From an uncultured Ruminococcus sp. (GTDB lineage Bacteria > Bacillota > Clostridia > Oscillospirales > Acutalibacteraceae): a stretch of DNA of 64,000 nucleotides. The DNA lies in NCBI GenBank assembly GCA_902784855.1, contig CACZWQ010000002.1, positions 2,547 through 66,546 on the forward strand, given 5' to 3'. This document shows, piece by piece, positions 1 through 64,000 of the stretch (positions within the stretch are counted from its first letter, which is position 1; the number at the start of each line of letters is the position of its first letter). Below the pieces are notes generated by a model, which was not told the DNA's origin, did not search any database, and was given only the letters and a program-made list of their open reading frames with translations. The position numbers and the translations under genes were made by a program.

Positions 1-983
1 AGCGCGTCGCCCTCGACCACCTTGCTCGCCGCAAAGTGAAGCGGCAGCCCTGCGGCAAGCGCCTTGTCCTCGATCAGGTGGCGCACGGCATGCAGACAGC
101 GGTGCACCGCGCCGCCCTTCTCGTCCGCTTGACAGAAGTCCTGCCGCTGCGGCTTTTCCTGATAGTGCGCGATATGGATGGCGTGCTTGACCAGCTCCGC
201 CACGCCCTGATTCTTCGCGGCGGAGATCGGCACCACCGGCACGCCGAGCAGGGCTTCCAGCGCGTTGACGTCCACCGAGCCGCCGTTGGCGGTCAGCTCG
301 TCCATGATATTGAGCGCGATCACCACCGGGATGTCCATTTCCAGCAGCTGCATGGTGAGGTAGAGGTTGCGCTCGATGTTCGTTGCGTCGACGATGTTGA
401 TGATCGCCTTCGGCTTCTCGTCGAGCACGAAGCTGCGCGAGACGACCTCCTCGCTCGTGTAGGGCGACATCGAATAGATACCCGGCAAGTCGGTGATCAG
501 GGTGTTTTTATGGTTCTTGATGACGCCGTCCTTGCGGTCGACCGTGACCCCGGGAAAGTTGCCGACATGCTGATTCGCTCCCGTGAGCTGGTTGAACAGG
601 GTGGTCTTGCCGCTGTTCTGGTTGCCGACGAGCGCATAGGTCAGCAGCGTGCCGTCGGGAAGAGGCGAGCCGCTGCCCTTGGGGTGGAACCTGCCCCCCT
701 CGCCGAAGCCGGGATGATGGACCTTGGCGCCCTTGTGCGGTATGTCGCGATGCGGCTCCTCCGGCGGCGCGACCTCGATCTTCTCTGCGTCCGACAGCCG
801 AAGCGACAGCTCATAGCCGTGCAGCGTCAGCTGCATGGGGTCGCCCATCGGCGCCAGCTTCACCAGCGTGACCTCGGTGCCGGGGATAACGCCCATGTCG
901 AGGAAGTGCTGCCGAAGCACGCCCTCGCCGCCGACGGCGGTGATCTTGGCGGTCTGCCCGATTTTCAATTCCTTTAATTTCAT
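1..983 (-). CDS. feoB: Ferrous iron transporter FeoA-FeoB fusion (3' part outside window)
   Basis: Manual translation from ATG 983: MKLKELKIG...LRQHFLDMGVIPG...APMGDP (FeoA), then G1 GNQNSGKTT, GNFPGVTVD, DLPG and LNIMDE GTPase motifs. Not in the ORF track because no stop falls inside the window. Confidence 0.93.
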   Translation of the reverse strand, partial: MKLKELKIGQTAKITAVGGEGVLRQHFLDMGVIPGTEVTLVKLAPMGDPMQLTLHGYELSLRLSDAEKIEVAPPEEPHRDIPHKGAKVHHPGFGEGGRFHPKGSGSPLPDGTLLTYALVGNQNSGKTTLFNQLTGANQHVGNFPGVTVDRKDGVIKNHKNTLITDLPGIYSMSPYTSEEVVSRSFVLDEKPKAIINIVDATNIERNLYLTMQLLEMDIPVVIALNIMDELTANGGSVDVNALEALLGVPVVPISAAKNQGVAELVKHAIHIAHYQEKPQRQDFCQADEKGGAVHRCLHAVRHLIEDKALAAGLPLHFAASKVVEGDA

Positions 984-1004
984 CCGATTACCCCATTTAA
1001 TAAG

Positions 1005-1023
1005 TTAGTTTAGACTAACCTAA
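1005..1023. promoter_or_regulatory. DtxR/IdeR-family operator overlapping the feoAB promoter
   Basis: TTAGTTTAGACTAACCTAA matches the DtxR consensus TTAGGTTAGCCTAACCTAA at 17/19 and abuts the -10 box of an iron transporter gene. Confidence 0.75.
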
Positions 1024-1051
1024 TTATATCAAATCTCCCTTCCGCTGTCAA
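1023..1051 (-). promoter_or_regulatory. sigma-A promoter of feoAB
   Basis: Minus strand TTGACA (1046-1051), 17-nt spacer, TATAAT (1023-1028): perfect consensus. Confidence 0.85.
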
Positions 1052-1082
1052 GCAAAAAATGCTGCCTGCCGTTACGAAAAAG

Positions 1083-1109
1083 AAAAACCGGCTCATGTAA
1101 ATGAGCCGG
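1083..1109 (-). terminator. Intrinsic terminator of the cohesin-dockerin gene
   Basis: CCGGCTCAT-gtaa-ATGAGCCGG hairpin with an A-run on its left (U-tract on the minus strand), 20 nt past the stop. Confidence 0.75.
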
Positions 1110-1128
1110 CAGGTGATGAAAGTGTTGG

Positions 1129-2001
1129 TTAGAATTGGGTGATGATACCCGCGAGATAACGCTGGATCTCGGTGACGTCTCTGACGTTGATCACGCCGTC
1201 GCGGTTGGTGTCCGCGCGGTCAAGCTTGATACCGGGGGTATCGAACTCGGCGAGGTAGCGCAGCAGCATGGTCGCGTCGTCGATGGTGACCGAGCCGTTG
1301 CCGTCCACGTCGCCCGGCAGCACGCCGGGGTCAGCGCCCGAGGCGGCGGTGATGGCGGTCGTATAGGTCGCCTTTGCCTTGTTTTCGGCATTGACGGTCT
1401 TTTTCTCGATGGCGAAGTATTTCATATAGGGGAAACGCTCGTTTTCGTCGCAGAAGCTGAGGGTGTCAACGGTGCAGTTGACCTCAGTGGTGCCGGCGTT
1501 CTTGTTGAGTACCTTAAAGACAGCCTTGACCGCCGTGACGGGACCGGAGGGGTCGGCGTAGGCGTAGGCGGCGGGCTTGACCGAGGAGAAGTTGCCGATG
1601 ATCCTGCCGGCAGCTGTCTGCTTCACGGTTCCGGCGCCGAAGTTTTCCTCAGCGGCAAAGGGGAAGAAATCAATGATCTTGTTGCGTCCCACGGTGATTT
1701 GGTTGTATTCCTCTTTCCATTCGAGGACGGCGGAGTCATAGGTGAGCTCGTCGACGTCGATGTTGATCAGGGACATTTTCGGTGCGTTGAGCTTGTACTC
1801 CACGGTGACGAACATATCGCCGCTCGGGACCGTGACGGTTTCGGTTTTCGCGGCAAAGAAGTTGGATTTCGCGTTGACGGTGAAGCTTGCTCCGACGGGG
1901 TCAGCCGTTTCAGCCGCAGCAGCCGAGAAGAATGCGCACACGCTCAGAAGCATTACCGCAGCGAGAAAAACGGATAACGGTTTTTTCACGTTGAATTTCA
2001 T
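1129..2001 (-). CDS. Secreted cohesin-like domain + C-terminal dockerin protein (adaptor scaffoldin-like)
   Basis: Signal peptide ending AAAA; beta-rich domain (VNAKSNFF...VTVEY...LTYDSAVLEW...AVFKV) resembling ruminococcal cohesins; duplicated Ca-loops GDVDGNGSVTIDDAT and DTNRDGVINVRDVT. Confidence 0.75.
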   Translation of the reverse strand: MKFNVKKPLSVFLAAVMLLSVCAFFSAAAAETADPVGASFTVNAKSNFFAAKTETVTVPSGDMFVTVEYKLNAPKMSLINIDVDELTYDSAVLEWKEEYNQITVGRNKIIDFFPFAAEENFGAGTVKQTAAGRIIGNFSSVKPAAYAYADPSGPVTAVKAVFKVLNKNAGTTEVNCTVDTLSFCDENERFPYMKYFAIEKKTVNAENKAKATYTTAITAASGADPGVLPGDVDGNGSVTIDDATMLLRYLAEFDTPGIKLDRADTNRDGVINVRDVTEIQRYLAGIITQF

Positions 2002-2108
2002 AAGTGGTTCCTCCTATTTGATAAAAACTTATACTTATGCTTTTATTATATAATACTTTTCTGCATGTTGCAATCCAAAAAATCACCAATATATTTGTAA
2101 CATTTGTA

Positions 2109-2390
2109 CAACCGTGGCCACGGTTGGCAATCCGCGCGTGCGGGGGCGTGCTTGAGCGGATAAGTTTTGTTCCCGCGTTATCGCGTGGGTTTGATATTTG
2201 ACCGTTTATGCAAACGTCAGGTGCGCGGATTGGATGGAACGTCACGTTCCCGCGGATTGGATGGAACGTCACGTTCCCGCACGTTTGAGGGAGAAAAACA
2301 TTGATTCCCGCGCTCAACTTTGAACGCGGGAATAAAAGAATAATGATAAAGAAAACCTTGCACGCGCGGAGTGGATCAAACGTCACGTTT
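2109..2390. repeat. Modular palindromic repeat cluster, locus A
   Basis: CAATCCGCG at 2128 (+); its reverse complement at 2224, 2251 and 2365 (variant); CCCGCG hairpins at 2172-2189 and 2304-2333; exact 27-bp tandem duplication 2224-2277. Confidence 0.9.
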
Positions 2391-3095
2391 GTCACGTTTG
2401 CTGAGTTCTTGCAGGGTGACTTCGTAGCCTGCTTTTTCGTGGACCATCCAGGATGTTTCCGGCTCTCTGCCCAAGATCAGCTTGGCGAGATAGGCGAGAA
2501 AATGCGGGTTCTTGATCAAAACGGGACCCGTGAGGTGGGTGCCGAAAAGGTTGCGCTCGCGCAAGCCCTCGAACCTGCTGTCCGCGTTGTCGCCGAGACC
2601 CATCTGCACCTGAAAGAGGTGCTCCCTGATATCCGTCAGCTCGGTGCACTTGTTGACAAAGCCGACGAGCGGCTGCTCCAGAAAGTCGCAGGTATAGATC
2701 ACGTCGGAGGTCAGGCGGGTCTTGTTTTGAAGCTTCACATCAAAGCGGTACAGATTCATTCCCATCGTGATATCGCCGTGCCCGTCGCCGAGCTCCCTGC
2801 CGAGCATCTCAAAGGAATTGCCCGTCAGCAGCGCGACCTTGCCCGCGACGCTGACATACCTGTCGAACTCCGCGGTATGGTCGCGAAAATCCTCCAGCAC
2901 CACGCGCAGGTTCCGCTCGGTGCCCGAGCCGATGTACACAAAATCATACTGCGAGAAGTCCACCGAATCGCCGAGGGTCAGCCGGTCGACCGTCACCTGC
3001 TCGCCGCTCTTTTCGAGAATGCGCTTCATGGCGGAGACATTCGCGTAGTCGCCGTAGAGATTCATGATATCATAATAAAGATGTAACAGCTTCAT
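2376..3095 (-). CDS. gatD: Lipid II isoglutaminyl synthase, glutamine amidotransferase subunit
   Basis: CobQ-like GATase: MNLYGD.AN, YIGSG, GFVN, GTHLTGPVLIKNPH; directly downstream of murT. Confidence 0.85.
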   Translation of the reverse strand: MKLLHLYYDIMNLYGDYANVSAMKRILEKSGEQVTVDRLTLGDSVDFSQYDFVYIGSGTERNLRVVLEDFRDHTAEFDRYVSVAGKVALLTGNSFEMLGRELGDGHGDITMGMNLYRFDVKLQNKTRLTSDVIYTCDFLEQPLVGFVNKCTELTDIREHLFQVQMGLGDNADSRFEGLRERNLFGTHLTGPVLIKNPHFLAYLAKLILGREPETSWMVHEKAGYEVTLQELSKRDKRDV

Positions 3096-3096
3096 C

Positions 3097-4422
3097 TTAG
3101 TCCTCCTTTACCTTCACCAAAAACTTGCCCTTGTCGGAGAAGCAGGTGATGACATACAGATACTCGCTGCGGTCGCTGTTGAGATAGTCGGCGGCGCTGT
3201 CGATGTCCGAGAAGAGACGGATCTTCTCCTGCGGGATGTCGGTGTAGGAGAAGCGCACCGCCAGATCGTTGACATACTTGCCCGCGAGGACGATCTCATG
3301 GATATTCGGATGACCGAGCATTTCAAAATCGATATCGTAGAGCCACGACACGTCGCTCGTAAAATACTTTCTGCTGACCGCGTCGACGATGATCAGCACG
3401 TCGCAGCCTTCCTTGTGCGCGGCGGCGACGCGGAGAGACTGGTCATAGGAGATGGAGTTCTCGTGCTTGGAGGTCAGCATGGTGCCGTGCCGCTTGCCGA
3501 GGGTAAAGGTGATGACCCTGCCGTTTTTGAGGACGTAGTGGTTCATGTCGGCGGCGATCTTCGCGCCGTCGATGCCGACGATGGACGCGACGGTGTAAGC
3601 CGCGAGGATGTTGTAAATATTGTAGAGCGATTTGAGTGCGAGGGTGATCTCGTACTTGCCGTCGATGGTCATGACGCCGCGGTCGAGGTCGACGGCGGTA
3701 ATGGTATACTGCGTGTCGCGGCGGTGATAGCCGCAGGCGGTGCAGCGGTAGTGACCGATGTGGTTGTAGTGGTGGGTGGAATAGACCATGGGCGACTTAC
3801 AGACGGGGCAGTAGGCGCCGTCGTTGTAGACGCTGACGAGCTCCTCGGTATCGGAGGACAGCTTGTCCGCGCCGAAGCGGACGACATTGTCCCTGTCCTC
3901 GCCGAACGAGGAGACGAGCGGGTCGTCGGCGTTGAGGATCAGCTGCGTGCCGTCGGTGATGCTGTCGAGCAGGGCGTCATAGACCCACTCGGGATGTCCG
4001 TTGCGGGTGAGCTGGTCGCGGTAGAGGTTGGTGATGACATAGTGGGTGGGGCGGATATAGCGGAAGGTGTAGCGGGCAAAGCGCTCGTCGCTCTCGATGA
4101 GCAGGATATCCGCCTTGACCCTGCCGCCGAGGGTGGCGCTGTCGAGCACAAGGGTGGTGACGCCCTCGATCTGGTTGGAGCCCTCCTTGTTCCACGCGAC
4201 GGACTTGCCGTTTTGGGTGAGGATGTGGGCGATCATCTCGACGGTAGAGGTCTTGCCGTTACTGCCGGTGACGGCGATGATGTACCTGGGCAGCTCAATG
4301 CGGCTGAGGATATCGGGACAGAGCTTGAGCGCGACCTGTCCGGGCTTGCTGCTGCCCTTGCCGATGAGCTTGAGCGCAAAGCGCAGGAGCTTGCAGATCA
4401 GGATGGTTAAGGTTTTTTTCAT
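3097..4422 (-). CDS. murT: Lipid II isoglutaminyl synthase, MurT subunit (Mur ligase family, DUF1727)
   Basis: AVTGSNGKTST P-loop, ITNLYRDQLTRNG, LNADDP, CPVC/CTAC zinc finger, D.SWLYDIDFE; start placed at ATG 4422 from a GGAG RBS. Confidence 0.88.
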   Translation of the reverse strand: MKKTLTILICKLLRFALKLIGKGSSKPGQVALKLCPDILSRIELPRYIIAVTGSNGKTSTVEMIAHILTQNGKSVAWNKEGSNQIEGVTTLVLDSATLGGRVKADILLIESDERFARYTFRYIRPTHYVITNLYRDQLTRNGHPEWVYDALLDSITDGTQLILNADDPLVSSFGEDRDNVVRFGADKLSSDTEELVSVYNDGAYCPVCKSPMVYSTHHYNHIGHYRCTACGYHRRDTQYTITAVDLDRGVMTIDGKYEITLALKSLYNIYNILAAYTVASIVGIDGAKIAADMNHYVLKNGRVITFTLGKRHGTMLTSKHENSISYDQSLRVAAAHKEGCDVLIIVDAVSRKYFTSDVSWLYDIDFEMLGHPNIHEIVLAGKYVNDLAVRFSYTDIPQEKIRLFSDIDSAADYLNSDRSEYLYVITCFSDKGKFLVKVKED

Positions 4423-4749
4423 AAACATTATCTCCGTAATGATTGATTTCGATTCTATTATAAGCGCAATCGCCGCGATTTGCAAGTTTTTCGGCAGATT
4501 CGCTGCATTTTGCTTTTGGCATGCCGCATTATCCGCTGCGGGCAAGGCAGTGCCTTTCTGCAATATGCACAAATTTTATTCGTTGATTTTAAACGTTTTG
4601 CACAAAGAGCGTTTTGTCGTGCAGAGACTCGATTTTTTGCATAAAAGAATTATCTTTTTGTCGAATACATTTTGGTAATTGCTCGGATTGACTTTTTCCT
4701 CCGCTTTCCCTTACAATAGGAATGCATCAAACAGTAAAGGAGAATTGTG

Positions 4750-6180
4750 ATGTTTTGCGAAAAATGCGGATATAAAAATAACGATACGGCAAAATTTTGC
4801 GAGCGCTGCGGCGCGACGCTGAACGCGGCTCCCGCGCAGCCTGCCGAGGCACAGCCCGTGCAGCCTGCTCCCAAGAAGCCCATGAGCCCCAAGACAAAGA
4901 AGCTCCTTGTCATCGGCTCCGTCGCGGCGGCAGTCGTGGTCGTCGGTCTGATCGTGCTGTTCGCGGCGGTCATCCCCGCCATTCGGGACAGCAAGAAGGT
5001 CGACCTGACCAAGTACTATGTGCTCCGTTTCGACGGCGTCAGCGAGTATAACGAGCATCCCTCGCTGCCCGAGGGCAAGATCAGCGGCACCTTTGAGTGG
5101 GATTACGAGACCTTCGCCAAGGATCAGAAAATGTCGTCCTCCGATGCGCACACCCTGCTCTACGGCGTCGGCTCCGACGTCACCATCCGATACACCTACG
5201 GCTCGCAGAGCGAGACCTACAGCAGCAACTTCTACGACCTCAGCTCGGGCGACTCCATCGTCGTCTCGTACGAGTGGCCGAAGGAGCAGAAGGGCGGCTT
5301 ACAGATCGGCATGGGCAGCCTTGACTACATCAAGATGTACGAGAAGGAATACGGCGTAGAATTCCGTCATGAGGACAAGTTCGTCACCTACAAGCTCGCC
5401 GACGAGCTGAAAGCGAAAAATATCACGGTCGAGGCTCCCGTCGAAGCCGACCTGCTGCGCTATATCTCCGACAACAGCCTGATCGTCGAGGACGGCAAGG
5501 AGAGCGGCAAGGCAAGCGTCTCCGTCAAGCCCTTCGAGACCAAGTTCGGCGACTACACCTTCAAGCTGCAAAAGGATTCGCTGACCGTCGTCGTTGTCGA
5601 CAAGAACCATATCGAGACAGGCTCCGTCGTGCTCGTGTTCAGCGACCGCGAGAACCTCAAAAACGGCGACAAGATCGAGCTCGGCTACGACACCTACGAC
5701 AGAGAATATCTGGCGGAAAAGGGCGTCATCCTGCGCGGTGATACGATCACCTATACCGTCAAGGCGCCCGAGCCCACCACCGTCGCACCCACGACCGAGC
5801 CGGTGACCACCGAGCCGACTTCGACCGTTCCCGACACGACCGCCGCCGAGACGACTGCCCCCGCTGCGGAGGAATATCAGGAGGCGTATGTCCGCCACGC
5901 GGGCGATCACGACGTCTATTATCTCTTCGACACGGTCAACCGCAGATTCATCTCCTTTGCGACGAACGATCCCGCCGTAAAGGAAGGCACCTATACGGGC
6001 GAATTTGACGACGGCGCCGCGCTGCATATCCAAAAGCCCGCGGAAGCAAGCGAGACCTTCACCCATAAGGACGGCGCCAAGACCGCCTCGGTCACCGCAG
6101 AGGACGGCACCAAGACAGAGTTGGAGGTCTGCGATCTCGCGACAGCTCTGGAAGCGCTGAAAAAGCACCAAGGTCAATAA
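4750..6180 (+). CDS. Zinc-ribbon, single-pass membrane protein with extracellular domain and Pro/Thr linker
   Basis: N-terminal CEKCG...CERCG, hydrophobic TM (LLVIGSVAAAVVVVGLIVLFAAVI), PEPTTVAPTTEP linker; AAGGAG RBS. Confidence 0.8.
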   Translation: MFCEKCGYKNNDTAKFCERCGATLNAAPAQPAEAQPVQPAPKKPMSPKTKKLLVIGSVAAAVVVVGLIVLFAAVIPAIRDSKKVDLTKYYVLRFDGVSEYNEHPSLPEGKISGTFEWDYETFAKDQKMSSSDAHTLLYGVGSDVTIRYTYGSQSETYSSNFYDLSSGDSIVVSYEWPKEQKGGLQIGMGSLDYIKMYEKEYGVEFRHEDKFVTYKLADELKAKNITVEAPVEADLLRYISDNSLIVEDGKESGKASVSVKPFETKFGDYTFKLQKDSLTVVVVDKNHIETGSVVLVFSDRENLKNGDKIELGYDTYDREYLAEKGVILRGDTITYTVKAPEPTTVAPTTEPVTTEPTSTVPDTTAAETTAPAAEEYQEAYVRHAGDHDVYYLFDTVNRRFISFATNDPAVKEGTYTGEFDDGAALHIQKPAEASETFTHKDGAKTASVTAEDGTKTELEVCDLATALEALKKHQGQ

Positions 6181-6218
6181 CAACGCAAATACGCGATTGT
6201 GTGTTCTCCGGAACGCAG

Positions 6219-6246
6219 ACAGGTCGGCTCGATCGAGCCGACCTGT
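6219..6246. terminator. Hairpin terminator between convergent genes
   Basis: Perfect 13-bp inverted repeat ACAGGTCGGCTCG-at-CGAGCCGACCTGT. Confidence 0.7.
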
Positions 6247-6247
6247 T

Positions 6248-6724
6248 TCATTTCTCTGTTTCGTTTATAGAGTGTGCGTCCTGCGGCGATTCGATAATCA
6301 TCTGCAAATACGGCAGCAGGCGAAAGCCCATGCGCTCATACAGCCGCTTGGCACCGGCGTTGTCGTCCTCGACCTCGATGCGCAGGCGCGCGATGCCGGG
6401 GAGCGATTTGAGGTAGGCGAAGAAAGCCGTCGCCAGTCCTCTGCCGCGAAAGGCTTCGTCGATAAAGATCTCCTCGATCGTGACACAGACGCCGCCCGCC
6501 TCCTGCGAGAAGGTCTTGGACAGGAGCACGAAACCGCAGGGGGTGCCCGCATCCTCGAAGATGTAGCATTTCAAATAATCCGACGAGCGCATCAGCTCGC
6601 GAAAGGTCGCCTCCCAGTGCGAACGCGGCACGGGAGCCTCCACCGCGTCGCTGTGGTAGAACAGGTCGACGTAGTGCAGGTAAAGCGCTTTGTCATCGGG
6701 TGTGATCGGTCGAAAGTTTTTCAT
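6248..6724 (-). CDS. GNAT-family N-acetyltransferase
   Basis: IEEIFIDEAFRGRGLA acetyl-CoA motif A; N.GAKRLYERMGF motif B. Confidence 0.9.
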   Translation of the reverse strand: MKNFRPITPDDKALYLHYVDLFYHSDAVEAPVPRSHWEATFRELMRSSDYLKCYIFEDAGTPCGFVLLSKTFSQEAGGVCVTIEEIFIDEAFRGRGLATAFFAYLKSLPGIARLRIEVEDDNAGAKRLYERMGFRLLPYLQMIIESPQDAHSINETEK

Positions 6725-7374
6725 GGTTCATCACCTAAAATCGCTGCCGCCTCCTCCAAGCTTGTGCACAAAAGCGAGATCATCGGTTTGATCTCCTCGG
6801 TGGGCTGCAGGCAGTCGGGTACCATCACGGTCATCATCCCTGCCGCGCAGGCGGATTTGATGCCGTTGATGCTGTCCTCGAACGCCGCGCAGTCGGCGGG
6901 GTCGAGTCCCAGCCGCGCGGCGGCGGTGAGGAACACCTCCGGGTGCGGCTTGCCGTTGGTGACGTCCTCGCCGCAGACAAGGGCGTCAAAGTAATCGCTC
7001 ACGCCGGCGGTGCGCAGATTCAGCACGGCGGTGTGACGCGAGGTGGAGGTGGCAAGGGCGATCTTGACGCCGCGCTCCCGAAAGCGCTCGAGGATCGTAT
7101 ACAAGCCCTTTTTGACGGGAATGCCCTCGCGTTCGATGCGGCGCAGGTACATCGCGCGGCACTTTCCCGCAAGCTCCCAATAGGGAAAATCGTCTCCGTA
7201 GGTCGCGCGGTAAAACAGCTCGACCTCTTTTTTGCGCCTGCCGATGGTCTGACGGAACACCGAAAAGTCATAGGGCAGTCCCATCTCGTCCATGATGTGC
7301 TGCCAGTTCTCATACACCAGCCGTTCGGTGTCGAACATCAGCCCGTCCATATCAAAAATCGCGCCCTTGATCAT
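6721..7374 (-). CDS. HAD-family phosphatase (beta-PGM/CbbY-like)
   Basis: FDMDG motif I, ATST motif II, GKPHPE, AFEDS.NG motif IV. Confidence 0.9.
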   Translation of the reverse strand: MIKGAIFDMDGLMFDTERLVYENWQHIMDEMGLPYDFSVFRQTIGRRKKEVELFYRATYGDDFPYWELAGKCRAMYLRRIEREGIPVKKGLYTILERFRERGVKIALATSTSRHTAVLNLRTAGVSDYFDALVCGEDVTNGKPHPEVFLTAAARLGLDPADCAAFEDSINGIKSACAAGMMTVMVPDCLQPTEEIKPMISLLCTSLEEAAAILGDEP

Positions 7375-7403
7375 CTTATCCTCCCTGTCATGCGCCGGCT
7401 CTC

Positions 7404-9272
7404 TTACAGCTCGGCGATCAAAACCTCACAGCACATGGAATTCAAGTGCAGCCGATTGTCCTCAAAAACGCTGCCGAAGTACGGCGTGGCTTCGGAGTAG
7501 CCCGGCGGCGGTGTGAGGACGTCGTCCTCGTCGGTCAGGTTGAAGGCGCAGTAGATCGACATGTTGTTGTCGTGGCGGATATAGGCGAGCTTTCTGCCGC
7601 GCGAGAACGCCGGGACAAACTCACCGTCCCAGAGCGCCGAGCAGCCCGCGCGCAGGGCGCCGAGCTTTTTATGCCATTCCAAGAGCTCTTTGTTCTCTCT
7701 GCCCCACGGGTAGCAGCAGCGGTTGAAGGGGTCGCGATAGCCCTCCATGCCCGCCTCGTCGCCGTAGTAGACGCACGGAAAGCCCGGGAGCGTATACTGC
7801 ATGGCAGAAGCGAGCTTCATCAGGGCGATGCCGCGGGTGCGCTGCTCGTCGCTGAGGTGCTGATGCGCCTGCCAGCCTCTGTCCCTGCCGTGGAGCGGCT
7901 CGCCCGCCAGCATGGTCAGGGCGCGTTCGGTGTCGTGGGTCGAGAGGGAATTCATCAGCACGCGCAGCACGGGACGCGGATAGTTCTCCACGACGCTCAT
8001 GATCGCCGCCATGGTGTAGCGCGCGTCCTGACCGCGGCAGAAATCCAAGATCGCGCCGCGGAACACATAGTTCATCACCGTGTCAAGCTGATCGCCGAGG
8101 AGGAACTTGCGGCGCGCGCCGTAGCTCTCCTTGTTGCTCGCGTCCTCCCAGACCTCGCCGACGATGAGCGCCTCGGGATCCTCTTCCTTGACGCTGCGGC
8201 GAAGGTTCTCCATGAACTCGTCGGGCAGCTCGTCGGCGACGTCGAGACGCCAGCCGGAATTGCCCAGCCGCATGTACTTGCGGATGATGCCGTCCTTGCC
8301 GTTGATATATTCGTTAAAGGCGGGGTCGGTCTCGACGACCTCGGGCAGGGTATAGAAGCCCCACCAGCTGTGATAGTTGTCGGGCCATTCGTAGAATTTG
8401 TACCAGCTGAAATACGGCGAGTTTTTGTCGCGGTAGGCACCGCCGTCGCCGTAGCGTCCCGAGCGGTTGAAATAGACGCTGTCGCTGCCGGTGTGTGAAA
8501 ACACGCCGTCGTTGATGACGTGGATGCCGCGCGCCTTCGCCTGTTCGCAGAGGGTGCGGAAATCCTCCTCGGTGCCGAGGATGGGGTCGATGCGGCTGTA
8601 GTCGCCCGTGTCGTAGCGGTGGTTCGAGTACGCCTCGCCGATGGGATTGAGGTAGATGCAGCTCACGCCCAGTTTACACAGGTAGTCGAGCTTCTGCGTG
8701 ATGCCTTTCAGGTCGCCCATGAAGAAGTCGCTGTTGGTGATCTCGCCGTGCTCGTTCGGCTGCCAGACAGGCAGGGCATACCAGTCAAAGTTGCGCTGAA
8801 AATCGGTGCGCGTAAGCTTTTTCTCCTCGCCGCTGAAACAGAAGCGGTCGGGGAAGATCTGATACATCACGCCGCCGACAGGCCACTGCGGGGTGGTAAA
8901 GCCTTTTTTGTAGCAGGTGATCTGCCAGCTCCTGCCCGGGTGCTCGGCGATCTCGCTGACCTTATAGGGGTCGGACGGCGAGATATAGCGCAGCCCGTTG
9001 GGCGTGTTCATGCGGAACATGTACCAGTACAGCCCGATGCGGTGCGGCGTGAAGGTGCATTCCCAGATCTCGGTAAACTCGTCAAAATTGCCGCACCAGA
9101 TCATTTTATGATATTCCCAGTTGTAGTCGTAGTCGTATTTGACGCAGAGCTCTACGATCTTGGAGTGGTGCTCGCGCGGCGCGAGGACGCGCAGCGAGAT
9201 GGCGGTGTCCTGCTCGACAGCGCCGAACGGCGTGCGGTAATAGGTTCGTTGTGAATCGAATGGAATCGGCAT
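7404..9272 (-). CDS. Cytoplasmic GH13 neopullulanase/cyclomaltodextrinase-like amylopullulanase
   Basis: YQIFPDRF, GDLKGIT.KLDYL, NHRYDT, WRLDVADEL (nucleophile), GEVWE (acid/base), STHDTER; no signal peptide; start set at ATG 9272 by RBS spacing. Confidence 0.9.
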   Translation of the reverse strand: MPIPFDSQRTYYRTPFGAVEQDTAISLRVLAPREHHSKIVELCVKYDYDYNWEYHKMIWCGNFDEFTEIWECTFTPHRIGLYWYMFRMNTPNGLRYISPSDPYKVSEIAEHPGRSWQITCYKKGFTTPQWPVGGVMYQIFPDRFCFSGEEKKLTRTDFQRNFDWYALPVWQPNEHGEITNSDFFMGDLKGITQKLDYLCKLGVSCIYLNPIGEAYSNHRYDTGDYSRIDPILGTEEDFRTLCEQAKARGIHVINDGVFSHTGSDSVYFNRSGRYGDGGAYRDKNSPYFSWYKFYEWPDNYHSWWGFYTLPEVVETDPAFNEYINGKDGIIRKYMRLGNSGWRLDVADELPDEFMENLRRSVKEEDPEALIVGEVWEDASNKESYGARRKFLLGDQLDTVMNYVFRGAILDFCRGQDARYTMAAIMSVVENYPRPVLRVLMNSLSTHDTERALTMLAGEPLHGRDRGWQAHQHLSDEQRTRGIALMKLASAMQYTLPGFPCVYYGDEAGMEGYRDPFNRCCYPWGRENKELLEWHKKLGALRAGCSALWDGEFVPAFSRGRKLAYIRHDNNMSIYCAFNLTDEDDVLTPPPGYSEATPYFGSVFEDNRLHLNSMCCEVLIAEL

Positions 9273-9527
9273 ATAACTCAACCCCTCAGAAAGTCATATA
9301 TAGTCAATTATATCATATTATTTCGCACAATTCAACTGAAATCGAGCGATTTCCGTCAGAATCACGCAGTTTTCTCGGCAGAAAATGATAGGGTCGCGCC
9401 GCCGGTGCGCTGCGGCGATGAGATGGGGCGGCTTGCGGGATTGCCAAAACTCTGCGGCGACGAATCTGTCGAAAAAGCTTGAAATATGACCGCGGTTTGT
9501 AGTATAATCTAAGATGTGTGCATAGAC

Positions 9528-11483
9528 ATGAAAAAAACGAAACGGACTACGACGATGAAAAATTACGGTTTGGGACAATATGACAGCATCGACGCCTTTG
9601 TCGCGGCGAAGCTGCAACGGCTGGACGATGCGCCCGCGGGCTTTGCCTCGCTGTTTGAGCTGATGTTCAGCGAAAAGGAAAATCTGATGTACGAGCAGAG
9701 TGCGGGCTACCGCATCCGGCAGACGACCTACGGCGAGGCATATGACGATATCCTCCGCCTGACCGGAGAGCTCAGGCGCAGGCTCGCGCTGCCTGACGGC
9801 GCCGTGGTGGGGCTGAGCATGGACAACTCGCTGCTGTGGCTGGAGCTGTTCTGGGCGATTTTGCGCGCGGGCTGGCGCCCGCTGCTGATCAACCTGCGGC
9901 TCAGCGACGCCGACGCAGCGCAGGCGCTCAAAGACTGCGGCGCGCAGGCGGTGATCTCGGACGGAAGGGACTATCCCGTGCGCACGCTCAGGGCTTCGGA
10001 GCTTTCAAAGGACGGCGCGCCGTGCGGGGCGGAAGCCTTCGGCGAGGAGCTGCTGGTGATGTCCTCGGGCACCTCCGGGCATGTCAAGCTCTGCGCCTAC
10101 TCCGCCGAGGAGTTCCGCTGTCAGATCCATGACAGCTACCACATCATCCGGCAGTGCGCGCCCGCCAAAAAGCACTACGACGGCTATCTCAAGCAGCTGT
10201 GCTTTCTGCCGTTCTACCACGTGTTCGGGCTGATCGCCATGTACATCTGGTTCGCGTTCTTCTCGCGCGCCTTCGTGCAGCTCAACGACATGGCGCCGCA
10301 GACCATCGTCAATACCATCAAGCGCCACAAGGTGACGCATATCTTTGCCGTGCCGCTCTTCTGGGAGACGGTCTATGACCAAGCGGTCAAGACCATCAAA
10401 AACCGCGGCGAAAAGACCTATCAAAAATTCCAAAAGGGCATGAAGCTCGCGCGCAGGCTGCGCGGCATGCCCGCGCTCGCCGAAGCCTTTTCCAAGGCGG
10501 CGTTCAAAGAGGTGCGCGAAAACCTGTTCGGCGAGAGCATTTGCTTTATGATCACGGGCGGCAGCGCCATCCGCGGCGAGGTCATCGAGTTCTTCAACGC
10601 CATCGGCTACCGCCTTGCGGACGGCTACGGCATGACCGAGATCGGCATCACCTCGGTGGAGCTGTCAAACGACCGGCGCGTGCTCGACTCCTGCTCGGTG
10701 GGCAAGCCCATGAGCTATGCCGAGTATCAGATCAATGAAAAGGGCGAGCTGCTGGTGCGCGGCAGGGTCATCGCCAAATATATCATCGAGGGCGGAAAGA
10801 AAACCGTCACCGACAAAAACGCGTGGTTCAACACCCGCGACCTCGCCGTCTGTGAGAACGGCAGATACTATATCCTCGGCAGAGCCGACGACCTGATCGT
10901 CGCGCCCGGCGGCGAAAACCTCAATCCCAACCTGACGGAGCCGCAGCTGCTGGTGCCCGGCGCCAACGGCGTCTGCCTGATCAGCGACGGCAGAACGCCC
11001 GTGCTGCTCGTCTCCGTCAACCGCTACAGCACCTCGGCACAGCTCGGCGCGCTCGACAGCGCGGTCAAGGAGCGGCTCGCTTCTCTCCGCCTCACGGGTC
11101 AGGTGGGCAGGATCGTCTATATCGCCGACCCGCTGATGCAGGGCGACGAATTCAAGCTCAACCGCAGGCGCCTGCGCGACGACCTGCTCGCGGGCAGACT
11201 CGAGATCGTCGACCCGCACCGCGCGGACGACGGCGCCGGACAGGACGCGCTGATGGTGCACCTGCGGCAGATGATCGCCGTCGCCCTCGACCGACAGGAG
11301 AGCGAGGTCGCCCCGCAGTCCGATTTCTTCGCGGACTTGGGCGGCACGAGCCTCGACTACTTCGCGCTGCTCTCAAAGCTTCAGGAGGATTTCTCGCTGC
11401 CCTTCCCGCAGGACGGCGACAAGAGCCTGAGCACCGCGCAGGAGCTGTATGATTATATAAGGAACACGGAAAACCATGCTTAG
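9528..11483 (+). CDS. Acyl-adenylating (long-chain acyl-CoA/ACP ligase family) enzyme with fused C-terminal carrier domain
   Basis: MSSGTSGHVK P-loop, LPFYHVFG, GYGMTE, WFNTRDL, GRADDLIV..GGENLNP; C-terminal DFFADLGGTSL phosphopantetheine site. Start could also be ATG 9555. Confidence 0.85.
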   Translation: MKKTKRTTTMKNYGLGQYDSIDAFVAAKLQRLDDAPAGFASLFELMFSEKENLMYEQSAGYRIRQTTYGEAYDDILRLTGELRRRLALPDGAVVGLSMDNSLLWLELFWAILRAGWRPLLINLRLSDADAAQALKDCGAQAVISDGRDYPVRTLRASELSKDGAPCGAEAFGEELLVMSSGTSGHVKLCAYSAEEFRCQIHDSYHIIRQCAPAKKHYDGYLKQLCFLPFYHVFGLIAMYIWFAFFSRAFVQLNDMAPQTIVNTIKRHKVTHIFAVPLFWETVYDQAVKTIKNRGEKTYQKFQKGMKLARRLRGMPALAEAFSKAAFKEVRENLFGESICFMITGGSAIRGEVIEFFNAIGYRLADGYGMTEIGITSVELSNDRRVLDSCSVGKPMSYAEYQINEKGELLVRGRVIAKYIIEGGKKTVTDKNAWFNTRDLAVCENGRYYILGRADDLIVAPGGENLNPNLTEPQLLVPGANGVCLISDGRTPVLLVSVNRYSTSAQLGALDSAVKERLASLRLTGQVGRIVYIADPLMQGDEFKLNRRRLRDDLLAGRLEIVDPHRADDGAGQDALMVHLRQMIAVALDRQESEVAPQSDFFADLGGTSLDYFALLSKLQEDFSLPFPQDGDKSLSTAQELYDYIRNTENHA

Positions 11484-12117
11484 TGAGTTTTGGAACGCCT
11501 TTGTGCGCGTGACGGCTTATCCCGTGCAGCTGCCCGTCTTTCGCACCAAGGTCTGTTATGAGGACAAACGCGCTTGCAGCCGCCGCATCAGGGGCGCGGC
11601 AATCGTGATCAGCAACCACACCTCTGTGTGGGATTACGCGGCGCTGATGTTCGTATTCTTCACCCGCACCCTGCGGGCGCAGATGGCGGAGGTCCTGTTT
11701 CAAAAGCAGCCGCTGGGGCTGTTTCTGAAAATGATGGGCGGCGTGCGCGTCGACCGCAACAGCTATGACTTCGGCTTTGTCGCGCAGTCGCAGAAAATAC
11801 TCGAAAAGGGCGGCGTGGTAGAGATCTTCCCCGAAAGCCGCCTGCCCCTCAAGGGCGAGGAGCGCCCGCTGCCGTTCAAGCCGAGCGCCGCGTATCTTGC
11901 GCTGCTCAGCGGCGCGCCCGTCATCCCCGTCTATACCAACGGCGCGTATTTTTGCAGGGCGCGCGCCCGCGTCATCATCGGCAAGCCGATCTATGCGCGC
12001 GAGCTGTGCGACGCGGCGCTCTCGGAAAAAGAGAACATCGAACGCGTCTCCGTATATCTGCGGGAAAAAATCATCAGTCTGGAGAGACAACTCAATGAAC
12101 GAACCGCAAAAAGCTAA
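11476..12117 (+). CDS. PlsC-like (lysophospholipid) acyltransferase 1
   Basis: NHTSVWD (HX4D), FPES, APVIPV motifs. Confidence 0.88.
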   Translation: MLSEFWNAFVRVTAYPVQLPVFRTKVCYEDKRACSRRIRGAAIVISNHTSVWDYAALMFVFFTRTLRAQMAEVLFQKQPLGLFLKMMGGVRVDRNSYDFGFVAQSQKILEKGGVVEIFPESRLPLKGEERPLPFKPSAAYLALLSGAPVIPVYTNGAYFCRARARVIIGKPIYARELCDAALSEKENIERVSVYLREKIISLERQLNERTAKS

Positions 12118-12739
12118 ATTATTTTCCCTGCGCTGCTTCGTGATGGATTTTATCCGCGTCTCGGGCGCGCTGCCGGGCTTGCTCTGGCTGCGGCCGAAGA
12201 TCCGCTACGCATCAAAAAAGGCGAAAAAGCGCATTCGCGGCGGCGCGCTGGTCATTTCCAATCACACCAGCTTCGTCGACCCCGGCTACACGATGTTCGT
12301 GTTCTGGTACCGCCGCCAGTATTTCGTCTGTCACAAGGCGTTTATGGAGACGAAGGCGGGACCCTTCTTCCACGCGGCGGGCTGCCTGATCCCGATCGAC
12401 GCCGACAACTTCAACATCGGGTCGTTCCGCGCGATCACCGACAGCCTGAAAGCGGGAAAGGTCGTCACGCTCTTTCCCGAGGGACACGTCAACGGCGGCG
12501 AGATGATGGAATTCAAGTCGGGCATGGTGCTGATCTCCATGCAGAGCAAGCGCCCGATCGTGCCCGTCTATCTCAAGCCGCGCAAGCATTGGTGCAGCCG
12601 CCTGAAAGCGGTCGTCGGCGAGCCGGTCGATATCACCGCGCTGTGCGGCGGCATGCCCGCGTTCTCGAAGATCGAGGAGATCACGCGGCTGCTGCGGGAA
12701 AGAGAAGCCGAGCTGGAAGAGCTGGCAAAGAAATTGTAA
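12095..12739 (+). CDS. PlsC-like acyltransferase 2
   Basis: NHTSFVD (HX4D), FPEG, FKSG, PIVPV; ATG 12095 overlaps the previous gene. Confidence 0.88.
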   Translation: MNEPQKAKLFSLRCFVMDFIRVSGALPGLLWLRPKIRYASKKAKKRIRGGALVISNHTSFVDPGYTMFVFWYRRQYFVCHKAFMETKAGPFFHAAGCLIPIDADNFNIGSFRAITDSLKAGKVVTLFPEGHVNGGEMMEFKSGMVLISMQSKRPIVPVYLKPRKHWCSRLKAVVGEPVDITALCGGMPAFSKIEEITRLLREREAELEELAKKL

Positions 12740-12774
12740 TCCATAAAGTTTTTATATAGAAAAGGGGTAAAGCT

Positions 12775-14289
12775 ATGAAAGCCGATACACTGGAATTATA
12801 CCGCACCTATACGGGCGACGAGACCTTTAACCGCATCAAGCACTACGAGACCGTGGCGCAGATGTGGGAGGATCGCGCCGCCGAATATGCCGACCTGACC
12901 GCGATCGCGGACGACGGCAAAACCTATACCTTCCGTCAGCTTCAAGAGGACGTCGCACATTTTCGCGCCGTGCTGCGCGAGAGCGGCGTCGAACAGGGAC
13001 AGCGGGTCGCCCTGCTGATTCCCAACTCCTATGACTTTGTCAAGGCGTATCTCGCGGCGGTCACCGCGGGCTGCACGGCAGTCATCCTGCCCGCGCATTT
13101 GGATGAAAAGGCGGTCTACGGCACCTCGATGATGTTCGGCTTCACCGCCCTGATCACCGCGCCCGCCACCGAAAATGCCGCTGCGCTGCTCAGGCAGCTC
13201 CGCCCCGAGGTCACCCTGATCGGGACCGAGACGGCGTCCGAGGAAGCTTCTCCCGCCGCAGTGTGCGCGGGCAGCGACGGCTGCACCGTCATCATGACGG
13301 GCGGCACCACGGGAAAGCCCAAGGGCGCGCTGCTTTCCAACACCGCCGTGCTGCAGGGCGTGGTCAACAGCTGCCTCGGCGTGCCCGGCACCTTTGAACA
13401 GCGCTATCTGCTGGTGCTGCCGCTCTCCCATGTGTTCGGACTTATCCGCAACCTGCTCGCCTCTCTCTACTCGGGCAGCACGCTGATGATCTGCCGCGAC
13501 AACAAGAACATGTTCCGCGACGCGGCGATGTTCCGCCCCACCATCATGGTGCTGGTGCCGGCGCTCGCCGACATGGCGCTGACGCTCTCCAAAAAGTTCG
13601 GCAGGAGCATGTTCGGCGACAGCCTGAAAACCATCATCTGCGGCGCGGCGAACGTGCCTCAGTATCTGGTGGAGGAATACAAAAAGGCGGGCGTCGACCT
13701 CTATCCCGGCTACGGTCTGACCGAGTCGGCAAACCTCGTCTCGGGCAACCCCGTCCCGCTGGAAAAGCCCGGCTCCGTCGGTCTGATCTTCCCGGGCATG
13801 GAGTACCGGATCGTCGAGAACGAGCTGTGGCTCAAGGGAAGCAACATGATGGACGGCTATGTCGGCGCACAGGAGACGGACGCCTATGAGGACGGCTGGT
13901 TCAAGACGGGCGATCTGGTGCGCATGGACGACGACGGCTTCCTCTACATCACCGGCAGGATCAAGGAGGTCATCGTGCTGTCCACGGGCGAAAACATCTC
14001 GCCCGCCGAGCTGGAGGCGAAATTCAACGACCTGCCCTTCATCCAGGATTCGCAGGTGTTTGAGGATATGGACGAAAACGGCAGACACTTCCTCTCGCTG
14101 GAGGTCGTGCCCCGCGCCACCGAGGCAGCCAAGCTCGGCGCCGACGCGGGCAGGATCATCACCGAGGCGCTGCAGGCGGTCAACGAAAAGCTGCAGCCCT
14201 ATGAGCGCGTCAGCAAGATCATCATCCGCGATTCCGATTTCGCCAGAACACCGAGTATGAAGATTGTGAGATATAAAAAATGTCAATGA
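12775..14289 (+). CDS. Acyl-adenylating enzyme 2 (long-chain fatty acid-CoA/ACP ligase family)
   Basis: MTGGTTGKPKG, LPLSHVFG, GYGLTES, GWFKTGDL, GRIKEVIV..TGENISP. Confidence 0.9.
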   Translation: MKADTLELYRTYTGDETFNRIKHYETVAQMWEDRAAEYADLTAIADDGKTYTFRQLQEDVAHFRAVLRESGVEQGQRVALLIPNSYDFVKAYLAAVTAGCTAVILPAHLDEKAVYGTSMMFGFTALITAPATENAAALLRQLRPEVTLIGTETASEEASPAAVCAGSDGCTVIMTGGTTGKPKGALLSNTAVLQGVVNSCLGVPGTFEQRYLLVLPLSHVFGLIRNLLASLYSGSTLMICRDNKNMFRDAAMFRPTIMVLVPALADMALTLSKKFGRSMFGDSLKTIICGAANVPQYLVEEYKKAGVDLYPGYGLTESANLVSGNPVPLEKPGSVGLIFPGMEYRIVENELWLKGSNMMDGYVGAQETDAYEDGWFKTGDLVRMDDDGFLYITGRIKEVIVLSTGENISPAELEAKFNDLPFIQDSQVFEDMDENGRHFLSLEVVPRATEAAKLGADAGRIITEALQAVNEKLQPYERVSKIIIRDSDFARTPSMKIVRYKKCQ

Positions 14290-14537
14290 AACGTAACGAG
14301 ATCCTCGATAAACTAAAGGAGATTTTGCTGTCCGCCGACGCGGGCAGCAGCGCGGTGATCGACTCCGTCACCGAAGACACCCATCTGCTCAACGACCTGG
14401 GGCTTTCCTCGGTCAATATGCTCTATCTGATGATCGCCACCGAAGAGGTGTTTCAGATCCGCTTTGACGACGTCGGCGTCGGCGAATTCCCGACCGTCGG
14501 CGACGTGGTGAGCTATATCGAGGGCAAGCTGTCATGA
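14286..14537 (+). CDS. Acyl carrier protein
   Basis: 83-aa acidic protein with DLGLSSV attachment motif and TVGDVVSYI C-terminal helix; ATGA-coupled on both sides. Confidence 0.85.
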   Translation: MKRNEILDKLKEILLSADAGSSAVIDSVTEDTHLLNDLGLSSVNMLYLMIATEEVFQIRFDDVGVGEFPTVGDVVSYIEGKLS

Positions 14538-15376
14538 AATGGGAGCCTGCCGCCTGTCAGCCGGGCGATATGATCCGCATCCGGCTCGGCAGCTTTTACC
14601 ACTACGGCATCTTTGTCAGCGAGGACGAGGTCATCGCCTTCGGTCTGCCTCCCACGGCGGAGAACCGCGAAAAAGAGGGCGAGGTCAAGGTGCTTGCCAC
14701 CGACATCGACGTGTTCGCCTGCGGGCGCATCGTCGAGACCGCCGTCTTGGACAGGGGCGAGCAAAAGCGCCGCCTGCCGCGCGAAGAGACCGTCGCACGT
14801 GCGCGGGCGCGTCTGGGAGAGGGCGGCTACAACATCCTCCACAACAACTGCGAGCATTTTGTCAACGCCTGCGTTTTCGGTCAGGCGCGGTGCGAGCAGG
14901 AGGAGGACGTGCGCCGTCGCTGGCTCAACCGTCCCGTCTGTGATATCTATCTGGCGGTCATCCCCGAGGGCGTCGACGACGCGGGAATCTATCCCCCGCG
15001 AAGAAAAAGCGAGATCAACGCGATCGCGTCCGAGCGCCTGCGCAACGAAGCGCGCTTCCTCTGGAAGCTGCTCGCCGCAGCGGCGAAGCGCTCCTTCCGA
15101 ACGGACTTGGAGAACGCCGAGCTCAAACGCAAGCTCGGCGGCAAATGGGTGAGCGGGAAGTTCTTCTTTTCGCTTTGTGCGGAAAACGGCGTTGCCGCCG
15201 TCGCCGTCTCCAACGCGGACGTCACCGTCTCATTGGGCGATGAAGCGGGGGCGGGACGAACCCTGAAAAGCCCGCGCATCACCGTCGCCGTCTCGGGCAA
15301 AAACGCCGCCGCTGCCAAGTATTTCCGCGTGCGGGACGGCGCCGTCACCCTGATGGGCGACGCGAATTTTGAGTAG
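14534..15376 (+). CDS. LRAT/PLAAT (permuted NlpC/P60) acyltransferase-family protein with a degenerate Sfp-PPTase-like C-terminal region
   Basis: HYGIFV H-box and YNILHNNCEHF NC-box. The C-terminal GKW...FFSLC..NGVAAVAVS resembles the Sfp GKP...FSLSHS...AVS segment (this second part is tentative). Confidence 0.75.
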   Translation: MKWEPAACQPGDMIRIRLGSFYHYGIFVSEDEVIAFGLPPTAENREKEGEVKVLATDIDVFACGRIVETAVLDRGEQKRRLPREETVARARARLGEGGYNILHNNCEHFVNACVFGQARCEQEEDVRRRWLNRPVCDIYLAVIPEGVDDAGIYPPRRKSEINAIASERLRNEARFLWKLLAAAAKRSFRTDLENAELKRKLGGKWVSGKFFFSLCAENGVAAVAVSNADVTVSLGDEAGAGRTLKSPRITVAVSGKNAAAAKYFRVRDGAVTLMGDANFE

Positions 15377-15388
15377 GAGGTTGTCACC

Positions 15389-16345
15389 ATGGCGCCTTGG
15401 GCGATCATTGTCGTCGCGGCGCTCGCGGCATTCGTCATCTTTCTCGCCGCGCCCGCGCTGCTGATCTTTTTCGCGGTGTTCTACCGCAAGAAGGCGATCC
15501 CCTTTGAACAGTATGACCTCGAAAAATTTAAAGGACACTATTACATCCCCTATCTCGGCAGGATCGCCGCGGCGCGCGGGGCGCTGCAGGCATACGACCA
15601 TGTCGAGGTCGAGACGATCTCCCGCGACGGCTTGACGCTGCGCGGCGATTGGTACGACCGGGGCAGCCGCCGCACAGCCGTCCTCTTTCACGGCATCGGC
15701 GCCGAGATGTACACCAACCTGTCGGCGCAGGCGCTGTTCCTTACCCGCTGCGGCTTCAATGTGCTGCTGACCTGCAACCGCGCCCACGGAAAGAGCGAAG
15801 GGCGCTTTACCACGATCGGTCTGCGCGAGCGCGAGGACGTGGTGTCGTGGGTGCAGTGGGCGGAGGAACACGGCGCGGACGAGATTTTGCTCTACGGCGT
15901 ATCGATGGGCGCTTCCATGGTCGCCTATGCCTCCGACCGGCTGAAAAACACCGCCGTGAAAGCCATGGTCATCGACAGCGGCTTTTACTCGGTGTATGAA
16001 CAGATGAAGCGCGACGCGCACAAGAACCACATCCCCGGCATCATGGTGCCCGCGCAGTGGCTGCTGGCAAAGCTCTTTCTGCGTGTCGATTTGAAGGAAG
16101 CGACAGCCGACACGCTCAGGCGCGCCGAAACGCCCGCCTTCTTCCTCCACGGCACCGCCGACGAGACCGTCGAATGCCGCTGGTGCCAAATCAATTATGA
16201 AGCCTGCGCCGCGCCCAAGGAGCTGCTGCTCGCGGAGGACGCGCCGCACACCCTGAGCATCCTCAGGGATCCCGAAACAGTCGAAAAAAGGCTGAAAAGC
16301 TTTTTTGCCCAATATTTTACCAATGCAAAGGAAGGAAAGTCATGA
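15389..16345 (+). CDS. Membrane-anchored alpha/beta hydrolase 1 (YqkD-like)
   Basis: N-terminal TM; GVSMG nucleophile elbow; HGTAD Asp; APH His. Confidence 0.88.
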   Translation: MAPWAIIVVAALAAFVIFLAAPALLIFFAVFYRKKAIPFEQYDLEKFKGHYYIPYLGRIAAARGALQAYDHVEVETISRDGLTLRGDWYDRGSRRTAVLFHGIGAEMYTNLSAQALFLTRCGFNVLLTCNRAHGKSEGRFTTIGLREREDVVSWVQWAEEHGADEILLYGVSMGASMVAYASDRLKNTAVKAMVIDSGFYSVYEQMKRDAHKNHIPGIMVPAQWLLAKLFLRVDLKEATADTLRRAETPAFFLHGTADETVECRWCQINYEACAAPKELLLAEDAPHTLSILRDPETVEKRLKSFFAQYFTNAKEGKS

Positions 16346-17277
16346 ACAAATTTGTTATTATCGCGGACGGTACCTGCGACCTCAGCGAGGACCTGCTCAA
16401 AGAATTCGACATCAAGGTCGTGCTCGGCTTTTTCCGTCAGCCCGACGGAACCGAGTGCTCCCAGTTTTTGAGCTGGAAGGACTGCACCCGCGAGGAATTC
16501 TACAATAAACTCAAAAAGAATCCCACCGGCTACTCCACCTCTCCCGCCAATCCCGACATGTTCGCCGCCGCGTTCCGCGAGTATGCCCGGCAGGGCTGCG
16601 ACATGCTGGTGCTCACGATGTCCTCGGGCATGAGCGGCACCTACAACTTCGCCTGCGCCGGCCGCGACGCCGTCGCGCAGGACTTTCCGAACGTGAAGAT
16701 CAATGTGATCGACTCCCTGCGCTTCGGCCCCGGCTTCGGCTTGATCGCGATCTACGCCTCCATGCTCCGAAAAGAGGGCAAGGGTCTGCAGGAGGTCACC
16801 TCCCGGATCGAGGAGAACAAGTGCCGCTTCCATCAGGCCGGCTGGCTGGATGACCTTTCCTTCGTCGCCAAGCAGGGCAGGGTCAATCACGCCGCCGCGC
16901 TCATGGGCACCATCGTCGGCATCAAGCCCATCGGCGAATTCGACTACAACGGCATGACCACCGTCATCGGCAAGGCGAAGGGCGCCAAGAAAGCCTACGC
17001 CGTGCTGCTCAAATATATTGCCGCCACGATCGAGAACCCGCAGGAGCAGGTCATCTTCATCGCGCAGACCAATCGTCTGGCACAGGCGGAGAAATTCAAG
17101 CAGATGATCGAGGAGACAATCAAGCCCAAGGCGGTGCGCATCATGGATGTGTTCCCCGGCACGGGCATCAACGTCGGTCCCGGCTTGATGGCGGCATACT
17201 ACATGGGAACGCCGATCACCGAGGGGCTGACAAAAGAAAAAGAACTGATGAACCGGTTCCTCAATACAGCGGAGTGA
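16342..17277 (+). CDS. DegV-family fatty acid-binding protein (FakB-like)
   Basis: IIADGTCDL, STSPANP, SSGMSGTY, VIDS, AKQGRV, IKPI, NVGPG: DegV pattern; adjacent to fakA. Confidence 0.88.
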   Translation: MNKFVIIADGTCDLSEDLLKEFDIKVVLGFFRQPDGTECSQFLSWKDCTREEFYNKLKKNPTGYSTSPANPDMFAAAFREYARQGCDMLVLTMSSGMSGTYNFACAGRDAVAQDFPNVKINVIDSLRFGPGFGLIAIYASMLRKEGKGLQEVTSRIEENKCRFHQAGWLDDLSFVAKQGRVNHAAALMGTIVGIKPIGEFDYNGMTTVIGKAKGAKKAYAVLLKYIAATIENPQEQVIFIAQTNRLAQAEKFKQMIEETIKPKAVRIMDVFPGTGINVGPGLMAAYYMGTPITEGLTKEKELMNRFLNTAE

Positions 17278-17288
17278 TTTGACACGAT

Positions 17289-18929
17289 ATGAGTACGAAA
17301 CGGATCAACGGCTTTCAGCTGGAGCAAATGCTCAAAAACGGGCTTGCCAACCTGCAAAGGCAGGAGGAGGAGATCAACCGCCTCAACGTCTTTCCCGTCT
17401 CGGACGGCGACACCGGCACCAACATGCGCCTGACGCTCGACAACGGCATCCGCTTTGCCAAGACCAAGATGAACGCGGGCGATTATCTCAGGCAGCTCAG
17501 CGAGGGTATGCTGCTGGGCGCGCGCGGCAATTCGGGCGTGATCCTGTCGCAGTTCTTCAAGGGCTTTTATGTCGAGCAGTCGCGCTGCGCGCAGCTTGGC
17601 GTGGGCGAGCTGCGCAACGGGCTGATCAGGGGCTACCGCACCGCCTACAGCGCCGTGGTCAAGCCCGCCGAGGGCACCATCCTCACCGTCACCCGCGAGG
17701 GCATCGAGCATATCCGCTCACAGCTGACCCGTAACACCACCGTGGAGCAGCTCTTTTCGATGTATATCGCCGAGATGAAAAAGACCCTCGCCATGACCCC
17801 CGAGATGCTGCCTGTCCTCAAGGAGGCGGGCGTGGTGGACAGCGGCGCGCTGGGCTTCATCGCGATCGCGGAGGGCATGCTGAAATACCTCTTCGGCGAG
17901 ATCATGCTGCCCGAGGAGAAGGATGAGCAGAAGCCGCCCAAGCAGGTCGACCTCGGCTTGTTCAACGAGGACAGCCCCTTTGAGGACGGCTATTGCATGG
18001 AGTTCATCCTCCAGCTGATGAACGCGCCGAAATACAACCGCCACTTCCGCATCAGCGCCTATATCGAGGACTTAAAGCTCTACGGCAACTCGATCGTCGC
18101 GGTTCAGGACGGCAAGCGCGTCAAGGTGCACATCCACACCCTGATCCCCGCGAAGATCATCACGCTGAGTCAGGAGTTCGGCGAATTTCTGACCTTCAAG
18201 CTGGAAAATATGCAGGTGCAGCACAACGAGCACGACAAGGAGCTGAAGGCTACCAAGCGGCACAAGCTGCTGGCAGTCGTGGCGGTGGTCAACGGCGAGG
18301 GCATGAAGAAGCTGTTCCGCGATCTCGGCTGCGACGTCGTGATCGACGGCGGCGCGACGATGAACACCTCCTCTCAGGAGTTCATCGACGCCTTTGCGCA
18401 GCTCGACGCCGACGCCGTCGCGGTGCTGCCCAACAACCCCAACGTCATTCTGGCTGCCGAGCAGGCGGTGAAGCTCTACGGCGCGGACAACATCACGGTG
18501 CTGCCGTCGCGCAGCGTCGCCGAGGGCTACTTTGCCGTCGCGATGGACGTCAAGAACAGCGACGATATCGCCTTCCGCATCCGGGAGATGCGCGACGGCA
18601 TGCAGAATACGCTGTCGCTCTGTGAGACGACCGCCTCGCGCGATTACGCCTATCACGAGATCAGCTGCAAGAAGGGCGAGGAGATCCTGTTGATCGACCA
18701 TCGGCTCGTCTGCGTCAACACCGACCGGAAGCAGGCGATCCTCGACGGTTTAGCCACCGTGGAGGACATGGACGAGCGCGAGGCGTGCGTCGTGTTCCGC
18801 GGAGAGGATGTCGGCGAGGAGGAGGAGGACGAGCTGCGCGAGGCATTGGAGGAGCGGTATCCGATGCTGGAGACGGAGTTCGTCGACGGCGGCCAGCAGA
18901 TCTATCACTGGATTATCGGACTCGCCTGA
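17289..18929 (+). CDS. fakA: DAK2-domain fatty acid kinase catalytic subunit
   Basis: INRLNVFPVSDGDTGTNM, GARGNSGVILSQ, EGTILTV, VVDSGALG, KVHIHT, GG.TMN.S, GGQ.IY. Confidence 0.9.
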   Translation: MSTKRINGFQLEQMLKNGLANLQRQEEEINRLNVFPVSDGDTGTNMRLTLDNGIRFAKTKMNAGDYLRQLSEGMLLGARGNSGVILSQFFKGFYVEQSRCAQLGVGELRNGLIRGYRTAYSAVVKPAEGTILTVTREGIEHIRSQLTRNTTVEQLFSMYIAEMKKTLAMTPEMLPVLKEAGVVDSGALGFIAIAEGMLKYLFGEIMLPEEKDEQKPPKQVDLGLFNEDSPFEDGYCMEFILQLMNAPKYNRHFRISAYIEDLKLYGNSIVAVQDGKRVKVHIHTLIPAKIITLSQEFGEFLTFKLENMQVQHNEHDKELKATKRHKLLAVVAVVNGEGMKKLFRDLGCDVVIDGGATMNTSSQEFIDAFAQLDADAVAVLPNNPNVILAAEQAVKLYGADNITVLPSRSVAEGYFAVAMDVKNSDDIAFRIREMRDGMQNTLSLCETTASRDYAYHEISCKKGEEILLIDHRLVCVNTDRKQAILDGLATVEDMDEREACVVFRGEDVGEEEEDELREALEERYPMLETEFVDGGQQIYHWIIGLA

Positions 18930-18970
18930 CCCCGTCGCCCGGAAAACAAGCAACGCAAAACGGAGACCTT

Positions 18971-19948
18971 ATGAATATTTGGATTTGGATTTTGATTTGG
19001 ACGGCGTTTTTCTTTCTCGTATTGGCGCCGCTGGTGATCATTCCCACGGGGATGTATGTCATCCTGCTCGTGCGCACCCGCAAAAGCAAGTGGACGCGCA
19101 AGTGCAGCCTGCCCCGCGACAAAGAGATCACCGAGATGTTTCACACCGGCATGGACTGGGCAAAGCGGTATGAGGCGCACAAGCGCGAGGTCGACGTGTA
19201 CAGCGGCAAATATCACCTCTTCGGCGAGTACTTCGACTTCGGATGCGACAGGGCGGCGATCATCATCGCCGGGCGCACCGAAACGCTGCTCTATTCCTAC
19301 TACTTCGCCGAGCCCTACCGCGAAGCGGGCTATAACGTGCTCGTGATCGACAACCGCTCCCACGGCAAGTCGGACGGCAGGTTCAATTCGCTGGGCTATC
19401 ATGAGCACCGCGATATCCTGCGCTGGGCGCAGTTTCTGCACGACGACTGCGGCAACCGCCTCGTGTTTCTGCACGGCATCTGCATCGGCGCCTCCAATGC
19501 GCTCTTTGCGCTCACCGCCGAGGACTGCCCCGGCTATATGCAGGGCATGGTCGCGGAGGGGATGTTTACCACCTTTTACGAGAGCCTGCGTCTCCACATC
19601 AAGGAGCTCAGGCAGCCCACCCAGCCGTCGCTCTTTGCGGTGCGCTCCTACCTGCGCCTGTTCACGGGCTACGACATCAAAAACGACGGTCCGATCTTCC
19701 GCATCGACAGGCTGCGCAAGCCCATCCTGATGCTGCAAAGCAAGGAGGACAAATACTCCCTGCCGCACCGCGCCAAGGATCTCTACGCCAAGTGTCCTTC
19801 TCCCAAGCGGCTGGTGTATTTCGAGAAGGGCGCGCACTCCCACATCAAGATCAACGCTCCCGCAAAATATGACAAAGTTATTGTTGATTTTTTGCGCGAG
19901 ATATGCGATAATAAGACTGTACCCGACAGCATCGTCGGCGATACATAA
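18971..19948 (+). CDS. Membrane-anchored alpha/beta hydrolase 2 with Cys at the nucleophile position
   Basis: N-terminal TM; D.RSHGKSDG; HGICIGA elbow (G-x-C-x-G); SKED Asp; GAHSH His. Confidence 0.85.
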   Translation: MNIWIWILIWTAFFFLVLAPLVIIPTGMYVILLVRTRKSKWTRKCSLPRDKEITEMFHTGMDWAKRYEAHKREVDVYSGKYHLFGEYFDFGCDRAAIIIAGRTETLLYSYYFAEPYREAGYNVLVIDNRSHGKSDGRFNSLGYHEHRDILRWAQFLHDDCGNRLVFLHGICIGASNALFALTAEDCPGYMQGMVAEGMFTTFYESLRLHIKELRQPTQPSLFAVRSYLRLFTGYDIKNDGPIFRIDRLRKPILMLQSKEDKYSLPHRAKDLYAKCPSPKRLVYFEKGAHSHIKINAPAKYDKVIVDFLREICDNKTVPDSIVGDT

Positions 19949-19998
19949 CGCCCACCGGACAGCAGCAGCCGGCTCCCTATGACGGCGGCTATGCATCC

Positions 19999-20304
19999 GT
20001 GCAGAACGCGCCCGTTCCGGGCAGCAACCACACGCAGGTGCTGATCTTCGGCATCATCGCGCTGGCGCTGAGCACCTCCGGTCTGGTCGGTCTGATCTTT
20101 TCCATCATCGCGATGAAGAAGGCAAAGACTTATTTCGAGACCTTCGGCGATGTCTCCAATCAGGCGCGCATCGGCAAAAGACTCGCCCTTGCGGGACTGA
20201 TCGTCAGCATCATCTTTACGGTGATCTGGACGTTCTATCTCATCGGTATGGTGATCCTAATCGGCAACAACACACACACCAGCTATCACTATTCATATTA
20301 TTGA
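19999..20304 (+). CDS. Small two-TM membrane protein (DUF4190-like)
   Basis: Two hydrophobic helices separated by AMKKAK...ARIGKRLA; start uncertain (frame open from 19915, no clear RBS). Confidence 0.6.
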   Translation: MQNAPVPGSNHTQVLIFGIIALALSTSGLVGLIFSIIAMKKAKTYFETFGDVSNQARIGKRLALAGLIVSIIFTVIWTFYLIGMVILIGNNTHTSYHYSYY

Positions 20305-20318
20305 TCGACCGCGTTTCG

Positions 20319-20347
20319 GGGATCGGCTCTTGAGAGCCGGTCCCTTT
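20319..20347 (+). terminator. Intrinsic terminator
   Basis: GGGATCGGCTCT-tg-AGAGCCGGTCCC followed by TTT. Confidence 0.65.
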
Positions 20348-20391
20348 GGAATATTACCCGTAAAACAGGGCATAACAGAAAGGAAAGCAGG

Positions 20392-21396
20392 ATGAAACAG
20401 CAGCTTTCAAAATCCAAGAAGAGAATCAGGAGGGTGAGCGCTATTCTCATCGCGACTGTCCTTTCCTATGTGATCCTGTCCATGGCGGGGTCTGCGGTGG
20501 CATTTCAGCTGATCTTTCCGCGCACCGCGACCGTCCGTGCTTTTGAGCTGACCTATGACGATGTCGACAGCAGCCGCTACCCGCGCGAGGAGATCGCATT
20601 TCCTTCGGGCGAGAACCTGCTGCGCGGCGTGCTCTATCTGCCGCGGGGAAAGCCCGAGGGCTTGGTGCTGGTGCTCGGCGGGATGAATTCCTGCCTTGAC
20701 CGCCACCTGCCCGAGATCTGTTATTTTGTCGACTGCGGCTTTGCGGCGGTCGCCTTTGACAACACGGGCGTCGGGCGCAGCGACGGGGCGAATACGGTCG
20801 GGATCGCGCAGGCGCGGCTCGACGCGGCGGCAGCCATCGAGTATATCGAGCGGCAGCAGCGATTGCGCAGCCTGCCGCTGATGCTCTACGGGCACTCGCT
20901 GGGCGGCTACGCGGCGGCGACGGTGCTGGAGGACGAGAAGGATATCTGCGCGGCGGTCTGTGTGGCGGGGTTTGACTCGCCGAACGGCAACATGCACTAC
21001 AACGCGAAAAAATATGTCGGCGTGCTCGCCGATGTGCAGTACCCCTTCATGGCGCTGCAAAACCGCTTCCTCTTCGGCGACAAGTCGGATACCTCCGCCG
21101 TCAGCGCCATCAACGCGAGCGACAAGCCCGTGATGATCGTCGGCAGTGACAGCGACGAGATCGTCCCCGCGCAGATCAGCATCCTCAACCGGGCGGGGGA
21201 GATCACAAACCCGCACGCGGTCTGTGTGGAGATCAAGGAACAATACCGCGGTGCGCACAGCGCGGCATGGCTGAGCGCCGACGCGGCGAAATACCTTGCC
21301 GAGACGGAAAACCCGACGGACAAGCGCCGCGCGAACGCGCTGGACGAGGGCTTCATGCAGCGCGTCGTAGCGTTTTACCGATCGGCGGTCAACTAA
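20392..21396 (+). CDS. Membrane-anchored alpha/beta hydrolase 3
   Basis: N-terminal TM; FDNTGVGRSDG; GHSLGG elbow; DSDEIV; GAHS. Confidence 0.87.
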   Translation: MKQQLSKSKKRIRRVSAILIATVLSYVILSMAGSAVAFQLIFPRTATVRAFELTYDDVDSSRYPREEIAFPSGENLLRGVLYLPRGKPEGLVLVLGGMNSCLDRHLPEICYFVDCGFAAVAFDNTGVGRSDGANTVGIAQARLDAAAAIEYIERQQRLRSLPLMLYGHSLGGYAAATVLEDEKDICAAVCVAGFDSPNGNMHYNAKKYVGVLADVQYPFMALQNRFLFGDKSDTSAVSAINASDKPVMIVGSDSDEIVPAQISILNRAGEITNPHAVCVEIKEQYRGAHSAAWLSADAAKYLAETENPTDKRRANALDEGFMQRVVAFYRSAVN

Positions 21397-21402
21397 ATTA
21401 TG

Positions 21403-21445
21403 AAACACCGAGGGCGTGCGAGATGATCGCACGCCCTCGGTGTTT
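21403..21445. terminator. Bidirectional terminator
   Basis: Perfect 18-bp inverted repeat AAACACCGAGGGCGTGCG / CGCACGCCCTCGGTGTTT between convergent genes. Confidence 0.8.
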
Positions 21446-22170
21446 TAGGAACGGACAATACATTGACCCAACAGCTCTCCGACCTTGTCGTGATAGATCA
21501 GATCCGCCTGACGGTCAAACGGCGTCTTGTCGCGGTTGATCAGGACGACCGTGTCGCCGCGGAAATAGCGGATAAAGCCCGCCGCGGGGTAGACCGTGAG
21601 GCTGGTGCCCGCGATGATCAGCGTGTCCGCCTGCATGATGGCGTTCAGCGCGCCGTTGACGGTGCTGTCGTCAAGCCCCTCCTCATAGAGCACGACGTCG
21701 GGCTTGATGACGCCGCCGCAGTCGCAGGTCGGCACCCCGCGGCTGTTCTTGATGAATTCCGCCGAATAGAATTTGCGGCATCTGCGGCAGTGGTTGCGCA
21801 GAACGCTGCCGTGCAGCTCATAGACGCGCCTGCTGCCCGCCGCCTGATGAAGTCCGTCGATGTTCTGGGTGACGACCGCCAGCAGCTTGCCCGCGCGCTC
21901 CAGCTCGGCGAGCTTGAAATGCGCCTTGTTGGGCTTTTTGTCGAGACAGAGCATTTTGTCGCGGTAGAAGCGGTAGAACTCGTCGGTGTGCCGCTCGAAA
22001 AAGGTGTGGCTGAGGATCTCCTCGGGCGGATAGTCGTACTTTTGGTTGTACAGGCCGTCCACGCTGCGAAAATCGGGGATCCCGCTTTCGGTGCTGACGC
22101 CCGCTCCGCCGAAAAAGACGATCCGTCTGCTTTTGTCGATGACCTCCTGCAATTGTTCGATGGTGTTCAT
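21445..22170 (-). CDS. cobB: NAD-dependent protein deacylase (sirtuin)
   Basis: GGAGVSTESGIPDFRS, TQNIDGLHQ, ELHG, CRRC/CDC zinc site, KPDVVLY, GTSL.VYPAAG; start ATG 22170 with GGAGG. Confidence 0.93.
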   Translation of the reverse strand: MNTIEQLQEVIDKSRRIVFFGGAGVSTESGIPDFRSVDGLYNQKYDYPPEEILSHTFFERHTDEFYRFYRDKMLCLDKKPNKAHFKLAELERAGKLLAVVTQNIDGLHQAAGSRRVYELHGSVLRNHCRRCRKFYSAEFIKNSRGVPTCDCGGVIKPDVVLYEEGLDDSTVNGALNAIMQADTLIIAGTSLTVYPAAGFIRYFRGDTVVLINRDKTPFDRQADLIYHDKVGELLGQCIVRS

Positions 22171-22308
22171 AGGCAAAACCTCCGTAAAAAACTCAATTAT
22201 ATTATAGCCCCTGCGCAACATGAAATCAATCATATTTTGCACAAAAGCGGGATTTGCGCTCGTTAAAAAAATAACATAAAATATCCTGCGCGACTCCTGC
22301 TAAAACAC

Positions 22309-22337
22309 TTGAAAAATTGAGCAAGTTGTGGTAGAAT
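22309..22337 (+). promoter_or_regulatory. sigma-A promoter of malQ-glgP
   Basis: TTGAAA-N17-TAGAAT with TG before the -10. Confidence 0.6.
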
Positions 22338-22424
22338 TATCTTGATACTATGGGATTTTGGGGTATTTTGACACAAAATCTGTAGAACAATTCACTATTT
22401 CCATCAGAATGGAGTTGATTTTCA

Positions 22425-23924
22425 ATGGCAAGAAGCGCAGGAATTCTCCTTTCGATCACTTCGCTTCCGTCCCCCTACGGCATCGGTACCATCGGTAAGG
22501 AAGCCCGTGCATTCGCGGACTTCTTAAAGAAGGCGGGACAGAAGGTTTGGCAGATCCTTCCTGTCGGTCCGACCAGCTACGGCGACTCGCCGTATCAGTC
22601 ATTCTCAACCTATGCGGGCAATCCCTACCTCATCGACCTCGACACCTTGGCGGAAGAGGGTCTGGTGACCAAGGAACAGCTTGACAGCTTTGACTGGGGC
22701 GCCAGTGACAAAGAGGTTGACTATGAAAAAATCTATAACAGCAGATTCAAAGTGCTGCGTATCGCTTTTGAGACCTTCAAGAGCAGAGACACCAAGGACA
22801 GGGAGCACAGGAAATACCGCGCCTTCGTCCGCAAGAACAACAAGTGGCTCAAGAATTACGCCCTTTACATGGCTGTCAAGAACAGCTTTGACATGGTGTC
22901 GTGGACCGAGTGGCCCGAGGATATCAAAATGCGCGAGGAGGTGGCTGTCCGCCGCTATGAGCGCAGCCTGAGAAACGATGTGAACTTCTGGAAGTATGTC
23001 CAGTTCAAGTTCTATGAGCAGTGGGAGGCATTCCGCGCCTATGTCAACAGCCTCGGCATCAAGATTTTGGGCGACATGCCCATCTATGTCGCGATGGACA
23101 GCGCCGATACCTGGGCGAATCCCGAGCTGTTCCAGCTCTATGACGACGGCGACCCCATCGCCGTGGCAGGCTGCCCGCCCGATTATTTCTCACAGACAGG
23201 TCAGCTCTGGGGCAACCCGCTCTATGACTGGGACTACCTCAAGGAGACCGGCTATGAGTGGTGGTTCGAGCGCATCGCCGCCGCCAGCAAGCTCTACGAC
23301 ATCACCCGCATCGACCACTTCCGCGCGTTCGCCAGCTACTATTCCATCCCCTATCCCGCCGAGAACGCCATCAACGGCAAGTGGATCGAGGGCCCGCGCA
23401 TCGAGTTCTTCCGCATGATGGAGAAGGCGCTGGGCAAGATCGAGATCGTCGCCGAGGACCTCGGCACCCTGACGCCCGACGTCACCGAGCTGATGGAGCA
23501 GACGGGCTATCCGGGCATGAAGGTGCTGGAGTTCGCCTTCGACAGCGGCGAGGAAAACGACTATCTGCCGCATAACTACACCAACAACTGCGTCGTTTAC
23601 ACCGGCACGCACGACAACGACACCATCATGGGCTGGCTGGAGACCGCCAAGCCCGAGGATGTGAAATACGCCAGAGAATACTGCAAGATGGCGCCCGACG
23701 AGCCGTTCAACTGGGGTCTGATCCGCACCGCCTACCAAAGCAAGGCGGATATGGCGATCATTCCCATGCAGGATCTGCTGGGCCTTGGCAAAGAGGCGAG
23801 AATGAATACACCCTCAACACTGGGCGGCAACTGGACCTGGAGAGCAGACGACACCATGTTCAGCGACGACCTTGCCGATACATTAAAAACAATGTCTGCC
23901 AACAGCGGACGATTGGAGGATTAA
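22425..23924 (+). CDS. malQ: 4-alpha-glucanotransferase (amylomaltase, GH77)
   Basis: SPYQSFST, GDMPIYV, AGCPPDYFS.TGQLWGNPLY, RIDHFR, AEDLG, YTGTHDNDT, RMNTP.T..GNW.WR. Confidence 0.95.
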   Translation: MARSAGILLSITSLPSPYGIGTIGKEARAFADFLKKAGQKVWQILPVGPTSYGDSPYQSFSTYAGNPYLIDLDTLAEEGLVTKEQLDSFDWGASDKEVDYEKIYNSRFKVLRIAFETFKSRDTKDREHRKYRAFVRKNNKWLKNYALYMAVKNSFDMVSWTEWPEDIKMREEVAVRRYERSLRNDVNFWKYVQFKFYEQWEAFRAYVNSLGIKILGDMPIYVAMDSADTWANPELFQLYDDGDPIAVAGCPPDYFSQTGQLWGNPLYDWDYLKETGYEWWFERIAAASKLYDITRIDHFRAFASYYSIPYPAENAINGKWIEGPRIEFFRMMEKALGKIEIVAEDLGTLTPDVTELMEQTGYPGMKVLEFAFDSGEENDYLPHNYTNNCVVYTGTHDNDTIMGWLETAKPEDVKYAREYCKMAPDEPFNWGLIRTAYQSKADMAIIPMQDLLGLGKEARMNTPSTLGGNWTWRADDTMFSDDLADTLKTMSANSGRLED

Positions 23925-23930
23925 TTGATT

Positions 23931-26306
23931 ATGATTGGAACTGCTAACGCTATTATGAAAAAGCTTGAGCTCATCGCTCAGTCCACCTACTGCAAAACCG
24001 TTGAGGAGCTGACTCCTTCCGAGCTGCACCTCGCTCTCGGCAAGGCTGTGATGGGCGAAATCGCCCCCAACTGGGCAAAGAGCAAGGCGAACCATGACGC
24101 ACAGAGAAGAGCCTACTATTTCTCGGCGGAATTCCTCATGGGCAGAATGATGTACAACAACCTCTATTGCCTCGGCGTGCTCGACAGCGTCAAGAAGCTG
24201 CTCGCCAAGAAGGATGTCGACATCAACGTGTTCGAGGATATCGACGACGCGGCGCTCGGCAACGGCGGTCTCGGCAGACTGGCTGCCTGCTACCTCGATT
24301 CCGCGGCGACTCAGGAGGTCCCGCTGGACGGCTACGGCATCCGCTATAAGTACGGTCTGTTCAAGCAGCTGATCAAGGACGGCTATCAGGTAGAGGAAGC
24401 CGACAACTGGCAGCGCTTCGACGATCCGTGGTGCATCCGCAGGGAGGACGAGGCGGTTTATGTCTCCTTCAAGGATCAGACCGTCAAGGCAGTGCCCTAT
24501 GACATGGCTGTCATCGGCTGCAAGACCGAGAACATCAACACCCTCAGACTGTGGCAGGCAGAGGCTTGCAACGAGTTTGATTTCACCGCCTTCAACAACT
24601 TCAAATACGATGAGGCTGTCAAGGAGAAGAACGACGCCGAGAACATCTCGAAGGTCCTCTATCCCAACGACAACGAGGACGCCGGCAAGGTGCTCCGCCT
24701 CAAGCAGCAGTATTTCTTCTGCTCCGCGTCCCTGCAGGACATCATGCGCCGCTATAAGGCAAAGCACAACAACAATTTCAGCTTCTTCGCGCAGGAGAAC
24801 GCCATCCAGCTCAACGATACCCATCCCGTATCCTGCGTTCCCGAGCTGGTTCGCCTGCTGATGAACGAGGGCATGAGCTTTGACGAGGCGTTTGACATCG
24901 CCCGCAAGACCTGCTCCTACACCAACCACACCGTCCTCAGCGAAGCGCTTGAAAAATGGCAGGCTTCCCTGATGAATCAGGTCATCCCCGAGATCTACAA
25001 CATCATCTGCCTGATCGCCAACAAGTGCCAGGAAGAGCTGCTCGCAAAGGGCGTCTCCAACGACATGCGCAGAAACATGCGCATCATCGACGGCAACACC
25101 GTCCATATGGCGCGTCTTGCCACCTATGCCGGCACCTATGTCAACGGCGTGGCGCAGCTGCACACCGAGATCCTCAAGGACGATCTGCTCAAGGAGTGGT
25201 ATCAGATCTATCCCGAGCGCTTCCTCAACAAGACCAACGGCATCACCCAGCGCCGCTGGCTGGGACTTTGCAACCCCGAGCTGAGCAAGCTGATCACCAA
25301 GAAGGTCGGTTCCGACGACTGGCTGATCGACCTGAGCAAGCTGGGCGTGCTCAACGACTGCTGCGACGACGCGACCATCGACGCCTTCAACCAGATCAAG
25401 GCGGAGAAGAAGAGACAGCTCGCCGCTTACATCAAGAAGATGGACGGCTTTGACGTCAATCCCGACACCATCTTTGACGTACAGGTCAAGCGCCTGCACG
25501 AGTACAAGAGACAGCTGCTCAACGCGTTCTCCATCGTGGCGATCTACTTCCGTCTCAAGGCGGGCGATCTTCCCACCTGGACGCCCACGACCTTCATCTT
25601 CGGCGCCAAGGCGGCTCCCGGCTATGCCAGAGCGAAGGCGATCATCAAGTACATCACCGAGATCGCGAACCTCGTCAACAACGATCCCGACACCAAGGAC
25701 AAGCTCAGCGTTTACTTCATCTCCAACTACAATGTCTCCTATGCGGAGAAGATCGTCGTCGCGGCGGATATTTCCGAGCAGACCTCTACCGCAGGTCTGG
25801 AGGCTTCCGGTACCGGCAACATGAAGTTCATGCTCAACGGTGCGGTCACCCTCGGCACCTGGGACGGCGCGAACATCGAGATCGCCGAGTGCGCAGGCGT
25901 TGAGAACGAGTACATCTTCGGCGCGCGCGTCGAGGAGATCACCGCGCTCAAGAAGGGCGGCTACAATCCCAAGGCGATCATCGAGAACAACGAAGAGCTG
26001 CGCAAGGTCGTCGGTACGCTGATCGACGGCACCTTCGACGACGGCGGCGCCAAGGGTCCCGGCAGCTTCGGCGAGCTGTATGATGCACTGACCAAGGGCA
26101 CACACTGGCACGATCCCGACCATTACTTCCTCATGCGCGACCTTCCCGAGTACATCGAGACCAAGATCCGCGCGAACGCCGACTATGCAAACCGCAGAGA
26201 GTTCGGCAGAAAGTGCCTCAAGAACGTCGCGAACGCGGGCAAGTTCTCCTCCGACAGAGCGATCCTCGAATACGCCGACGAGATCTGGCACGTTTCCCAT
26301 AAATAA
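23931..26306 (+). CDS. glgP: Glycogen/maltodextrin phosphorylase (GT35)
   Basis: LGNGGLGRLAAC, QLNDTHP, YTNHTVL.EALE, NGVAQLH, VKRLHEYKRQLLN, EASGTGNMKFMLNGA (PLP lysine). Confidence 0.95.
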   Translation: MIGTANAIMKKLELIAQSTYCKTVEELTPSELHLALGKAVMGEIAPNWAKSKANHDAQRRAYYFSAEFLMGRMMYNNLYCLGVLDSVKKLLAKKDVDINVFEDIDDAALGNGGLGRLAACYLDSAATQEVPLDGYGIRYKYGLFKQLIKDGYQVEEADNWQRFDDPWCIRREDEAVYVSFKDQTVKAVPYDMAVIGCKTENINTLRLWQAEACNEFDFTAFNNFKYDEAVKEKNDAENISKVLYPNDNEDAGKVLRLKQQYFFCSASLQDIMRRYKAKHNNNFSFFAQENAIQLNDTHPVSCVPELVRLLMNEGMSFDEAFDIARKTCSYTNHTVLSEALEKWQASLMNQVIPEIYNIICLIANKCQEELLAKGVSNDMRRNMRIIDGNTVHMARLATYAGTYVNGVAQLHTEILKDDLLKEWYQIYPERFLNKTNGITQRRWLGLCNPELSKLITKKVGSDDWLIDLSKLGVLNDCCDDATIDAFNQIKAEKKRQLAAYIKKMDGFDVNPDTIFDVQVKRLHEYKRQLLNAFSIVAIYFRLKAGDLPTWTPTTFIFGAKAAPGYARAKAIIKYITEIANLVNNDPDTKDKLSVYFISNYNVSYAEKIVVAADISEQTSTAGLEASGTGNMKFMLNGAVTLGTWDGANIEIAECAGVENEYIFGARVEEITALKKGGYNPKAIIENNEELRKVVGTLIDGTFDDGGAKGPGSFGELYDALTKGTHWHDPDHYFLMRDLPEYIETKIRANADYANRREFGRKCLKNVANAGKFSSDRAILEYADEIWHVSHK

Positions 26307-26382
26307 GCGCTCAGGCGCCCGGCGGACAGTGAGGGTGAAAGCCTGCGTCTGCCGTGAAAATTGAATCGAACAAACAACCAAA

Positions 26383-26410
26383 GGGCTGCCGTAATCATAT
26401 ACGGCAGCCC
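26383..26410 (+). terminator. Terminator after glgP
   Basis: GGGCTGCCGTA-N6-TACGGCAGCCC 11-bp hairpin followed by ATCTTT. Confidence 0.7.
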
Positions 26411-26442
26411 ATCTTTCAGTGCAAATTTGTATATAATAGATA

Positions 26443-26471
26443 TTGATATTGTGCCCATAAGTTGGTATAAT
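26443..26471 (+). promoter_or_regulatory. Extended -10 sigma-A promoter of the amylase gene
   Basis: TTGATA-N17-TATAAT with TGn immediately upstream of the -10. Confidence 0.7.
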
Positions 26472-26665
26472 GAATGTAATAAGATTGTTCCGAAATGATC
26501 ATTCTTTTTGGATAATCTATTTATCAACCGGATGCTCACTCCGGGGTGCGCACCGACAGAGAGAAGAACGTGAAAAACAAAACGCGCCGGCAGCTTGCAG
26601 TCCGAAACGGCTTTCGCCCGGCGCAGAAAGCGTCCGAGGACGCACAAGGAAAGGAAGTTTTGAAC

Positions 26666-29600
26666 ATGCAAAGGAAAACCATCAGCCTTGTGCTGTGCCT
26701 GACCTTGCTGGTCTCGATGATCGCATTCGCGGTTCCCTCCGCGAGCGCCGCGACCGTCGATTCCGCATCGGCAGGCTACAGCCGTATCGAAAGTGCAGAC
26801 GATTTCTCTTGGGACAACGTCAACATGTACTTTCTCTTGACCGACCGTTTTTATAACGGAAACACCTCGAACGACCACGCCTACGGACGTGCCTGCGACG
26901 CGAACGGTCAGCCGCTTGCGGGCTGGCAGAGCAATCCCGGCACCTTCCACGGCGGCGACTTCGCGGGTCTGACACAGAAGATCAACGAGGGCTACTTCAA
27001 TGACATGGGCGTCAACGCCATCTGGATCTCCGCTCCCTATGAGCAGATCCACGGCTATGTCACCCCCGGCGACCCCAACGATTTCTCCCACTACTCCTAC
27101 CACGGCTACTACACGCTCGACTACACCGAGACCGACGCCAACTTCGGCACCAAGGCGGAGTTTAAGACAATGGTCGACGCCGCGCACGCGCACGGCATCC
27201 GCGTCGTCATGGACGTCGTCATGAACCACGCCGGCTACAACACCATCAAGGACATGCTCGAATACAACTTCGGCTCCTTCAAGGATCAGGCGGCGGCGAC
27301 CTCTTACCTCTACAAGCTCACGGGCGTCAACGACCTGCACAGTACCGTCGACTATAAAAACTCCGAGGAGTCTTGGGGACGTTGGTGGAGCAACGACTGG
27401 ATCCGCAGCGGTCTGCCCGGCTATGAGGAGGGCAGCGGCGAAGTGACCGGTTGCGTAGCGGGTCTGCCCGACTTCCGCACCGAATCCACCAAGCAGGTCT
27501 CCATCCCGCCCATCCTGAAAACCAAGTGGCAGAAGGAAGGCACCTATAACCAAAAGGTCGCCAAATACGGCAGCTCCGGCACGGTTTCGGATTACCTGAC
27601 CACATGGCTCGCCGAGTGGGTCGAGACCTACGGCGTCGACGGCTTCCGCTGCGACACCGCCAAGCACGTAGAGCTTGGCTCCTGGAAAAAGCTCAAAAAC
27701 AAGTGCGTCGCCGCGCTCAAAACGTGGAGACAGAACAATCCCACCGCAGACGGCGCCGACTGGGACGAGGACTTCTGGATGACGGGCGAATGCTGGGGCT
27801 ATAAAAGCGGCTACGGTTCCTACTACTCCGACGGCGGCTTTGACTCCATGATCAGCTTCTCCATCACCGGCAACGTTTCGGCGAATCCCGGCGGTCTCGG
27901 CGGCCCCGAGTCCATCGACGGCATGTATTCCTCCTACGCCGCCGATATCAACACGAATCCCGACTACAACCTGCTCTCTTACCTCTCCTCGCACGACACG
28001 GGTCTGGTGCGTCAGAATTCCTACTGGCAGGGCACGGCGTTCCAGCTTTTGCCCGGCGGCATCCAGATCTTCTACGGCGATGAGACCGCGCGTCCTCTGC
28101 TGACCAACGTCCCTGTCGGCGGCGACGGCCACGCGGTCAGAAGCGATATGAACTGGGGACAGAACGCCGACCTGCGCACCCACTGGGCGAAAGTCGGCAA
28201 ATTCCGCGCAAACCATGTTGCGGTCGGCGCGGGCGCGCATCAGCTCATCTCCTCCTACAGCTCCTCGACGGGCTACACCTTCGCGCGCACCTATCTGGAC
28301 GATAATGTCACCGACGGCGTCATCTGCTGCATCGGTGCACCCGTGAACCAGCAGATCGCGGTCGACGTTTCCTCCATGTGGGGCAACGGCAAGACCGTCA
28401 CCAACGAATACGACGGCACCACTGCGGTGGTCACCAACGGCAAGGCGACCTTTAACTCCGGCGCACAGGGCGTCATCCTGATCTCGGGCCCGCAGTCCAC
28501 GATCGCCATGTCCCTCACCGGCAAGCCCGCGTTCTACGATCAGGAAGAAGTCTCCCTCAAGCTGCGCGGCGCAGACTATGCGATGGTCTCCGTCGACGGC
28601 GGCACACCGTTCCGCGTAACGGACGGTCAGGTGTTCTCCATCGGCAATGATATTGCTGTCGGCACGGTGTTTGAAGTCGTCGTCACCGCCACCAACGCGA
28701 CCGAGACCGTCGAAAAGACCTTCAAGTTCAAGAAGAAGGATCCCGACGCGGTCACCCGCATCTACTTCGATAACTCCTCCTACAACTGGTCAAAGGTCAA
28801 CGCCTATGTCTACGACGACTCCGGCGCCGAGGTCGTGGAAAACGGCGCCTGGCCCGGCAGTGAGATGACATATGACAGCGAAAAAGGTCTGTATGTCTAT
28901 GAGGTCGATGAAGACTTGGCAGACACCGGCGCGGTCGTGTTCAACAACGGCACCGACCAGTATCCCCCCAAGGGCGTCAGACTGGACATCAACGGCAGCG
29001 ACAAGATCCTGATCCAAAAAACCGTGTGGAAGGAATATGAGGGCGAGATCGTCCAGCCCACCGATCCGCCTGCACCCGGCACCCAGCGCACCATCTACCT
29101 CGACGCGGGCAAGTTCAACGCCGGTTCTCCCAAATGTTATGTTTGGATCAAGGGTACCAAGACCGATCTTGACCCATGGCCCGGCACCACGATGGTTGCG
29201 GCTCCCGAAATGGGCGCGAACTTCTATAAGCTGACCTGCGACGCAAAATATAACTGCTGCATCTTCACCAACAACGGCGGCGGTCTCTGCGGGGATCAGG
29301 ATATCCCGTACCTCAAGGCGATGTACGACGGCACATGGCACGAGGTAAAGGATTCCGATCCCTCCGATCCTACCGACCCGACCAATCCCACCGGACCCAT
29401 TTTCGGCAGACGGATCCTGATCGGCGACAGCGACCTCAACGACAGGGTGGACATCAAGGATGTCACCGCCATTCAGCGTCATCTGGCAGATCTCGGCACA
29501 TTGACCGGCGACGCGCTGATCGCGGCGGACGTCGACGTCAGCAAAAACGTCACCATCTTGGACGGCACGCTGATCCAGATGTACCTCGTGGAGATCGACA

Positions 29601-30298
29601 GGGACGACAACCACACGGGCGAGCTTGTCTATGTCGAGGATCCCACCGACCCGACCGAGCCCACCGAACCGACCAATCCCACACAGCCTGCGGGTCAGAG
29701 AACCATCTATCTCGACGGCGCAAAGTTCGGCACCACCACTCCCTATGTGTATGTGTGGAAGAAGGGACAAACGGAGAACATGGGCGCTTTCCCGGGCAAA
29801 CCGATGACAGCTGTCGGCAACGGCATCTACAGCTACACCTGCCCCGAGGAATACAACTGCTGCATATTCAGCAAGGACGGCGGCGACAAAAGCAAGATCA
29901 GCGGCGATCTTGATATCCCCTACACAAGCGCACTGTATAACGGAAGCTGGAGTCAGTACAGCGGCTCGAACGACCCGACGACACCCACCACACCGCCCGA
30001 CCCGGCAAATTCGGTCACGCTGGTCAACGGCAGCTTCGTTGATCCGCAGAAGGGTCAGGATTGGTACGCGTGGACATGGAACAATGACTCGGACGGCAGA
30101 TGGATTTCCGGCACGGGCGACGCGAACGCGTATGTCTTTACCGGCGAATTCGGCGCCAAGATCCTCTTTGTCAGAGTCCCTGTGGGAGAGGATCCCAGCT
30201 GGAATCCCAGAAACATCTACAACCAGACGCCCGACTTAGACACCAAGCTCGGCGGCACCTATGTCATCGACCACTGGTACGGCGGCAACTGGCAATAA
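26666..30298 (+). CDS. Secreted GH13 alpha-amylase with starch-binding (CBM26-like) modules and an internal dockerin (amylosome-type)
   Basis: Signal peptide; GFRCDTAKH, TGECW and SSHDT catalytic motifs; repeated RIYFD/RTIYLD...YVW modules; PT linkers; dockerin GDSDLNDRVDIKDVT...DVDVSKNVTILDGT. Start ATG 26666. Confidence 0.9.
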   Translation: MQRKTISLVLCLTLLVSMIAFAVPSASAATVDSASAGYSRIESADDFSWDNVNMYFLLTDRFYNGNTSNDHAYGRACDANGQPLAGWQSNPGTFHGGDFAGLTQKINEGYFNDMGVNAIWISAPYEQIHGYVTPGDPNDFSHYSYHGYYTLDYTETDANFGTKAEFKTMVDAAHAHGIRVVMDVVMNHAGYNTIKDMLEYNFGSFKDQAAATSYLYKLTGVNDLHSTVDYKNSEESWGRWWSNDWIRSGLPGYEEGSGEVTGCVAGLPDFRTESTKQVSIPPILKTKWQKEGTYNQKVAKYGSSGTVSDYLTTWLAEWVETYGVDGFRCDTAKHVELGSWKKLKNKCVAALKTWRQNNPTADGADWDEDFWMTGECWGYKSGYGSYYSDGGFDSMISFSITGNVSANPGGLGGPESIDGMYSSYAADINTNPDYNLLSYLSSHDTGLVRQNSYWQGTAFQLLPGGIQIFYGDETARPLLTNVPVGGDGHAVRSDMNWGQNADLRTHWAKVGKFRANHVAVGAGAHQLISSYSSSTGYTFARTYLDDNVTDGVICCIGAPVNQQIAVDVSSMWGNGKTVTNEYDGTTAVVTNGKATFNSGAQGVILISGPQSTIAMSLTGKPAFYDQEEVSLKLRGADYAMVSVDGGTPFRVTDGQVFSIGNDIAVGTVFEVVVTATNATETVEKTFKFKKKDPDAVTRIYFDNSSYNWSKVNAYVYDDSGAEVVENGAWPGSEMTYDSEKGLYVYEVDEDLADTGAVVFNNGTDQYPPKGVRLDINGSDKILIQKTVWKEYEGEIVQPTDPPAPGTQRTIYLDAGKFNAGSPKCYVWIKGTKTDLDPWPGTTMVAAPEMGANFYKLTCDAKYNCCIFTNNGGGLCGDQDIPYLKAMYDGTWHEVKDSDPSDPTDPTNPTGPIFGRRILIGDSDLNDRVDIKDVTAIQRHLADLGTLTGDALIAADVDVSKNVTILDGTLIQMYLVEIDRDDNHTGELVYVEDPTDPTEPTEPTNPTQPAGQRTIYLDGAKFGTTTPYVYVWKKGQTENMGAFPGKPMTAVGNGIYSYTCPEEYNCCIFSKDGGDKSKISGDLDIPYTSALYNGSWSQYSGSNDPTTPTTPPDPANSVTLVNGSFVDPQKGQDWYAWTWNNDSDGRWISGTGDANAYVFTGEFGAKILFVRVPVGEDPSWNPRNIYNQTPDLDTKLGGTYVIDHWYGGNWQ

Positions 30299-30318
30299 TC
30301 AATAGAATAAAATGATCT

Positions 30319-30344
30319 TAGGAGCGGACGCAAGTCCGCTCCTA
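30319..30344 (+). terminator. Terminator hairpin after the amylase
   Basis: TAGGAGCGGAC-gcaa-GTCCGCTCCTA followed by TTATTAT. Confidence 0.7.
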
Positions 30345-30359
30345 TTATTATCGCCGAGG

Positions 30360-30553
30360 GAAACGTGACGTTCCATCCAATCCGCGAGTGAAAAGATTAT
30401 AGAAATAATAACCTTTATAGCCCACGTTATAACGCCCGCGTGTCGCGGGAGCCAATCCGCGAGTGAAAAGATTATAGAAATAATAACCTTTATAGCCCGC
30501 GCTATAACGCAGGCATGACGGTTACCGTCCAAACAAACTTTGCACGCGTGGGT
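30360..30553. repeat. Modular palindromic repeat cluster, locus B
   Basis: CAATCCGCG at 30378 and 30453, each preceded by a hairpin and followed after 34 nt by CCC(A/G)CG-N6-CGC; 59-bp near-exact direct repeat with a 75-bp period. Confidence 0.9.
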
Positions 30554-30640
30554 AAAGCGCCCACCGGCGTAAATGACGCTTGCGTTTGCGTTGAATCTGT
30601 ATTATAATAGATAATGGAGTTTTATAAGGAGAGGTGTCCT

Positions 30641-31273
30641 ATGGAGAAGAAAAAGGTTCGCGTGCAAATCGAAGGGCGCAATTACACCGTGATCACCGTC
30701 GAGGACGAGAGCTATGTGGAGGGCGTCGCCGCCGAGGTGAGCGAGAGCATCCGCCATGCGACCCAGACGGGCAGGAATCTTGACACCCGCGACTGCGCGG
30801 TGCTGGCGGCGATGGACTTCTGCGACGACCGCCACAAGGCGGAGCGCAGGAATGCCGAGCTGGTCGAGAAGGCGGATCAGATCATCCGCCAGTCTGCCGA
30901 GCTTGCCAGACAGTGCAAGGAGTACAAGATCAAGCTCGCCGAGGCGCTGACCGAGAAAACCAATCAAACCGAGCTTGCGCGGCAGTGCGCCGAATACAAG
31001 ACCAAGCTGGCGTCTGCCATCAACGAGAACACCAACCTGACCAAGCGCATCAAGGCGCTGGAGGAACAGCTCCGTCAGCTTCTCCGCGAAAACGAATCGC
31101 TGAAAAAGACTGCCGACTCAAAGCCTCTTGAAAACGAAAAGAAATTTGAGAAAACCGTCCGCGACAAAAAGAATGAAAAGCTGATGGGATATGTACCCAT
31201 GCGGCAGTATTCGCTGTTTGAGGAAGAGGCGGACGGAAAGAACAAGCCGCAAAAGAAAAATGGAAAAAATTGA
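30641..31273 (+). CDS. zapA: Cell division protein ZapA with long coiled-coil extension
   Basis: VRVQIEGRNYTV...YVEGVAAEV...AVLAAMDFCDD ZapA pattern; internal 24-aa duplication. Confidence 0.75.
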   Translation: MEKKKVRVQIEGRNYTVITVEDESYVEGVAAEVSESIRHATQTGRNLDTRDCAVLAAMDFCDDRHKAERRNAELVEKADQIIRQSAELARQCKEYKIKLAEALTEKTNQTELARQCAEYKTKLASAINENTNLTKRIKALEEQLRQLLRENESLKKTADSKPLENEKKFEKTVRDKKNEKLMGYVPMRQYSLFEEEADGKNKPQKKNGKN

Positions 31274-33320
31274 GATATTAGCGCCCGCAGGCGGCTTTGA
31301 CAGCGTGCTCGCCGCCGTGCGTTCGGGCGCGGACGCGGTGTACTTGGGCGAAAAGCGGTTTTCCGCGCGCGCCTCGGCAAAGAATTTCTCCGACGAGGAG
31401 CTGCGGCAGGCGACCGCCTACTGCCACATCCACGGCGTCAAGGTTTATGTCACCCTGAATACGATCGTCTTTGACGAGGAGTTTTCCTCGCTCGCCGACG
31501 CGATCAAGGCGGCGGCGCGTGCCGATGTCGACGCGCTGATCGTCCAGAACATGGGCGTCGCGCGGCTGGCAAAGCAGATCGCGCCCGACCTGCCGCTGCA
31601 CGCCTCCACCCAGATGAGCGTGCACACCGCGGCGGGCGTACGCGCGCTCTGTGAGATGGGCTTTCGCCGCGTGGTGCTCGCCCGCGAGATGACCCGCGCC
31701 GAGATCAAAAAGGCGGCGCAGATCCCCGTCGAGATGGAGGTGTTCGTCCACGGCGCGCTGTGCATGTGCGTTTCGGGACAGTGCTATTTCAGCGCCATGC
31801 TCGGCTCCCGCAGCGGCAACCGCGGCGCCTGCGCCCAGACCTGCCGCCTGCCCTTTTCCGTCAACCGTCAGAAGGGCGGTCACGCGCTCAGCCTGAAGGA
31901 CAACAGCCTGATCGGTCATTTGAACGAGCTGCAGGCGCTCGGCGTCGCCTCGGCGAAGATCGAGGGCAGAATGAAGCGCCCCGAGTATGTCGCTGCCGCC
32001 GTGCGCGCCTGTGTGGAGCAGCGCGACCTCGGCTGTATCAGCGACCGGACCGCCGAGGAGCTGCGCGGTGTCTTCTCGCGCACGGGCTTCACCGACGGAT
32101 ATTATACCGACAGGCGCGGCAGAGGGATGTTCGGCACCCGCACCCGCGACGATGTGGTGTCAGCCGACGAAAAGCTGCTGGCGGGTATTCGTCAGCGCTG
32201 CAAGGACGAGCGGCAGCATGTTCCCCTTACGGGCAGCTTTTTCGCCGCGATAGGGGAGAGAGCCGTTTTGCGGCTGAGCGACGGCGTGCACACGGTCGAG
32301 GCGATCTCGGACTGCGCGGCGCAGCCTGCCGAGCGGACGCCGCTCTCGGAGGAGAAATGCCGCGCCCAGCTTGCTAAGACGGGCGGCACGGCGTACCGCA
32401 TGGAAACGCTTTCCGTCCATTTGGACGAAGGGGTGTCCCTGCCGCTCTCCGCGCTCAACAGCCTGCGGCGCGATTCTCTCAGCCGGCTTGATAACCTGCG
32501 CGCCGTTTGGCACCGCTACACTGTCAACGACATCGACATCGCGCCGCCGCAGCCCTACCGCCCGGAGAAGCAGAGTCTGCGCGTCAGTGTGCCGAAAACC
32601 AAGCTCGGCGCAGGCTTTCGCGCCTGTGAGCGCGTATTTGTGCCGCTCTTTTCCGATGTGCGCGAGTGGGAGCGCCTGCGCAGGGAGGGCTTTTCGATCG
32701 GCGTTGAGATCCCGCGCGGCATGTTCGGCAGAGAGGAACAGATCGACCGTCAGCTCGCCCGCGCGAAGGAAGCGGGCGTCACCCATGCGCTCTGCCACAA
32801 CATCGGCGCGCTGTATCAGGCGAAGCAGCACGGCTTCACCCTGCACGGCGGCTTCGGGCTGAACCTGTGCAACACCTACGACCTGCTGTGGGCGGAGGAG
32901 TACGGGATGACCGACGTCGAGCTGAGCTTGGAGCTGACCTTTGCCCGCGTCAACCGCCTCGGCGGCAAGATCGGCAGGGGCGTGATCAGCTATGGCTACC
33001 TGCCGCTCATGCTCTGCCGCAACTGCCCCGCAAAGAGCGTCGGGCTGGATTGCAAATCTTGCAAAAACAAGTCATTTATGACGGACAGACAGGGCAAGCG
33101 GTTTTTCCTGCGCTGCGACGGCAACTGCACCGAGGTGCTCAATTGCGTGCCGCTCTATATTGCGGAGGAAGAAATTTCCAAGGTTTCCACATCCTTCCGC
33201 ATGTGGCGGTTCAGTGTGGAAAACCATGTGGAAAACGTGGAAAACATACGGGAAATCCATGACTTTTCCATGTTGAAAGAAAAATTCACCCGCGGATTGA
33301 CACAGCGCGGTGTGGAATAA
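31260..33320 (+). CDS. Long-form U32 peptidase family protein (RlhA-like RNA hydroxylase, DUF3656)
   Basis: EILAPAG, GADAVYLG, HASTQMS, E.FVHGALC...SGQCY...RSGNRG.CAQ.CR Fe-S cysteines, KIEGRMK. Confidence 0.88.
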   Translation: MEKIEILAPAGGFDSVLAAVRSGADAVYLGEKRFSARASAKNFSDEELRQATAYCHIHGVKVYVTLNTIVFDEEFSSLADAIKAAARADVDALIVQNMGVARLAKQIAPDLPLHASTQMSVHTAAGVRALCEMGFRRVVLAREMTRAEIKKAAQIPVEMEVFVHGALCMCVSGQCYFSAMLGSRSGNRGACAQTCRLPFSVNRQKGGHALSLKDNSLIGHLNELQALGVASAKIEGRMKRPEYVAAAVRACVEQRDLGCISDRTAEELRGVFSRTGFTDGYYTDRRGRGMFGTRTRDDVVSADEKLLAGIRQRCKDERQHVPLTGSFFAAIGERAVLRLSDGVHTVEAISDCAAQPAERTPLSEEKCRAQLAKTGGTAYRMETLSVHLDEGVSLPLSALNSLRRDSLSRLDNLRAVWHRYTVNDIDIAPPQPYRPEKQSLRVSVPKTKLGAGFRACERVFVPLFSDVREWERLRREGFSIGVEIPRGMFGREEQIDRQLARAKEAGVTHALCHNIGALYQAKQHGFTLHGGFGLNLCNTYDLLWAEEYGMTDVELSLELTFARVNRLGGKIGRGVISYGYLPLMLCRNCPAKSVGLDCKSCKNKSFMTDRQGKRFFLRCDGNCTEVLNCVPLYIAEEEISKVSTSFRMWRFSVENHVENVENIREIHDFSMLKEKFTRGLTQRGVE
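33183..33319. promoter_or_regulatory. Possible DnaA-box cluster inside the 3' end of the U32 gene
   Basis: Two exact TTWTNCACA matches (TGTGGAAAA at 33215 and 33227) and three one-mismatch boxes (33183, 33236, 33311). Confidence 0.4.
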
Positions 33321-33488
33321 AGATTTTATTACGCTAAATCGCTCAAATTTTCAAAAGCGAAAAATAGATTTTTCCCGCGCGGAAAATACGCCGCGCCAAT
33401 ATTCCGAAGGATAATTACCCATTGGAATTATCAAAAAGAAAATAATTACAGCTTGCAAAAAACGCTAAATCATGAAGGGATGACAAAG

Positions 33489-33929
33489 ATGGAATTAAAA
33501 ATCAAAAAGCTCAGAGAGGGCGGGCGCATCCCGCAGCGCGCCACCGACGGTTCCGCAGGCATGGATCTGTACGCCTGCATCGATAAGGCGCTCACCCTCG
33601 CGCCGCAGCAGCTCACCGTGATCCCCACGGGCATCGCCATCGAGCTGCCCGACAACACCTGCGCGGCGTTTCTCTATGCGCGCAGCGGCTTGGGCGTGAA
33701 GCACGGCATCTGCCTGTCCAACGGTGTCGGCGTCATCGACAGCGATTACCGCGGCGAGATCTGCGTCGGCTTGTGCAACGTCTCCGACAAGCCCTATACC
33801 ATCGAGCCGGGCGAGCGCGTCGCTCAGATGGTCATCGCGCCCGTCCTCACCCCCGAGATCATCGAGGTCGCCGAGCTTGGCGACACCGAACGCGGCGCGG
33901 GCGGCTTCGGGTCGACGGGCAAAAAGTGA
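33489..33929 (+). CDS. dut: dUTP diphosphatase
   Basis: SAGMDL, ARSGLG, GVIDSDYRGEI, RVAQMV, RGAGGFGSTG motifs. Confidence 0.96.
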   Translation: MELKIKKLREGGRIPQRATDGSAGMDLYACIDKALTLAPQQLTVIPTGIAIELPDNTCAAFLYARSGLGVKHGICLSNGVGVIDSDYRGEICVGLCNVSDKPYTIEPGERVAQMVIAPVLTPEIIEVAELGDTERGAGGFGSTGKK

Positions 33930-34034
33930 TCTGTGCGCCGCAAATCGGCGTCAGCGCGTTCGACAAGCTTTTCTTGCATGTTTCGCGAATTAACGGTATC
34001 ATACCTATTATATAGATAAAAAGGAGCCAAAACC

Positions 34035-35048
34035 ATGTTCTCATTTTCGAAAGATATCGGCATCGACCTCGGTACCGCCAACACGCTGGTGTGTCTCAAG
34101 GGCAAGGGGATCATTCTGCGTGAGCCGTCGGTGGTCGCGGTCGACATCCGCACCGACACCGTGCTGGCGGTCGGTTCACAGGCGAAGGATATGATCGGCA
34201 GGACCCCGGGGTCGATCGTCGCGGTGCGTCCGCTCAAGGACGGGGTGATCGCCGATTTTAAGATCACCGCCAAGATGTTGCAGCACTTTATCCGCAAGTC
34301 GGTCAAGCCCGGCATTTTCAGCAAGCCGCGCGTCGTCATCTGCATGCCCACGGGCGTGACGGAGGTCGAGCGCAAGGCGGTGGAGGACGCCGCCTATCAG
34401 GCGGGCGCCAAGCCGCCCGTCATCCTGATCGAGGAGCCGATGGCGGCGGCGATCGGCGCGGGGCTTCCCGTGGACGAGCCGACGGGCACCATGGTCGTGG
34501 ACATCGGCGGCGGCACCAGCGAGGTGGCGGTGCTTTCTCTCGGCGACATCGTGACCGCGTGCTCGGTGCGCGTCGCGGGCGACCGCTTTGACGAGGCGAT
34601 CCTCACCTACATCAAGCGCCACTACAACCTGCTCATCGGCGAGCGCACCGCCGAGGATATCAAGATCAAGATCGGCTCCGCTTACCCCTATGAAAACGAA
34701 AAGACCATGGTGGTCAAGGGCAGGAACCTCGTCGACGGTCTGCCCAAGGACATCACCGTCAGCGCCGCCGAGGTGCGCGAGGCGCTTGCCGATCCGCTGA
34801 ACACCATCGTCGAGGCGATCAAGACCACCTTGGAGAAAACGCCCCCCGAGCTTTCCGCCGACATCATCGACCACGGCATTATGCTGACCGGCGGCGGCGC
34901 GCTGCTGCGCGGCATCGACATGCTGGTCATGCAGCAGACGGGCATGCCCGTCCACATCGCCAACCGCCCGCTCGACTGCGTGGTCGACGGCGCGGGCAAG
35001 CGGCTGGGCAAGGCGATCGCCAGCAAATATAAGCATAACAGACGATAA
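34035..35048 (+). CDS. mreB: Rod shape-determining actin homolog MreB
   Basis: [50 protein letters not shown]. Confidence 0.95.
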
Positions 35049-35050
35049 CC

Positions 35051-35878
35051 ATGAAAAGGAAACAGAATATTCCCTTCCGGGCGCTCGTTGTCACGCTCGC
35101 CGTGCTGCTGGTGCTGATCGTGCTGTCGCAGGCGGAGGGCTCTCCCGTCTCGACGGGCATCAACGCCGCTTCCCGGTGGTTGTTCCGGCTCACCGCATCG
35201 GCGACGGCCTCGACGGACTCCGCGTCCGCAGAGGAGCTTTCCGCCGAGGTGGAAGCTTTGCGCAAGGAAAACGCCGAGCTGCGCCGTCAGCTCGCCGACT
35301 ACCTCGATATCAAGAGCGAGAACGAGAAGCTCTGGAAATACTATGAATTAAAAAAAGAGAATCCCTCCTATCAGATCGTGCCTGCCAATGTGATCCGCCG
35401 CGACGTGAACGATGATTTCTATTCCTTCACGCTCGACGTCGGCACCTCGGTCGGTGTGCGCCTCAACGCGCCCGTTATCACCGAGATCGGTCTCGTGGGA
35501 TGGGTCTGTCAGGCGGACGCCGCAAGCTGCAAGGTCAAGACGATCCTGTCTCCCGATACCAAGGCGGGTGTGGAGGACAAGCAGACCGGCGACAGCGGCA
35601 TCCTCAGCGGCAGCGTCTCGCTCTGCGACCAAAACCTGACGGGCATGAACAACCTCGCCGAGGATCACCGGCTGAAAAAGGGCGATATGGTGGTCACGGC
35701 GGGCACGGGCGGCGTCTATCCCGCGGGGCTGCCCGTCGGCGAGGTGCAGTCGATCGAATTCAACAAATATGACGCGACGCGGCGCGCGGTCATCAAGCCC
35801 TATGAGGATGTGCGCCGGATCACGGCAGCGGCGGTCATCACGGGCTTTGATTCCTCGGGCAAGGTGGTCAGACAGTGA
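35051..35878 (+). CDS. mreC: Rod shape-determining protein MreC
   Basis: N-terminal TM, coiled coil (LRKENAELRRQL), GDMVVTAG.GGVYPAGLPVGEV; operon context. Confidence 0.88.
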   Translation: MKRKQNIPFRALVVTLAVLLVLIVLSQAEGSPVSTGINAASRWLFRLTASATASTDSASAEELSAEVEALRKENAELRRQLADYLDIKSENEKLWKYYELKKENPSYQIVPANVIRRDVNDDFYSFTLDVGTSVGVRLNAPVITEIGLVGWVCQADAASCKVKTILSPDTKAGVEDKQTGDSGILSGSVSLCDQNLTGMNNLAEDHRLKKGDMVVTAGTGGVYPAGLPVGEVQSIEFNKYDATRRAVIKPYEDVRRITAAAVITGFDSSGKVVRQ

Positions 35879-36381
35879 AGAAGAAAAGACAGCACCCGTT
35901 TTTCCGCTACCTGATCTTCGCCGTGGAGATCCTGCTGCTGTGGCTGCTGCAAAGCACGCCTAAGCTGATGCCGTCTGTGCTCGGCGCAACGCCGTTTTTG
36001 CTGCTTGCCGCGGCGCTCTCCTTTTCCGTGAATGTCGACGCCGTTCCTGCCGTCGTGCTGGGCGCGGTCTGCGGCGTGCCCGCGGATATCTCCGCTTTCG
36101 GCACCGTCGGCTTCTTTTCCGTCGCGACCGTTTTGGTCTGCTACGCGCAGGCGACGGTCGTCGGCACCTATTTTAACCGCAACGCGCTGACGTGCAGCGT
36201 GTTTTCCGCAGGCTCCGCAGCGGCGGTGCTCTTCGTCTACTGGCTGCTGTTTCGCGTGTTCGCGGGATATCCCGAGTGCGGGCTGCTGCTGTGGACGCAC
36301 TATCTGCCGCGTGCGCTTTACACCGCGGTGTGTTTCCTTCCGCTCTATTTTTTCAACCGTTGGATCGTCAAGCATTTGTGA
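35875..36381 (+). CDS. mreD: Rod shape-determining membrane protein MreD
   Basis: 168-aa polytopic membrane protein between mreC and pbp2. Confidence 0.78.
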   Translation: MKKKRQHPFFRYLIFAVEILLLWLLQSTPKLMPSVLGATPFLLLAAALSFSVNVDAVPAVVLGAVCGVPADISAFGTVGFFSVATVLVCYAQATVVGTYFNRNALTCSVFSAGSAAAVLFVYWLLFRVFAGYPECGLLLWTHYLPRALYTAVCFLPLYFFNRWIVKHL

Positions 36382-36410
36382 GACTCCCCTGATATTTCGG
36401 AAAGGCGGTG

Positions 36411-38435
36411 ATGACCATGAGAAATAAACTGCGCGGCAAGCTGCCGTTCACGGTCTGCGCCGTGCTGGTGCTGATCGCGGCGACGGTGTTTTTGGCGCGG
36501 CTCGCCGACTGGCAGCTCTTTCACGGCGCCGAATACCGCCGTCTGGCTTCCCGCTCGACGGGCTACTACGTGGAGACCCCGCCGACGCGCGGTGAGATAC
36601 TCGACCGCAACGGCGAGGGCATCGTCACCAATATCACCCACTATAAGATCGTGATCGACAAGGTGTACGCCGACGACGGCAGCCTCAACGGCACCCTGCT
36701 CAACCTCATGGGGCTGCTTCACCGCACGGGAGACAAGTGGGACGACGCGCTGCCCATCATCCTCTCGGACGGCGTGTTTTCCTTTCAAAAGAACGCCGAC
36801 GCGCAGCTGGCACAATTGCGTGAAACGCTGGGGGTCGGCGAGGATATCACGGCGGAGGATTGCGTCTCGCTGCTCTGCCGGCGCTATCACATCGACGGGG
36901 ACTATGACGACGCCGAGCGGCGCGCGCTCTGTTCGGTGCGCTACCACATGGAGCTGACCGGCTATTCCAACACCAATCCCTATACCTTCGCCTCCGATGT
37001 CAGCCGCAAGGGCGTGACCGCCGTCAGCGAGAACACCCAAGGCGTCGGCGGTATCGACGTACAGACCTATCTGGTGCGCGGCGCCAAGTCGCCCGACCTT
37101 GCGCCCCATGTCGTGGGCGCGCTCGGCGCGATCACCGAGGACGAATACAAGGAGCTGTCCCACAGCCCCAAGCACTATACCATCAACGACACGGTCGGTA
37201 AATTCGGCGTGGAGGCGCTGTTCGAGGATGAATTGAAGGGCGAGGGCGGCACCAAGATCATCCAGCGCAATTCAGACGGCGCGATCGTCGAGACCGTCGA
37301 GACCGTCGACGCCAAGCCCGGCAACACCGTCTATCTGACGCTGGACGCGAAGCTTCAGCAGATCGCCGTCAAGTCGCTCGCGCAGAACATCCGCGACGCC
37401 CGCACCGAGGGCATCACCGTCTGCAAGGAGACCGGCAAGAAGCTTCAGGGCGAGGACTGCAAAAGCGGCGCGGTGGTCATGCTGGACGTCAGCGACTTTT
37501 CGGTGCTGGCGGCGGCGAGCTGCCCGACCTATGACCTCAACAAGTACAGCGAGTACGGGGATTATTACACCCGCCTCGCGAACGATAAAACCGCTCCGCT
37601 GTACAACCGCGCCTTTTCGGGCACCTTTGCCTGCGGCTCGGTCTTTAAGCCGGTCGTCGCGATGGCGGCGCTGGAGGAGAAGATCATCAAGCCCGGCACC
37701 AAGATCTTCTGCACCCAAAAGTACGACTACTATCCCACCAACATCGTCGAGTGCATGCACCGCCACGGCGAGCTGGATCTGCGCGGCGCGCTCACGCAGT
37801 CGTGCAACTACTACTTTGCCGAGACGGGCAGACGGCTGGGGATCGATACGATGTACCTCTATGCCGAGAAGTTCGGGCTGGGCGGCTATACGGGCTTGGA
37901 GATCGAGGAATCCCGCGGGATGCTGGCGGGGCGCGACAGCAGCAGCTGGATGCCCGGCAACACCGTACAGGCGGCGATCGGTCAGTCCGACAACGCCTTT
38001 ACGCCCGTGCAGCTCGCCACCTATGCCGCCACGATCGCCAACAACGGCGTGCGCCTGAAAACGCACATCATCAGCAAGATCACCGACTACGAGCGCAAAA
38101 AGGTGTTCGCCGATTACAACAAGGCGGAGCAGCTCGACGAGTGCGGCGTTTCCGCCCAAAACCTGAAAACCGTGCAGAACGACATGCTCTCGGTCACCCA
38201 AGACCCTTCCGGCACCGCGAATTCCGTGTTCGGCGGCTACCGGGTCAAGGTCGCCGCCAAAACCGGCACCGCCGAGAACTCCGGCTCCGACCACAGCACC
38301 TTCATCTGCTATGCGCCCTTTGACAAGCCCCAAGTCGCCGTTGCGGTCGTGCTGGAAAACGGCGTGCGCGGCAAGTATTCCATGCAGGTCGCGAAGGATC
38401 TGCTCGACGGATATTTTAGCGGAGAAAAACGGTGA
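36411..38435 (+). CDS. mrdA: Class B penicillin-binding protein 2
   Basis: TM, RGEILDRNG dimerisation domain, GSVFK (SxxK), SCN (SxN), KTGTAE (KTG). Start may be 36408, 36411 or 36417. Confidence 0.9.
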   Translation: MTMRNKLRGKLPFTVCAVLVLIAATVFLARLADWQLFHGAEYRRLASRSTGYYVETPPTRGEILDRNGEGIVTNITHYKIVIDKVYADDGSLNGTLLNLMGLLHRTGDKWDDALPIILSDGVFSFQKNADAQLAQLRETLGVGEDITAEDCVSLLCRRYHIDGDYDDAERRALCSVRYHMELTGYSNTNPYTFASDVSRKGVTAVSENTQGVGGIDVQTYLVRGAKSPDLAPHVVGALGAITEDEYKELSHSPKHYTINDTVGKFGVEALFEDELKGEGGTKIIQRNSDGAIVETVETVDAKPGNTVYLTLDAKLQQIAVKSLAQNIRDARTEGITVCKETGKKLQGEDCKSGAVVMLDVSDFSVLAAASCPTYDLNKYSEYGDYYTRLANDKTAPLYNRAFSGTFACGSVFKPVVAMAALEEKIIKPGTKIFCTQKYDYYPTNIVECMHRHGELDLRGALTQSCNYYFAETGRRLGIDTMYLYAEKFGLGGYTGLEIEESRGMLAGRDSSSWMPGNTVQAAIGQSDNAFTPVQLATYAATIANNGVRLKTHIISKITDYERKKVFADYNKAEQLDECGVSAQNLKTVQNDMLSVTQDPSGTANSVFGGYRVKVAAKTGTAENSGSDHSTFICYAPFDKPQVAVAVVLENGVRGKYSMQVAKDLLDGYFSGEKR

Positions 38436-38542
38436 TTGGTCGTTATGACTAAAATAATGAAAGTTTTTTTGTCTGATAAAACTGCGAACTTTTATTGCAT
38501 TTTACAAAAAATTATGATAAGATAAAGCAGAGGTAGTGTAAT

Positions 38543-39280
38543 ATGGACAATGTAATCGTTGTTGCATCGGGGAAGGGCGGCACGGGAAAATCGACCGTGT
38601 GCATTTGCCTGTCCGTTGCGCTCGTCAAAAAAGGAAAAAAAGTGCTGCTCATTGACTGCGACTGCGGCATGCGCGGCCTTGACATCATGCTTGACATCGA
38701 GCAGGATATCCTTTTTGACGCCTCCGACGCGGTCTGCGGCAACTGCAGCTTCGGCGAGGCGATTTACAAGAGCCGCCACAACAAGAATCTCTACCTGATG
38801 GCGGCGCCCTTTGACGCGGAAAACGAATTGAGTCCCTCGGTGTTCCGTCAGCTTGTCAACTCGGTGAAGAACAACTTCGATTATGTCGTCATCGATTCGC
38901 CCGCGGGCATCAGCTCGGGCTTTGTCACTGCCTGCGCGCCCGCCGACCGGGCGCTGATCGTCACCAATGCCGAGCCGACAAGCGTGCGCGGCGGATTGAA
39001 GGTGAGGAAAAAGCTGGAGGCGCTGGGCGTGCGTGATCTGCGGCTGGTCATCAACCGCTTTGACCGCAGGATGTTCCGCAAGCTCGGCTTTTATGACGAC
39101 CTCGACGCGGTGATCGACGCGTCGCAGACGCAGCTGATCGCGCTGGTGCCGTTTTCCATCGACATCTCCGTCATTATGCAGCGCGGCGCGGCAGGCTTGG
39201 AGCAGAGCCCCGCTTTGCAGGTGTTCGACCGTCTTGCCGACAGGCTGGAGGGTATGCGCGTGCCGCTGTTATACCGATAA
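38543..39280 (+). CDS. minD: Septum site-determining ATPase MinD
   Basis: SGKGGTGKST deviant Walker A, D.DCGMRGLDI, IDSPAGI, VINR. Confidence 0.85.
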   Translation: MDNVIVVASGKGGTGKSTVCICLSVALVKKGKKVLLIDCDCGMRGLDIMLDIEQDILFDASDAVCGNCSFGEAIYKSRHNKNLYLMAAPFDAENELSPSVFRQLVNSVKNNFDYVVIDSPAGISSGFVTACAPADRALIVTNAEPTSVRGGLKVRKKLEALGVRDLRLVINRFDRRMFRKLGFYDDLDAVIDASQTQLIALVPFSIDISVIMQRGAAGLEQSPALQVFDRLADRLEGMRVPLLYR

Positions 39281-39335
39281 CGCACTCGGTGACCGAGGAT
39301 TCCGTAATAAATGAGTTTTGTTTGGAGGAAAGAGT

Positions 39336-39731
39336 ATGAATATCGCATTGATTGCACACGACGAGAAAAAAGAGCTCATGGTCCAGTTCTGCATCGCCTA
39401 CTGCGGCGTTCTCAGCAGAAATAATCTTTGCGCCACCGGCACCACCGGCAAGATGGTGTCCGAGGCGACGGGTCTGTCTATCCAGAAATTCCTCTCGGGC
39501 GCGCAGGGCGGCAGCCAGCAGATCGCGGCGCGCATCGCCTGCAACGAAATCGACATGCTCCTGTTCTTCCGCGACCCGCTCAACCAAAAGCCCAACGAGG
39601 CGAACGACATGGATATGCTGCGCCTCTGCGATATGCACAACATCCCCGTCGCTACCAATATCGCCACCGCCGAGGTGCTGATCCACGGCTTGGAGCGCGG
39701 CGACCTCGACTGGCGCAATATCATCAAATAA
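39336..39731 (+). CDS. mgsA: Methylglyoxal synthase
   Basis: IALIAHD.KK, ATGTTG, SG..GG.QQI, FFRDPL..KP.E.D, HNIPVATN. Confidence 0.95.
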   Translation: MNIALIAHDEKKELMVQFCIAYCGVLSRNNLCATGTTGKMVSEATGLSIQKFLSGAQGGSQQIAARIACNEIDMLLFFRDPLNQKPNEANDMDMLRLCDMHNIPVATNIATAEVLIHGLERGDLDWRNIIK

Positions 39732-39749
39732 CATTTTCCCTGCGATTTC

Positions 39750-39776
39750 GGGCGTGCTTCGGCACGCCCTTTTTTT
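39750..39776 (+). terminator. Intrinsic terminator
   Basis: GGGCGTGC-TTCG-GCACGCCC followed by T7. Confidence 0.85.
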
Positions 39777-39897
39777 GCCTATGCACGGCAACGCGCGCTT
39801 TCTTGCAAGGGAATCCGCTTGCGGCATTGACTTTTTGCGCGATTTGCGGTATTATCTAATATGAATAGCTATCTGATATAAAAAGGAGGATCGCTTC

Positions 39898-41604
39898 TTG
39901 GACATGTCCGTGATTTTTGATGCGGGCGTGGTGGGGCTGCGCATCATCATGCCCCTGCTCGCCATCGTCATCGTCTATCAGTGCTACGCAGCGATGCGCC
40001 GCCGCAGGAGACCCGAAAAACCGCTGGTCTCGCTGTATAACCCCAATTCCGGCGGCATGATCCCTGTCGTGTTCTGGGAGAATTCCATCGGAAGAAGCAA
40101 GTCCAGCGATATCGTCATCAACGATCTGTCCGTTTCGCGCAACCACTGCGTACTGCTCAGAAGAAACGCCGGCTGGTTTATCTCCGACGTCGGCTCGCTG
40201 TCGGGCACCTTTGTCAACGGCGTCCGCATCCACGGCAGGGCGCAGGTGCTGATTGACGACATCATCACCGTCGGCAAGACCGAATACCAGTTAAAACGCG
40301 GCGATGACTTCAATTCTCCGCTGCGCGCGAGCCGTTTCTTTTCCAAGGTCAGCGACAAGCCCGCCATCCAGGCGTGGAAGCTGATGTTCATGATCACGAT
40401 GTTCCACCTCTTTATGGCGGTGGAGGCGATGTTCTGGAACGACGGCGGGAATGTCTATGCGCCCATGATCCTTTTCGGCGCGCTCGCCGTGGTGGAGTGG
40501 GGCTTCTTCTCCGTCTCTTATTTTGCGCTGCGGCGCGTCAACTTTGAGCTGGAATCGCTCGGGTTGTTCTTGACGGGTATCGGCGTCCTGCTGCTGGTGC
40601 GGCAGGTGGAGCGCTCGGCATATGTGCAGCTGATCGCGGCGGCGCTGGGTATCGTGCTCTACTGCGTCATCATCAAGTTCATCGAGGATCCCGACCGCAG
40701 CGATAAGATCCGCATTCCCATGATGATCATCGCGGTGCTGATGCTCGCGTCCAGCATCGTGCTGGGCAGGGTCACCAACGGCGCGGCAAACTGGGTGTAT
40801 ATCGGCTCGATCTCCTTCCAGCCGTCGGAATTCGTCAAGACCATCTTTATCTTTACCGGTGCGGGCGCGCTGGATAGATTGCAGACAAAGCGCAACCTCA
40901 TCGAGTTCATCATCTTTTCGGTCGTCTGCGTGGGCTTGCTCGCGCTGATGAGCGACTTCGGCACGGCGCTGATCTTCTTCGTCACCTTCCTGCTCGTCGC
41001 CTTCATGCGCTCGGGCGATATCAAGACGATCATCCTGCCCGTCGGCGCGGTCGCCGGCGCGTTCGCGCTGCTGCGCTTTGTCGCCGACCGCTTCAACTTC
41101 ATCGCCGACCGCTTCAATTATGTGTTCAACCGCTTCAAGGCTTACCGCCATGTCTGGGATTACGCCAACGAGGCGGCGGGCTATCAGCAGGTGCGCGTGC
41201 TGACCTATATCGCCAGCGGAGGCCTGTTCGGCGTCGGTCTCGGCAACGGCTATTTCAAGCAGTATTTCGCCTCCGAGAGCGACTTGGTCTTTGCGCTGCT
41301 CGCCGAGGAGATGGGCGTGATCGTCGCAATCGTCGCGGCGCTTTCCGTGGCGCTGCTGATGATCTATGCGCGCGCCATCACCACCCGCAGCCGCAGCACC
41401 TTCTATTCCATCTCCGCCTGCTGTGCGGCAGGTCTGTTGGTCGTGCAGCTCTCGCTGAATGTGTTCGGCGCGACCGATATCCTGCCCCTGACGGGCGTCA
41501 CCTTCCCGTTCATCAGCTCGGGCGGTTCCAGCCTGATCTCCTGCTGGGGACTGCTGGCGTTCATCAAGGCGGCGGACGAGCGGACCTATTCGATCAAACG
41601 TTAG
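39898..41604 (+). CDS. FHA domain-SEDS (RodA/FtsW/SpoVE) fusion
   Basis: FHA: IGRSKSSDIVI.D.SVSRNHC...SGTFVNG. SEDS: GAANW...SFQPSEFVK, SDFGTAL, GGLFGVG, SDLVF, LPLTGVTFPFISSGGSS. Confidence 0.9.
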   Translation: MDMSVIFDAGVVGLRIIMPLLAIVIVYQCYAAMRRRRRPEKPLVSLYNPNSGGMIPVVFWENSIGRSKSSDIVINDLSVSRNHCVLLRRNAGWFISDVGSLSGTFVNGVRIHGRAQVLIDDIITVGKTEYQLKRGDDFNSPLRASRFFSKVSDKPAIQAWKLMFMITMFHLFMAVEAMFWNDGGNVYAPMILFGALAVVEWGFFSVSYFALRRVNFELESLGLFLTGIGVLLLVRQVERSAYVQLIAAALGIVLYCVIIKFIEDPDRSDKIRIPMMIIAVLMLASSIVLGRVTNGAANWVYIGSISFQPSEFVKTIFIFTGAGALDRLQTKRNLIEFIIFSVVCVGLLALMSDFGTALIFFVTFLLVAFMRSGDIKTIILPVGAVAGAFALLRFVADRFNFIADRFNYVFNRFKAYRHVWDYANEAAGYQQVRVLTYIASGGLFGVGLGNGYFKQYFASESDLVFALLAEEMGVIVAIVAALSVALLMIYARAITTRSRSTFYSISACCAAGLLVVQLSLNVFGATDILPLTGVTFPFISSGGSSLISCWGLLAFIKAADERTYSIKR

Positions 41605-41665
41605 TGCTTTTGAAAGGCATGCGGATGATCCGATCATACTCAACTACTAAAAAGGGGGTGTGCTG

Positions 41666-43060
41666 ATGAAAAGAACGCTCAGGCGCAGCACACTGATTTT
41701 AATACTCACCATCGCGTTTATCGGCGGCATCGGCTTTTTCACCGCTGAGCTGCTGTTTAACGCCGGAGACTGGGTCGACCAGCCCTATAACGCGCATATC
41801 TCGGGCAGCGGCGGGCTTGAAAAGGCGGGCAGCATTCTCGACCGGGACGGCAATCCGCTGGCGCAGTCCGTCGACGGCGAGCGCGTCTACAGCGACGACG
41901 AGACCGTGCGCAGGGCGCTGCTGCATACCGTCGGCGACAACAGCCTCAATATCTCGACGGCAGTCCAGAGCAAGTACCGCTCACTGCTCACGGGCTACAG
42001 CCTGATCTGGGGCTTGAACATGCCGCAGTCGATGCGCACCTCGCGCGACATCGTGCTCACCGTGGACGCCGAGACCTGCAAGTCGGCATACAGCATGCTG
42101 CAAACGGGCTTTGAGGAGCCCAAGCGCGGCGCGTGCGTGATCTACAACTACAAGACGGGAGACGTGATCTGCTCGGTCAGCACGCCGGGTTATGACCCCG
42201 CCGACCCGCCGCAGATCAACGAGGAGAACGAAGCCTACTACGACGGCGTTTACCTCGACAATGTATTGTCCTCCACCTTCACGCCCGGCTCCATCTTTAA
42301 GATCGTCACCGCCGCGGCGGCGATCGAGAACATCCCCGACATCTATCAGCGCACCTGGTACTGCGACGGCAGGGAGACCATCGGAAAGAACGACATCCAC
42401 TGCTATCAGGACACCGCCCACGGCGAGATCAATCTTCAGGAGGCGATGGAGCATTCCTGCAACATCGTCTTTGCCAAGCTCGCGGTCGAGCTGGGAAGCG
42501 AGAAGATGAACGCCATGGCGGAAAAGATGGGCGTCAACATGAGCTTTGAGATCGATGACGTCTTTACCGCGAAGGGTCATTATCTCGCGCCCGCCAACGA
42601 CGAGAACGTCCTCGGCTGGACGGGCGTCGGTCAGGGCTCGGGCGAGTACGAGGACAAGGTCAACCCCATGCAGATGGCGATCATCTGCTCCGCGGTCGCC
42701 AACCAGGGCACCGCCGTCAACCCCACCTACATCAAGGGCGGCAACGGCGATGTGCTCAAGGAGATCGGCATCAAGCAGAACAAGACCTATGACTTTCTTG
42801 ACCCCAACACCGCCAAGCAGGTGGGCGACATCATGCCCGTCTATGAGATCGGCGGGCTGACCGTGCACGCCAAGACCGGCACCGCAGAGGTCGGCGACGA
42901 GAAGGGTCCGAACGCGTGGTTCGTCGGCTATGTCGCCGACAGCGACCTGCCGCTCGCCTTCGCCTGCGTGGTGGAGGATGCGGGCTTGGGCTCCGAATAT
43001 GCCCGCCCCGTAGCGGAAGCGGCGCTCGAGACAGCGGCGCGGCTCAGAGGTACCTTGTGA
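41666..43060 (+). CDS. Class B penicillin-binding protein (PbpA-like partner of the SEDS protein)
   Basis: GSILDRDG, PGSIFK (SxxK), SCN, KTGTAE. Confidence 0.88.
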   Translation: MKRTLRRSTLILILTIAFIGGIGFFTAELLFNAGDWVDQPYNAHISGSGGLEKAGSILDRDGNPLAQSVDGERVYSDDETVRRALLHTVGDNSLNISTAVQSKYRSLLTGYSLIWGLNMPQSMRTSRDIVLTVDAETCKSAYSMLQTGFEEPKRGACVIYNYKTGDVICSVSTPGYDPADPPQINEENEAYYDGVYLDNVLSSTFTPGSIFKIVTAAAAIENIPDIYQRTWYCDGRETIGKNDIHCYQDTAHGEINLQEAMEHSCNIVFAKLAVELGSEKMNAMAEKMGVNMSFEIDDVFTAKGHYLAPANDENVLGWTGVGQGSGEYEDKVNPMQMAIICSAVANQGTAVNPTYIKGGNGDVLKEIGIKQNKTYDFLDPNTAKQVGDIMPVYEIGGLTVHAKTGTAEVGDEKGPNAWFVGYVADSDLPLAFACVVEDAGLGSEYARPVAEAALETAARLRGTL

Positions 43061-43128
43061 TCCGTCATTGACCATCACTGTAACAGATACGGTAATGTAA
43101 TATATAGATAGAAAGGAAATCAAATCCT

Positions 43129-45998
<2,870 letters not shown>

Positions 45999-46015
45999 AG
46001 AATCATACAACGCAA

Positions 46016-46041
46016 AGAGGGCTGTCGTGCGACAGCCCTCT
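46016..46041. terminator. Bidirectional terminator
   Basis: AGAGGGCTGTCG-tg-CGACAGCCCTCT between secA and a convergent gene. Confidence 0.75.
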
Positions 46042-46044
46042 CGT

Positions 46045-46368
46045 TTATGCTTTTCTCTTTTTCTTTTTTGGCTCGGGCAGCTCGTCCGCGATGCTTTCGA
46101 CCAAGACGCGCAGGAATTCCCGGTCGTCAACATCCTCGACCATGAGCATTTCCCTGCCGCCTTTATAGGGCAGCTCCTGCGGCGCGTCGGGCATGAGCCG
46201 TTTTGCCGCCGGTGTCGGCTTGACGAGAAAGCGGTCGTCATAGATGCCGCCGAAAACCTTGCCGCGGCAGTAAAGGACATATTCGCCCATCATCGCGCGG
46301 TACGAAAGCGCTTCGACCTCGGAGAGCTGTTCCAAAATAAACGATAGATAATCCTTGCCGGATGCCAT
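46045..46368 (-). CDS. TfoX N-terminal domain protein
   Basis: MASGKDYLSFILEQL...YRAMMGEYVLY..GK.FGGIYDDRFLVKPT pattern; ATG 46368 with AAGG RBS. Confidence 0.8.
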   Translation of the reverse strand: MASGKDYLSFILEQLSEVEALSYRAMMGEYVLYCRGKVFGGIYDDRFLVKPTPAAKRLMPDAPQELPYKGGREMLMVEDVDDREFLRVLVESIADELPEPKKKKRKA

Positions 46369-46391
46369 GTCATCACCCTTTCGCTTTGTTG

Positions 46392-46640
46392 TCAGTATTC
46401 CGTTTTGATGTCGTCCACGCCGTACTGCTCGCAAAAGCGTCTGACGTCCTCGGGCGAGCGGATCAGCATGATCTCCGTGAAGTGCCCGCCCGACTTGTCG
46501 CGGAAGCCCGCTACCTTTTCGCCCGTGCAGATGGAGCTGCGGATCGCGGCGTACTGCGTCTCGGGGTCAAAGGGCTTGACGTCAAAGCCGACGGTGGCTT
46601 TATTCTTTTTTTCGAAGCTTGGAAAGTGATGTTTTTTCAT
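46392..46640 (-). CDS. Small conserved hypothetical protein
   Basis: 82 aa with GGAGG RBS; IRSSICTGEKVAGF...F.EIMLI is a pattern I recall from clostridial hypotheticals. Confidence 0.65.
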   Translation of the reverse strand: MKKHHFPSFEKKNKATVGFDVKPFDPETQYAAIRSSICTGEKVAGFRDKSGGHFTEIMLIRSPEDVRRFCEQYGVDDIKTEY

Positions 46641-46812
46641 GTTGCCGCCTCCCTGTGTACCGATGATATCTTTCATCTATTATTGATAGCAGAAAAACAT
46701 CGGTTCGTCAACCGTTTCGGAGAAAATTTTTTTAAAAAACAGCGAGCAAGCGTTGAGTTTGCCTCCTTTTTCGCAAAAGAACACAAAAAATCATAAAAAA
46801 TCCTCAAAAATC

Positions 46813-46841
46813 TTGACGAACGGAAAGAAACATTGTAAAAT
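46813..46841 (+). promoter_or_regulatory. sigma-A promoter with no downstream ORF
   Basis: TTGACG-N17-TAAAAT; a second extended -10 TGnTATAAT at 46861-46869. Confidence 0.65.
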
Positions 46842-46847
46842 ATAAGT

Positions 46848-47007
46848 AGGCAAAACCGCATGATATAATCGGTTGATCATGTCCTGCAGGAATTGCCATG
46901 CCCACCCCTGATGTCATCGTGAGTGTGCCGAAGCACCCCTTTCGGCAATCGGATGACGCAAAGGTCGGCACAAGGCTCGCCCCCGGGCTTTGTGTCGACC
47001 TTAATTT
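46848..47007 (+). ncRNA. Candidate structured sRNA or orphan attenuator leader
   Basis: Between a promoter and a 17-bp terminator-like hairpin (46963-47000, then TTAATTT); internal stems TGCCGAA/TTCGGCA and GTCATC/GATGAC; no ORF with an RBS. No RNA family recognised. Confidence 0.45.
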
Positions 47008-47011
47008 CCCC

Positions 47012-47230
47012 CCCGCGTGTCGCGGGAGCCAATCCGCGCGGGCAGCAGACGTTTGCAAAAAAGGTCAGAATAACAGCCCGCGCTATAACGCGGGAACGTG
47101 ACGTTCCATCCAATCCGCGCCTGAGAGGGTTGTTTGGGCGGTGACCTTTAAAATCCCGCGCTATAACGCGGGCATTAATGGCAACTGTCCAAGCAAACGT
47201 CGCACGCGTGGAGAAAGCGCCCTTGGGCGC
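47012..47230. repeat. Modular palindromic repeat cluster, locus C
   Basis: CAATCCGCG at 47030 and 47111; CCCGCGCTATAACGCGGG at 47077 and 47155; hairpins CCCGCG-tgt-CGCGGG and GGAACG-tga-CGTTCC. Confidence 0.9.
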
Positions 47231-47304
47231 CGCGGGCGCCGGGAGCTGGACAAAAATGGGTTAATGTGTTATAATCAGCATAATTAATTCTTCGGAGGTT
47301 TTCC

Positions 47305-48258
47305 ATGAAACGAATACTTGCAGCCATCCTGACCATTCTCCTCATCGGCGCCGCCGGCATTGTATCCGCCTCCGCCGAGGGTTTTGAGGATATATACGGC
47401 GTGGGCGACGTCGATCTCGACGGACGGATCTCGATCAACGACGCGACCCTGATGCAGCGCTTCCTTGCGCAGATGAACAATCCTACAACAGCGCAGTTGG
47501 CACGCTTGGATGCGGACTGCGACGGCGTTTTCTCCATCAACGACGCGACCCATTTGCAGCGCGTTCTCGCCGAGAGCTATCAGTCTCTCGTCGGCAAAAA
47601 AGGGATCGACATCTCCTCTCACAACGATTCCGTCGACATGGCGGCGGTCAAGGCGGCGGGCTTTGATTTTGTGATGATCCGCTGCGGCTACGGCAAGGAC
47701 GATCCCTTTCAAGATGATACCTGCTTTGTTGAGAACGTGAAAAAATGCGAGGAAATCGGCATGCCGTGGGGCGTCTATCTGTTCTCCTACGCGGTCAGCG
47801 AGCAGGAAGCCTACAGCGAGGTCGAGCACGTCGACCGTCTGTTGAAGGCGGAGAAGGAAAAGGGCTATCTGCCGACGCTGCCCATCGTTCTCGATGTGGA
47901 GTGGACAAACTACCACGAGGTCAACAACGCGTGGAACGCGGAGAACATCAACGCGGTCACCACCATCTTTATCGATGAGATCGTGAAGCGCGGCTATTAT
48001 CCGATGATCTATACGGGCTACAGCGTGCTGGAGGACTTCTTCTCCGATCATCTGCGCAACGACGTCGACTGCTGGTTTGCGCAGTGGTATCTCTCGCCGG
48101 ACGCTTATTACTACAACTGTCTCGGTATCTGGCAGTACGGCGGTGAGGAGAATTATCTGGAGTCGCCCGAGATCGAGGGCGTCGGTGTAGTGGATATGAA
48201 CTATGTCTACCGCGATTACCCCCTCATCATCAAAAACCGACACTACAACGGCTTCTAA
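47305..48258 (+). CDS. Secreted dockerin + GH25 muramidase (lysozyme)
   Basis: Signal peptide; dockerin GDVDLDGRISINDAT...DADCDGVFSINDAT; GH25 KGIDISSHN, IRCGYG, LDVE, W.AQW, GIWQY, VDMN. Confidence 0.87.
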   Translation: MKRILAAILTILLIGAAGIVSASAEGFEDIYGVGDVDLDGRISINDATLMQRFLAQMNNPTTAQLARLDADCDGVFSINDATHLQRVLAESYQSLVGKKGIDISSHNDSVDMAAVKAAGFDFVMIRCGYGKDDPFQDDTCFVENVKKCEEIGMPWGVYLFSYAVSEQEAYSEVEHVDRLLKAEKEKGYLPTLPIVLDVEWTNYHEVNNAWNAENINAVTTIFIDEIVKRGYYPMIYTGYSVLEDFFSDHLRNDVDCWFAQWYLSPDAYYYNCLGIWQYGGEENYLESPEIEGVGVVDMNYVYRDYPLIIKNRHYNGF

Positions 48259-48259
48259 A

Positions 48260-48284
48260 CCGTTGCCGCGGAGGGCAGTGCGCC
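48260..48284 (+). repeat. Degenerate unit of the same repeat family (locus F) at the GH25 stop codon
   Basis: CCGT-TGCC-GCGG-AGGGCAGTGCGC aligns with CCGT-TGCC-ACGG-GAGGGCAATCCGC at 59410. Confidence 0.5.
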
Positions 48285-48439
48285 TTTTGAAAAGTCGGAT
48301 CGTCGGCGAAGTCGGATGAACGGCGCGCCAAGTTGTGTGCTTGGAACGAAAACGTTGGCTGCTCTCTGTCAAAACGCATTGGAAACGATGCGTGATAACG
48401 CGGAAATTGACAAAAGTGGGTTTTTTTGGCATTTTTGTA

Positions 48440-48468
48440 TTGACAATTGGACCTGAATCGCCTATAAT
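48440..48468 (+). promoter_or_regulatory. sigma-A promoter upstream of the riboswitch
   Basis: Perfect TTGACA-N17-TATAAT. Confidence 0.85.
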
Positions 48469-48513
48469 TATATCATAAACCTGATAATAATATGCGCTTT
48501 TGCTTAGGTGAAA

Positions 48514-48600
48514 GCCACACAATGGGCAAACCTGTCGAAAGGCAGGGGCGCAAAGCCAAGGTGTCTGCAGCGTCATCGGACGTATGATTGACCGGCCGCA
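48514..48600 (+). ncRNA. c-di-GMP-I (GEMM) riboswitch
   Basis: GGGCAAACC-TGTC-GAAA-GGCA-GGGGCGCAAAGCC...GACCGGCCGC follows the GEMM-I consensus, including the GNRA tetraloop and G at the position equivalent to G20 (c-di-GMP rather than cGAMP type). Confidence 0.9.
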
Positions 48601-48627
48601 ACGTTTTTTCGTCGCGGCCGTTTTTTT
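48593..48627 (+). terminator. Riboswitch expression-platform terminator
   Basis: CGGCCGC...GCGGCCG stem plus T7; its 5' arm is the 3' end of the aptamer. Confidence 0.8.
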
Positions 48628-48717
48628 ATTTCTATGGGAAATCGCCCGACTCTGCCGTGATTCGAGGACAAAACCGCGCACGGCTGCTGTCGGAGCGCCT
48701 GTAACAATGGAGCGACT

Positions 48718-50865
48718 ATGAAAAAAGTTATGATTGCGGTGTGTGTGATCGTCGCGCTCGTGATTCTGGCGGACGCCGCATATTTTCGCCTCGGGTGGTA
48801 TATCGACCTCAACCCGTCGGCGCCCGTGACCGCCTTTGTCAAGACGGACGGCAAGCGGATCATGATGGATCGCGGCGACGGCTTCGAGCCCTTTGAGATC
48901 AAGGGCGTCGACCTCGGCTCGGGCAAGCCCGGAGAATGGGCAAGCGCCTACGCCGTCGACGGCGATACCTATCTTCGCTGGTTCCGCGAGATCAAAGAGA
49001 TGGGCGCCAACACCATCCGCGTCTATTCCGTCGGGCAGGACGTGTTTTATCGCGCGCTGTACGAATTCAACGAAAACAACCCCGATCCCTTGTGGCTGCT
49101 GCAGGGGGTATGGATCGACGACGAGGTGCAGCGTTCCGTGCGCGACGCCTATGACCCCGCATTCTGCGAGGACTTTCTCAAAGAATGCCGCGTGATGCTC
49201 GATGTGATACACGGTGCGCGCAAGCTTTCTCCCGGCAGAAGGACGGGCGGCTCGGGCGCCTATCGCCGGGACGTCTCGCGCTGGGTGATCGGCTACATCC
49301 TCGGCGTGGAGTGGGAGGGCGCCACGGTCGCCTTTACCGACGAGAAGTACGCGCAGGACAGCGGGCGTAACCGCTACTGCGGCGAATATCTCTGCACCGG
49401 TGCGCAGGCGACGCCCTTTGAGTCAATGCTCGCGCGCGTCGGCGACGGGGTCATCTCCTACGAATCCGCGCGTTACAAGACGCAAAAGCCACTCGCCTTT
49501 TCCAACAGCCCCGCCACCGACCCCTTCGACTATCCGCAGGAAACGGCTTCCTTTTTTGCAAAGCAGGGCAAGGTGGATGTCGGGCACATCCTCACGACCG
49601 ACGCCTGTATCGCGGGGCAATTCGCCTCCTATCACGTCTACCCTTACTATCCCGACTATCTCAGCCGGATCGACGATTGGTCGCGCTTCGGCATCGCCGA
49701 CCGCGCCGCCTTCACCCTTGACGGCAGAGAGAATACCTACCGCGCCTATCTGACCATGCTCAACGCCCATCATACCATCCCCGTCGTCATTTCGGAGTTC
49801 GGCGTTCCGTCGGGCAGGGGCATGGCGCAGTGTGAGGCAGGGCTCGGGCGCAACCAGGGGAACATGAGCGAACGCGAACAGGGCGACGCGCTGCTGAGGT
49901 GCTGTGAGGACATCAAGGCGGCAGGCTGTGCGGGCTGCTGTGTGTTCTCATGGCAGGACGAGTGGTTCCGAAGCAGCTGGAACACGAAATTCGCGGTCGA
50001 CCCCGACCGCACGCCCTACTGGTCGGATTACCAGACCGCCGCGCAGTCTTTCGGCTTGCTCGCGTTTGACCCGGGAGAGACGACCTCCGTCTGTTATCCG
50101 GACGGCGACGTCTCCGAGTGGGGCGAGAAGGACGCGGTGTGCGAAAACGGCGGCATGACCCTCTCGATGAAGTACGACGAAAAATACATCTATTTCCGCG
50201 TCAGCCGCAAGGGGCTCGACCTAAGGCGCGGAAAAATCTATATCCCGATCGACCTTACGCCCGAAAGCGGCAGCAGCTGCTGTCAAAACGACGGACTTCT
50301 GTTTGACCGCGCGGCGGATTTTCTGATCGTCCTCGACGGCAGAGACAACAGCCGCGTGCTGGTGCAGGAGCGCAGTGAAGCGCTGCGCGTCGCCGATCCC
50401 GTCAACGGCGGCGTCCCCGATAAGGACTCGCCGCGCTTTGTGAACATCAATATGCTGCTGCAAAACGGGACGCGCACGCAAGCCGCCGAGACCTTTGAGA
50501 CGGGAAAGCTGACCTACGGCAACGCAAACCCGGAAAGCCCGGCATTCGATTCCAAGGCGGACTTTTTCGCGGACAGCGACAACGTAGAGCTCCGTCTGCC
50601 GTGGCAGCTGCTCAACTTCTCCGACCCGTCGCGCATGCGCATCCGCGGCGACTGTGACGGTGCCGACGGCGTTTCGACCGTTGCCGTCGAACAGCTGTGG
50701 GCGGGTGTTTCCGACGGCAGTGACAAGAAAAGGATCGCGCTCGGGACGTTCCCGCTTCGCGGCTGGGGCGACCGCCCCACCTTTCATGAGAGACTGAAAA
50801 GCGCCTACTATGCGCTGCAGGGCATCTGGCGCCTTAACCCGACAAGCACGGAGGTGAACGGATGA
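48718..50865 (+). CDS. Membrane-anchored/exported clan GH-A-like glycoside hydrolase
   Basis: N-terminal TM; FEIKGVDLG, IKEMGANTIRVY, YILGVEW (putative acid/base), VVISEFG (putative nucleophile), FSWQDEW. Confidence 0.7.
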   Translation: MKKVMIAVCVIVALVILADAAYFRLGWYIDLNPSAPVTAFVKTDGKRIMMDRGDGFEPFEIKGVDLGSGKPGEWASAYAVDGDTYLRWFREIKEMGANTIRVYSVGQDVFYRALYEFNENNPDPLWLLQGVWIDDEVQRSVRDAYDPAFCEDFLKECRVMLDVIHGARKLSPGRRTGGSGAYRRDVSRWVIGYILGVEWEGATVAFTDEKYAQDSGRNRYCGEYLCTGAQATPFESMLARVGDGVISYESARYKTQKPLAFSNSPATDPFDYPQETASFFAKQGKVDVGHILTTDACIAGQFASYHVYPYYPDYLSRIDDWSRFGIADRAAFTLDGRENTYRAYLTMLNAHHTIPVVISEFGVPSGRGMAQCEAGLGRNQGNMSEREQGDALLRCCEDIKAAGCAGCCVFSWQDEWFRSSWNTKFAVDPDRTPYWSDYQTAAQSFGLLAFDPGETTSVCYPDGDVSEWGEKDAVCENGGMTLSMKYDEKYIYFRVSRKGLDLRRGKIYIPIDLTPESGSSCCQNDGLLFDRAADFLIVLDGRDNSRVLVQERSEALRVADPVNGGVPDKDSPRFVNINMLLQNGTRTQAAETFETGKLTYGNANPESPAFDSKADFFADSDNVELRLPWQLLNFSDPSRMRIRGDCDGADGVSTVAVEQLWAGVSDGSDKKRIALGTFPLRGWGDRPTFHERLKSAYYALQGIWRLNPTSTEVNG

Positions 50866-51956
50866 AAGTTGAGATTTTGATCTACGCCTATCTCGCCGTT
50901 TGCGCGGCGATGACCGGCTTCAATATCGCCTGTATCTTTCTGTTCCGCCGCAACGACAGAAAGCTGTATGAGCGGTGCGGCGACTATGCGGACGTCATCC
51001 GAAAGCAGATGCACAAGGACGCGATCGACGAGGCGCACCGCAGCTTTCTGCTGAAAAGCCTCGTGCACGTCAAGGGGCTTTTGGCGTTCGAGCGCTCGCT
51101 CGACATCCTAAACCGCGAGGACAGCGCCGCGCTGGAGCGCTACCTCGGTCAGCTCGTGCCGGTCTTTGCGCGCCTGACGCTTGAATACAGCCGCAAAAAC
51201 GAGGTGCAGGCAGCGTATTTTCCGTATTTGATCAGCCGCTACGGCTTTTTCAAGGGTCAGGACATCCCCTCCATCAATGACGTCCTTTTTGCGCTGCTGC
51301 ACAGCTCCGGCATTTACAGCCGTGAAAACGCCCTTGCCGCGTTCTATTCCATCGGCAACGCCGCGCACGTCGCACAGGCGCTGGAAATCGTCGACCGAAG
51401 CGGCTATTATCACCATAAAAAACTGATCACCGATGGGCTTATGACCTTTCAGGGCGACTGCCGGGAGCTGCAGGAGATGCTCTGGGCGCGGCTTGATGTC
51501 TACTCGGTCGCGATGCAGACCGCCATCCTCGACTATCTGCGCTTTTCGACGGGCGCCTTCTGTGAGCGCATGCTGGGACTGCTCTCGGATCACTATGACA
51601 GCGAGATCAACTTCTGCGCCATCCGCTACTTCGGCAAATATCGCTATGAGCCTGCCTACCCCGTCCTGCTCGGCTATTTGGAGCACGAGGACAGCGCGCG
51701 CTGGGAATACGCCGCCATCGCCGCTTTTTCGCTGGCGGCATACCCCTCGGAGCAGACGGTCAGGGCGTTGAAGGCGAAGCTGAACAGCCGCAGCTGGTTC
51801 GTGCGTTTCAACGCCTCGCAGAGCTTGGACAAGCTCGGGATGGAGTATGTCGACGTGGTCGACGTGTTCGAGAGCAACGACCGCTATGCCGGCGAGATGA
51901 TGCGTTACCGTCTCGAGCAGAAAAAATTGCGGGAAAGGGAGCTGAGACATCCATGA
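50862..51956 (+). CDS. Single-TM HEAT/PBS-lyase repeat protein
   Basis: N-terminal TM; C-terminal repeats such as AIRYFGKYRYEPAYPVL and ALKAKLNSRSWFVRFNASQSL. Confidence 0.75.
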   Translation: MKVEILIYAYLAVCAAMTGFNIACIFLFRRNDRKLYERCGDYADVIRKQMHKDAIDEAHRSFLLKSLVHVKGLLAFERSLDILNREDSAALERYLGQLVPVFARLTLEYSRKNEVQAAYFPYLISRYGFFKGQDIPSINDVLFALLHSSGIYSRENALAAFYSIGNAAHVAQALEIVDRSGYYHHKKLITDGLMTFQGDCRELQEMLWARLDVYSVAMQTAILDYLRFSTGAFCERMLGLLSDHYDSEINFCAIRYFGKYRYEPAYPVLLGYLEHEDSARWEYAAIAAFSLAAYPSEQTVRALKAKLNSRSWFVRFNASQSLDKLGMEYVDVVDVFESNDRYAGEMMRYRLEQKKLRERELRHP

Positions 51957-53383
51957 CACCGGGAATCTTCAACGACGGCGCCTTTGAATTCATCAGGGCG
52001 TTCCTCATTGGCGTCGAGTGGTTTTTCACCGCCTATCTGGTCTGCTACAGCACATTTTTGTTTATATCGGTGATCATCGGCTCCGCGGCGCTCTATCAAA
52101 AACGGCAGCAGGAGATCTTCAAGAACGTCCTGCTCAAGGATCACTTCATCCCCATCAGCATCATCGTGCCCGCCCGCAACGAGGAGGTCACGGTGACGGA
52201 GACCGTGCGCTCGCTTCTTGCGCTGGAGTATCCGCTGTTTGAGATCATCGTGGTCGACGACGGCTCCGTCGACGGCACCGCCGCGCGGCTGATCGAGACC
52301 TTCGGCATGCAGGCGATCCGCCGTCCCGTACAGCGCAAGGTGCCGTGCCGCCCCGCCGAGGAGATCTATGAGGCAAACGCGCACGGGGTCTTGCTGACGC
52401 TCATCCGCAAGAAGAACGGCGGCAAGGCGGACGCGCTGAATTTGGGCATCAACGCCTGCCGCTATCCGTACTTCATCTGTATGGACGCCGACTCGGTGCT
52501 GCAATACGATTCGCTGAGCAGGATCGTCAAGCCCGTGCTCGAGGACGAGAACATCGTGGCGGTCGGCGGCACGGTGCGCCCTGCCAACAACGTCACGCTC
52601 GAGGGCGGCAGGGTGTCGCGCTACCGTCTGCCGCGCAATCCGCTCGCCTGTATGCAGGTGCTGGAGTATGCCCGGTCGTTTCTCGCCTCGCGCATCCTCT
52701 TCGATAAATTCAACGGCTCGCTGATCATTTCGGGCGCATTCGGACTGTTCAAGAAGGACGCGGTCGTCGCAGTGGGCGGCTATGACGCGGCGACGGTCGG
52801 CGAGGACATGGAGCTGGTCGTCAAGCTGCACGACTACTGTATCTCGAACGGACTGCCCTATCGGATGCGCTACGCCACCGACGCGATCTGCTGGTCACAG
52901 GTGCCCGAGCATCTCAAGGACCTGTGCAGGCAGCGCAGACGCTGGCATCTGGGGCTGTTTCAGTCGATGTGGAAGCACCGCGTGATGCTCGGCAATCCCA
53001 AGTTCGGCGCGGTCAGCTTCATCTCCTGCTTTTACTATCTGTTTTACGAGCTGCTCTCGCCCTTTATCGAGATCTTCGGGATCGCCGCGGCGGTGCTCGC
53101 CGCCTTGGCAGGGCTGCTCGATCTTCCCTTCATGCTGCTCTTTTTCTGCGCCTACGCGGGCTTTGCGTCCGTGTTGACGATGACGGCGTTCTTTGCGCGG
53201 ACGCAGACCATCGACTTGAAGATCGACCCCGCAGACGCGCTCAAGGCAGCGGTGCTGAGCGTCGCGGAGCTGACGGTGCTGCGGTTTGTGCTGGTATGGG
53301 TGCGCGCGACCGCCTTCATCGGCTACAGAAAGAAAAAGCTGAGATGGGACAAGACCGAACGAAAGAAGATAGACCTGAAATAG
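51953..53383 (+). CDS. Processive GT2 polysaccharide synthase (PgaC/IcaA-like)
   Basis: SIIVPARNE, VVDDGS, NGGKADALN, DADS (DxD), GEDMEL, QRRRW (QxxRW); N- and C-terminal TMs. Confidence 0.9.
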   Translation: MTPGIFNDGAFEFIRAFLIGVEWFFTAYLVCYSTFLFISVIIGSAALYQKRQQEIFKNVLLKDHFIPISIIVPARNEEVTVTETVRSLLALEYPLFEIIVVDDGSVDGTAARLIETFGMQAIRRPVQRKVPCRPAEEIYEANAHGVLLTLIRKKNGGKADALNLGINACRYPYFICMDADSVLQYDSLSRIVKPVLEDENIVAVGGTVRPANNVTLEGGRVSRYRLPRNPLACMQVLEYARSFLASRILFDKFNGSLIISGAFGLFKKDAVVAVGGYDAATVGEDMELVVKLHDYCISNGLPYRMRYATDAICWSQVPEHLKDLCRQRRRWHLGLFQSMWKHRVMLGNPKFGAVSFISCFYYLFYELLSPFIEIFGIAAAVLAALAGLLDLPFMLLFFCAYAGFASVLTMTAFFARTQTIDLKIDPADALKAAVLSVAELTVLRFVLVWVRATAFIGYRKKKLRWDKTERKKIDLK

Positions 53384-53398
53384 AAACAAGGACTGCTT

Positions 53399-55279
53399 AT
53401 GAAACACAAATGGATTGTATGGCTCACGGCGGCGGTGCTCGCCGTGCTGAGCGTCACAGCTGCCGCTGCGGCGGTGAATTTCACCGAGGAGCCGACAGGC
53501 GGCGACACGGTCTACATCGCGGGCAACCCCGACGCCTACCCGATCGAATACTATGACGCCGAGGCGAAGGAATACAGGGGCATGCTGCCCGCGCTCTACC
53601 GGCGCATTTCGGAGGAGAGCGGGATAGACTTTACCTATGTCAGCGCCGGGCGCGCCGATCAGCAGGAGCGGCTTGCAAAAAACCTGCAGGTCGAGATCGT
53701 CTCCGCCCACCGGAAGGGCGCGGTGCCCGGCTTGAAGAACGAGACGGTTTTGTACCGCAGCGGGGGAGATGAGCTGTGCGTCGGCTTTACGGCGATCGCC
53801 TCCGACGAGCTGGTGAAAACCGTCGGCAGCGCGCTGCGCACGGCGCCGTCCGACGAGATCTGGCGCCTTTCGGCGGAGAACGCCGCCGAGCCGCCGGGCA
53901 GGTTCCCGCACTATCTGCTTTTCATCATCGGAGGCTTGCTTTTGGTGATCGCGGTGCTGGCGGTGTGGCTGCTGAAAAAAAGAAAGAACGAACAGCGCCT
54001 GCGCGAAAACAAGCTGTCCGACCCGCTGACGGGCATCGGCAACCTGCAATACTTTGAGCGCGGATACCAAGATATCGCCCGTTCACCGTCGTGCACGCGC
54101 TGCTATATCGCCTATATCGGCATCGACACCAAGCGCGTCATCCAGTATGCCGATCAGGCTGTATCCGAGGAGATCCAGCGATGCGCCGCGTCCGAGATCG
54201 CCGCCGCGGCGGACGACAGCGGATTCTGCGCGCGCGTCAGCGACGGGCGGTTTGCCCTCGCCTTTACCGCCCCTGACGAGCAGACGGCATGGGAAAAGCT
54301 GGAGGCGCTGCTCGAGCGGCTCAACCGGATCGACAGCGACGTGATGATCCGATACCATCTGCGCTTTGCGGCGGGCGTGTTCCGCCTCGGCGCTTCTCCC
54401 GTATCCTGCAAGCAGGCGATGCTCAACGCGCGCCACGGCTTTTACCGCGCGCGGGAGCTTCATCAGCCCTATGCGGTCTGTGACGCCAAGCTGCTGCGGC
54501 GCGAGGAGTATGTCCACAGCCTGAAGGAGAAGCTGTGGAAGGCGATCGACGAGCGGGAGTTCAAGCTTTACATCCAATACATCTTCGACGGCAGGGGCGA
54601 GACAGCCTGCGGGGGCGAGGCGCTGTCGCGGTGGGAAAGCCCCGAGAACGGCGTGATCTATCCGGGCGAGTATATCGAAATGCTGGAGACCGCCGACATG
54701 ATCGACGAGCTTGACCTCTATATCCTCTCGGAGTGCTGCCGCACGCTTTCCGCGTGGCGCGGCACGGAGAAGCAAAACCTCTGGCTGTCGTGCAACATGA
54801 CGCGCATTACGCTGTCGGACGATGCGTTTTTGGAGCGGTTCTGCAAGGTCACGGAGGCGTATGACTTCGACCACGGCAAGCTGGTGCTCGAGATCACCGA
54901 GGACGCGCTGGCGGACAACAGCGAACAGATCGTGCGCAACATCGAGCGCTGCAAGCAGATGGGTTACCGCATCGCGCTGGATGACTTCGGCAACGGCTAT
55001 TCGTCGGTCAGAGATCTGGACGACTATCCCATCGACATCATCAAGATCGACCGCGACATCATCCTCGGCAGCCGCAGCGACAGGGGCAAGCGCCTGCTGA
55101 TCGGCATCGTCGGTCTGGCGCATTTTCTCGGCATCGAGGCGCTGTGCGAGGGCGTTGAGATCGAGCAGGAGCGCGCCGCCGCGCGGGAGGCGGAATGCGA
55201 CTATATCCAAGGCTATCTTCTTGCCCATCCTGCCCCCGCAGACGAAAAATCAACCGACAGGGGCGTGGTGTTTGCCTGA
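53399..55279 (+). CDS. Extracellular solute-binding sensor + TM + degenerate GGDEF + EAL phosphodiesterase
   Basis: Signal peptide; SBP-like YPIEYYD...RGML; DPLTG; GGDEF site reads SDGRF; EAL, EITE, DDFG.GYSS, KIDR, EGVE and QGY intact. Confidence 0.88.
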   Translation: MKHKWIVWLTAAVLAVLSVTAAAAAVNFTEEPTGGDTVYIAGNPDAYPIEYYDAEAKEYRGMLPALYRRISEESGIDFTYVSAGRADQQERLAKNLQVEIVSAHRKGAVPGLKNETVLYRSGGDELCVGFTAIASDELVKTVGSALRTAPSDEIWRLSAENAAEPPGRFPHYLLFIIGGLLLVIAVLAVWLLKKRKNEQRLRENKLSDPLTGIGNLQYFERGYQDIARSPSCTRCYIAYIGIDTKRVIQYADQAVSEEIQRCAASEIAAAADDSGFCARVSDGRFALAFTAPDEQTAWEKLEALLERLNRIDSDVMIRYHLRFAAGVFRLGASPVSCKQAMLNARHGFYRARELHQPYAVCDAKLLRREEYVHSLKEKLWKAIDEREFKLYIQYIFDGRGETACGGEALSRWESPENGVIYPGEYIEMLETADMIDELDLYILSECCRTLSAWRGTEKQNLWLSCNMTRITLSDDAFLERFCKVTEAYDFDHGKLVLEITEDALADNSEQIVRNIERCKQMGYRIALDDFGNGYSSVRDLDDYPIDIIKIDRDIILGSRSDRGKRLLIGIVGLAHFLGIEALCEGVEIEQERAAAREAECDYIQGYLLAHPAPADEKSTDRGVVFA

Positions 55280-55324
55280 CACGAAAGAGACGGCGGAATG
55301 TTCTTGAAAAGTGATAAAAAACAA

Positions 55325-55353
55325 TTGACATTAAGGCAAAAATTGGGTATGAT
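55325..55353 (+). promoter_or_regulatory. sigma-A promoter of the second EAL gene
   Basis: TTGACA-N17-TATGAT. Confidence 0.7.
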
Positions 55354-55395
55354 AATACTGAATAATTGGCTCAATTAACATACGGAGGACTTTGT

Positions 55396-58362
55396 ATGGA
55401 AAAGTATCGGTTTGACCCTGCTGTCTTTGCTGCACTGGAAAAGCTGCGCAGTCCGCTTGCCGTATATCAGTTTCTGGAAAAACGCGTCGTCACCATCATG
55501 CTCTCGGACGGATTCTGCGATCTGTTCGGGTTTGACGACAAGGCGGAAGCCTATTACATGATGGATCACGATATGTACGAGGCGACGCATCCCGACGACC
55601 GCGCACGTATCGCGAACGCGGCTTTCCGTTTTGCCACCGAGGGCGGCAAGTATGAAGCGATTTATCGCACCCTGACCAAAAACCGCGAAGGTTACATGAT
55701 CGTCCACGCCTTGGGCGAGCACGTCTACACCCCCGAGGGGGTGCGGCTTGCCTATGTCTGGTACACCGACGAGGGCAGTTACACGGGCGATGAGGAGACA
55801 ATGGCGCGCAACCTCAACGCCGCGTTCCGCAACGCCCTGCGTGAGGAAAGCATCATCAACGCCAGCCACTACGATTTTCTGACGGGGCTGCCGAGCATGT
55901 CCTATTTCTTCGTTCTGGCGGATGAATGGCGCCGCTCTCACATCAAAAACGGCGGCGTGGCGGCGCTGCTGTATATGGATCTGTGCGGGATGAAGTTCTT
56001 CAACCGCAAGCACGGCTTTTCGGAGGGAGACAAGCTTTTGCAGCAGTTTGCCGACATTCTCAAGGAGATGTTCAGCAACGAGAACTGCAGCCGCTTCGGC
56101 TCCGACCACTTCTGCGTCTTTACCGACGCCCGGGACTTGGAGGACAGGCTGCGCGACCTGTTTTTGTGCTTCATCGCCAACTCCGACCGGATGACGCTGC
56201 CCGTGCGCGTGGGCATCTATCTTGACCGCGACGCCTCGCTCGACATCAGCGTCGAGTGCGACCGCGCCAAATACGCCTGCGACACCATGCGCGATAACTA
56301 TCTCTCGAATTTCCGCTACTTTAGCGAGGACATGCTTGAAAAAACGGAGAACCGCCAATATATCATCGACCATTTCAGCCGCGCCGTTTCCGAGCGCTGG
56401 ATCCGGGTGTATTACCAGCCGATCGTGCGCTCCACCAACGGCAGAGTCTGTCACGAGGAGGCGCTGGCGCGCTGGAACGACCCGGAGAAGGGCATGCTGT
56501 CTCCCGCAGAGTTCATCCCCGTGCTGGAGGAGGCGAAGCTGATCTACCTGCTCGACCTGTGCGTGGTGGAGCAGGCGCTGGAGAAGATCCGGGAGCAGCA
56601 GGACGCGGGGATACCCGTTGTGCCGGTCTCGGTCAACCTGTCGCGCATCGACTTTGACGTCTGCGACATCATCGAGGAGATCGTGCGCCGCGTGGACGAA
56701 TCGGGCATCACCCGCGACATGCTCAATATCGAGATCACCGAGAGCGCCGTCGGCAACGGCACCGATTTTATGCAGGAGCAGGTGGCGCGCTTCCGCGAGC
56801 TGGGCTTCCGTGTCTGGATGGATGATTTCGGCAGCGGCTATTCGTCGCTGGATGTGCTGCAAAGCATCCATTTCGACATGATCAAGTTCGACATGCACTT
56901 TATGAAGGAGTTCAACAACAGCGAAAAGAGCCGCATCATCCTCAGCGAGCTGGTCAAAATGACGATCGCGCTGGGCATGGAAACGGTCTGCGAGGGCGTG
57001 GAAACCAAGGCGCAGGTGGATTTTCTGCGCGAGGTCGGCTGTACGATGATGCAGGGCTACTATTTCAGCCGCCCGATCTCCTATGAGGAGATCTGCATGC
57101 TCCATCAAAAGGGCGTGAAGATCAGATTGGAAAACAATGCGGAATCGGATTACTACGCCGCGGTGGGCAAGATCAATCTCTATGACCTTTCTGTCATCGC
57201 CAGCGAGGGCGACGATTCCTTTGACCATTATTTCAACACCCTGCCCATGGCGGTGCTCGAGACAACGGATCACAGCTTTACGCTGTTGCGCTGCAACCGC
57301 AGCTTCCGCGATTTTATGGAGCGCATGTTCGGCGTGATCGAGCTGGGGCAGTGGGTGAGCTATGACGACAGCACGGGTCAGTTCGGCAATACCTTCCTGC
57401 AGGCGCTGCGCGAGGTCGGTTCAAACGGCGGAAAGCGCCTGTTCGAAGAGGAGCTCAGGAGCGACTCTGTCGTGCACACGTTCCTGAAACGGATCGCGGT
57501 GAATCCCGTCAACGGCAATACGGCGGTGACATTGGCGGTGCTGGCGGTAGTGGATCCCAAGAATGTGCCGGTGAACTTTACCCAGATCATCAAGGCGCTG
57601 TCGGAGGATTATATCTGCTTCTACAATATCGACCTTGAGACAGAGAGCTATATCGAATATCAGGTGAACAGCGCTACGGCTGAGATGGTTGCCGAACGGC
57701 ACGGTACGCACTTTTTCGACGAGTGTCACGCCGACCCGCGCAATTTGGTCGCCGACGTCGACAGGGAAATGTTCAACAGCACGCTGACCCGCGAGAATGT
57801 GCTCGACGCCATCGAGCGCAGCGGCTCGTTCCGTATGAACTACCGCGTGATGCTCAACGGCGAGGTGCACTATGCCGAACTCAAAGCAGTGCGCAGCAAT
57901 CTCAAAGGACAACACATCCTCATCGGTATCAATAACGTCGACAAGCAGGTGCGCCAAAAGGAGACGCTCGAGCGCATGCGGCAGGAGCGGATCGCCTATT
58001 CGCGCATGTCGGCGCTGTCGGATGAATTTATCTGCATTTACACCATCAACGCCGCCACGGGGCATTATACGGAATACAGCATGACGAAATACTACGCGGC
58101 GCTGGGCGCGCCCGTCGAGGGCGAGGATTTCTTCGGCGAATCGCGCGTGGAATGCGAAAGGCTCCTCCACCCGGATGACTGCGAGGCGTTCAAGGCGGTG
58201 TTTTCCAAGGAGCATGTCCTGGAGACCATCCGCAAAGAGGGCGTGTTCAACCTGCGCTATCGCATGCTTCTCGACGGCGCCTACACGAAAGCCAGCATGA
58301 AGGCGGTGCTGGTGAAAGAGGAGGACGGCGAGAAGATCGTCGTGGGCGTGTCCCGCCGATAG
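55396..58362 (+). CDS. PAS-degenerate GGDEF-EAL-PAS multidomain c-di-GMP phosphodiesterase
   Basis: HPDDR PAS; DFLTGLP; GGDEF site reads GSDHF; EEALARW, EITES, DDFGSGYSS, EGVE, QGY; C-terminal PAS-like segments (LHPDD). Start ATG 55396 with GGAGG. Confidence 0.88.
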   Translation: MEKYRFDPAVFAALEKLRSPLAVYQFLEKRVVTIMLSDGFCDLFGFDDKAEAYYMMDHDMYEATHPDDRARIANAAFRFATEGGKYEAIYRTLTKNREGYMIVHALGEHVYTPEGVRLAYVWYTDEGSYTGDEETMARNLNAAFRNALREESIINASHYDFLTGLPSMSYFFVLADEWRRSHIKNGGVAALLYMDLCGMKFFNRKHGFSEGDKLLQQFADILKEMFSNENCSRFGSDHFCVFTDARDLEDRLRDLFLCFIANSDRMTLPVRVGIYLDRDASLDISVECDRAKYACDTMRDNYLSNFRYFSEDMLEKTENRQYIIDHFSRAVSERWIRVYYQPIVRSTNGRVCHEEALARWNDPEKGMLSPAEFIPVLEEAKLIYLLDLCVVEQALEKIREQQDAGIPVVPVSVNLSRIDFDVCDIIEEIVRRVDESGITRDMLNIEITESAVGNGTDFMQEQVARFRELGFRVWMDDFGSGYSSLDVLQSIHFDMIKFDMHFMKEFNNSEKSRIILSELVKMTIALGMETVCEGVETKAQVDFLREVGCTMMQGYYFSRPISYEEICMLHQKGVKIRLENNAESDYYAAVGKINLYDLSVIASEGDDSFDHYFNTLPMAVLETTDHSFTLLRCNRSFRDFMERMFGVIELGQWVSYDDSTGQFGNTFLQALREVGSNGGKRLFEEELRSDSVVHTFLKRIAVNPVNGNTAVTLAVLAVVDPKNVPVNFTQIIKALSEDYICFYNIDLETESYIEYQVNSATAEMVAERHGTHFFDECHADPRNLVADVDREMFNSTLTRENVLDAIERSGSFRMNYRVMLNGEVHYAELKAVRSNLKGQHILIGINNVDKQVRQKETLERMRQERIAYSRMSALSDEFICIYTINAATGHYTEYSMTKYYAALGAPVEGEDFFGESRVECERLLHPDDCEAFKAVFSKEHVLETIRKEGVFNLRYRMLLDGAYTKASMKAVLVKEEDGEKIVVGVSRR

Positions 58363-58383
58363 GGAACCCGATCGTGCATATCG

Positions 58384-58404
58384 AGGGCGAGCATGGCTCG
58401 CCCT
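58384..58404 (+). terminator. Putative terminator
   Basis: AGGGCGAGC-atg-GCTCGCCCT followed by TGCGTTTT. Confidence 0.55.
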
Positions 58405-58507
58405 TGCGTTTTGGTGCCGAGCGGTCGTTTTACCGTCACGGAAAGGATTTGCAATTTCGTAAATCCTGTGATATAATATGATAATCAAAAATACGGAGGT
58501 ATGGTAA

Positions 58508-59383
58508 ATGAAAGGAATATTCAAAAAAGCCGCAGCGGTGCTGCTGGCGGTTGTGCTGGTGTGCAGCCTCGCGGCGGTCATTCCCGCGTCGGCGGCGGAA
58601 AAGCCCTTTGTGCTGCATGTGAAATCCAACCTGTTTCCCGATCGGGATTTCACCTATTCCAACCTGTCGTGCTTAGCGGACGACAACGGCGATGTGTTCC
58701 TCACGGTCGATTTTGACATGCTCGCGGCACAGCAGTATCTGATCAATCTGGACATCGGTTCCCTGACATGGGACACCGACGTGCTCGAATTCAAGCAGGC
58801 GTACAACACATACGGCACGGGCAGAAACGCGCGCTTTGTGCTGTTCCCGTTTGCGTATGAGCAGGGGCTCGGCACCGGCATCGTCAACACCTTCGGCGAC
58901 AACAACGGCGGCAGGCTCGTCGGCAACTACACAAGCGTCAGTCCTGCGGCGTATGCCTATGAGGAGGACGGCTCGGCGGTCACGGTCGTGCGCGCCACCT
59001 TCAAGGTGATCGACAGCGCGGCAGCTTCGGCTGAGATCGAGCTGACCATGCGCGAGATGTCCCTCTGCGATGACGACGTCGAGGAGCCGTATTCCCAGAG
59101 AAAGCCCGTCGAGCATGGTGAGATGCAGCCGGATGTCTGCGCGCAGCTGACTCTTTCCACCGGCATTACCCCCATCAATGCGGGCGATGTGGACGGCGAC
59201 GGCAAGGTCACCATCAACGACGCGACTGCTTTGCAGGGCTTCCTTGCGGAGATGAACAGCAATATCGACTGGACAGACCCCAAGGTATTGGCACAGGCGG
59301 ATGCGAACCACGACGGCAGAGTCGACGTCAGGGACGTCACCGAGATCCAGCGCTATCTCGCAAACATCACCACAAATCTCTAA
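58508..59383 (+). CDS. Secreted cohesin-like + dockerin protein, paralog of 1129-2001
   Basis: Signal peptide; shared motifs KSN.F, LIN.D...LT.D..VLE, GRN...FPFA.E, SV.PAAYAY, A.FKV; dockerin GDVDGDGKVTINDAT...DANHDGRVDVRDVT. Confidence 0.75.
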   Translation: MKGIFKKAAAVLLAVVLVCSLAAVIPASAAEKPFVLHVKSNLFPDRDFTYSNLSCLADDNGDVFLTVDFDMLAAQQYLINLDIGSLTWDTDVLEFKQAYNTYGTGRNARFVLFPFAYEQGLGTGIVNTFGDNNGGRLVGNYTSVSPAAYAYEEDGSAVTVVRATFKVIDSAAASAEIELTMREMSLCDDDVEEPYSQRKPVEHGEMQPDVCAQLTLSTGITPINAGDVDGDGKVTINDATALQGFLAEMNSNIDWTDPKVLAQADANHDGRVDVRDVTEIQRYLANITTNL

Positions 59384-59564
59384 CCGGTGCCCCGGTGGGT
59401 AATCCGCGCCCGTTGCCACGGGAGGGCAATCCGCGCGTGCAACGTTTGTAAAATAGGTTAGAACAATAGCCCGCGTTCGAACGCGGCAGCGTGACGCTGC
59501 ACCCAGTCCGCGCAACAGATGTTTGTAATAAAGGTAAAATAATAGCCCGCGCTATAACGCGGGC
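59383..59564. repeat. Modular palindromic repeat cluster, locus D
   Basis: TAATCCGCG (59400), CAATCCGCG (59427) and CAGTCCGCG (59504), each after a different hairpin; CCCGCG-N6-CGCGG hairpins at 59470 and 59546. Confidence 0.9.
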
Positions 59565-59591
59565 ATTATTTTTACCGAATAATCAAACTTT

Positions 59592-60140
59592 TCACTCGCG
59601 GATTGGGTCGAGCGTCACGCTCGCGCGGGTGGAGATGGTGATGAGGCTCATGCCCTCCGGCTGCGCGGGCAGGCGTTCCATGATACGCAGCAGCAGCAGC
59701 TCCGCCCAGCTGCGGGCATTTTCCGCCTTGAGCAGATCGATGCGGATCTCCTCCTCCCGAAGCAGCGCGGCGGCGTTGCCGGTGCACAGCAGGAACGCGT
59801 CGCCCTGTATGATATCCGACTCGCGGCGCTGCGACAGGGGCAGCGCTTCGCCGTTCCGGAAACGAAGGAGCTTCATATCTCCGATGCAGCGCCAAGCGGC
59901 TTTTTTGCCCGCCAGCGCCAGTGCGGCGATCGATTTTTCCCCGATCATTTGGGAAAACAGCGTGTCAAAGCGGTCGGCGAGTGTGCCGCCCGCATTATCC
60001 CAGCGGGCGGTCAGGGTCTCGGCAATACAATCGCAGTCCTCGTCGCGGACGACGAGCAGCAGGTCGCTGTCATCCTCCGCGCGGGTGCCGACGGCGCTTT
60101 TGCCGTCGCGGTGTGTAAAGGAAAATACGTCGGGTATCAT
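59592..60140 (-). CDS. Degenerate PP2C/PPM-fold protein (probable pseudophosphatase)
   Basis: CIGDMKL.RFRNGE and GDAFLLCTG echo PPM motifs, but the DG and DN metal ligands are absent. Confidence 0.55.
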   Translation of the reverse strand: MIPDVFSFTHRDGKSAVGTRAEDDSDLLLVVRDEDCDCIAETLTARWDNAGGTLADRFDTLFSQMIGEKSIAALALAGKKAAWRCIGDMKLLRFRNGEALPLSQRRESDIIQGDAFLLCTGNAAALLREEEIRIDLLKAENARSWAELLLLRIMERLPAQPEGMSLITISTRASVTLDPIRE

Positions 60141-60143
60141 CCG

Positions 60144-61574
60144 TTACGGCTCCAGCTCCAAGCGCAGGATGTTCGCTTGGTCGCCGACCGTCACGGCGTC
60201 GCCCGGGCGCAGGGTAACGGGCGTATTCGGTGTAAGCTTCTGACCGTTGCCCGTAAAGGTGCCGAAGGTGGAGCCGAGGTCGGTCACGGTAAAGGTCTTG
60301 GTGTCGGAGTCAAAGCTGATTGAGCAATGCTTGCCGCTGACGCCGGGCGTGCCGGGCTGATAGACGATGACGCACTCGGCGGCGTTGCGTCCCACGGTGA
60401 CGGGCGCTCTGCCGACGGGGAAGGTCTGACCGTTGTGCTGTGATGCCTCGGAGCGGATGACCGCCTTGACCGACGGCGTTGAGGGCGCCATCGTAGCGCC
60501 GTAGTCGCCGATGCCGACGTTGCCGGGAGCCGGTACGGCGGGAGCGGGGGCAGGAGCGGAAGCTGCTGCGGGAGCGCCCTTCTTCTTTTTGAGGATGAGA
60601 AGCACGACCACCGCCGCACCGCCGAGCAGCAGCACGCCGCACGCGATCAGGACGATGAGCAGGATGGTGCCGAAGCCGCTGTTAGCTGCGTCCATGTAGG
60701 GGATATTGTTTTTATCGAGGAAGCTTATCAGCTCGCTGGAGCTGATCGCGTAATAGTCCGCTTCGACCTGACCCTCATAGGGGCTCTTGGACTCGACGTT
60801 GGTGTTGACGCCGAGAACGCCGCCCTCTTCGTTGACCAAGGGACCGCCCGAGTTGCCGTGCTGGATGGTCGCGTCGATGGCGATACGGTCGACGCCCTTG
60901 CCCTCGTTGACGACGAACTTGTTGATGACGCCCTTGTGAACGGTGGCATCCTCAACGCCGTACTTGCTGGCGGAGGTGAACTGGTTGTCGGCGTTGCCGG
61001 GGAAGCCGATGGTGTAGACGGTCGAGCCGACCATGCTTTCATCGGGCTTTTGCAGCTTGAGCGCATGGCGCTTGGTGGTGGGGTTTTTGAGCTTGAGCAC
61101 CGCGAGGTCGACCTTGTTGACGTCGCCGTAGCTGTCGACATAGGCGATATCATAGTCGTCCTTGGAGTAGTAGACGCGCAGCTCGCAGGTCGGCGCGCCG
61201 ATGAGGATGGGATAGGTGTCTTGGTAGAGCTGACCTGTGTTATAGAGGAAGGTCTCGCCCTCGTTCGCCTTGACATAGGAGTCAATGACATGGCAGTTGG
61301 TGACGATGTAGGTGGGAGCATCCTCCTTGTCGCCGATGAAGAAGCCGGAGCCGCCCGAGAATTCGGTGTCGCCGACGTGCTTGACCTCCTCAATGTTGGT
61401 GCCGTCGGTGATGTAGATGCCCGCGTTCTTCAGGTAAAAGACGATGGCGATGACGCCCTGCTTGACACTGTTGTCAAAAGCCTTGGTGTTCAGCGTGGAG
61501 ACGGTCAAAACCGCCAGCGCGACCATCAGAACGGACATCGCAGCTGCAGCTGTTCGCTTGAATGTTGCTTTCAT
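60144..61574 (-). CDS. Exported trypsin-like (S1) serine protease - TM - cytoplasmic FHA domain
   Basis: Signal peptide; GSGF, VTNCHV (His), DLAVLK (Asp), HGNSGGP (Ser); TM; Pro/Ala linker; FHA VGRN...GVSGKHC...DLGSTFGT. Confidence 0.88.
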   Translation of the reverse strand: MKATFKRTAAAAMSVLMVALAVLTVSTLNTKAFDNSVKQGVIAIVFYLKNAGIYITDGTNIEEVKHVGDTEFSGGSGFFIGDKEDAPTYIVTNCHVIDSYVKANEGETFLYNTGQLYQDTYPILIGAPTCELRVYYSKDDYDIAYVDSYGDVNKVDLAVLKLKNPTTKRHALKLQKPDESMVGSTVYTIGFPGNADNQFTSASKYGVEDATVHKGVINKFVVNEGKGVDRIAIDATIQHGNSGGPLVNEEGGVLGVNTNVESKSPYEGQVEADYYAISSSELISFLDKNNIPYMDAANSGFGTILLIVLIACGVLLLGGAAVVVLLILKKKKGAPAAASAPAPAPAVPAPGNVGIGDYGATMAPSTPSVKAVIRSEASQHNGQTFPVGRAPVTVGRNAAECVIVYQPGTPGVSGKHCSISFDSDTKTFTVTDLGSTFGTFTGNGQKLTPNTPVTLRPGDAVTVGDQANILRLELEP

Positions 61575-61632
61575 GGTTCATACCTCTCTTTTCTTTGTGT
61601 TAATTATGATAAATAATATCGGTGACAAAGGA

Positions 61633-62466
61633 TCAGGGTGTATCGGCGCACCGCTCGCCCGCAGAATCGGAGGGGAAGCGCACGACCAGCGCCGTGTAGT
61701 TGTCCTGATAGGGCAGGGCAGCTTCCGCGACGCCCTTGGCGATGGCGTCGCACGCCTGCTGCGCCGAGGAAGCTCGCAGCGCCTTTATCAGCGCCTTTTC
61801 GTCGAGCACACCGCCGACGCCGTCGGAGCAAGCCAGGATCACGTCGCCCCGCTGGAGCGGGATCGGCTGCGCCGCGGTATCTGTTACGATCGCGTAGCCT
61901 GCCATGCCGATGAACGAGGTCAGCGCTGCCGATTCCGGATGTCGTCTGCCCGGGATGGGGTCGAGACAGCCGTTGCGGATCGCTTCCAGATATTTCAGAT
62001 GGCACATATTGTGCATGATGTTGAGCCGAATCAGTTGTTCGCCGCGCAGCAAAAACAGGTAGCTGTCGCCGACGCAGGCAAAATACAGCTTCTCTCGAAA
62101 GATCACCCCGAGCACCGCCGTGCTGCCGCCGTTGCCGCCGAGGAGGGAAACCACCTGTTCCGAGGCGGCGCGCAGGCTTTTGACCAGCTGCGCCGGGATG
62201 TTGCCCTCGCAGTCAAGGCTCAAAAAATCCTCGCGCAGACACTGTACTGCCGTATCGGAGGCGAGCTTGCCGTCCGCCATGCCGCCCATCCCGTCGCAGA
62301 CGCAGAACATCATGCCGCGGGCGTCGTACATGCTGCGGTCGAGCGCGTTGACAAAGGCAAAGGAATCCTCCTGCCGCATGCGCTTGCCGATCTCCTGCAA
62401 ATTCGCGATATCAAAGAGCGGCGATTCATCGATGCGGTGTTTCCGCTTTTTCAGGAACCCGAACAT
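61633..62466 (-). CDS. PP2C/PPM Ser/Thr protein phosphatase
   Basis: RQEDS, CDGMGG, VGDS, ACSDG, DNYT motifs all intact. Confidence 0.92.
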   Translation of the reverse strand: MFGFLKKRKHRIDESPLFDIANLQEIGKRMRQEDSFAFVNALDRSMYDARGMMFCVCDGMGGMADGKLASDTAVQCLREDFLSLDCEGNIPAQLVKSLRAASEQVVSLLGGNGGSTAVLGVIFREKLYFACVGDSYLFLLRGEQLIRLNIMHNMCHLKYLEAIRNGCLDPIPGRRHPESAALTSFIGMAGYAIVTDTAAQPIPLQRGDVILACSDGVGGVLDEKALIKALRASSAQQACDAIAKGVAEAALPYQDNYTALVVRFPSDSAGERCADTP

Positions 62467-62469
62467 GCC

Positions 62470-63213
62470 TTATGCGTCCTCCCAGCGGAAGCCTTCGCCG
62501 CACAGGGGGATGTACAGGTAGTCGCAGCCGCCCAGACAGACGACATCGCGCGCACGCAGCTGCACCGGCTCCGAAACGGGCGCGCCGTTCAAGAGCACCT
62601 TGCCCGTGGAGATCGGTTGGAGCAGACAGGCGTTCTCATCCTCGAGGTAGTCCAGCCGCGCCCAGATGGCAAAGCGGTTGTTGTCCTCGTCGACGAGACG
62701 GATATCGGCGCGTTCGCTCTTGCCGATGGTGTTGCGTTTTTGACCGATGCGGAAATCCCTGCCGCGCTGTGCGCCCCTGATGCAGACGAGCCAGCCGACG
62801 AAGTTGCCCTCAAAAACGTCTGCGGGCATGTCCTGCCGAGCCGCTGTGGGCGCTTCCGTGACAGGCGTTTGCTGGACAGGCGCCTCTGTGACAGGCATGT
62901 TCATGGCAGGCGCCTCTGTGACAGGCATGTTCATGGCAGGCGCTTCTGCGGCGCCGTCCGCTGCGGGTGCATAGCCCTGCGGCGCGACCGTGGCGCCGTA
63001 ATCGAGCGAGACGGGAGCGGTATAGCCCTGCGGCGCAACGGTGGCGCCGTAATCGAGCGAAACGGGGGTGGCGGCATAGCCCTGCGGCGCGACGGTGGCG
63101 CCGTAGTCCAGCCCGCCGAAGGGTGCGCTGTTTGCGACCTTGCGGCAGTAGGGGCACTGCGGGTAGATGTCCGTGTCATAAATATGACCTTTTCCGCATT
63201 CCTGTAAAGCCAT
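62470..63213 (-). CDS. Zn-finger - repeat linker - FHA domain protein
   Basis: C..GH...CPYC N-terminus; LDYGATVAPQGY x3; APAMNMPVTE repeats; FHA GWLVCI.G...G.DF...IGKS; ATG 63213 with AGGAG. Confidence 0.85.
   Translation of the reverse strand: MALQECGKGHIYDTDIYPQCPYCRKVANSAPFGGLDYGATVAPQGYAATPVSLDYGATVAPQGYTAPVSLDYGATVAPQGYAPAADGAAEAPAMNMPVTEAPAMNMPVTEAPVQQTPVTEAPTAARQDMPADVFEGNFVGWLVCIRGAQRGRDFRIGQKRNTIGKSERADIRLVDEDNNRFAIWARLDYLEDENACLLQPISTGKVLLNGAPVSEPVQLRARDVVCLGGCDYLYIPLCGEGFRWEDA
62851..62940 (-). repeat. 30-bp coding tandem repeat (APAMNMPVTE)
   Basis: Two exact copies at 62881-62940 plus a diverged copy at 62851-62880. Confidence 0.9.
62971..63111 (-). repeat. Three coding copies of LDYGATVAPQGY
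   Basis: 36-nt copies at 62971-63006, 63022-63057 and 63076-63111. Confidence 0.9.
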
Positions 63214-63301
63214 AAGCACAATCTCCTTTTCTCTTTTGACCTTATTTTAGCATTTTCTTCCACAAAAAGCAACCATTCAGCGCAAAATTCTAGAGAAACT
63301 A

Positions 63302-63618
63302 CTGCTGTAGCAGCAATCCGCGCGTGAGAGGTTGGTAAGGACGACAAAATTCAAGCCCGCGTTCGGGTGCGGGATATAACAATGGCGCAGCCAATTCATG
63401 CCGCAGGTAATTCATGGCGCAGCCATTTCATGCCCGAAGGGCAATTCATTCGGCGTTTGTAATAAAGGCAAAAATTATAGCCCACGTTATAACGCGGGCT
63501 ATAAAGGTTATTGCTATATTTAACTTTTCACGCGCGGATCGGCTCCCGCGACACGCGGGCGCGGGCTATAGTGGTGATTGCTTTATTAAACGCTTCACTC
63601 GCGGACTGCTGCTACAGC
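63302..63618. repeat. Modular palindromic repeat cluster, locus E, bounded by 24-bp terminal inverted repeats
   Basis: 63304-63327 and 63595-63618 are inverted at 22/24; core motifs at 63314, 63533 and 63600; hairpins at 63356, 63481 and 63545; internal AATTCAT repeats. Confidence 0.9.
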
Positions 63619-64000
63619 CGTAGAGTAGGCGTGGAAAAAGACTCTGGCTTTGTCCGGGGTGCCTACGCCGTAGTATTGGCATTCGTTCTCGGCGGTCTCG
63701 CCCGGCTCGATGACGCCGTTTTCATCGGCGCAGGTTTCCTCGCTGACGTGGGTCAGCTTGCCGTCGCTGTAGAACAGCGCAAGGTACTTGTTGTTCATCG
63801 AAACGCGCTCTCCCTTGTTCTCGGCGCTGACCTTGACCGAGGTGGGGGTCAGGCTGAAATCGACCGCGATATCCTTGTCGATGGGCTGGAAGTCCTCGAC
63901 CGGGACGAACTCCTCGATCTTGTACTCAAACGAGGAATACTGCCCGTTGCTGGTGAAATCGAGATAGACGGTGGTGCCGTCCTCGACGGCGATGGCGTTG
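63595..64000 (-). CDS. Hypothetical exported-type protein, 5' part outside window
   Basis: Frame open from 63999 (NAIAVEDGTTVYLDF...YLALFYSDGKL...IEPGET) to TGA 63595; codon usage like neighbouring genes. Confidence 0.7.
   Translation of the reverse strand, partial: NAIAVEDGTTVYLDFTSNGQYSSFEYKIEEFVPVEDFQPIDKDIAVDFSLTPTSVKVSAENKGERVSMNNKYLALFYSDGKLTHVSEETCADENGVIEPGETAENECQYYGVGTPDKARVFFHAYSTAVAAVRE

Follow-up and report, generated by a model that had tools for sequence, protein, structure and literature searches.

A REP/BIME-like mosaic repeat family with a new tag and fixed geometry in Ruminococcus-like bacteria of the rumen and gut

Introduction

What are the short palindromic modules that recur, chained or inverted, along a contig of an uncultured Ruminococcus species, and by what means have they spread? 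Most of what is known about REP-type repeats and their enzymes comes from the Proteobacteria and Cyanobacteria. The DNA considered here, hereafter the window, is a stretch of 64,000 nucleotides (contig C2:2547-66546) within a 2.05-Mb draft genome of 143 contigs that has a G+C content of 57 % and is 94 % complete, with 3.4 % contamination; its related records are MAGs from the rumen, labelled "uncultured Clostridiales RUGxxx" or "Ruminococcus sp.". An initial annotation of the window had described five loci and a remnant of a modular palindromic family, had likened it to REP/REPIN or BIME elements, probably mobilized by a RAYT encoded elsewhere, and had put it forward as an undescribed system. 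It had also suggested a genome-wide search for the spaced pattern, a covariance model, a search for a RAYT or Y1 gene flanked by copies, and a comparison of empty and filled sites. The family is notable for a different tag, interchangeable hairpins and strict spacing, all within a large genus of starch-degrading Clostridia of the rumen and gut.

Architecture of the repeats

The five loci and the remnant all lie in the window where they had first been placed, and the modules are indeed either chained head-to-tail or inverted around a shared hairpin (Table 1). A head consists of a 15-nt hairpin, of which there are about eight types, a 3-nt spacer and the core CAATCCGCG. A body consists of two half-units, each made up of core, arm and CCCGCG, inverted around one hairpin. 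Within the clusters of the window there are 15 cores with at most one mismatch, and the core-to-hairpin distance is 33-35 nt in 10 cases and 38 nt in one; cores 2365(-) and 63600(-), additional to these measured cases, stand by eye 34 nt from their hairpins. The count agrees with the earlier tally of 12. The hairpin CCCGCG-N6-CGCGGG, with at most one mismatch, occurs nine times in the window against an expectation of 1.2, a number reached by none of 100 shuffles. With one mismatch allowed, the bare 9-mer core shows no enrichment in the window (30 found, 39 expected), and the signal there is the exact core together with its spacing rather than the 9-mer by itself.

Table 1. Repeat modules in the window, with positions counted from its first nucleotide
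Feature	Position	Strand	Modules
Cluster 1	2109..2391	.	Modules listed in the three rows below
Cluster 1, left			Head CAACCGTGGCCACGGTTG 2109-2126; core 2128-2136; 35-nt arm; hairpin 2172-2189; 34-nt arm
Cluster 1, middle			Inverted core 2224-2232 and head GGAACGTCACGTTCC; second 27-nt tandem core and head 2251-2277
Cluster 1, right			Core-less arm; long-loop hairpin 2307-2330; 34-nt arm; inverted core 2365-2373; head CAAACGTCACGTTTG 2377-2391
Cluster 2	30359..30569	+	75-nt head-to-tail units 30364-30438 and 30439-30513; 34-nt arms identical, heads different (GGAAACGTGACGTTCC vs CCCGCGTGTCGCGGG)
Cluster 2, right end			Hairpin 30496-13; inverted arm; degenerate core CGTGGGTAAA; head GCGCCCACCGGCG
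Cluster 3	47012..47230	+	Head CCCGCGTGTCGCGGG; core 47030-38; 38-nt arm; hairpin 47077-94
Cluster 3, continued			Head GGAACGTGACGTTCC 47093-107, with GG in common with hairpin 47077-94; core 47111-19; 35-nt arm; hairpin 47155-72
Cluster 3, end			Inverted arm; degenerate core CGTGGAGAAA; head GCGCCCTTGGGCGC
Remnant	48258..48285	+	Solo head of CCGTTGCC(A)CGG type; AGGG; degenerate core CAGTGCGCC
Cluster 4	59384..59625	.	Two heads of CCGN-TGCC-NCGG type; cores 59400-08 and 59427-35; 34-nt arm; hairpin 59470-87
Cluster 4, complete element	59486-59623		Head GCAGCGTGACGCTGC; core CAGTCCGCG; 33-nt arm; hairpin 59546-63
Cluster 4, far half of element			33-nt arm; inverted core 59597-605; head CGAGCGTCACGCTCG
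Cluster 5	63299..63623	.	Head CTACTGCTGTAGCAG; core 63314-22; 33-nt arm; hairpin 63356-73
Cluster 5, middle			Mini-hairpin array; core-less arm; hairpin 63481-98; 34-nt arm; inverted core 63533-41; head CCCGCGACACGCGGG
Cluster 5, end			Half hairpin; 34-nt arm; inverted core 63600-08; head CTGCTACAGCCGTAG
Mini-hairpin array	63384..63452	+	GGC-GCA-GCC, GCC-GCA-GGT, GGC-GCA-GCC, GCCC-GAA-GGGC; each followed by AATTCAT or ATTTCAT

Across the genome, 139 heads are perfect hairpins of 6 bp with a 3-nt loop, located 3 nt from the core and falling into discrete stem types: GGAACGTGACGTTCC (37 heads), CGAGCGTGACGCTCG (25), CCCGCGTGTCGCGGG (22), CCCGCGTGCCGCGGG (16), GCAGCGTGACGCTGC (14) and CAAGCGTGACGCTTG (8). 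Heads of other geometry include CTACGGCTGTAGCAG, CCGTTGCCACGG followed by GAGGG, and GCGCCCAAGGGCGC with the variant tag TTTCTCCGCG. Between types, both sides of all six stem pairs have changed; since the rows compared were preselected for pairing, only the variety of pair types counts in this test. Heads also occur in tandem, with a period of 27 nt in this genome and 25 nt in relatives.

The 36 complete bodies found genome-wide are 102-106 nt long (mode 104). Among 121 half-units of the genome, the linker is 34 nt in 87, 33 nt in 26, 35 nt in five, 36 nt in two and 32 nt in one. The linkers had been thought to keep their length while varying in sequence: the constancy of length stands (33-34 nt in 113 of 121), whereas the sequence is not free, as the 121 half-units share a moderate consensus, CgTGaaAcGTTtGt..gaAcGGT.Acc.Ttaaa. 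The central CCCGCG hairpin hardly varies at all. Folded as single-stranded DNA, the element at 59486-59623 reaches -45.8 kcal/mol (z = -9.8). The idea that the body is maintained as one long hairpin was nonetheless rejected, since complementarity between the two arms of one body (0.571) does not exceed that between arms of different bodies (0.601), with 4941 of 5000 permutations at least as high as the within-body value; a long hairpin can form, but it is not the conserved feature. What is conserved in bodies is the spacing and a set of conserved blocks. The fixed spacing fits a putative reader that measures distance, as does the absence of any extra complementarity between arms of one body.

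Census and distribution across the genus

The whole genome contains 144 exact cores, where 22 would be expected, and in 79 of them CCCRCG lies 33-35 nt further on. The spaced core-to-hairpin pattern gives 80 matches and the reversed control pattern none, so that the spacing seen in the window holds at the scale of the genome. The repeats form about 97 clusters totalling approximately 12 kb, and the most frequent 16-mers of the genome, at 35-45 copies each, all derive from the family; near-identical copies are few. As 19 of the 97 are no more than 300 nt from the end of a contig, the true number of clusters is probably higher. Some pairs of contigs in the bin (C43:9606-12734 vs C88:1-3120 and eight others) match each other at 88-95 % identity over stretches of 0.3-3.1 kb, which suggests admixture of a second, related strain or species. 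No clusters were found on these pairs, at about 90 % identity, within the bin.

The exact head pattern, present 61 times in this genome, recurs within the genus in 13 of 200 other species, whereas 397 genomes from other genera of the family gave no match. The covariance model, built from head and half-unit, detects the repeats in 59 of 151 genomes of the genus, with at least 31 matches in seven genomes and 10-24 in about nine more. At loci of other species, the stem stands 33 nt from the core in 44 and 34 nt in 18 of 128 cores, and the linkers differ. Half-units in relatives, along with the covariance-model matches, rule out a body confined to one species. Among the genomes compared, the family is restricted to one large genus of Ruminococcus-like bacteria of the rumen and gut. 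The spacing is borne out both genome-wide and between species, and the description of a modular palindromic family of REP/BIME-like type is upheld.

Plasmid and phage collections gave no matches. Of ten head matches in viral contigs, one is a true half-unit; the other nine, like a match in Ureibacillus, lie in a single gene that by eye looks conserved and coding. The nine viral contigs and one Ureibacillus contig (L112-L115, L117-L121, L017) carry an identical 23-nt head-like string there, which was rejected as a true head.

One explanation of this geometry is a duplex platform on which a DNA-binding protein of the host, perhaps gyrase, a nucleoid protein or a factor like IHF, contacts core and palindrome at a fixed distance, much as the BIMEs of Escherichia coli bind IHF and gyrase. 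Such a platform would suit a core-to-hairpin distance that stays at 33-34 nt across species despite the divergence of linkers, arms that need not pair, and half-sites inverted around a centre. However, head stems that change on both sides and stay paired are a better fit to a folded strand, no candidate protein was found, and the spread of the repeats to new sites would go unexplained. We consider this explanation very improbable.

Genomic position, insertion and module exchange

The repeats lie largely outside genes, with 87 % of cluster bases beyond the rough gene calls. Gaps between convergent genes hold 30 % of clusters and make up 13.6 % of all gaps; a further 18 % of clusters lie between divergent genes. 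About one-third of the distances between gene end and cluster are at most 30 nt from the stop codon, in 17 cases the stop codon is inside the cluster, and in four more the cluster begins right at the stop. Several bodies have the order A-tract, GC hairpin, T-tract and resemble intrinsic terminators.

The window illustrates this closeness to gene ends. The last head of cluster 1 overlaps the stop of a GATase_3 gene at 2376-3095(-), the remnant begins at the stop codon of a GH25-dockerin gene, and the last unit of cluster 5 overlaps the stop of a gene starting at 63595(-). In cluster 4, the inverted core plus AGTGA provides the last codons and the TGA stop of the gene at 59592-60140(-); core plus AGTGA terminates two genes of the window with ...RE*. 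The genes flanking the repeats encode dockerin proteins, a CBM26 starch-binding protein, a GatD-like amidotransferase, ZapA, a GH25 lysozyme and FHA proteins. None is a nuclease or transposase, and the earlier view that no neighbouring gene accounts for the repeats is maintained. Dockerin-bearing proteins and the CBM26 protein adjoin four of the five clusters (1129-2001(-), 47305-48258(+), 58508-59383(+) and 26546-30298(+)), neighbours that fit an amylosome-type organism. Exact-protein look-ups of two flanking genes found no records, and a metagenome scan gave a single relative at 47 % identity.

Comparison of orthologous sites, as had been proposed, revealed that clusters present here are absent from relatives. 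In relative G557 (L096), the terminator-to-promoter gap orthologous to that of cluster 2 has no such cluster. An operon junction that is about 15 nt long in RUG230 is occupied here, at C54:9978, by some 300 nt of repeat modules, among which a head provides the codons LLL and a stop. These clusters are insertions. Neither a target-site duplication nor an excision product was seen; with flanking DNA only 70-89 % identical to that of the relatives compared, no target duplication is readable.

Beyond insertion, the modules have been exchanged among loci. Two loci have in common a stretch of 188 nt that is 94 % identical, with identical left arms and different left heads, and the two 75-nt units of cluster 2 are distinguished by their heads alone. 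Among all pairs, the probability of sharing a head is 0.14-0.15 at any arm identity below 0.9, and three of seven pairs above 0.9 share one. The assortment of heads is thus independent of that of arms. Both the spacer and the base at core position 3 (A/G) travel with the head, which places the joint within TCCGCG. Further junctions also fall after CGCG, for example from hairpin to head at 47093. In practical terms, the repeats break assemblies and alter the 3' ends of genes, and they could serve as strain markers.

Relation to known repeat families

The closest likeness is to the REP, BIME and REPIN-RAYT systems of Enterobacteria and Pseudomonas. In both, short, GC-rich extragenic palindromes carry an unpaired conserved tag, form inverted doublets and mosaics with conserved linkers, supply the most abundant 16-mers of the genome, and lie downstream of genes and between convergent genes. 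As in REPINs, extragenic palindromes and inverted doublets are present at high copy number (139 heads, 36 bodies, 87 % extragenic), and as in BIMEs, the alternating units are separated by linkers of fixed length (33-34 nt in 113 of 121), a likeness of build with no relationship of sequence. The differences are equally clear. The tag here is CGCGGATTG/CAATCCGCG, of 9 nt, rather than GTAG, and about eight stems are interchangeable on it. The GTAG (GT[AG]G) tag of REPINs sits at the 5' foot, whereas CAATCCGCG lies on the 3' side of the hairpin, 3 nt away; GTAG itself is confined to the stem of the CTACGGCTGTAG head. Finally, the host belongs to the Clostridia, its genome contains neither a single-copy RAYT nor one flanked by its own REPs, and the RAYT-like genes of relatives are unflanked.

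What defines a REP superfamily is its unpaired tag, GTAG or CGTC (PMC3733652), and the tag here is neither. In the CGTC-tagged superfamily, a terminal unpaired CGTC/TGTC accompanies stems of 8-9 bp and loops of 4-5 nt (PMC3733652). The family described here resembles the CGTC-tagged repeats (Di Nocera, De Gregorio and Rocco 2013) in its lack of a dedicated transposase, its dimers and clusters, and the intragenic location of some units. It departs from them in its 6-7-bp stems, 1-3-nt loops and other tag, and the CGTCACG that it does contain is inside the hairpin rather than terminal.

Among Firmicutes, the BOX elements of Streptococcus pneumoniae are likewise modular (A-Bn-C), with a variable tandem module and about 100 copies per 2-Mb genome and no known transposase. 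The comparison is one of build and of Firmicute host; in the present family the module in tandem comprises a hairpin and its tag, 27 nt in all, and an inverted doublet makes up the body. As regards derivation from an IS as a MITE, inverted ends exist; no multicopy IS, Y1 or IS110 accompanies them, TnpB matches are weak, and a Y2 search gave nothing, with its control also silent. DNA-uptake sequences, CRISPR and attC sites were set aside by reasoning alone, given how densely the copies occur and that neither spacers nor cassette arrays are present. In the window, the only Rfam match at gathering score is a c-di-GMP-I riboswitch at 48515-48603 (+) (57 bits vs a gathering score of 35), upstream of the gene at 48718, and none covers heads or bodies at E values up to 5. 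A literature search found no paper on the head and body.

As to the notion of an undescribed system, no Rfam family or paper found covers head and body, but repeats of the REP/BIME kind are already known. This is a real REP/BIME-like mosaic family, restricted to one genus, with a new tag, fixed geometry and free exchange of modules.

The search for a mobilizing enzyme

Mobilization by a RAYT encoded elsewhere, as first supposed, finds no support in this genome. The profiles Y1_Tnp and REP_Tyr_transpos (PF01797, NF047646) have no matches in the 94 % complete draft, and tblastn with the RAYT-like proteins of relatives gave no match beyond a 29-residue IS200 remnant. IS110 and multicopy IS are likewise without matches in this genome, and TnpB is represented only by weak zinc-ribbon matches in long ORFs. 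A Y2 search of the genome returned nothing, as did its control, and with the control silent that result carries little weight. With the genome 94 % complete and in 143 contigs, a RAYT may lie on a missing contig.

Relatives do encode RAYT-like proteins, in frames of 154-236 aa that represent three paralogues at the argJ|argB, argH|argC and gltX-like|glnS junctions. In this genome the argJ|argB, argH|argC and gltX|glnS junctions are intact, empty and 35-110 nt long. Six RAYT-like loci (L089-L094) of four relatives (G509, G557, G598 and G462) contain no head or true core within about 1.3 kb; a RAYT or Y1 gene flanked by copies was thus found neither here nor in relatives. The RAYT-like genes score 63-75 bits against NF047646, below its 80-bit NCBIfam cut-off, and resemble RAYT group 1 / subclass 2.1, the group found in Clostridia, which is reported not to be associated with REPs (PMC5581495, PMC6006769). 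They occur in 108 of 200 genomes of the genus, in 63 of 98 genomes with either repeat family vs 18 of 50 others (p = 0.0016, kinship uncontrolled), and in 12 of 16 high-copy genomes; this genome, the highest in copies, has none. The genus-wide association of repeats and RAYT-like genes is loose and confounded by relatedness. A copy-richest genome that lacks a Y1 transposase would represent either an orphan population left after loss of the enzyme or another route of spread.

The former is the reading that we tentatively favour: a non-coding, DNA-level mosaic of the REP/BIME kind, spread as folded strands by a Y1 HUH (RAYT-like) enzyme that has since been lost. Its unit is a short hairpin with the unpaired tag CAATCCGCG; heads, 34-nt arms and the central CCCGCG hairpin are joined at CCGCG-type junctions, and the modules would have spread, and been shuffled, in the form of folded single strands. 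A hairpin-recognizing, cleave-and-join enzyme would have been responsible, most likely a Y1 HUH (RAYT-like) transposase that acted in trans at the tag, and disappearance of its gene from this genome would have left the orphan repeats. This reading is favoured by the over-represented core with its fixed spacing, the discrete head types whose stems stay paired, the exchange of modules, the filled sites that are empty in relatives, the confinement to one genus, the RAYT-like genes of most high-copy genomes and the unbiased orientation of the asymmetric arrays. Against it stand the missing Y1 gene, the unflanked, low-scoring RAYT-like genes of relatives, a tag other than GTAG, the failure to see target duplications or excision products, and the scarcity of near-identical copies.

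The same mosaic could also have been built without a Y1 enzyme, by another recombinase or nuclease at the CCGCG junctions or by host processes at the 9-13-nt cores and hairpins, i.e. replication template switching at hairpins, gene conversion, and slippage yielding the 27-nt head arrays. Such an origin would agree with the richest genome having no Y1, TnpB or IS110 match or multicopy IS (and nothing from the Y2 search, with its silent control), with RAYT-like genes that are unflanked by repeats, with module exchange that breaks at the conserved core, and with tandem head arrays (27 nt here, 25 nt in relatives). The CGTC-tagged REPs, too, are without a dedicated transposase (PMC3733652). Yet host recombination alone leaves insertion into new sites, such as the operon junction, unexplained, no candidate for the alternative enzyme was found, and RAYT-like genes are enriched among repeat-bearing genomes. 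We judge this origin rather unlikely, albeit the strongest competitor of a lost Y1 enzyme.

Mini-hairpin arrays and the Gut-1 motif

Nineteen arrays of mini-hairpins, mostly of four units, occur in the genome, always 3' of a half-unit; the mini-hairpins have loops of the C-GNA-G type and are linked by AATTCAT. They recall Gut-1, a motif reported from human-gut metagenomes only and judged an RNA by its authors (Weinberg et al. 2010, PMC2864571). Like Gut-1, the arrays are tandem small hairpins of varied sequence with a constant 7-nt linker, GUGAAAU in Gut-1 and AUGAAUU here; they differ in having shorter stems, in being welded to the CAATCCGCG half-unit and in scoring only 21-24 bits. The array of the window gives 23.2 bits against Rfam Gut-1 (RF01706), on the minus strand, and the best scores of this genome are 23.9, 23.2 and 21.2 bits, all below the gathering score of 50. 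Gut-1 at or above that score (50-89 bits; e.g. L104 1501-1577) is found in 32 of 151 genomes of the genus, at up to 20 copies each, and frequently as two inverted arrays. The genomes with many copies of Gut-1 and those with many copies of CAATCCGCG are mostly of different species. The repeat family gives a 16-year-old orphan motif a place in named genomes, in which the motif behaves as a dispersed repeat of many copies. At two of the loci (L105, L106; ~1395-1580), Gut-1 adjoins what by eye looks like a tRNA gene.

The three designs (hairpin with CAATCCGCG, hairpin with AATTCAT, and the Gut-1 hairpin with GTGAAAT) might belong to one system, whose enzyme would read hairpin shape together with tag sequence. 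Such an enzyme would not be a classical REP-flanked RAYT; it would cut and join at the tag, shuffling modules with fixed spacing. We regard a common system as unlikely; were it true, the orphan 'Gut-1 RNA' would be a module of mobile DNA and not a small-RNA gene.

The arrays also bear on a role in RNA, according to which the repeats are selected as 3'-UTR stabilizers, bidirectional terminators or protein-sponging arrays of the Gut-1 type, with the tags as protein-binding sites. That role would suit the many clusters within about 30 nt of a stop codon, the enrichment between convergent genes, the terminator-like bodies (A-tract, GC hairpin, T-tract) and the resemblance of the arrays to a motif judged an RNA by its authors; that many REPs work as RNA has been argued by Di Nocera et al. 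(PMC3733652). Against it, the asymmetric arrays of this genome have no bias of orientation relative to flanking genes, 18 % of clusters lie between divergent genes, the arms of the body do not covary and its central hairpin hardly varies, and presence or absence between species, along with the shuffling of modules, indicates dynamics at the level of DNA. Selection for a role in RNA thus seems decidedly unlikely as the account of the family, and a DNA-level mosaic remains the reading that we prefer.

No Avd-like small gene lies beside any of the 19 arrays in this genome. Most AATTCAT arrays are followed by TCTTGGCAGAAC.TTTCCG, which we take to bear a loose resemblance to a sigma-54 -24/-12 promoter. 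Examples outside the window are at C24:14527-14575, C7:3316-3340 and C37:18773-18800 and on C5, C77 and C126, and a long palindrome, TGTCATYCTGAGCGG...CCGCTCAGRATGACA, is frequently found after the array and TCTTGGCAGAAC.TTTCCG. In Oscillospiraceae bin.37 (L011, L022, L075), the head CCAGCGTGACGCTGGACC and CAATCCGCG precede another conserved sequence, some 100 nt long (GGGCGCTCCTTCCAGTCGCGGAAGG...), which may be another element that shares that head.

Follow-up and report, generated by a model that had tools for sequence, protein, structure and literature searches.

Positions 9528-21396 of the window, by which we mean the whole analysed stretch of 64,000 nucleotides, raise the question of whether the lipid-acylation genes found there act together and, if so, on what. 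Open reading frames with Pfam and NCBIfam profile assignments showed that 12 tightly packed plus-strand genes fill this interval. The profile searches confirmed that all twelve genes named in a preliminary description of the locus are present on that strand. The genes and the elements around them are as follows.

7404-9281, minus strand (opposite to the run): amylase gene, left flank
9479..9508, plus strand: promoter-like site TTGAAA-18-TATAAT, 20 nt 5' of the AT gene
9528..11483, plus strand: AT, adenylate-forming enzyme with a C-terminal carrier (thiolation) domain, 651 aa (AMP-binding 1.3e-37, PP-binding 9.7e-08)
11476..12117, plus strand: PlsC1, soluble/peripheral LPLAT-type acyltransferase, 213 aa (PF01553 8.9e-18)
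12095..12739, plus strand: PlsC2, second LPLAT-type acyltransferase, 214 aa (PF01553 2.2e-16)
12775..14289, plus strand: Lig, FadD/AasS-like adenylating ligase, 504 aa (AMP-binding 1.6e-61, plus AMP-binding_C_3)
14280..14537, plus strand: ACP, private acyl carrier protein, 85 aa (PP-binding 2.7e-05)
14534..15376, plus strand: LRAT, PLAAT/LRAT-like Cys acyl-enzyme domain (1-125) with a decayed Sfp-type PPTase remnant (130-280) (PF04970 5e-19)
15389..16345, plus strand: Hyd1, Ser hydrolase of the alpha/beta fold, membrane-anchored at the N-terminus (Hydrolase_4 5.7e-12)
16342..17277, plus strand: DegV/FakB-type fatty-acid-binding protein (DegV 6.5e-53; TIGR00762 194.8 bits, above cut-off)
17289..18929, plus strand: FakA-type kinase subunit, DAK2 + FakA_M + FakA_C (TIGR03599 490.9 bits, cut-off 396.1)
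18971..19948, plus strand: Hyd2, enzyme of the alpha/beta fold, Cys as nucleophile (GICIG), anchored at the N-terminus (Hydrolase_4 / Abhydrolase_1)
19999..20304, plus strand: DUF4190-like small two-TM membrane protein (PF13828 9.6e-06; 25.7 bits, short of the 35 bits that Pfam requires)
20318..20345, plus strand: 12-bp hairpin followed by UUUGG, between the DUF4190 and Hyd3 genes
20392..21396, plus strand: Hyd3, Ser hydrolase of the alpha/beta fold, N-in membrane anchor (Hydrolase_4 6.5e-16)
21401..21447, unstranded: perfect stem-loop of 21 bp where the Hyd3 and Sir2 genes converge, starting 5 nt past the Hyd3 stop codon
21445-22242, minus strand (opposite to the run): Sir2 gene, right flank

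Gaps between the genes of the run range from -23 to +87 nt; four of the junctions are overlaps, and start/stop codon overlaps link neighbouring genes. The PlsC1 gene overlaps AT by 8 nt, and PlsC2, with its start placed at the ATG at 12095, overlaps PlsC1 by 23 nt. The Lig and ACP genes overlap by 10 nt, and the LRAT and DegV/FakB genes are ATGA-coupled to ACP and Hyd1, respectively. The promoter-like site, purely a consensus match, agrees at 11 of 12 positions and had the top score in a 13.5-kb scan. The 21-bp stem-loop (-42.9 kcal/mol, z -9.3; equalled by 0 of 200 shuffles) is likely a bidirectional terminator, and these two elements bracket the 12-gene run. No credible plus-strand terminator was found inside the first ten genes. 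The 96-nt DUF4190-Hyd3 intergenic stretch folds at -32.1 kcal/mol (z -2.4), and its hairpin is possibly a weak, partial terminator. The run is a conserved, co-oriented unit, and we infer from these sequence features that it is almost certainly co-transcribed.

A synteny search across Clostridia, as the preliminary description had proposed, found the same collinear gene order at all 80 loci of fetched LRAT-gene relatives, which belong to gut and rumen Clostridia of many families and range in identity from 90% down to ~40%. Flanking genes vary and none is common to the related loci; together with the collinear order, this indicates that the operon is a self-contained unit. Chance is far from explaining such an arrangement. 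All orthologs conserve the catalytic and carrier motifs, dN/dS in the window's clade is 0.12-0.24 (purifying selection), and all carriers come from gut or rumen habitats according to their record titles. Most relatives carry an MFS_2/GPH transporter gene inside the operon. This transporter is GPH-like (MelB family) rather than LplT-like, and no solved structure matching it by sequence was found. The window's clade has lost both the transporter and the intact PPTase half, and it keeps the rest of the operon under purifying selection. No paper describing the 12-gene operon was found, in agreement with the earlier view that the combination is uncharacterised. The operon is real and uncharacterised, and the window's copy is a trimmed variant.

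The trimming is visible in the LRAT protein. Fold comparison matched its N-terminal domain to PLAAT3/HRASLS structures (TM ~0.8) and aligned its C-terminal part with about half of AASDHPPT/Sfp/PptT. Relatives of ~345 aa carry PF01648 with the motifs GVD[LI]E and W.KKEA.FK, and the window clade's protein is without ~65 aa that include both. The His and NCEHF were each retained in 80/80 orthologs, and dN/dS in the window's clade was 0.12 for the LRAT domain versus 0.29 for the PPTase remnant. The PPTase half is a dead remnant here and is intact in most relatives, so that the former label of LRAT-family protein was right for the N-terminal domain and missed the fusion. The loss of this half goes together with the presence of a functional Sfp-type PPTase at another place in the window's genome.

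Three parallel routes of fatty-acid activation had been proposed, and at the domain level all three are there. The AMP-binding domain of AT spans residues 62-417 and its PP-binding domain 579-644; 64-71 orthologs share its P-loop (SSGTS..VK), the GYGMTE motif, the catalytic Lys in EFKLNR and, in the carrier domain, the Ser of GG[TS]S[LI][DE]. The closest solved relatives of AT are MenE, 4-chlorobenzoate ligase, NRPS A-T, McyG and CAR, i.e., aryl-acid/OSB ligases and NRPS A-T modules rather than fatty-acid ligases. One branch may therefore carry a non-fatty acid, and the proposal holds at the domain level only. Lig matches long-chain-fatty-acid-CoA ligase NCBIfam models to 2.5e-64, every match being below the model cut-off, and conserves TGGTTG..KG, GYGLTE (77/77 orthologs), WF[KR]TGD and PSMKIVR. 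ACP matches NCBIfam ACP models to 5e-12, below the equivalog cut-offs; its attachment-site motif DLG[LF][SNT]S is kept in 79 orthologs, and it shares only 38% identity with the FAS-type ACP of the genome (contig C33).

The third route is the FakA/FakB pair, which is embedded in most versions of the operon. Its DegV is one of five in the genome, with at most 29% identity to the other four. The housekeeping FakA, adjoining recG on contig C97 (592 bits), is 33% identical to the operon FakA, and a third, split copy adjoins DegV and PlsY on contig C30. The operon pair are dedicated paralogs, distinct from the housekeeping pair. Feeding phospholipid synthesis is, to our knowledge, the only known role of FakA/FakB.

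PlsC1 and PlsC2 share 31% identity. The HX4D motif (NHTSVWD) and FPE[SG]R of PlsC1 are kept in 73-74 orthologs, and the H..D and FPEG motifs of PlsC2 in 75; no TM segment was predicted in PlsC1. The top NCBIfam match of PlsC2, at 2.1e-20 and far under the whole-protein cut-off, is the acyltransferase domain of PRK08633, an acyl-[ACP]--phospholipid O-acyltransferase (MFS-PlsC-AAS fusion). This match and the MFS transporter of most related operons fit the Aas-type logic of ligase, ACP and PlsC domain recognised earlier.

Hyd1 and Hyd2 share 26% identity. The nucleophile motif of Hyd1, G.SMG, is present in 65/66 orthologs and that of Hyd3, G[HY]S.G, in 47 orthologs. In Hyd2, G[IV]CIG was found in 55/55 orthologs, and C171, D260 and H289 are invariant; its structure model (pLDDT 88.3) has the Pf2001 esterase, the DcsB thioesterase and monoacylglycerol lipases as nearest folds. 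Given its invariant Cys nucleophile, Hyd2 looks less like a lipase than like a thioesterase or a thioester transacylase. For topology, the K+R counts before and after the TM segment were 0 and 3 for Hyd1 (medians, 56 orthologs), 0 and 4 for Hyd2, and 4 and 1 for Hyd3 (medians, 39 orthologs). By the positive-inside rule, the catalytic domain is predicted to be extracellular for Hyd3 only and cytoplasmic for Hyd1 and Hyd2. Membrane-anchored lipases that free host or dietary fatty acids had been envisaged; this role is thus possible for at most one of the three hydrolases, Hyd3. Two Cys acyl-enzymes and two carriers exceed the needs of simple re-acylation, which counts against a scavenging function. 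The DUF4190-like protein recurs in related operons, often with an N-terminal zinc-ribbon extension.

The genome of the window encodes a FabG-FabF-AccB-FabZ-Acc block, PlsX, two PlsY and two other PlsC, in addition to the Sfp-type PPTase, the housekeeping FakA and separate DegV and ACP copies. With this complete ordinary pathway, bulk lipid synthesis there does not depend on the operon. The suggestion to look for a genome lacking FASII therefore failed for this organism and succeeded for most other carriers. FabZ is missing from 35 of 44 carrier genomes, a FabF-type synthase occurs only in G401-G406 (the window's clade), G414 and G419, and 34 of the 38 carriers outside that clade are without both. 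By comparison, a sample of 401 genomes from the order to which the window belongs has FabZ in 189 (~47%), and just 2 of the 19 sampled genomes with strong LRAT matches have it; these tallies are not phylogenetically independent, the completeness of the carriers is unstated, and the baseline is drawn from a single order but the carriers from several. FabZ is absent from about half of the sampled order, yet the operon is present in no more than a few per cent; it is therefore not the general solution for FASII-less life.

We consider it slightly better than an even chance that the operon is an Aas/LplT-like system with private carriers, assimilating outside fatty acids and lysolipids. Compared with Aas/LplT, it looks like a split, duplicated and extended version joined to a fatty-acid kinase. 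It would be a self-contained kit by which ready-made fatty acids, and in most carriers also lysolipids, are esterified into glycerolipids via private carrier proteins. Hyd3 would cleave lipids outside the cell from the outer face. The free fatty acids would enter the membrane and be extracted by the FakB paralog, and the FakA paralog would make acyl-phosphate for PlsY or PlsX encoded elsewhere. In parallel, Lig would load a fatty acid onto the private ACP in the manner of AasS, and AT would load a carboxylic acid onto its own carrier domain. PlsC1 and PlsC2 would move these acyl groups from their thioesters onto acceptors of the lyso- or glycerol-phosphate type at the inner face. The LRAT-like enzyme and Hyd2, both with Cys, and Hyd1, with Ser, would edit acyl groups or pass them between the carrier thioesters and lipids. 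In most relatives, the MFS/GPH transporter would import or flip the lyso-acceptor and the PPTase half would make the carriers holo. All substrates and the direction of each transfer in this flow are inferred.

Four other readings were weighed. Each domain family of the operon is common in bacterial genomes, and ordinary housekeeping lipid genes could adjoin by chance with no joint function; this has practically no chance of being correct, since the order is the same in 80/80 loci down to ~40% identity among unrelated flanks, the genome has separate housekeeping FakA, DegV, PlsC and ACP, and the genes are linked by codon overlaps. The synteny data refute it. Rather doubtful, but the most substantial of the four, is a specialised acylated lipid or lipid-like metabolite instead of bulk membrane lipid, such as a glycolipid or phospholipid head group with several acyl chains, an N- or O-acyl conjugate or a hydroxy-acid ester. 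AT would load an unusual building block, assembly would fall to the two PlsC proteins together with the two Cys enzymes, and the MFS protein would export the product. The closer resemblance of AT to aryl-acid/OSB ligases and to loading modules of NRPS or McyG than to FadD points this way, as do the doubled carriers, LPLATs and Cys acyl-enzymes, and the PPTase fused into the cluster; a dedicated PPTase within the cluster is typical of secondary-metabolite clusters. So do the patchy distribution and variable flanks, resembling a mobile biosynthetic cluster, the selection on the operon in a genome already having a full lipid pathway, and the fatty-acid amides that gut Clostridia build from A, ACP and C proteins (PMC13310621). 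However, the operon has no condensation, ketosynthase, glycosyltransferase or head-group enzyme, most versions embed FakA/FakB, and the strong skew to FASII-less genomes fits a nutritional system rather than a signalling metabolite.

Improbable, in our view, is envelope repair, in which the cell's own lysolipids, released by phospholipases of the host or of microbes, by bile or during lipoprotein maturation, would be re-acylated with no nutritional scavenging. LplT-Aas serves lysolipid re-acylation in E. coli, and its parts are present here as the transporter (in relatives), the LPLAT domain and the acyl-ACP-forming ligase (PMC11416262). The carriers' gut and rumen habitats are rich in lipases and bile, and the window's clade retains the operon despite making its own fatty acids. 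That clade, however, is without a transporter to return outer-leaflet lysolipids, and repair leaves the FASII-less enrichment, the private ACP/PPTase and the FakA/FakB pair unexplained; it also overlaps the scavenging explanation and may be one of its roles. Quite unlikely, and somewhat more so than repair, is detoxification. Free fatty acids are toxic to Gram-positive bacteria, and the long-chain, especially unsaturated, ones harm membranes; these would be esterified into inert lipids, with export via the MFS protein in relatives. Several fatty-acid capture and activation modules, the relatives' transporter and a habitat rich in free fatty acids suit this idea, but the operon has no wax-ester or DGAT-type enzyme and no RND or FarE-like efflux pump, the transporter is missing from the window's clade, and the FASII-less skew suggests that fatty acids are being used, not disposed of.

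Returning to scavenging, the operon occurs mostly in bacteria that, from gene content, seem unable to make their own fatty acids. A private ACP, PPTase and ligase are what a FASII-less cell would need for acyl-ACP, and the operon probably builds scavenged fatty acids into membrane lipids.

Twelve plus-strand genes were located at 9528-21396 of the window, flanked by an amylase gene (7404-9281, minus strand) and a Sir2 gene (21445-22242, minus strand). The preliminary description had read this region as a lipid acylation and scavenging cluster with three fatty-acid activation routes, and its gene list and coordinates proved correct in the Pfam and NCBIfam searches.

Genes of the operon (window positions 9528-21396)
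AT, plus strand: AMP-binding and PP-binding domains (adenylating enzyme with a fused carrier domain), 651 aa
PlsC1 and PlsC2, plus strand: PF01553 in both
Lig, plus strand: AMP-binding domain, FadD-like ligase
ACP, plus strand: small carrier protein
LRAT protein, plus strand: PF04970 (5e-19), 280 aa
Hyd1, Hyd2, and Hyd3, plus strand: Hydrolase_4 or Abhydrolase_1
DegV/FakB, plus strand: PF02645 (6.5e-53); TIGR00762, 194.8 bits against a cut-off of 99.7
FakA, plus strand: PF02734, PF21645, and PF13684; TIGR03599, 490.9 bits against a cut-off of 396.1
DUF4190-like two-TM protein, plus strand: below the Pfam cut-off

Neighbouring genes overlapped by up to 23 nt or were separated by up to 87 nt. 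Overlaps were observed for AT/PlsC1, PlsC1/PlsC2, and Lig/ACP, and an ATGA was common to the ACP/LRAT and Hyd1/DegV pairs. A promoter-like sequence (TTGAAA-18-TATAAT, 11/12) at 9479-9508, 20 nt 5' of the first ATG, was the top match of the region, and a perfect 21-bp hairpin (21401-21447; -42.9 kcal/mol, z -9.3) followed the last stop codon. The sole notable internal structure was a 12-bp hairpin with a short U run at 20318-20345, between DUF4190 and Hyd3, which could attenuate read-through into the gene of the putatively outward-facing hydrolase (Hyd3). No RNA family was matched in 9000-22500 using Rfam, where one weak 'miRNA' match corresponded to the terminator hairpin.

Relatives of the LRAT protein formed 355 clusters in the protein collection, and a scan of species-representative genomes retrieved 307 stretches encoding a relative, the best 80 of which were fetched with 10-kb flanks. 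A synteny search had been proposed in the preliminary description, and the gene order was found to be identical in all of these 80 loci (best 80 of 307), from 90% down to ~40% identity (tblastn with all window proteins). The loci came from rumen, gut, and faecal MAGs labelled Ruminococcus, Oscillospiraceae, Acutalibacteraceae, Christensenellaceae, and Lachnospiraceae, and one carrier assembly (L064) was assigned to Butyrivibrio crossotus. No common flanking genes were found among the 80 loci except those for DUF4190/zinc-ribbon membrane proteins and Hyd3, and conserved neighbours that would name the acceptor were looked for in the locus flanks and not found. Three architectures were distinguished, of which type I was the commonest.

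Operon architectures among the fetched loci
Type I: AT-PlsC1-PlsC2-Lig-ACP-LRAT·PPTase-Hyd1-DegV-MFS-FakA-Hyd2-(DUF4190)-Hyd3
Type II (window, L001-L015, L017, and L070): type I order without the MFS gene
Type III (L046, L057, L071, L074, and L077-L079): AT-MFS-PlsC1-PlsC2-Lig-ACP-LRAT·PPTase, sometimes with Hyd3

As the type III loci were devoid of Hyd1, DegV, FakA, and Hyd2, the constant core was considered to consist of AT, the two PlsC proteins, Lig, ACP, and the LRAT protein; Lig was absent from two fetched loci. Every operon gene showed a dN/dS of 0.12-0.24 within the window's clade, although dS was saturated (~1.2), and thus, the ratios are rough and their ranking alone is meaningful.

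The distribution of fatty-acid synthesis (FASII) genes was compared between genomes carrying the operon and a sample of the window's order. FabZ/FabA (PF07977) was detected in nine of the 44 genomes holding fetched loci, which are of unstated completeness, related by descent, and spread over several orders. A FabF-type ketosynthase was found among them only in the six window-clade genomes and in G414 and G419, and 34 of the 38 carriers outside the window's clade had neither FabZ nor a FabF-type synthase, among them the genomes of L019, L043, L064, L065, and L080. In G433 and G440, the ketosynthase occurred only as an 800-aa fusion adjoining a FabZ-like gene. A sample of 401 genomes of the window's order served as the baseline, of which 189 had FabZ (158 of 325 high-quality genomes); this baseline represents one order, the carriers represent several, and relatives are not independent. 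FabZ/FabA was not found in the other 212 of the 401 (167 of the 325), suggesting that FASII loss is widespread in this order of host-associated Clostridia. About half of the order was thus without FabZ, yet the operon occurred in a few per cent. Within the order sample, FabZ was detected in two of the 19 genomes with strong LRAT matches, and families rich in the operon were poor in FabZ (e.g., family f17, operon in 7/12 and FabZ in 0/12). Such a skew toward FASII-less genomes would be expected of a system for assimilating fatty acids and lipids, and it would explain why the operon encodes its own ACP, PPTase, and ligase. The ketosynthase fusions of ~800 aa, with two KS-like halves beside a FabZ-like dehydratase (G433:C3:15705-19231 and G440:C3:80593-84079), and similar ketosynthase/FabZ-like pairs in G402, G403, G414, and G419, are suggestive of a polyketide- or polyene-type cluster distinct from FASII.

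The preliminary description had also proposed to check whether the window's genome lacks FASII. The genome (2.05 Mb, 94% complete) was found to carry a normal FASII block on contig C30 (FabG-FabF-AccB-FabZ-Acc), which rules out such a loss; the weak FabZ score is due to partial masking of FabZ in the sequence. Outside the operon, the genome encodes PlsX, two PlsY, two other PlsC, and a FAS-type ACP. On C6 (42592-45513), apart from the FASII block, the gene of a FabF-like ketosynthase (408 aa) directly precedes that of an AMP-ligase (553 aa), and a second FabF-type ketosynthase was also present in window-clade relatives.

The operon FakA and DegV were similar to those of Firmicutes (S. aureus type), as FakA has the full DAK2, middle, and C-terminal parts and is partnered by DegV. 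They differed from the Staphylococcus FakA and FakB1, scoring 359 bits against a cut-off of 975 (NF038248) and 94.9 against 350 (NF038249). The pair is a third, embedded paralog pair of the genome, with FakA 33-42% and DegV at most 29% identical to the other copies. The housekeeping FakA adjoins recG on C97, and the operon FakA was therefore rejected as the housekeeping copy. A second small operon of fatty-acid kinase type, consisting of PlsY, DegV, and a split FakA-like gene and adjoining a TetR-like regulator, was observed at C30 ~20678-24487. The split gene lies in two frames, a 449-aa N-terminal part followed by a C-terminal part with an internal TGA. The split may stem from a frameshift error, or the gene may be a pseudogene or a truncated form of FakA. 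In the relatives, unlike in the window, an MFS gene lies between DegV and FakA.

The catalytic residues of the core enzymes were conserved. AT and Lig retained the P-loop, GYG[LM]TE, the ribose-binding Asp, and the C-terminal catalytic Lys, the attachment Ser was kept in both carriers across orthologs, and HX4D and FPE were kept in both PlsC1 and PlsC2 (73-75 orthologs). The nearest solved relatives of AT were MenE, 4-chlorobenzoate ligase, NRPS A-T proteins, McyG, and CAR, generic ANL matches that did not indicate its substrate. AasS and acyl-CoA ligases are reported not to be separable by sequence (PMC10522932), and the support for Lig as a putative AasS-type enzyme is the 10-nt overlap of its gene with the ACP gene and the conservation of this overlap. 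The top NCBIfam match of PlsC2 was the acyltransferase (LPLAT) domain of PRK08633, an MFS-PlsC-AAS fusion. The extra gene of the relatives encodes an MFS_2 transporter, distantly GPH/MelB symporter-like, for which no sequence match was found among solved structures. Its ortholog was not found in the window's genome, in which the best match, on C15, was 25% identical. The MFS proteins of type III loci (L046:5021-6958 and others) were ~200 aa longer than those of type I (645 aa versus 446 aa), with a C-terminal extension that had no Pfam match.

These components resemble LplT-Aas, the lysophospholipid transport and re-acylation system of E. coli and other Gram-negative bacteria (PMC11416262). 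As in that system, an ANL ligase is expected to charge a carrier protein with a fatty acid, a PlsC/LPLAT protein with HX4D is expected to acylate a lyso-acceptor, and an MFS transporter is co-encoded in most relatives, albeit not in the window. In contrast to Aas, neither Lig nor AT is fused to PF01553, the parts being encoded by individual genes and present in duplicate (two ligases, two carriers, and two LPLATs), and the operon has private carriers, whereas the Aas system uses the housekeeping ACP. The transporter of the relatives is GPH/MFS_2-like, unlike LplT, and the window has none. The operon adds the PLAAT/LRAT-PPTase protein, three α/β hydrolases, and FakA/FakB, and occurs in Gram-positive-type Clostridia rather than in Gram-negative bacteria. 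In a preprint of 2025 that deals with lipid metabolism in the gut, Aas was found in Gammaproteobacteria only, and a direct acyl-ACP route is stated to be undocumented in Clostridia (bioRxiv 10.1101/2025.09.11.675017). The operon also resembles the NRPS-like fatty-acid-amide pathway of gut Clostridia (OaaA, OaaACP, and OaaC; PMC13310621), in which a dedicated small ACP receives a fatty acid of outside origin from a free-standing adenylating enzyme. However, the domain search detected no condensation domain in the operon proteins or in the extra genes of the relatives. Off-loading would instead use PlsC-type, LRAT-type, or Cys-hydrolase enzymes, and the products are therefore expected to be esters and not amides.

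The AlphaFold model of the LRAT protein (pLDDT 85.6) comprised two parts. In Foldseek searches, the N-terminal domain superposed on PLAAT3, HRASLS2, and PLAAT4 at a TM of ~0.8 (4fa0, 7zom, and 4dpz), and the C-terminal part superposed on approximately half of AASDHPPT, Sfp, and PptT. The LRAT domain shares with the PLAAT/LRAT (H-rev107) family of phospholipid acyltransferases and phospholipases the permuted NlpC/P60 fold, the catalytic N-terminal His (His23), and the catalytic Cys of NCEHF (C106), both residues being kept in 80 of 80 orthologs, and by analogy, it would perform PLAAT-like chemistry through an acyl-Cys thioester. It differs from PLAAT3 in the third triad residue (His35), which is Ala in the window and Gln, Ala, and Glu in 60, 16, and 4 of the 80 orthologs, respectively. 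Unlike the PLAAT family, the protein has no C-terminal membrane helix or other TM segment, and unlike mammalian PLAAT, its LRAT domain is fused to an Sfp-type PPTase, which is dead in the window. This fusion and the translational coupling to the ACP gene suggest that the partner of the LRAT domain is a carrier protein. No published description of a PLAAT/LRAT-PPTase fusion was found in the literature searched.

Relatives of ~345 aa contain PF04970 and PF01648, match the AusB, AcpT, and HetI NCBIfam models, and carry the GVD[LI]E and W.KKEA.FK motifs. The window protein and its whole clade lack ~65 residues, including both G-x-D-x-E and W-x-K-K-E-A, and the PPTase part of the window protein therefore cannot be active; PF01648 was undetected in it and detected in the relative at L019. 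The remnant showed a dN of 0.41, compared with 0.16 for the LRAT domain. Its dN/dS of 0.29 indicates relaxed yet remaining constraint (rough, with dS saturated at ~1.2) and rules out neutral junk, and the remnant may persist as a carrier-docking or structural module. The only other PF01648 gene of the window's genome, on C73, encodes an Sfp-type PPTase with intact motifs. Several NRPS-type genes (A-T-C and A-T-reductase), broken at contig ends, were observed on C23, C34, C87, C93, and C116 of this rumen-type genome. The presence of the C73 enzyme, on which these genes depend, offers a straightforward explanation of how the fused PPTase could have decayed in this genome. LRAT domains standing alone (130-170 aa) were encoded in many order-sample genomes (e.g., G027:C5:12435-12824 and G245:C2:270428-270781), and in G136 and G217 the profile matched with its PPTase half only; the LRAT-PPTase protein thus seems to exist in split forms as well.

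The topology of the three hydrolases was predicted from hydropathy and the positive-inside rule in 39-56 orthologs each, a heuristic rather than a measurement. Hyd1 and Hyd2 have an uncharged N-terminus and a long hydrophobic segment followed by 3-4 Lys/Arg, and their catalytic domains should lie inside; Hyd3 has four Lys/Arg before the segment and one after it, and its catalytic domain should lie outside. G-x-S-x-G was kept in Hyd1 and Hyd3 orthologs, whereas Hyd2 had G-[IV]-C-I-G in 55 of 55 orthologs, with invariant Asp260 and His289. This Cys nucleophile makes a thioester-handling transacylase or thioesterase a better reading of Hyd2 than a lipase. BAAT, PHA synthases, and dienelactone hydrolase are α/β-fold acyl-transfer enzymes with a Cys nucleophile, which Hyd2 resembles in its G-x-C-x-G elbow and invariant Asp and His. 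In contrast, the folds nearest to the Hyd2 model (pLDDT 88.3) were Ser esterases (Pf2001 esterase), a polyketide thioesterase (DcsB), and monoacylglycerol lipases, and none of the three Cys enzymes was among the 50 Foldseek matches listed.

From the Aas/LplT-like domain logic, we lean, somewhat more than evenly, toward the operon taking up fatty acids and lysolipids from outside and building them, via private carriers, into the glycerolipids of the membrane. The ligase would make an acyl-carrier thioester, the LPLAT domain would acylate a lyso-acceptor, and the transporter would supply this acceptor. Around this core would act the AT module, the fatty-acid kinase pair, one outward-facing hydrolase, and three inward-facing acyl-transfer or hydrolase enzymes. 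It is possible, though doubtful, that the operon makes a specialised acylated compound instead, either a lipid or a metabolite; the Oaa-like activation module and the retention of the operon in a FASII-positive clade sit easily with such a product, and the concentration of the operon in FASII-less genomes is the prediction of assimilation. Envelope repair, which overlaps the assimilation reading and would draw on the same re-acylation steps, is improbable, and fatty-acid detoxification, to which the ligases and the kinase pair could also contribute, is more improbable still. Chance adjacency is scarcely credible beside the gene order kept in the 80 loci.

A stronger form of the assimilation reading, which we regard as rather unlikely, is that in FASII-less gut and rumen Clostridia the operon is the primary membrane-lipid route, independent of FASII and AcpS, with the LRAT-PPTase as a new acyl-moving enzyme. 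The fused PPTase would supply holo-carriers to be loaded from scavenged fatty acids, PlsC1 and PlsC2 would acylate both glycerol positions, and the bacterial PLAAT/LRAT-PPTase would move acyl groups between phospholipids and the carrier-protein thiol.

No published account of the operon was found in the literature searched. The association of the operon with genomes without FASII is new, as is the trimmed type II variant (transporter absent and PPTase dead) of a clade that retains FASII. Also new are the predicted placement of two hydrolases inside and one outside, the presence of the Hyd2 Cys in every ortholog compared, the dN/dS values, and the promoter-like site and terminator hairpin that bracket the operon.

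Membrane assembly from dietary and host lipids in FASII-less gut and rumen Clostridia is poorly understood. To our knowledge, the Gram-positive route through FakAB, PlsX, PlsY, and PlsC includes neither lysolipid uptake nor a direct step from fatty acid to acyl-ACP. The operon, which among the genomes tested is concentrated in those without FabZ and FabF, would supply both. The bacterial PLAAT/LRAT-PPTase fusion and Hyd2, an α/β-fold enzyme with a universally conserved Cys nucleophile, are targets for enzymology. If a special lipid is made instead, its producers would be gut and rumen Clostridia that are widespread and for the most part uncultured, and it could have effects on the host. The window's clade represents a natural experiment, in which FASII and another PPTase are present, the transporter and PPTase activity were lost, and the rest of the operon was kept.

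Follow-up and report, generated by a model that had tools for sequence, protein, structure and literature searches.

Between positions 59383 and 59623 of the window, the stretch of 64,000 nucleotides from a rumen Ruminococcus-like bacterium (assembly G000) that was analysed here, a mosaic of hairpins begins on the stop codon of a cohesin-dockerin gene and runs into the last codons of the gene at 59592-60140. Its parts can be listed as follows.

59383..59408, plus strand: head 1, with hairpin ACCGG-TGCC-CCGGT (59383-59396), linker GGG and core TAATCCGCG (59400-59408).
59409..59435, plus strand: head 2, with hairpin CCCGT-TGCC-ACGGG (59409-59422), linker AGGG and core CAATCCGCG (59427-59435).
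59436..59486, plus strand: body 1, AT-rich over about 35 nt and ending 3' in the terminal hairpin CCCGCG-TTCGAA-CGCGG (59470-59486).
59486..59512, plus strand: head 3, with hairpin GCAGCG-TGA-CGCTGC (59486-59500), linker ACC and core CAGTCCGCG (59504-59512).
59513..59564, plus strand: body 2 and the terminal hairpin GCCCGCG-CTATAA-CGCGGGC (59545-59564).
59565..59623, minus strand: convergent partner unit, with hairpin CGAGCG-TGA-CGCTCG (59623-59609), linker ACC (59608-59606) and core CAATCCGCG (59605-59597), followed by its body.

The first A of the head 1 hairpin is the last base of the cohesin-dockerin stop codon TAA. Head 2 follows head 1 at an offset of 27 nt, and head 3 belongs to the main class of heads, with 6-bp arms around a 3-nt loop (6-3-6). 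The minus-strand head, CGAGCG-TGA-CGCTCG, is a fourth head of this locus that the preliminary description overlooked; together with its core it makes up the last 12 codons (TRASVTLDPIRE) of the gene at 59592-60140, and the AGTGA behind it provides the stop codon (59594-59592). The terminal hairpin at 59545-59564 is common to body 2 and the minus-strand unit, and at this locus it is terminator-like in both directions. When folded, the local doublet forms one long hairpin, and as RNA the whole locus folds far more strongly than its shuffles (z = -7.5). From a reading of the sequence, the CCGCG of the core could compete with the 5' arm of the terminal hairpin for its CGCGG 3' arm.

The window contains 14 copies of the motif YARTCCGCG, where shuffles have 4.3 +/- 2.0, and further loci are found at the following positions.

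2109..2259, both strands: doublet locus, with left head CAACCGT-GGCC-ACGGTTG and its core at 2128.
2109..2259, minus strand: tandem heads of the same locus, two copies of GGAACG-TGA-CGTTCC with cores at 2259 and 2232.
30360..30519, plus strand: two direct units with heads GAAACG-TGA-CGTTCC (one A.C mismatch) and CCCGCG-TGT-CGCGGG, cores at 30378 and 30453.
47012..47177, plus strand: two direct units with heads CCCGCG-TGT-CGCGGG and GGAACG-TGA-CGTTCC, cores at 47030 and 47111.
63299..63629, both strands: two units with CTAC-class heads, CTACTGCTGTAGCAG and CTACGGCTGTAGCAG, cores at 63314 (plus) and 63608 (minus).

The head is a 27-nt module composed of a 15-nt hairpin, a linker of 3-4 nt that is tied to the hairpin type, and the core CARTCCGCG. 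The preliminary description had cited three hairpins at 59383-59512 and five elsewhere, all of which are present, and had placed them directly 5' of the core; they do precede it, with the matched linker lying between the two. The linker base is linked to stem pair 4, A-T going with T and G-C with C, and the bases 5' of the hairpin show a weak CG preference only. The module has a fixed polarity, set by its loop and by a core that lies on one side only. Genome-wide, CAATCCGCG is found 144 times, against 13-63 times for scrambled 9-mers.

The hairpin is a regular companion of the core. A body HMM with the core as its start, which takes no account of the hairpin, defined 235 units. Of these, 91%, 78% and 52% have a perfect stem of at least 4, 5 and 6 bp, respectively, in the 24 nt upstream; at random genome positions the same three criteria give 21%, 5.8% and 1.6%. 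A second set, 200 heads picked solely by a CG-NGN-CG apex in fixed register, leaves the four lower pairs free to vary, and these are nevertheless 96.1% Watson-Crick, with all four paired in 180 heads. None of 5000 column shuffles matched this pairing, which drops to 24-37% in slid registers and to 30% at background CGTGHCG sites. The pair types that replace one another at the four positions are CG/GC/TA, AT/GC/CG/TA, AT/CG and GC/AT, so that pairing is held through double changes that include transversions.

Similarly, when 43 distinct heads, taken from the window and from other genomes, were put through a pair count, 95.7% of positions were paired and both sides had changed at 4 of the 6 pairs. 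The covariation score was 0.565, compared with 0.168 +/- 0.024 in shuffles (0 of 500 as high), and slid controls were 24-53% paired. A scan for TGA-N9-CARTCCGCGCGTG in unrelated metagenomes returned chance matches only and was used as a negative control; the 120 matches formed 0-4 of the six pairs, and none formed five or more. The conserved structure proposed from eight stems thus holds in these larger samples.

The same cannot be said of the proposal that the sequence is free. The apical CG:CG pairs are conserved, as are the TGN loop, linker and core, and the palindrome has the conserved centre CGTGNCG; the lower stem is restricted to about 15 discrete perfect 6-bp versions, 7 of them major. 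Loops begin with TG in 194 of the 200 heads, as had been observed on the smaller set (TGA 145, TGT 32, TGC 17), and the inverted forms TCA, ACA and GCA never occur. Any mismatch in the stem is found in 12% of 6-3-6 heads (28/226); genome-wide the mismatches are 13 A.C, 6 G.T and 17 others. Likewise, the statement that passive copying plays no part was too strong, since a single stem version can have as many as 48 copies, and of 66 tandem neighbours 12 are identical, where about 3% would be expected. It is important to remember that copying has multiplied each version, and the number of independent compensatory events is therefore small, perhaps 8-12.

Short perfect intergenic palindromes with a conserved centre could also be bound as double-stranded DNA by a dimeric protein, for instance a nucleoid-associated one or a regulator. 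A dimeric reader would fix its half-site, whereas here 4 of 6 half-site positions vary freely while remaining paired. An odd number of loop bases and a core on one side only make for an asymmetric site, and the presence of some 300 sites in 2 Mb, mostly at gene ends, counts against such a reader too. We reject this reading as highly improbable because the half-sites vary. Recognition of a folded single strand accords with the paired stem, the loop and the one-sided core far better than a double-stranded palindromic operator does.

Across 2.05 Mb there are 271 repeat units (E<1e-3) in 114 loci, and 192 of them (71%) stand in convergent pairs with a common terminal hairpin. Of 76 full pairs, 64 are spaced 102-103 nt from core to core. 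The doublets are asymmetric, built from two body types with the heads at their outer ends, and the two heads of a doublet are drawn independently of each other; the same stem occurs in both in 0 of 76 cases, where 2.6 were expected (P = 0.07, not significant). A true palindrome with co-evolving arms can be dismissed as a description of the doublet, as arm identity is 0.50 within pairs and 0.53 between random units. Heads and bodies combine freely into mosaics of 1-7 units per locus, with tandem heads at a 27-nt period (66 adjacent pairs, one to five heads per end). Whole doublets are mostly less than 85% alike and therefore give no sign of recent transposition; the repeat loci show neither a target-site duplication nor an excision intermediate that would demonstrate mobility. 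Only 4 of the 114 loci lie inside predicted genes, and 29 are at contig ends. The genes that lie between two repeat loci all have housekeeping functions; they encode a sigma factor, Rrf2, a PLP enzyme, glycerate kinase, shikimate kinase and others.

The same head types are found in the genomes G196, G107, G213, G058 and G155, and heads are present in about 14 named rumen MAGs, including RUG230, RUG277, RUG447, RUG333, RUG196, RUG081, RUG12253, ruminal_MAG_154, ruminal_MAG_245 and RGIG4846; roughly 190 genomes of the genus do not carry them. Between species, heads are 94-100% identical over 27-32 nt, compared with 65-77% for homologous coding DNA, and eight stem versions are common to other species at that level. 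The positions of the elements vary between species. The site in G196 that is orthologous to the present locus is without the repeat and has a classical terminator, where in G000 a head supplies the gene's last 12 codons and stop. Metagenomes searched for the orthologous locus by means of the downstream protein yielded no relatives.

Both pairing and placement bear on whether the head acts as DNA or as RNA. As hairpins in 3' untranslated regions with a single-stranded core, the heads could be sites for an RNA-binding protein or ribonuclease, or could shield transcripts from 3'-exonucleases, with the terminal hairpin as the terminator. Loci do occupy convergent gaps about three times as often as others (13%, against 4.4% of tandem and 5.7% of divergent gaps), and the shared terminal hairpin, terminator-like both ways, stands here in place of the classical terminator of G196. 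The strong fold of the locus as RNA and the possible competition between core and terminal hairpin, both described above, would also suit such a role. Against it, G-U is found in only 1 of 258 cells where GC and AU alternate (in the 43 distinct heads), and A.C mismatches outnumber G.T. Edge units turn their heads outward equally at gene 3' ends (83/97) and gene 5' ends (58/67), head orientation is independent of the direction of transcription, and 13 loci lie between divergent genes.

In addition, a TTTT run follows the terminal hairpin in only 15 of 218 cases genome-wide, the hairpin of this locus having terminator form, and a T-run never follows the head hairpins. A generic intrinsic terminator was discarded as a description of the repeat on the first of these counts. 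Searches of Rfam gave no match at the gathering score, with sub-threshold matches only, to terminator-bearing families. The near absence of G·T wobbles, and heads that point outward irrespective of gene direction, both speak for a hairpin at the DNA level over one in RNA. The data thus lean towards DNA, and we regard an action of the heads in RNA as unlikely.

Perfect pairing might also be a by-product of mutation. Template switching is a known way to create and maintain perfect hairpins, and one-step "compensatory" changes, without any need for selection (PMC8794818); within the palindrome such switching, or else gene conversion between neighbouring heads, could have carried a change from one arm over to the other, and the few variants would then have spread by amplification. 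Several observations would agree with this: the stems are Watson-Crick without wobble pairs, chimeric heads exist that join the 5' arm of one version to the 3' arm of another, the tandem array at G000:C4:11391-11499 holds A-T, A.C and G-C forms side by side, and tandem neighbours are identical more often than expected. Inversion of the spacer, the hallmark of template switching, was never seen (0 TCA to 145 TGA), and the geometry (6-3-6 + 3 + 9), the apex, the linker and the core are held fixed. Stem versions are kept at 94-100% identity across species whose coding DNA is about 70% identical, and mismatches are confined to 28 of 226 heads although the whole elements are old and diverged. We consider a purely mutational origin doubtful. 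The preliminary description argued for selection on a single-stranded fold, and the data fit recognition of a folded strand; selection as the sole route to the pattern does not follow, since template switching or gene conversion, between arms and between neighbouring heads, is a known way to compensation that does without selection (PMC8794818).

The closest company for this repeat is the REP/BIME/REPIN group with its RAYT enzymes in Enterobacteria, Pseudomonas and Stenotrophomonas, which likewise comprises hundreds of short extragenic palindromes (PMC3116915, PMC8266576). REPs are read strand-specifically as folded single-stranded DNA, and those of S. maltophilia are perfect 8-bp palindromes with 3-nt loops (PMC8266576), close to the 6-bp, 3-nt heads described here; compensatory changes are common in REPIN hairpins (PMC3116915). 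Further points of likeness are several stem types per genome with compensated differences (y, z1 and z2 of E. coli), a conserved single-stranded motif adjoining the hairpin, inverted doublets of fixed spacing, mosaic and tandem arrangements, and the lack of target duplication. As in BIMEs, palindromic units and other conserved motifs are put together in varying numbers and orders. The differences are equally plain. REPs carry GTAG directly 5' of the palindrome, whereas the rumen repeat has no GTAG and carries the 9-mer CARTCCGCG on the 3' side, behind its 3-4-nt linker. Its doublets are asymmetric, with two body types and independently drawn heads, and its host belongs to the Clostridia. REP systems have a cognate single-copy RAYT, and the rumen repeat has none in the assembly and none linked to it in relatives.

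On these comparisons, the rumen repeat is a new variant within the known class of REP-type repeats, with a compact 27-nt module. Our main reading, to which we give a probability of roughly 0.5, is that the heads are the outward-facing ends of REP/BIME/REPIN-like mosaic intergenic repeats with a putative trans-acting reader, present in this uncultured Ruminococcus-like bacterium of the rumen and in a dozen or more species related to it. When single-stranded, as DNA more probably than as RNA, the head would fold into a hairpin, and a trans-acting protein would recognise this shape, the conserved apex and the adjoining single-stranded core together. This is how HUH enzymes recognise REPs, the ends of IS200/IS605 and oriT. 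The limited stem set would represent a few old compensated variants, later multiplied by copying and local duplication, and the central hairpin at some sites, this one included, may double as a two-way transcription terminator.

No recognisable Y1 (RAYT) transposase is available as the reader in this assembly: G000, which is 94% complete, yielded no PF01797 match, nor did tblastn with the proteins of relatives, although a gene may have been lost in a gap of the assembly. Within the genus, Y1 genes are present in 104 of 200 genomes, with or without the repeat, and the Y1-like genes of carrier relatives are not flanked by heads. A RAYT was accordingly rejected as the partner in this assembly, and no association with the repeat was seen across the genus. 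Matches to the TnpB-type zinc ribbon (PF07282) were weak, lay inside large unrelated frames and were likewise set aside. A search for Y2 transposases gave no match, which proves little because 14 control genomes also gave none. The single relaxase gene, on contig C22, has no head nearby.

Other systems in which structure is read may be compared in the same way. The subterminal hairpins of IS200/IS605 and the oriT/nic sites present a hairpin and a short single strand that are read together, strand-specifically, by an HUH nuclease, and the covariation there of a flanking base with another element (guide and cleavage site) is reminiscent of the way in which linker and stem pair 4 go together here. 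Unlike these systems, the rumen repeat comes with no Y1 or Y2 transposase that was found here and no head beside the relaxase gene. Integron attC sites are the classic case of structure-conserved, sequence-variable recognition of folded single-stranded DNA; they are imperfect palindromes of 57-141 nt with extrahelical bases and R/L boxes, adjoining gene cassettes, and nothing alike is present here. A further comparison is the BOX element of Streptococcus pneumoniae (boxA-boxB(n)-boxC), a modular intergenic repeat of Firmicutes in which one short module recurs in tandem, in variable number, between fixed ends. Its modules, at about 45-60 nt, are longer than the rumen heads, and a likeness in sequence is not to be expected. 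BOX elements have a predicted stable fold, and they are not known to have a transposase of their own or an alternative set of compensated stems.

A more specific version of the REP-like reading seems rather improbable to us and is offered as a speculation. Here the system would do without a RAYT altogether, a putative protein would read the folded 27-nt module by shape, apex and flanking 9-mer, the link between pair 4 and linker would reflect a base triple or a guide-like contact, and the stem set would be purposeful. If so, the stem versions could keep neighbouring heads from mispairing or could match several reader proteins, and bacterial repeats would be recognised here by a new logic, in a phylum from which hardly any such systems have been described.

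REP-type repeats, in which a domesticated transposase reads folded single-stranded DNA, are well studied in Proteobacteria, and their analogues in Clostridia are little known. With pairing held through double changes, near-constancy across species of about 70% identity and no recognisable partner, the rumen repeat offers a clean case for asking what maintains such elements, and the 27-nt module is a practical bait for a reader protein. Those who annotate rumen MAGs should be aware that these repeats break assemblies, give genes their stop codons and C-terminal tails, and replace terminators at some sites.

The repeat starts where a gene stops: the TAA of the cohesin-dockerin gene lies at 59381-59383, and its final A is the first base of the hairpin of head 1, a head being a 27-nt module of hairpin, linker and core (CARTCCGCG type), and a unit being a head followed by a body and a terminal hairpin. 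All eight hairpins listed in the preliminary description are present in the sequence. Their placement directly 5' of the core needs correction, as a linker of 3-4 nt stands in between. The modules at 59383-59623 are as follows.

59383-59408, + strand: head 1, ACCGG-TGCC-CCGGT, linker GGG, core TAATCCGCG
59409-59435, + strand: head 2, CCCGT-TGCC-ACGGG, linker AGGG, core CAATCCGCG, exactly 27 nt after head 1
to 59486, + strand: body 1, AT-rich, ending in hairpin CCCGCG-TTCGAA-CGCGG
59486-59512, + strand: head 3, GCAGCG-TGA-CGCTGC, linker ACC, core CAGTCCGCG
59545-59564, + strand: end of body 2, hairpin GCCCGCG-CTATAA-CGCGGGC
59623-59597, - strand: fourth unit, CGAGCG-TGA-CGCTCG, linker ACC, core CAATCCGCG

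The fourth unit, running in the opposite direction, uses the same terminal hairpin (59545-59564) as body 2, so that the two form a doublet.

The window has 14 copies of YARTCCGCG (4.3 +/- 2.0 in shuffles), and the 2.05-Mb genome has 144 of CAATCCGCG (13-63 when its letters are scrambled). To avoid circularity, we built a profile from the core through the body, blind to the hairpin, and this found 271 units in the genome at E<1e-3. In the 24 nt 5' of the 235 units whose core was covered, a perfect stem of at least 4 bp was present in 91% (21% of random genome positions), of at least 5 bp in 78% (5.8%), and of at least 6 bp in 52% (1.6%); units without one mostly carry the same hairpins with one mismatch. 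The hairpin observation is confirmed, and statistically strong. Please note that a contig ends at 29 of the 114 repeat loci in the genome; the assembly is therefore interrupted by the repeats, and the copy counts are too low.

Head geometries are few, and the 27-nt period is kept in all. By far the commonest class is 6-3-6 with a 3-nt linker; the others are 5-4-5 with 4 nt and a TGCC loop (heads 1 and 2 belong here), CTAC-GGCT-GTAG, and GCGCC-loop-GGCGC followed by TTTY-TCCGCG in place of CAR-TCCGCG. For an unbiased test, heads were chosen by the fixed-register apex CG-NGN-CG alone, and the four lower pairs, unused in selection, were scored. Across the 200 heads so chosen, 96.1% of lower-pair cells were Watson-Crick and all four pairs formed in 180, a level matched by 0/5000 column shuffles; slid registers gave 24-37%, and other genomic CGTGHCG sites 30%. 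Pair 1 was CG, GC or TA; pair 2 AT, GC, CG or TA; pair 3 AT or CG; and pair 4 GC or AT. Similarly, in 43 distinct heads, taken both from the window and from other genomes, 95.7% of cells were paired (24-53% in slid controls that retain relatedness), four of the six stem pairs showed double-sided change, and the covariation score was 0.565 versus 0.168 +/- 0.024, with 0/500 shuffles as high. In unrelated metagenomes, 120 sites that fit the flanking pattern by chance reached at most 4/6 pairs. On both data sets, the stems differ yet stay paired, as had been proposed. Folded as DNA, 6-bp heads come to about -7 kcal/mol and the 5-bp TGCC class to about -5 kcal/mol; the latter is unexceptional for its composition, and the case therefore rests on covariation, not on folding energy.

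The variation has limits, and the further claim that the sequence is free is refuted: apical pairs, loop polarity and linker are held, and lower stems come in few versions. Among the 200 apex-chosen heads the two apical pairs are invariant and the loop is TGA in 145, TGT in 32 and TGC in 17, and is never inverted. Only 15 perfect lower-stem versions exist among 198 copies, and seven (CCCGCG, CGAGCG, GGAACG, CAAGCG, GCAGCG, GTCGGC and GCAACG) make up 188 of these. The terminal hairpin shows no covariation, its stem being CCCGCG/CGCGGG almost everywhere; its loop is often palindromic (TTATAA, TTCGAA), and it is the symmetry centre of doublets (e.g., 59545-59564).

Linker type tracks stem type. 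In the 6-3-6 class, A-T at pair 4 goes with linker ATC in 50/50 heads and G-C with ACC in 71/79, the exceptions being ATC; stems of the GCA_CG and the CAA_CG background, which are separate, both show this link. The linker's middle base tracks pair 4 genome-wide (window examples at 47090-47119, 59483-59512 and 59597-59626). The link may reflect shared descent; it may be a base triple, fitting the pyrimidine triple rule (T with A-T, C with G-C); or, by analogy, it may be a guide-like contact of the HUH-enzyme kind. Outside the window, on contig C4 of the same genome (11391-11499, - strand), five tandem 27-nt heads place three stem forms side by side, GCAACG/CGTTGC (A-T), GCAACG/CGCTGC (A.C mismatch) and GCAGCG/CGCTGC (G-C), an array that looks like compensatory change caught in place.

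At the level of the whole element, 192 of the 271 units stand in convergent pairs with a common terminal hairpin at fixed offset; of the 76 full pairs, 64 have their cores 102-103 nt apart. The outermost unit of a locus points its head outward at 83/97 gene 3' ends and 58/67 gene 5' ends, and heads thus form the ends of the element regardless of which way transcription runs. Doublet arms are not mutual copies (body identity 0.50 within pairs versus 0.53 between random units); usually one arm is GGTNACC-type and the other AGGTTAGG-type. The two heads of a doublet are independent draws from the stem set (identical in 0/76 versus 2.6 expected, P = 0.07). Tandem neighbours have identical heads in 12/66 cases, more than chance, as expected under local duplication. 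Whole doublets are old; only 16/74 match another doublet over ≥120 nt at ≥85% identity. Repeat loci fill 13% of the gaps between convergent genes, 4.4% of those between tandem genes and 5.7% of those between divergent genes, with no target-site duplication at repeat loci and a tendency to CG in the two bases outside the hairpin.

A body-plus-core pattern detected the family in five of the 200 genomes sampled from this genus (G196, 33 matches; G107, 7; G213, 3; G058 and G155, 1 each). A head-pattern scan of all species genomes found about 14 rumen MAGs, plus scattered chance matches elsewhere; carriers include uncultured Clostridiales RUG230, RUG277, RUG447, RUG333, RUG196 and RUG081, as well as Ruminococcus sp. 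RUG12253, ruminal_MAG_154, ruminal_MAG_245 and RGIG4846. In these genomes the stem versions recur together with their linkers, in addition to a few further compensated variants (GCAGCT/AGCTGC, GTCGCG/CGCGAC and GACGGC/GCCGTC). BLAST of the locus against the five genus carriers gave dozens of 27-32-nt head matches in each at 94-100% identity, versus 65-77% for homologous coding DNA. No other part of the element is therefore as well conserved as the heads, whose stem set is either older than these species or shared between them.

What, then, maintains the pairing? The first suggestion, selection on a single-stranded fold read by a protein, is partly supported and fits both the kept pairing and the polar module; compensation may also have arisen by a mutational route. 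The assertion that passive copying is not involved goes too far, in that copying has multiplied a limited, conserved repertoire of stems. As to the nucleic acid, G-U cells number 1/258 in the 43 distinct heads, with 0 G-U intermediates at pair 4, where G-C and A-T alternate. Mismatches in 6-3-6 heads genome-wide are A.C (13), G.T (6) and other (17), several such heads being chimeras of two stem versions, and a T-run follows the terminal hairpin in only 15/218. Because of these patterns, the C4 array and the outward orientation of heads, the signal leans towards a DNA-level rather than an RNA hairpin, on small counts. Rfam had no match at head sites; as RNA, the full local doublet folds into a single long hairpin (z = -7.5).

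Candidate readers were sought among known enzyme families. The assembly (94% complete) contains no Y1 transposase, and tblastn with the relatives' Y1-like proteins gave no match in it. Y1-like genes occur in 4/5 carrier relatives, yet also in 104/200 genus genomes, and none of the carriers' genes is flanked by heads. Small Y1-like proteins from G155, G196 and G107 (L139, L140, L142, L143 and L144) have 154-236 aa, with motifs NYDYSQ.GAY, MPNHIHLL and WQRSYFDHVIR. A Y2 search found no match in the assembly, but none in its control genomes either. The single relaxase gene of the genome (contig C22, 21781-23202, - strand; PF03432, E 6e-14, the match lying within a 485-aa open frame) is probably part of a mobilisable element, with no repeat head within 3 kb. 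The ten genes with a repeat locus on either side all have ordinary housekeeping roles. The repeat is a REP/BIME/REPIN-like family; it lacks GTAG and the transposase, both of which help to define the RAYT system, and we therefore file it as a variant within that group.

One site captures presence and absence. The minus-strand gene 59592-60140 ends ...RIMERLPAQPEGMSLITISTRASVTLDPIRE, and its G196 counterpart (L161) ends earlier, ...RIMERLDKPPAGLGLLTVRVS, with a classical terminator (GC hairpin plus T-run) after it and no repeat; the two species therefore differ in whether the element is there. The last 12 codons here (TRASVTLDPIRE) are head plus core, with the stop supplied by AGTGA after the core (59592-59623, - strand), and the shared hairpin at 59545-59564 is two-way terminator-like. 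Here the gene's end has been taken over by the element, as has, probably, its terminator. Elsewhere in the window, a c-di-GMP-I riboswitch (Rfam RF01051, 57.4 bits, E 1.3e-8) lies at 48515-48603 on the + strand, upstream of the glycosyltransferase region.

Follow-up and report, generated by a model that had tools for sequence, protein, structure and literature searches.

Bacterial signalling through FHA domains and phosphothreonine (pThr) is known chiefly from Actinobacteria and type VI secretion, and to our knowledge the acceptor sites in those systems have been mapped singly and share no common consensus. In the actinobacterial proteins GarA and OdhI, Hanks kinases phosphorylate a threonine of an N-terminal ETTS motif that is read by the protein's own FHA domain, and in GarA a spacer of about 30 residues allows this closure within one molecule. 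Rv1747 of M. tuberculosis, a substrate of PknF, carries the acceptors T152 and T210 in a disordered linker between two FHA domains, and its clustering is attributed tentatively to multivalent contacts between pThr and FHA (PMC8339232). In human TIFA, pT9 near the FHA domain gives rise to head-to-tail oligomers, the TIFAsomes (PMC13283784). In the actinobacterial Esr threat-sensing pathway, EsrG1 is phosphorylated at T152 in a disordered region (IDR) preceding its FHA domain, and the T152A exchange ablates output; EsrG of a second species carries the pathway-dependent phospho-site T263 in its IDR, and EsrG is encoded together with a kinase and a phosphatase of the pathway (PMC13622651).

Here, we analyzed a window of 64,000 nucleotides (the whole stretch of DNA under study) in which a zinc-ribbon (ZnR)-FHA adaptor and a membrane-anchored protease-FHA protein are encoded in one operon (Table 1). 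The first-pass annotation had noted a closely similar peptide three times in the linker of the adaptor and a single time in the protease-FHA protein, within its cytoplasmic linker. Translation confirmed this, with three copies of LDYGATVAPQGY in the former and one GDYGATMAP in the latter. The span 60483-60506 originally given for the protease copy encodes DYGATMAP, and inclusion of the leading Gly extends it to 60509. Thr361 of this copy lies 33 residues past the transmembrane (TM) helix and 9 residues ahead of the first FHA strand. For the adaptor gene, the ATG start is preceded by AGGAG and is shared by database proteins (P0125); an alternative start is the GTG at 63219.

Table 1. Features of the ZnR-FHA/protease-FHA operon, in coordinates of the window
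Feature	Position	Strand	Basis or remark
Zinc-ribbon / disordered linker / FHA-like gene	62470..63213	(-)	247 aa, ATG at 63213
Motif copy 1, LDYGATVAPQGY	63076..63111	(-)	residues 37-48, translation of 62470-63219
Motif copy 2, LDYGATVAPQGY	63022..63057	(-)	residues 55-66, translation of 62470-63219
Motif copy 3, LDYGATVAPQGY	62971..63006	(-)	residues 72-83, translation of 62470-63219
Tandem repeat over all three motif copies	62969-63112		51-nt unit, 2.7 copies, 87% matches (Tandem Repeats Finder, TRF)
Second linker tandem repeat, EAPAMNMPVT units	62849..62948	(-)	TRF period 30, 3.3 copies
FHA-fold domain of ZnR protein, non-canonical pThr pocket	62494..62802	(-)	alignments and AlphaFold2
PP2C Ser/Thr phosphatase, apparently active	61633..62466	(-)	RQED, DGMGG, GDS, SDG and DN motifs
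Signal peptide / extracytoplasmic trypsin-like (HtrA-like) protease / TM / linker / FHA gene	60144..61574	(-)	Pfam and translation
TM helix, residues 305-328	60591..60662	(-)	read from translation; followed by KKKK
GDYGATMAP, protease-FHA cytoplasmic linker	60483..60509	(-)	residues 356-364, translation of 60144-61574
Canonical FHA domain of protease	60147..60467	(-)	AlphaFold2, Foldseek, ortholog alignments
Degenerate second PP2C, pseudo-phosphatase	59592..60140	(-)	BLASTP to L009 11311-12033, E 7e-18

Like Rv1747, the system has acceptor-type threonines in a disordered linker beside the FHA domain of a membrane protein, and it would likewise be governed by a Hanks kinase and a PP2C. Unlike in Rv1747, sites and readers are distributed over two proteins, a soluble adaptor with three sites and a non-canonical FHA domain and a protease with one site and a canonical FHA domain, the output would be an extracytoplasmic protease instead of an ABC transporter, and the predicted acceptor sites lie on a strict repeated consensus. 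The tail of the protease-FHA protein, with its single Thr shortly N-terminal to the FHA domain, finds its best analogue in TIFA, especially where the gene stands alone. TIFA, however, is a eukaryotic soluble adaptor with the kinase ALPK1 and an unrelated motif, and the analogy is functional, with homology limited to the FHA fold. With EsrG, the adaptor shares the architecture of a variable N-terminal domain (including zinc-finger variants), an IDR and an FHA domain at the C-terminus. In contrast, none of the Esr-defining components (the EsrA beta-propeller, MoxR, vWA and transglutaminase) is present in the window operon, for Esr neither a repeated consensus motif nor a tethered protease has been reported, and that pathway belongs to another phylum. 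Identity with the Esr pathway was considered and rejected, as the Pfam-scanned neighbours contain none of the four components; in full cassettes at other loci MoxR was not seen and vWA-TM-FHA was present. GarA and OdhI structures were among the Foldseek matches, but the system differs from GarA in the spacer (9 residues in the protease), in the pocket (non-canonical in the adaptor) and in the unrelated motif sequence and partners. The combination of a Hanks kinase with PP2C and FHA proteins that work at the membrane recalls the actinobacterial fhaA-fhaB-pstP-rodA-pbpA-pknA-pknB cluster and PpkA-PppA-Fha1 of type VI secretion, which both lack a tethered protease, a zinc-ribbon adaptor and a repeated G-x-T motif; scores on the NCBIfam FhaB and TagH models stayed far under their cut-offs. 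The cassette did not appear in the literature found by our searches and is apparently unstudied.

Genome-wide pattern scans excluded a chance origin of the shared motif. When the 2.05-Mb genome was searched in all six frames, [DE][YFW]G[AS]T.[AP]P yielded four matches, all of them the four motif sites. The pattern G[AS]T[VMTAI]AP matched 11 times across all frames, and within open frames of at least 150 residues again only at these sites. Four nucleotide positions vary among the three adaptor repeat cores and all four changes are synonymous, compared with a synonymous share of 27% among the possible single-base changes, so that purifying selection acts on the repeat peptide. Between the protease copy and the adaptor repeats, 5-6 of 24 nucleotides are different, mainly at synonymous sites, and the protease copy thus does not represent a recent gene conversion. 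AlphaFold2 placed both motifs in structure-free linkers (pLDDT 47-62) adjoining FHA beta-sandwiches with pLDDT of at least 90; in the adaptor, the zinc ribbon (residues 1-25, pLDDT about 90) is followed by the linker (residues 30-135) and an FHA sandwich (residues 138-236, pLDDT about 90 or more). The data support the initial impression of a motif in low-complexity sequence, here a short linear motif under selection that lies in disordered stretches directly N-terminal to FHA domains. The EAPAMNMPVT units of the second linker repeat contain a Thr that does not match the G-x-T motif, and their number differs between near-identical database proteins.

The ZnR-FHA family comprises several hundred proteins, which come from Clostridia of the gut and rumen and also from some Proteobacteria. 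Across 114 homologous linkers, the generalized pattern G.T[VEMI][APG] occurred 274 times versus 8.6 ± 2.9 times in shuffled sequences, while the Ser version G.S[VEMI][APG] was not enriched in the same linkers (9 versus 7.1). At least one copy was found in 108 of the 114 linkers and at least three in 76, and family members carry two to six copies per disordered linker. Gly at –2 and Thr at 0 were set by the search pattern; the flanks were biased, towards acidic residues at –4, hydrophobic residues at –3 and Pro/Ala/Gly at +2. Position +3 is occupied mainly by aliphatic residues (Val, Ala, Leu, Ile) and in part by Pro, and the +3 Pro of the window's T-V-A-P departs from the commonest residue (Val, 41%), which weighs against the phospho-dependent reading proposed below. 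The Tyr at –3 varies across the family, indicating that the functional residue is Thr and not Tyr. [DN]-Y-G-A-T-x-A-P is a lineage form of the Thr-only motif [DE]-hydrophobic-G-x-T-[VE]-[PA]-hydrophobic, and the central Thr appears to be the sole invariant, Ser-intolerant position in the family, as one would anticipate for a residue that Hanks kinases phosphorylate and pThr-specific FHA domains recognize. Per 1000 residues, the motif occurs 4.87 times in adaptors, against 0.38 times in the kinases and vWA-FHA proteins of cassettes and 0.18 times in the background; the roughly two-fold enrichment in cassette kinases is partly owed to few loci and likewise counts against that reading.

On the protease side, the motif was detected in only about 10 of 120 orthologs, all in the window's clade. 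The first-pass annotation had stated that absence of the motif from orthologs would refute its proposal, and on this count the outcome is mixed: 108 of 114 ZnR-FHA homologs carry the generalized form, but about 110 of 120 protease-FHA orthologs do not carry the motif, which marks the sharing as a clade-specific innovation and not as a trait of the system. With about 90% of orthologs lacking it, the motif is not needed for the core function of the protease, a further point against the phospho-dependent reading. Within the clade, [DN]YGATxAP is held down to 54% identity, over linkers of 44 to 97 residues with changing sequence, and is retained in stand-alone protease-FHA genes without adaptor or PP2C (L012, L013).

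The two FHA domains differ in their pThr pockets. In the protease-FHA protein, Pfam identified Trypsin_2 (4.8e-22) and FHA (3.3e-15), a hydrophobic TM run is found in all orthologs, and the KKKK following the helix places the C-terminus in the cytoplasm. We assigned an FHA fold by a score above the curated cut-off together with an 11-strand beta-sandwich, and found both in this domain (residues 370-476; PF00498, 56.7 bits versus a cut-off of 20.7; AlphaFold2 pLDDT at least 94). Among its best 50 Foldseek matches (E down to 3.4e-8) almost all were FHA-domain structures, and the matches included pThr-peptide-bound ones. The stretches GR, S-G-K-H and T-D-L-G-S-T-F-G-T are conserved in 118 orthologs, and an alignment of 30 sequences shows no variation at G67, R68, S85 and H88, so that the pThr-binding Arg, Ser and His are retained. 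The family has Phe/Tyr at the usual Asn of S-x-N-G-T, a further point against pThr reading by this domain.

The FHA-like domain of the window adaptor reached 18.9 bits on PF00498, below the cut-off that its homologs exceed. Its best PDB sequence match was a weak one to M. tuberculosis FhaA (3po8, E 0.007); it also scored on the Yop-YscD_cpl model. The pocket reads GK for GR, NRFAIWA for ISRENHA and STG for S-x-N. The Ser and His positions are occupied by Arg and Trp in the MAFFT alignment and by Asn and Ala in the phmmer alignment to FhaA; the pThr-binding Arg, Ser and His are thus missing, and the pocket Asn is replaced by Gly. This remodelling is confined to the window clade (4 of 119), with Arg-Ser-His present in 65 of 119 relatives, and the remodelled form (GK, NRFAIWAR) is kept between relatives just 51% identical. 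The window adaptor also lacks an FHA-proximal motif copy.

The operon belongs to a widespread cassette of Clostridia with kinase(s), ZnR-FHA, PP2C, protease-FHA, second PP2C and vWA-TM-FHA genes, in which the adaptor is accompanied by a Hanks kinase, or a pair of them, and by two PP2C genes (80 genomic loci). The order ZnR-FHA, PP2C, Trypsin-TM-FHA, second PP2C recurs in the window, at dozens of the 80 loci and at L009, L014 and L016. The window carries a reduced version of it, without kinase and vWA-FHA genes, with a degenerate second PP2C and with a non-canonical adaptor pocket. No Hanks kinase or vWA-TM-FHA gene was found in the window or 9 kb upstream, and tblastn with cassette vWA-FHA queries returned no homolog in the genome. 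The adjacent PP2C that had been named as a possible dephosphorylating enzyme is a sequence-intact gene between the two FHA genes (PF00481, 38.1 bits versus a cut-off of 20.3; NCBIfam Stp1/IreP-type, 85.7 bits, under that model's 230-bit cut-off). The degenerate gene can be aligned with the 240-aa PP2C of the cassette from one end to the other, but its DGLGGH metal-binding loop is deleted, GDSR and SDG are altered, and Pfam gave no match. Pfam matches of the operon neighbours were dockerin, LRR-dockerin, AlaRS, peptidase U32 and YceG, and one adjacent 260-aa protein had none.

The kinase-less operon weighs against a phosphorylation-dependent role of the motif, and candidate kinases are encoded elsewhere in the genome, where seven Pkinase-family (PF00069) matches were found and contigs C13 and C6 carry kinase homologs. 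In six frames of the genome, 'DY..TVA' matched four times: three times in the adaptor and once in the juxtamembrane segment of the unlinked Hanks kinase on C6 (SLDYDRTVAAD). Orthologs of this kinase with a recognisable motif share [DE]-hydrophobic-x-x-T-x-A-A-D (10 of 120 kinase homologs listed), a match that was made post hoc with a relaxed pattern and that most listed homologs lack.

An Rv1747-type multivalent pThr/FHA clustering module calls for at least two acceptor threonines in a disordered linker together with FHA readers in one assembly, and the operon offers four motif threonines in predicted disordered linkers and one canonical FHA reader. The shared peptide is most likely a phosphorylation-dependent docking site, and the evidence leans slightly towards a mechanism in which its Thr would be the phospho-acceptor, with the protease's canonical FHA domain reading it in trans and multivalent clustering as the result. 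Membrane Hanks kinases of the cassette type, encoded elsewhere in the genome, would phosphorylate the central Thr, the C6 kinase with its own motif-like juxtamembrane segment being the best candidate, and the PP2C of the operon would remove the phosphate. The pThr would be bound by the FHA domain that the membrane-anchored extracytoplasmic protease carries on its cytoplasmic tail. An adaptor with three sites and a non-canonical pocket, and a protease site probably too near its own FHA domain for cis binding, argue for such intermolecular reading. Phosphorylation may thereby gather protease molecules into chains or clusters, attached to the adaptor, to one another and possibly to the kinase, and couple a cytoplasmic phospho-signal to the arrangement, perhaps the activity, of a protease that sits on the membrane's outer face.

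Intramolecular closure and multivalent chaining had both been put forward by the first-pass annotation; the latter fits the data, whereas the former became the less likely option. In a GarA/OdhI-type switch, the phosphorylated motif would close on its own FHA domain and block other partners. The motif indeed lies N-terminal to FHA in a flexible linker in both proteins, 52 of the 65 adaptors with a canonical Arg-Ser-His pocket have a G-x-T motif at most 28 residues from the domain, its retention in solo protease-FHA genes suits a self-contained ligand-reader pair, and FHA structures bound to their own phosphorylated tail (DgcB, MDC1) were among the fold matches. In the window adaptor, however, self-closure is doubtful because the pocket residues and the FHA-proximal copy are lost, and one-to-one closure has no need of three identical copies. 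In FHA domains the termini lie opposite the peptide-binding loops, and judged from this general topology, not from measured coordinates, the 9-residue spacer of the protease is probably too short for cis binding. We therefore regard such a switch as unlikely. Similarly improbable is a docking peptide independent of phosphorylation, which would recruit the kinase or PP2C, bind the adaptor's FHA-like domain or act as a pseudo-substrate, with Thr kept for shape. Some FHA domains, e.g., those of EssC and YscD-like proteins, work without pThr, the adaptor also scores on the Yop-YscD_cpl model, and the conservation of its remodelled pocket at 51% identity suggests a new ligand. Ser intolerance at the central position (274 versus 9) is, in contrast, a hallmark of pThr-FHA recognition, and the constant genomic linkage to Hanks kinases and PP2C phosphatases is difficult to account for if phosphorylation plays no part. 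Least probable is a historical by-product, i.e., a piece of adaptor linker copied into the protease by illegitimate recombination and functionless there, or a low-complexity coincidence: three APQGY units in protease ortholog P0014 resemble the adaptor repeat and hint at inter-linker transfer, adaptor repeat number differs between strains and most protease orthologs manage without the motif, but the pattern is unique genome-wide to these proteins, protease and adaptor copies differ mainly synonymously, [DN]YGATxAP persists while the surrounding linker diverges, and transfer would explain how the motif arose but not why it was kept.

Extending phospho-dependent docking to the whole cassette, we tentatively suggest, as a possibility that we would not yet favour, that a portable Thr-only code, [DE]-hydrophobic-G-x-T-[VE]-[PA], wires this cassette of anaerobic Firmicutes. 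Here it would have been copied from the adaptor to the protease tail, with a related string on the juxtamembrane segment of a kinase, the adaptor reader repurposed and the operon kinase lost, yielding a TIFAsome- or Rv1747-like cluster of the extracytoplasmic protease that assembles itself in a phospho-dependent manner.

A repeated Thr-specific motif allows phospho-sites, and the associated FHA ligand preference, to be predicted at the sequence level. The window lineage represents a natural experiment in rewiring, in which the protease gained the motif, the adaptor pocket was remodelled and the kinase became unlinked; if the proposal is true, this would be a natural case of rewiring a signalling pathway by relocation of a short linear motif. 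Should phospho-docking fail, the motif would still demand an explanation, since the statistics exclude chance. If the prediction holds, the system would offer an entry to how a cytoplasmic phospho-signal controls a protease outside the membrane.

Translation of the window bore out the starting observation of the first-pass annotation: a Thr-centred peptide occurs in two FHA proteins of one operon, the zinc-ribbon/linker/FHA-like protein (hereafter the adaptor) and the membrane protease-FHA, with strings and coordinates as reported and in low-complexity sequence N-terminal to the FHA domains.

Genes of the operon and positions of the Thr-centred motif
Feature	Window position	Strand	Basis
Four tightly packed genes	59592-63219	-	ORFs, translation, Pfam
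Zinc-ribbon/linker/FHA-like gene (adaptor)	62470-63213	-	
PP2C phosphatase gene	61633-62466	-	
Signal peptide/trypsin-like (HtrA-like) protease domain/one transmembrane helix/cytoplasmic linker/FHA gene (protease-FHA)	60144-61574	-	
Gene of a 182-residue protein, no Pfam match	59592-60140	-	
LDYGATVAPQGY, three copies in the adaptor	63076-63111, 63022-63057, 62971-63006	-	translation
GDYGATMAP, single copy in the protease-FHA	60483-60509	-	translation

All three adaptor copies are part of a 51-nt tandem repeat. A second tandem repeat, with EAPAMNMPVT units and a 30-nt period, was observed in the adaptor linker at 62849-62948. Near-identical database proteins of 247, 227 and 209 aa differed in the copy number of both linker repeats, one strain variant carrying two DYGAT copies instead of three, and the linker is thus length-polymorphic among strains. 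In a further database protein (P0132, on a 1187-bp contig), an unrelated metallophosphoesterase-like sequence is fused in frame with the adaptor's zinc ribbon plus two DYGAT repeats, most likely as an assembly chimera arisen at the repeat.

A six-frame search of the whole 2.05-Mb assembly with [DE][YFW]G[AS]T.[AP]P returned exactly four matches, all of them the operon sites, and two further relaxed patterns pointed the same way; a sortase on contig C14 with the string DPDDYGVTAAY, located inside a globular domain, was taken as a chance match. The cores of the adaptor repeats differed at four nucleotide positions, all four synonymous (4/4), while only 27% of the possible single-base changes in the motif core are synonymous. 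Since the protease copy differed from the adaptor copies at 5-6 of 24 nucleotides, the likeness between the two proteins is held at the peptide level, and recent gene conversion between their genes was ruled out. AlphaFold2 models built from family alignments showed FHA sandwiches with pLDDT of at least 90 and a confidently modelled zinc ribbon, with both motif-bearing linkers free of structure (pLDDT 47-62). The motifs are short linear motifs within disordered regions.

A homology search with the adaptor recovered 158 relatives, and nearly all linkers among the best 120 inspected contained several copies of a related peptide (e.g., EVGATVAPSGY, DIGKTVGVF, EDYGATEPV). Linker boundaries could be set for 114 proteins. 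Their linkers contained G.T[VEMI][APG] 274 times, compared with 8.6 ± 2.9 in shuffles that preserve composition, and its Ser equivalent 9 times versus 7.1 in shuffles, Ser being nearly equal to Thr in abundance in these linkers. At least one copy was present in 108 of the 114, at least two in 93 and at least three in 76. Around the G-x-T core, the consensus showed an acidic residue at –4, Ile, Val, Tyr or Leu at –3, Ala or Lys at –1, Val or Glu at +1, Pro, Ala or Gly at +2 and Val as the commonest residue at +3, counted from Thr. FHA domains impose strict Thr-over-Ser selectivity on their ligands. The DYGATVAP of the window is a local dialect of this family-wide motif. Because the Tyr at –3 is not conserved across the adaptor family, it is not the functional residue, and Tyr was rejected as the acceptor.

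In a pattern search across species, each represented by one genome, at least 577 stretches were found to encode an adaptor relative. In the best 80 of these, annotated by BLAST against reference parts, a recurrent order emerged: one or two Hanks kinases, the adaptor, a PP2C, the protease-FHA, a second PP2C and a vWA-TM-FHA protein. Most hosts of this cassette belonged to Lachnospiraceae, Oscillospiraceae and Ruminococcus, and outlying ones to Proteobacteria-type lineages; cultured carriers include Lachnospiraceae bacterium AB2028, Oscillibacter valericigenes An890, Flavonifractor sp. An92 and Blautia sp. MSJ-9. The distribution of the cassette is patchy: of 151 genomes sampled from the same taxonomic family, only 3, the window's own included, encoded the protease-FHA, and the genus had a single other genome, in which it was not found. 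This family survey contained few paired loci. PADLOC and NCBIfam scans returned no defined system or equivalog, only generic protease matches and sub-threshold FhaB, TagH and Stp1. The cassette is not described in the conflict-systems paper of Aravind 2020, and our search of the literature on combinations of FHA, zinc ribbon, PP2C and trypsin found no study of the cassette or the motif.

Per 1000 residues, G.TV[AGS] occurred in the 80 loci at 4.87 in adaptors versus a background of 0.18, and at roughly twice background (0.38) in the kinases of the cassette and in vWA-FHA proteins. Taken as one class, protease-FHA proteins were at background (0.17), and both PP2C classes were at or below it; these per-class rates ruled out the motif as a general feature of all cassette components. 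Matching of motif flavour (Val or Glu at +1) between adaptors and partners involved only three Glu-type adaptors in the 80 loci, too few for a comparison. The motif is seen most clearly on several partners of a single system in two Lachnospiraceae loci (L022, L026), where the kinases upstream of the adaptor carry juxtamembrane tandem G-V-T-V/M-Q-N-P repeats and IGATVAAG, and the vWA-TM-FHA protein carries PIGRTVAA before its FHA domain.

Among 120 protease-FHA orthologs, [DNA]YGATxAP was confined to the closest ones, at 54-99% identity (P0005-P0010, P0012, P0014 and P0021, with the variant AYGATTAP in P0009); the remaining orthologs had short low-complexity linkers lacking the motif. Within the motif-bearing clade, the linker varied from 44 to 97 residues and the motif was retained, also where the protease-FHA gene stood alone with no neighbouring adaptor or PP2C (L012, L013). 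One of these two solo proteins contained three APQGY units reminiscent of the adaptor repeat, which hints that the protease linker acquired the motif by transfer from that of the adaptor. The closest outgroup that the same taxonomic family yielded (genome G123, locus L016) combined a canonical adaptor with a protease linker without the motif. The ortholog search for which the first-pass annotation had named absence as the refutation gave a divided answer: absence held for most protease orthologs and did not hold for the adaptor family. Its sharing by the two proteins is real but lineage-specific.

The operon in the window departs from the cassette in four respects. Neither a kinase nor a vWA-FHA gene adjoins it, and tblastn with vWA-FHA proteins of the cassette as queries detected no homolog genome-wide. 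The fourth gene corresponds to the second PP2C but has lost the metal-binding DGLGGH loop and is thus a pseudo-phosphatase; the first PP2C has intact catalytic motifs. The FHA pocket of the adaptor is non-canonical, with the phosphate-binding Arg replaced by Lys and Asn by Gly. The Ser and His of S-R-x-x-H are also lost, these positions reading Arg and Trp by MAFFT, and Asn and Ala in a phmmer alignment to M. tuberculosis FhaA. Most canonical relatives have a motif copy close to the FHA domain, which is missing from the window adaptor. Of 119 aligned relatives, only the 4 of the window clade showed this pocket state and, since it is kept between 51%-identical relatives, the domain looks repurposed rather than decayed. 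The protease FHA domain, residues 370-476, kept Arg, Ser and His in every aligned ortholog, and its model matched solved FHA domains, several of them bound to pThr peptides.

Seven Pkinase-family (PF00069) matches were found in the genome. Four paralogs, three of them arranged in tandem (contig C13) and the fourth on C6, have the cassette-kinase architecture and are 41-48% identical to the cassette kinases in the catalytic domain. The C13 kinases (about 29850-34800) are Zn-ribbon Hanks kinases with Thr/Pro/Gln-rich juxtamembrane segments and no adjoining FHA gene. The C6 protein (about 40068-41870; L004 1351-3153) consists of Zn-ribbon, Hanks kinase, TM and ectodomain, with SLDYDRTVAAD directly C-terminal of the catalytic domain in the juxtamembrane segment. 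In six frames, 'DY..TVA' matched the genome four times, three times in the adaptor and once in this kinase. Ten of the 120 kinase homologs listed, mostly its closest relatives, showed [DE]-hydrophobic-x-x-T-x-A-A-D at the same place (e.g., MEIDRTVAAD, MDFEATTAAD, VEVQPTAAAD). The juxtamembrane string fits the adaptor template in all but the Gly, which marks the C6 kinase as the best candidate partner of the kinase-less operon; as the match was found post hoc with a relaxed pattern, we regard it as a lead. SLDYDRTVAAD may serve as an autophosphorylation and docking site. Two small proteins (C1 near 29325 and C15 near 18892, both on the minus strand), in which a Tyr/Pro-rich linker joins a zinc ribbon to several TM helices, contain the motif-like strings EEDYGETEPYF and MDYDYTMAADGGYAQP and are possible further substrates. 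Other FHA domains were also observed. A 575-aa ORF in the window (FHA at about 40084-40275; C2:42630-42821) encodes an FtsW/RodA-type (SEDS) membrane protein with an N-terminally fused FHA domain, a further reader that could compete for the same putative phospho-sites. Two further genomic FHA proteins (C28 about 36298-36825; C100 about 8127-8312) are a double-FHA ABC-transporter ATPase of Rv1747-like architecture and an EssC/FtsK-like protein with N-terminal FHA.

The Thr-only statistics, together with the kinase/PP2C/FHA context, strongly suggest the motif Thr as a phospho-site. On balance, we lean towards a reading in which Hanks kinases of the cassette type would phosphorylate this Thr, the PP2C of the operon would remove the phosphate and FHA domains would bind the phosphorylated form, the sole canonical reader in the operon of the window lineage being the cytoplasmic FHA of the protease. 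The protease site lies nine residues before strand 1 of its own FHA domain. FHA termini lie opposite the peptide-binding loops, and with this spacing cis binding would be unlikely and intermolecular binding favoured. A GarA-like intramolecular switch, with each FHA domain closing on its own linker, is an unlikely alternative. 'Intramolecular closure' as proposed in the first-pass annotation is weakened for both proteins, the adaptor having a non-canonical pocket; its other option, 'multivalent chaining', fits best. A docking peptide acting independently of phosphorylation is likewise improbable, and we give very little credence to a functionless relic. The adaptor presents three identical sites. 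With intermolecular reading of the motif, phosphorylation would thus gather the membrane protease into chains or clusters with the adaptor, with further protease molecules and perhaps with the kinase.

That an FHA domain reads pThr in a neighbouring disordered segment is a well-known principle. The proposed clustering is comparable to the Rv1747 linker (PMC8339232), the oligomerisation of TIFA through pT9 (PMC13283784) and the phosphorylated IDR of EsrG1 (PMC13622651). Novelty lies in the repeated consensus, in the Thr-only statistics that it shows over a large family, and in its lineage-specific extension to the protease.
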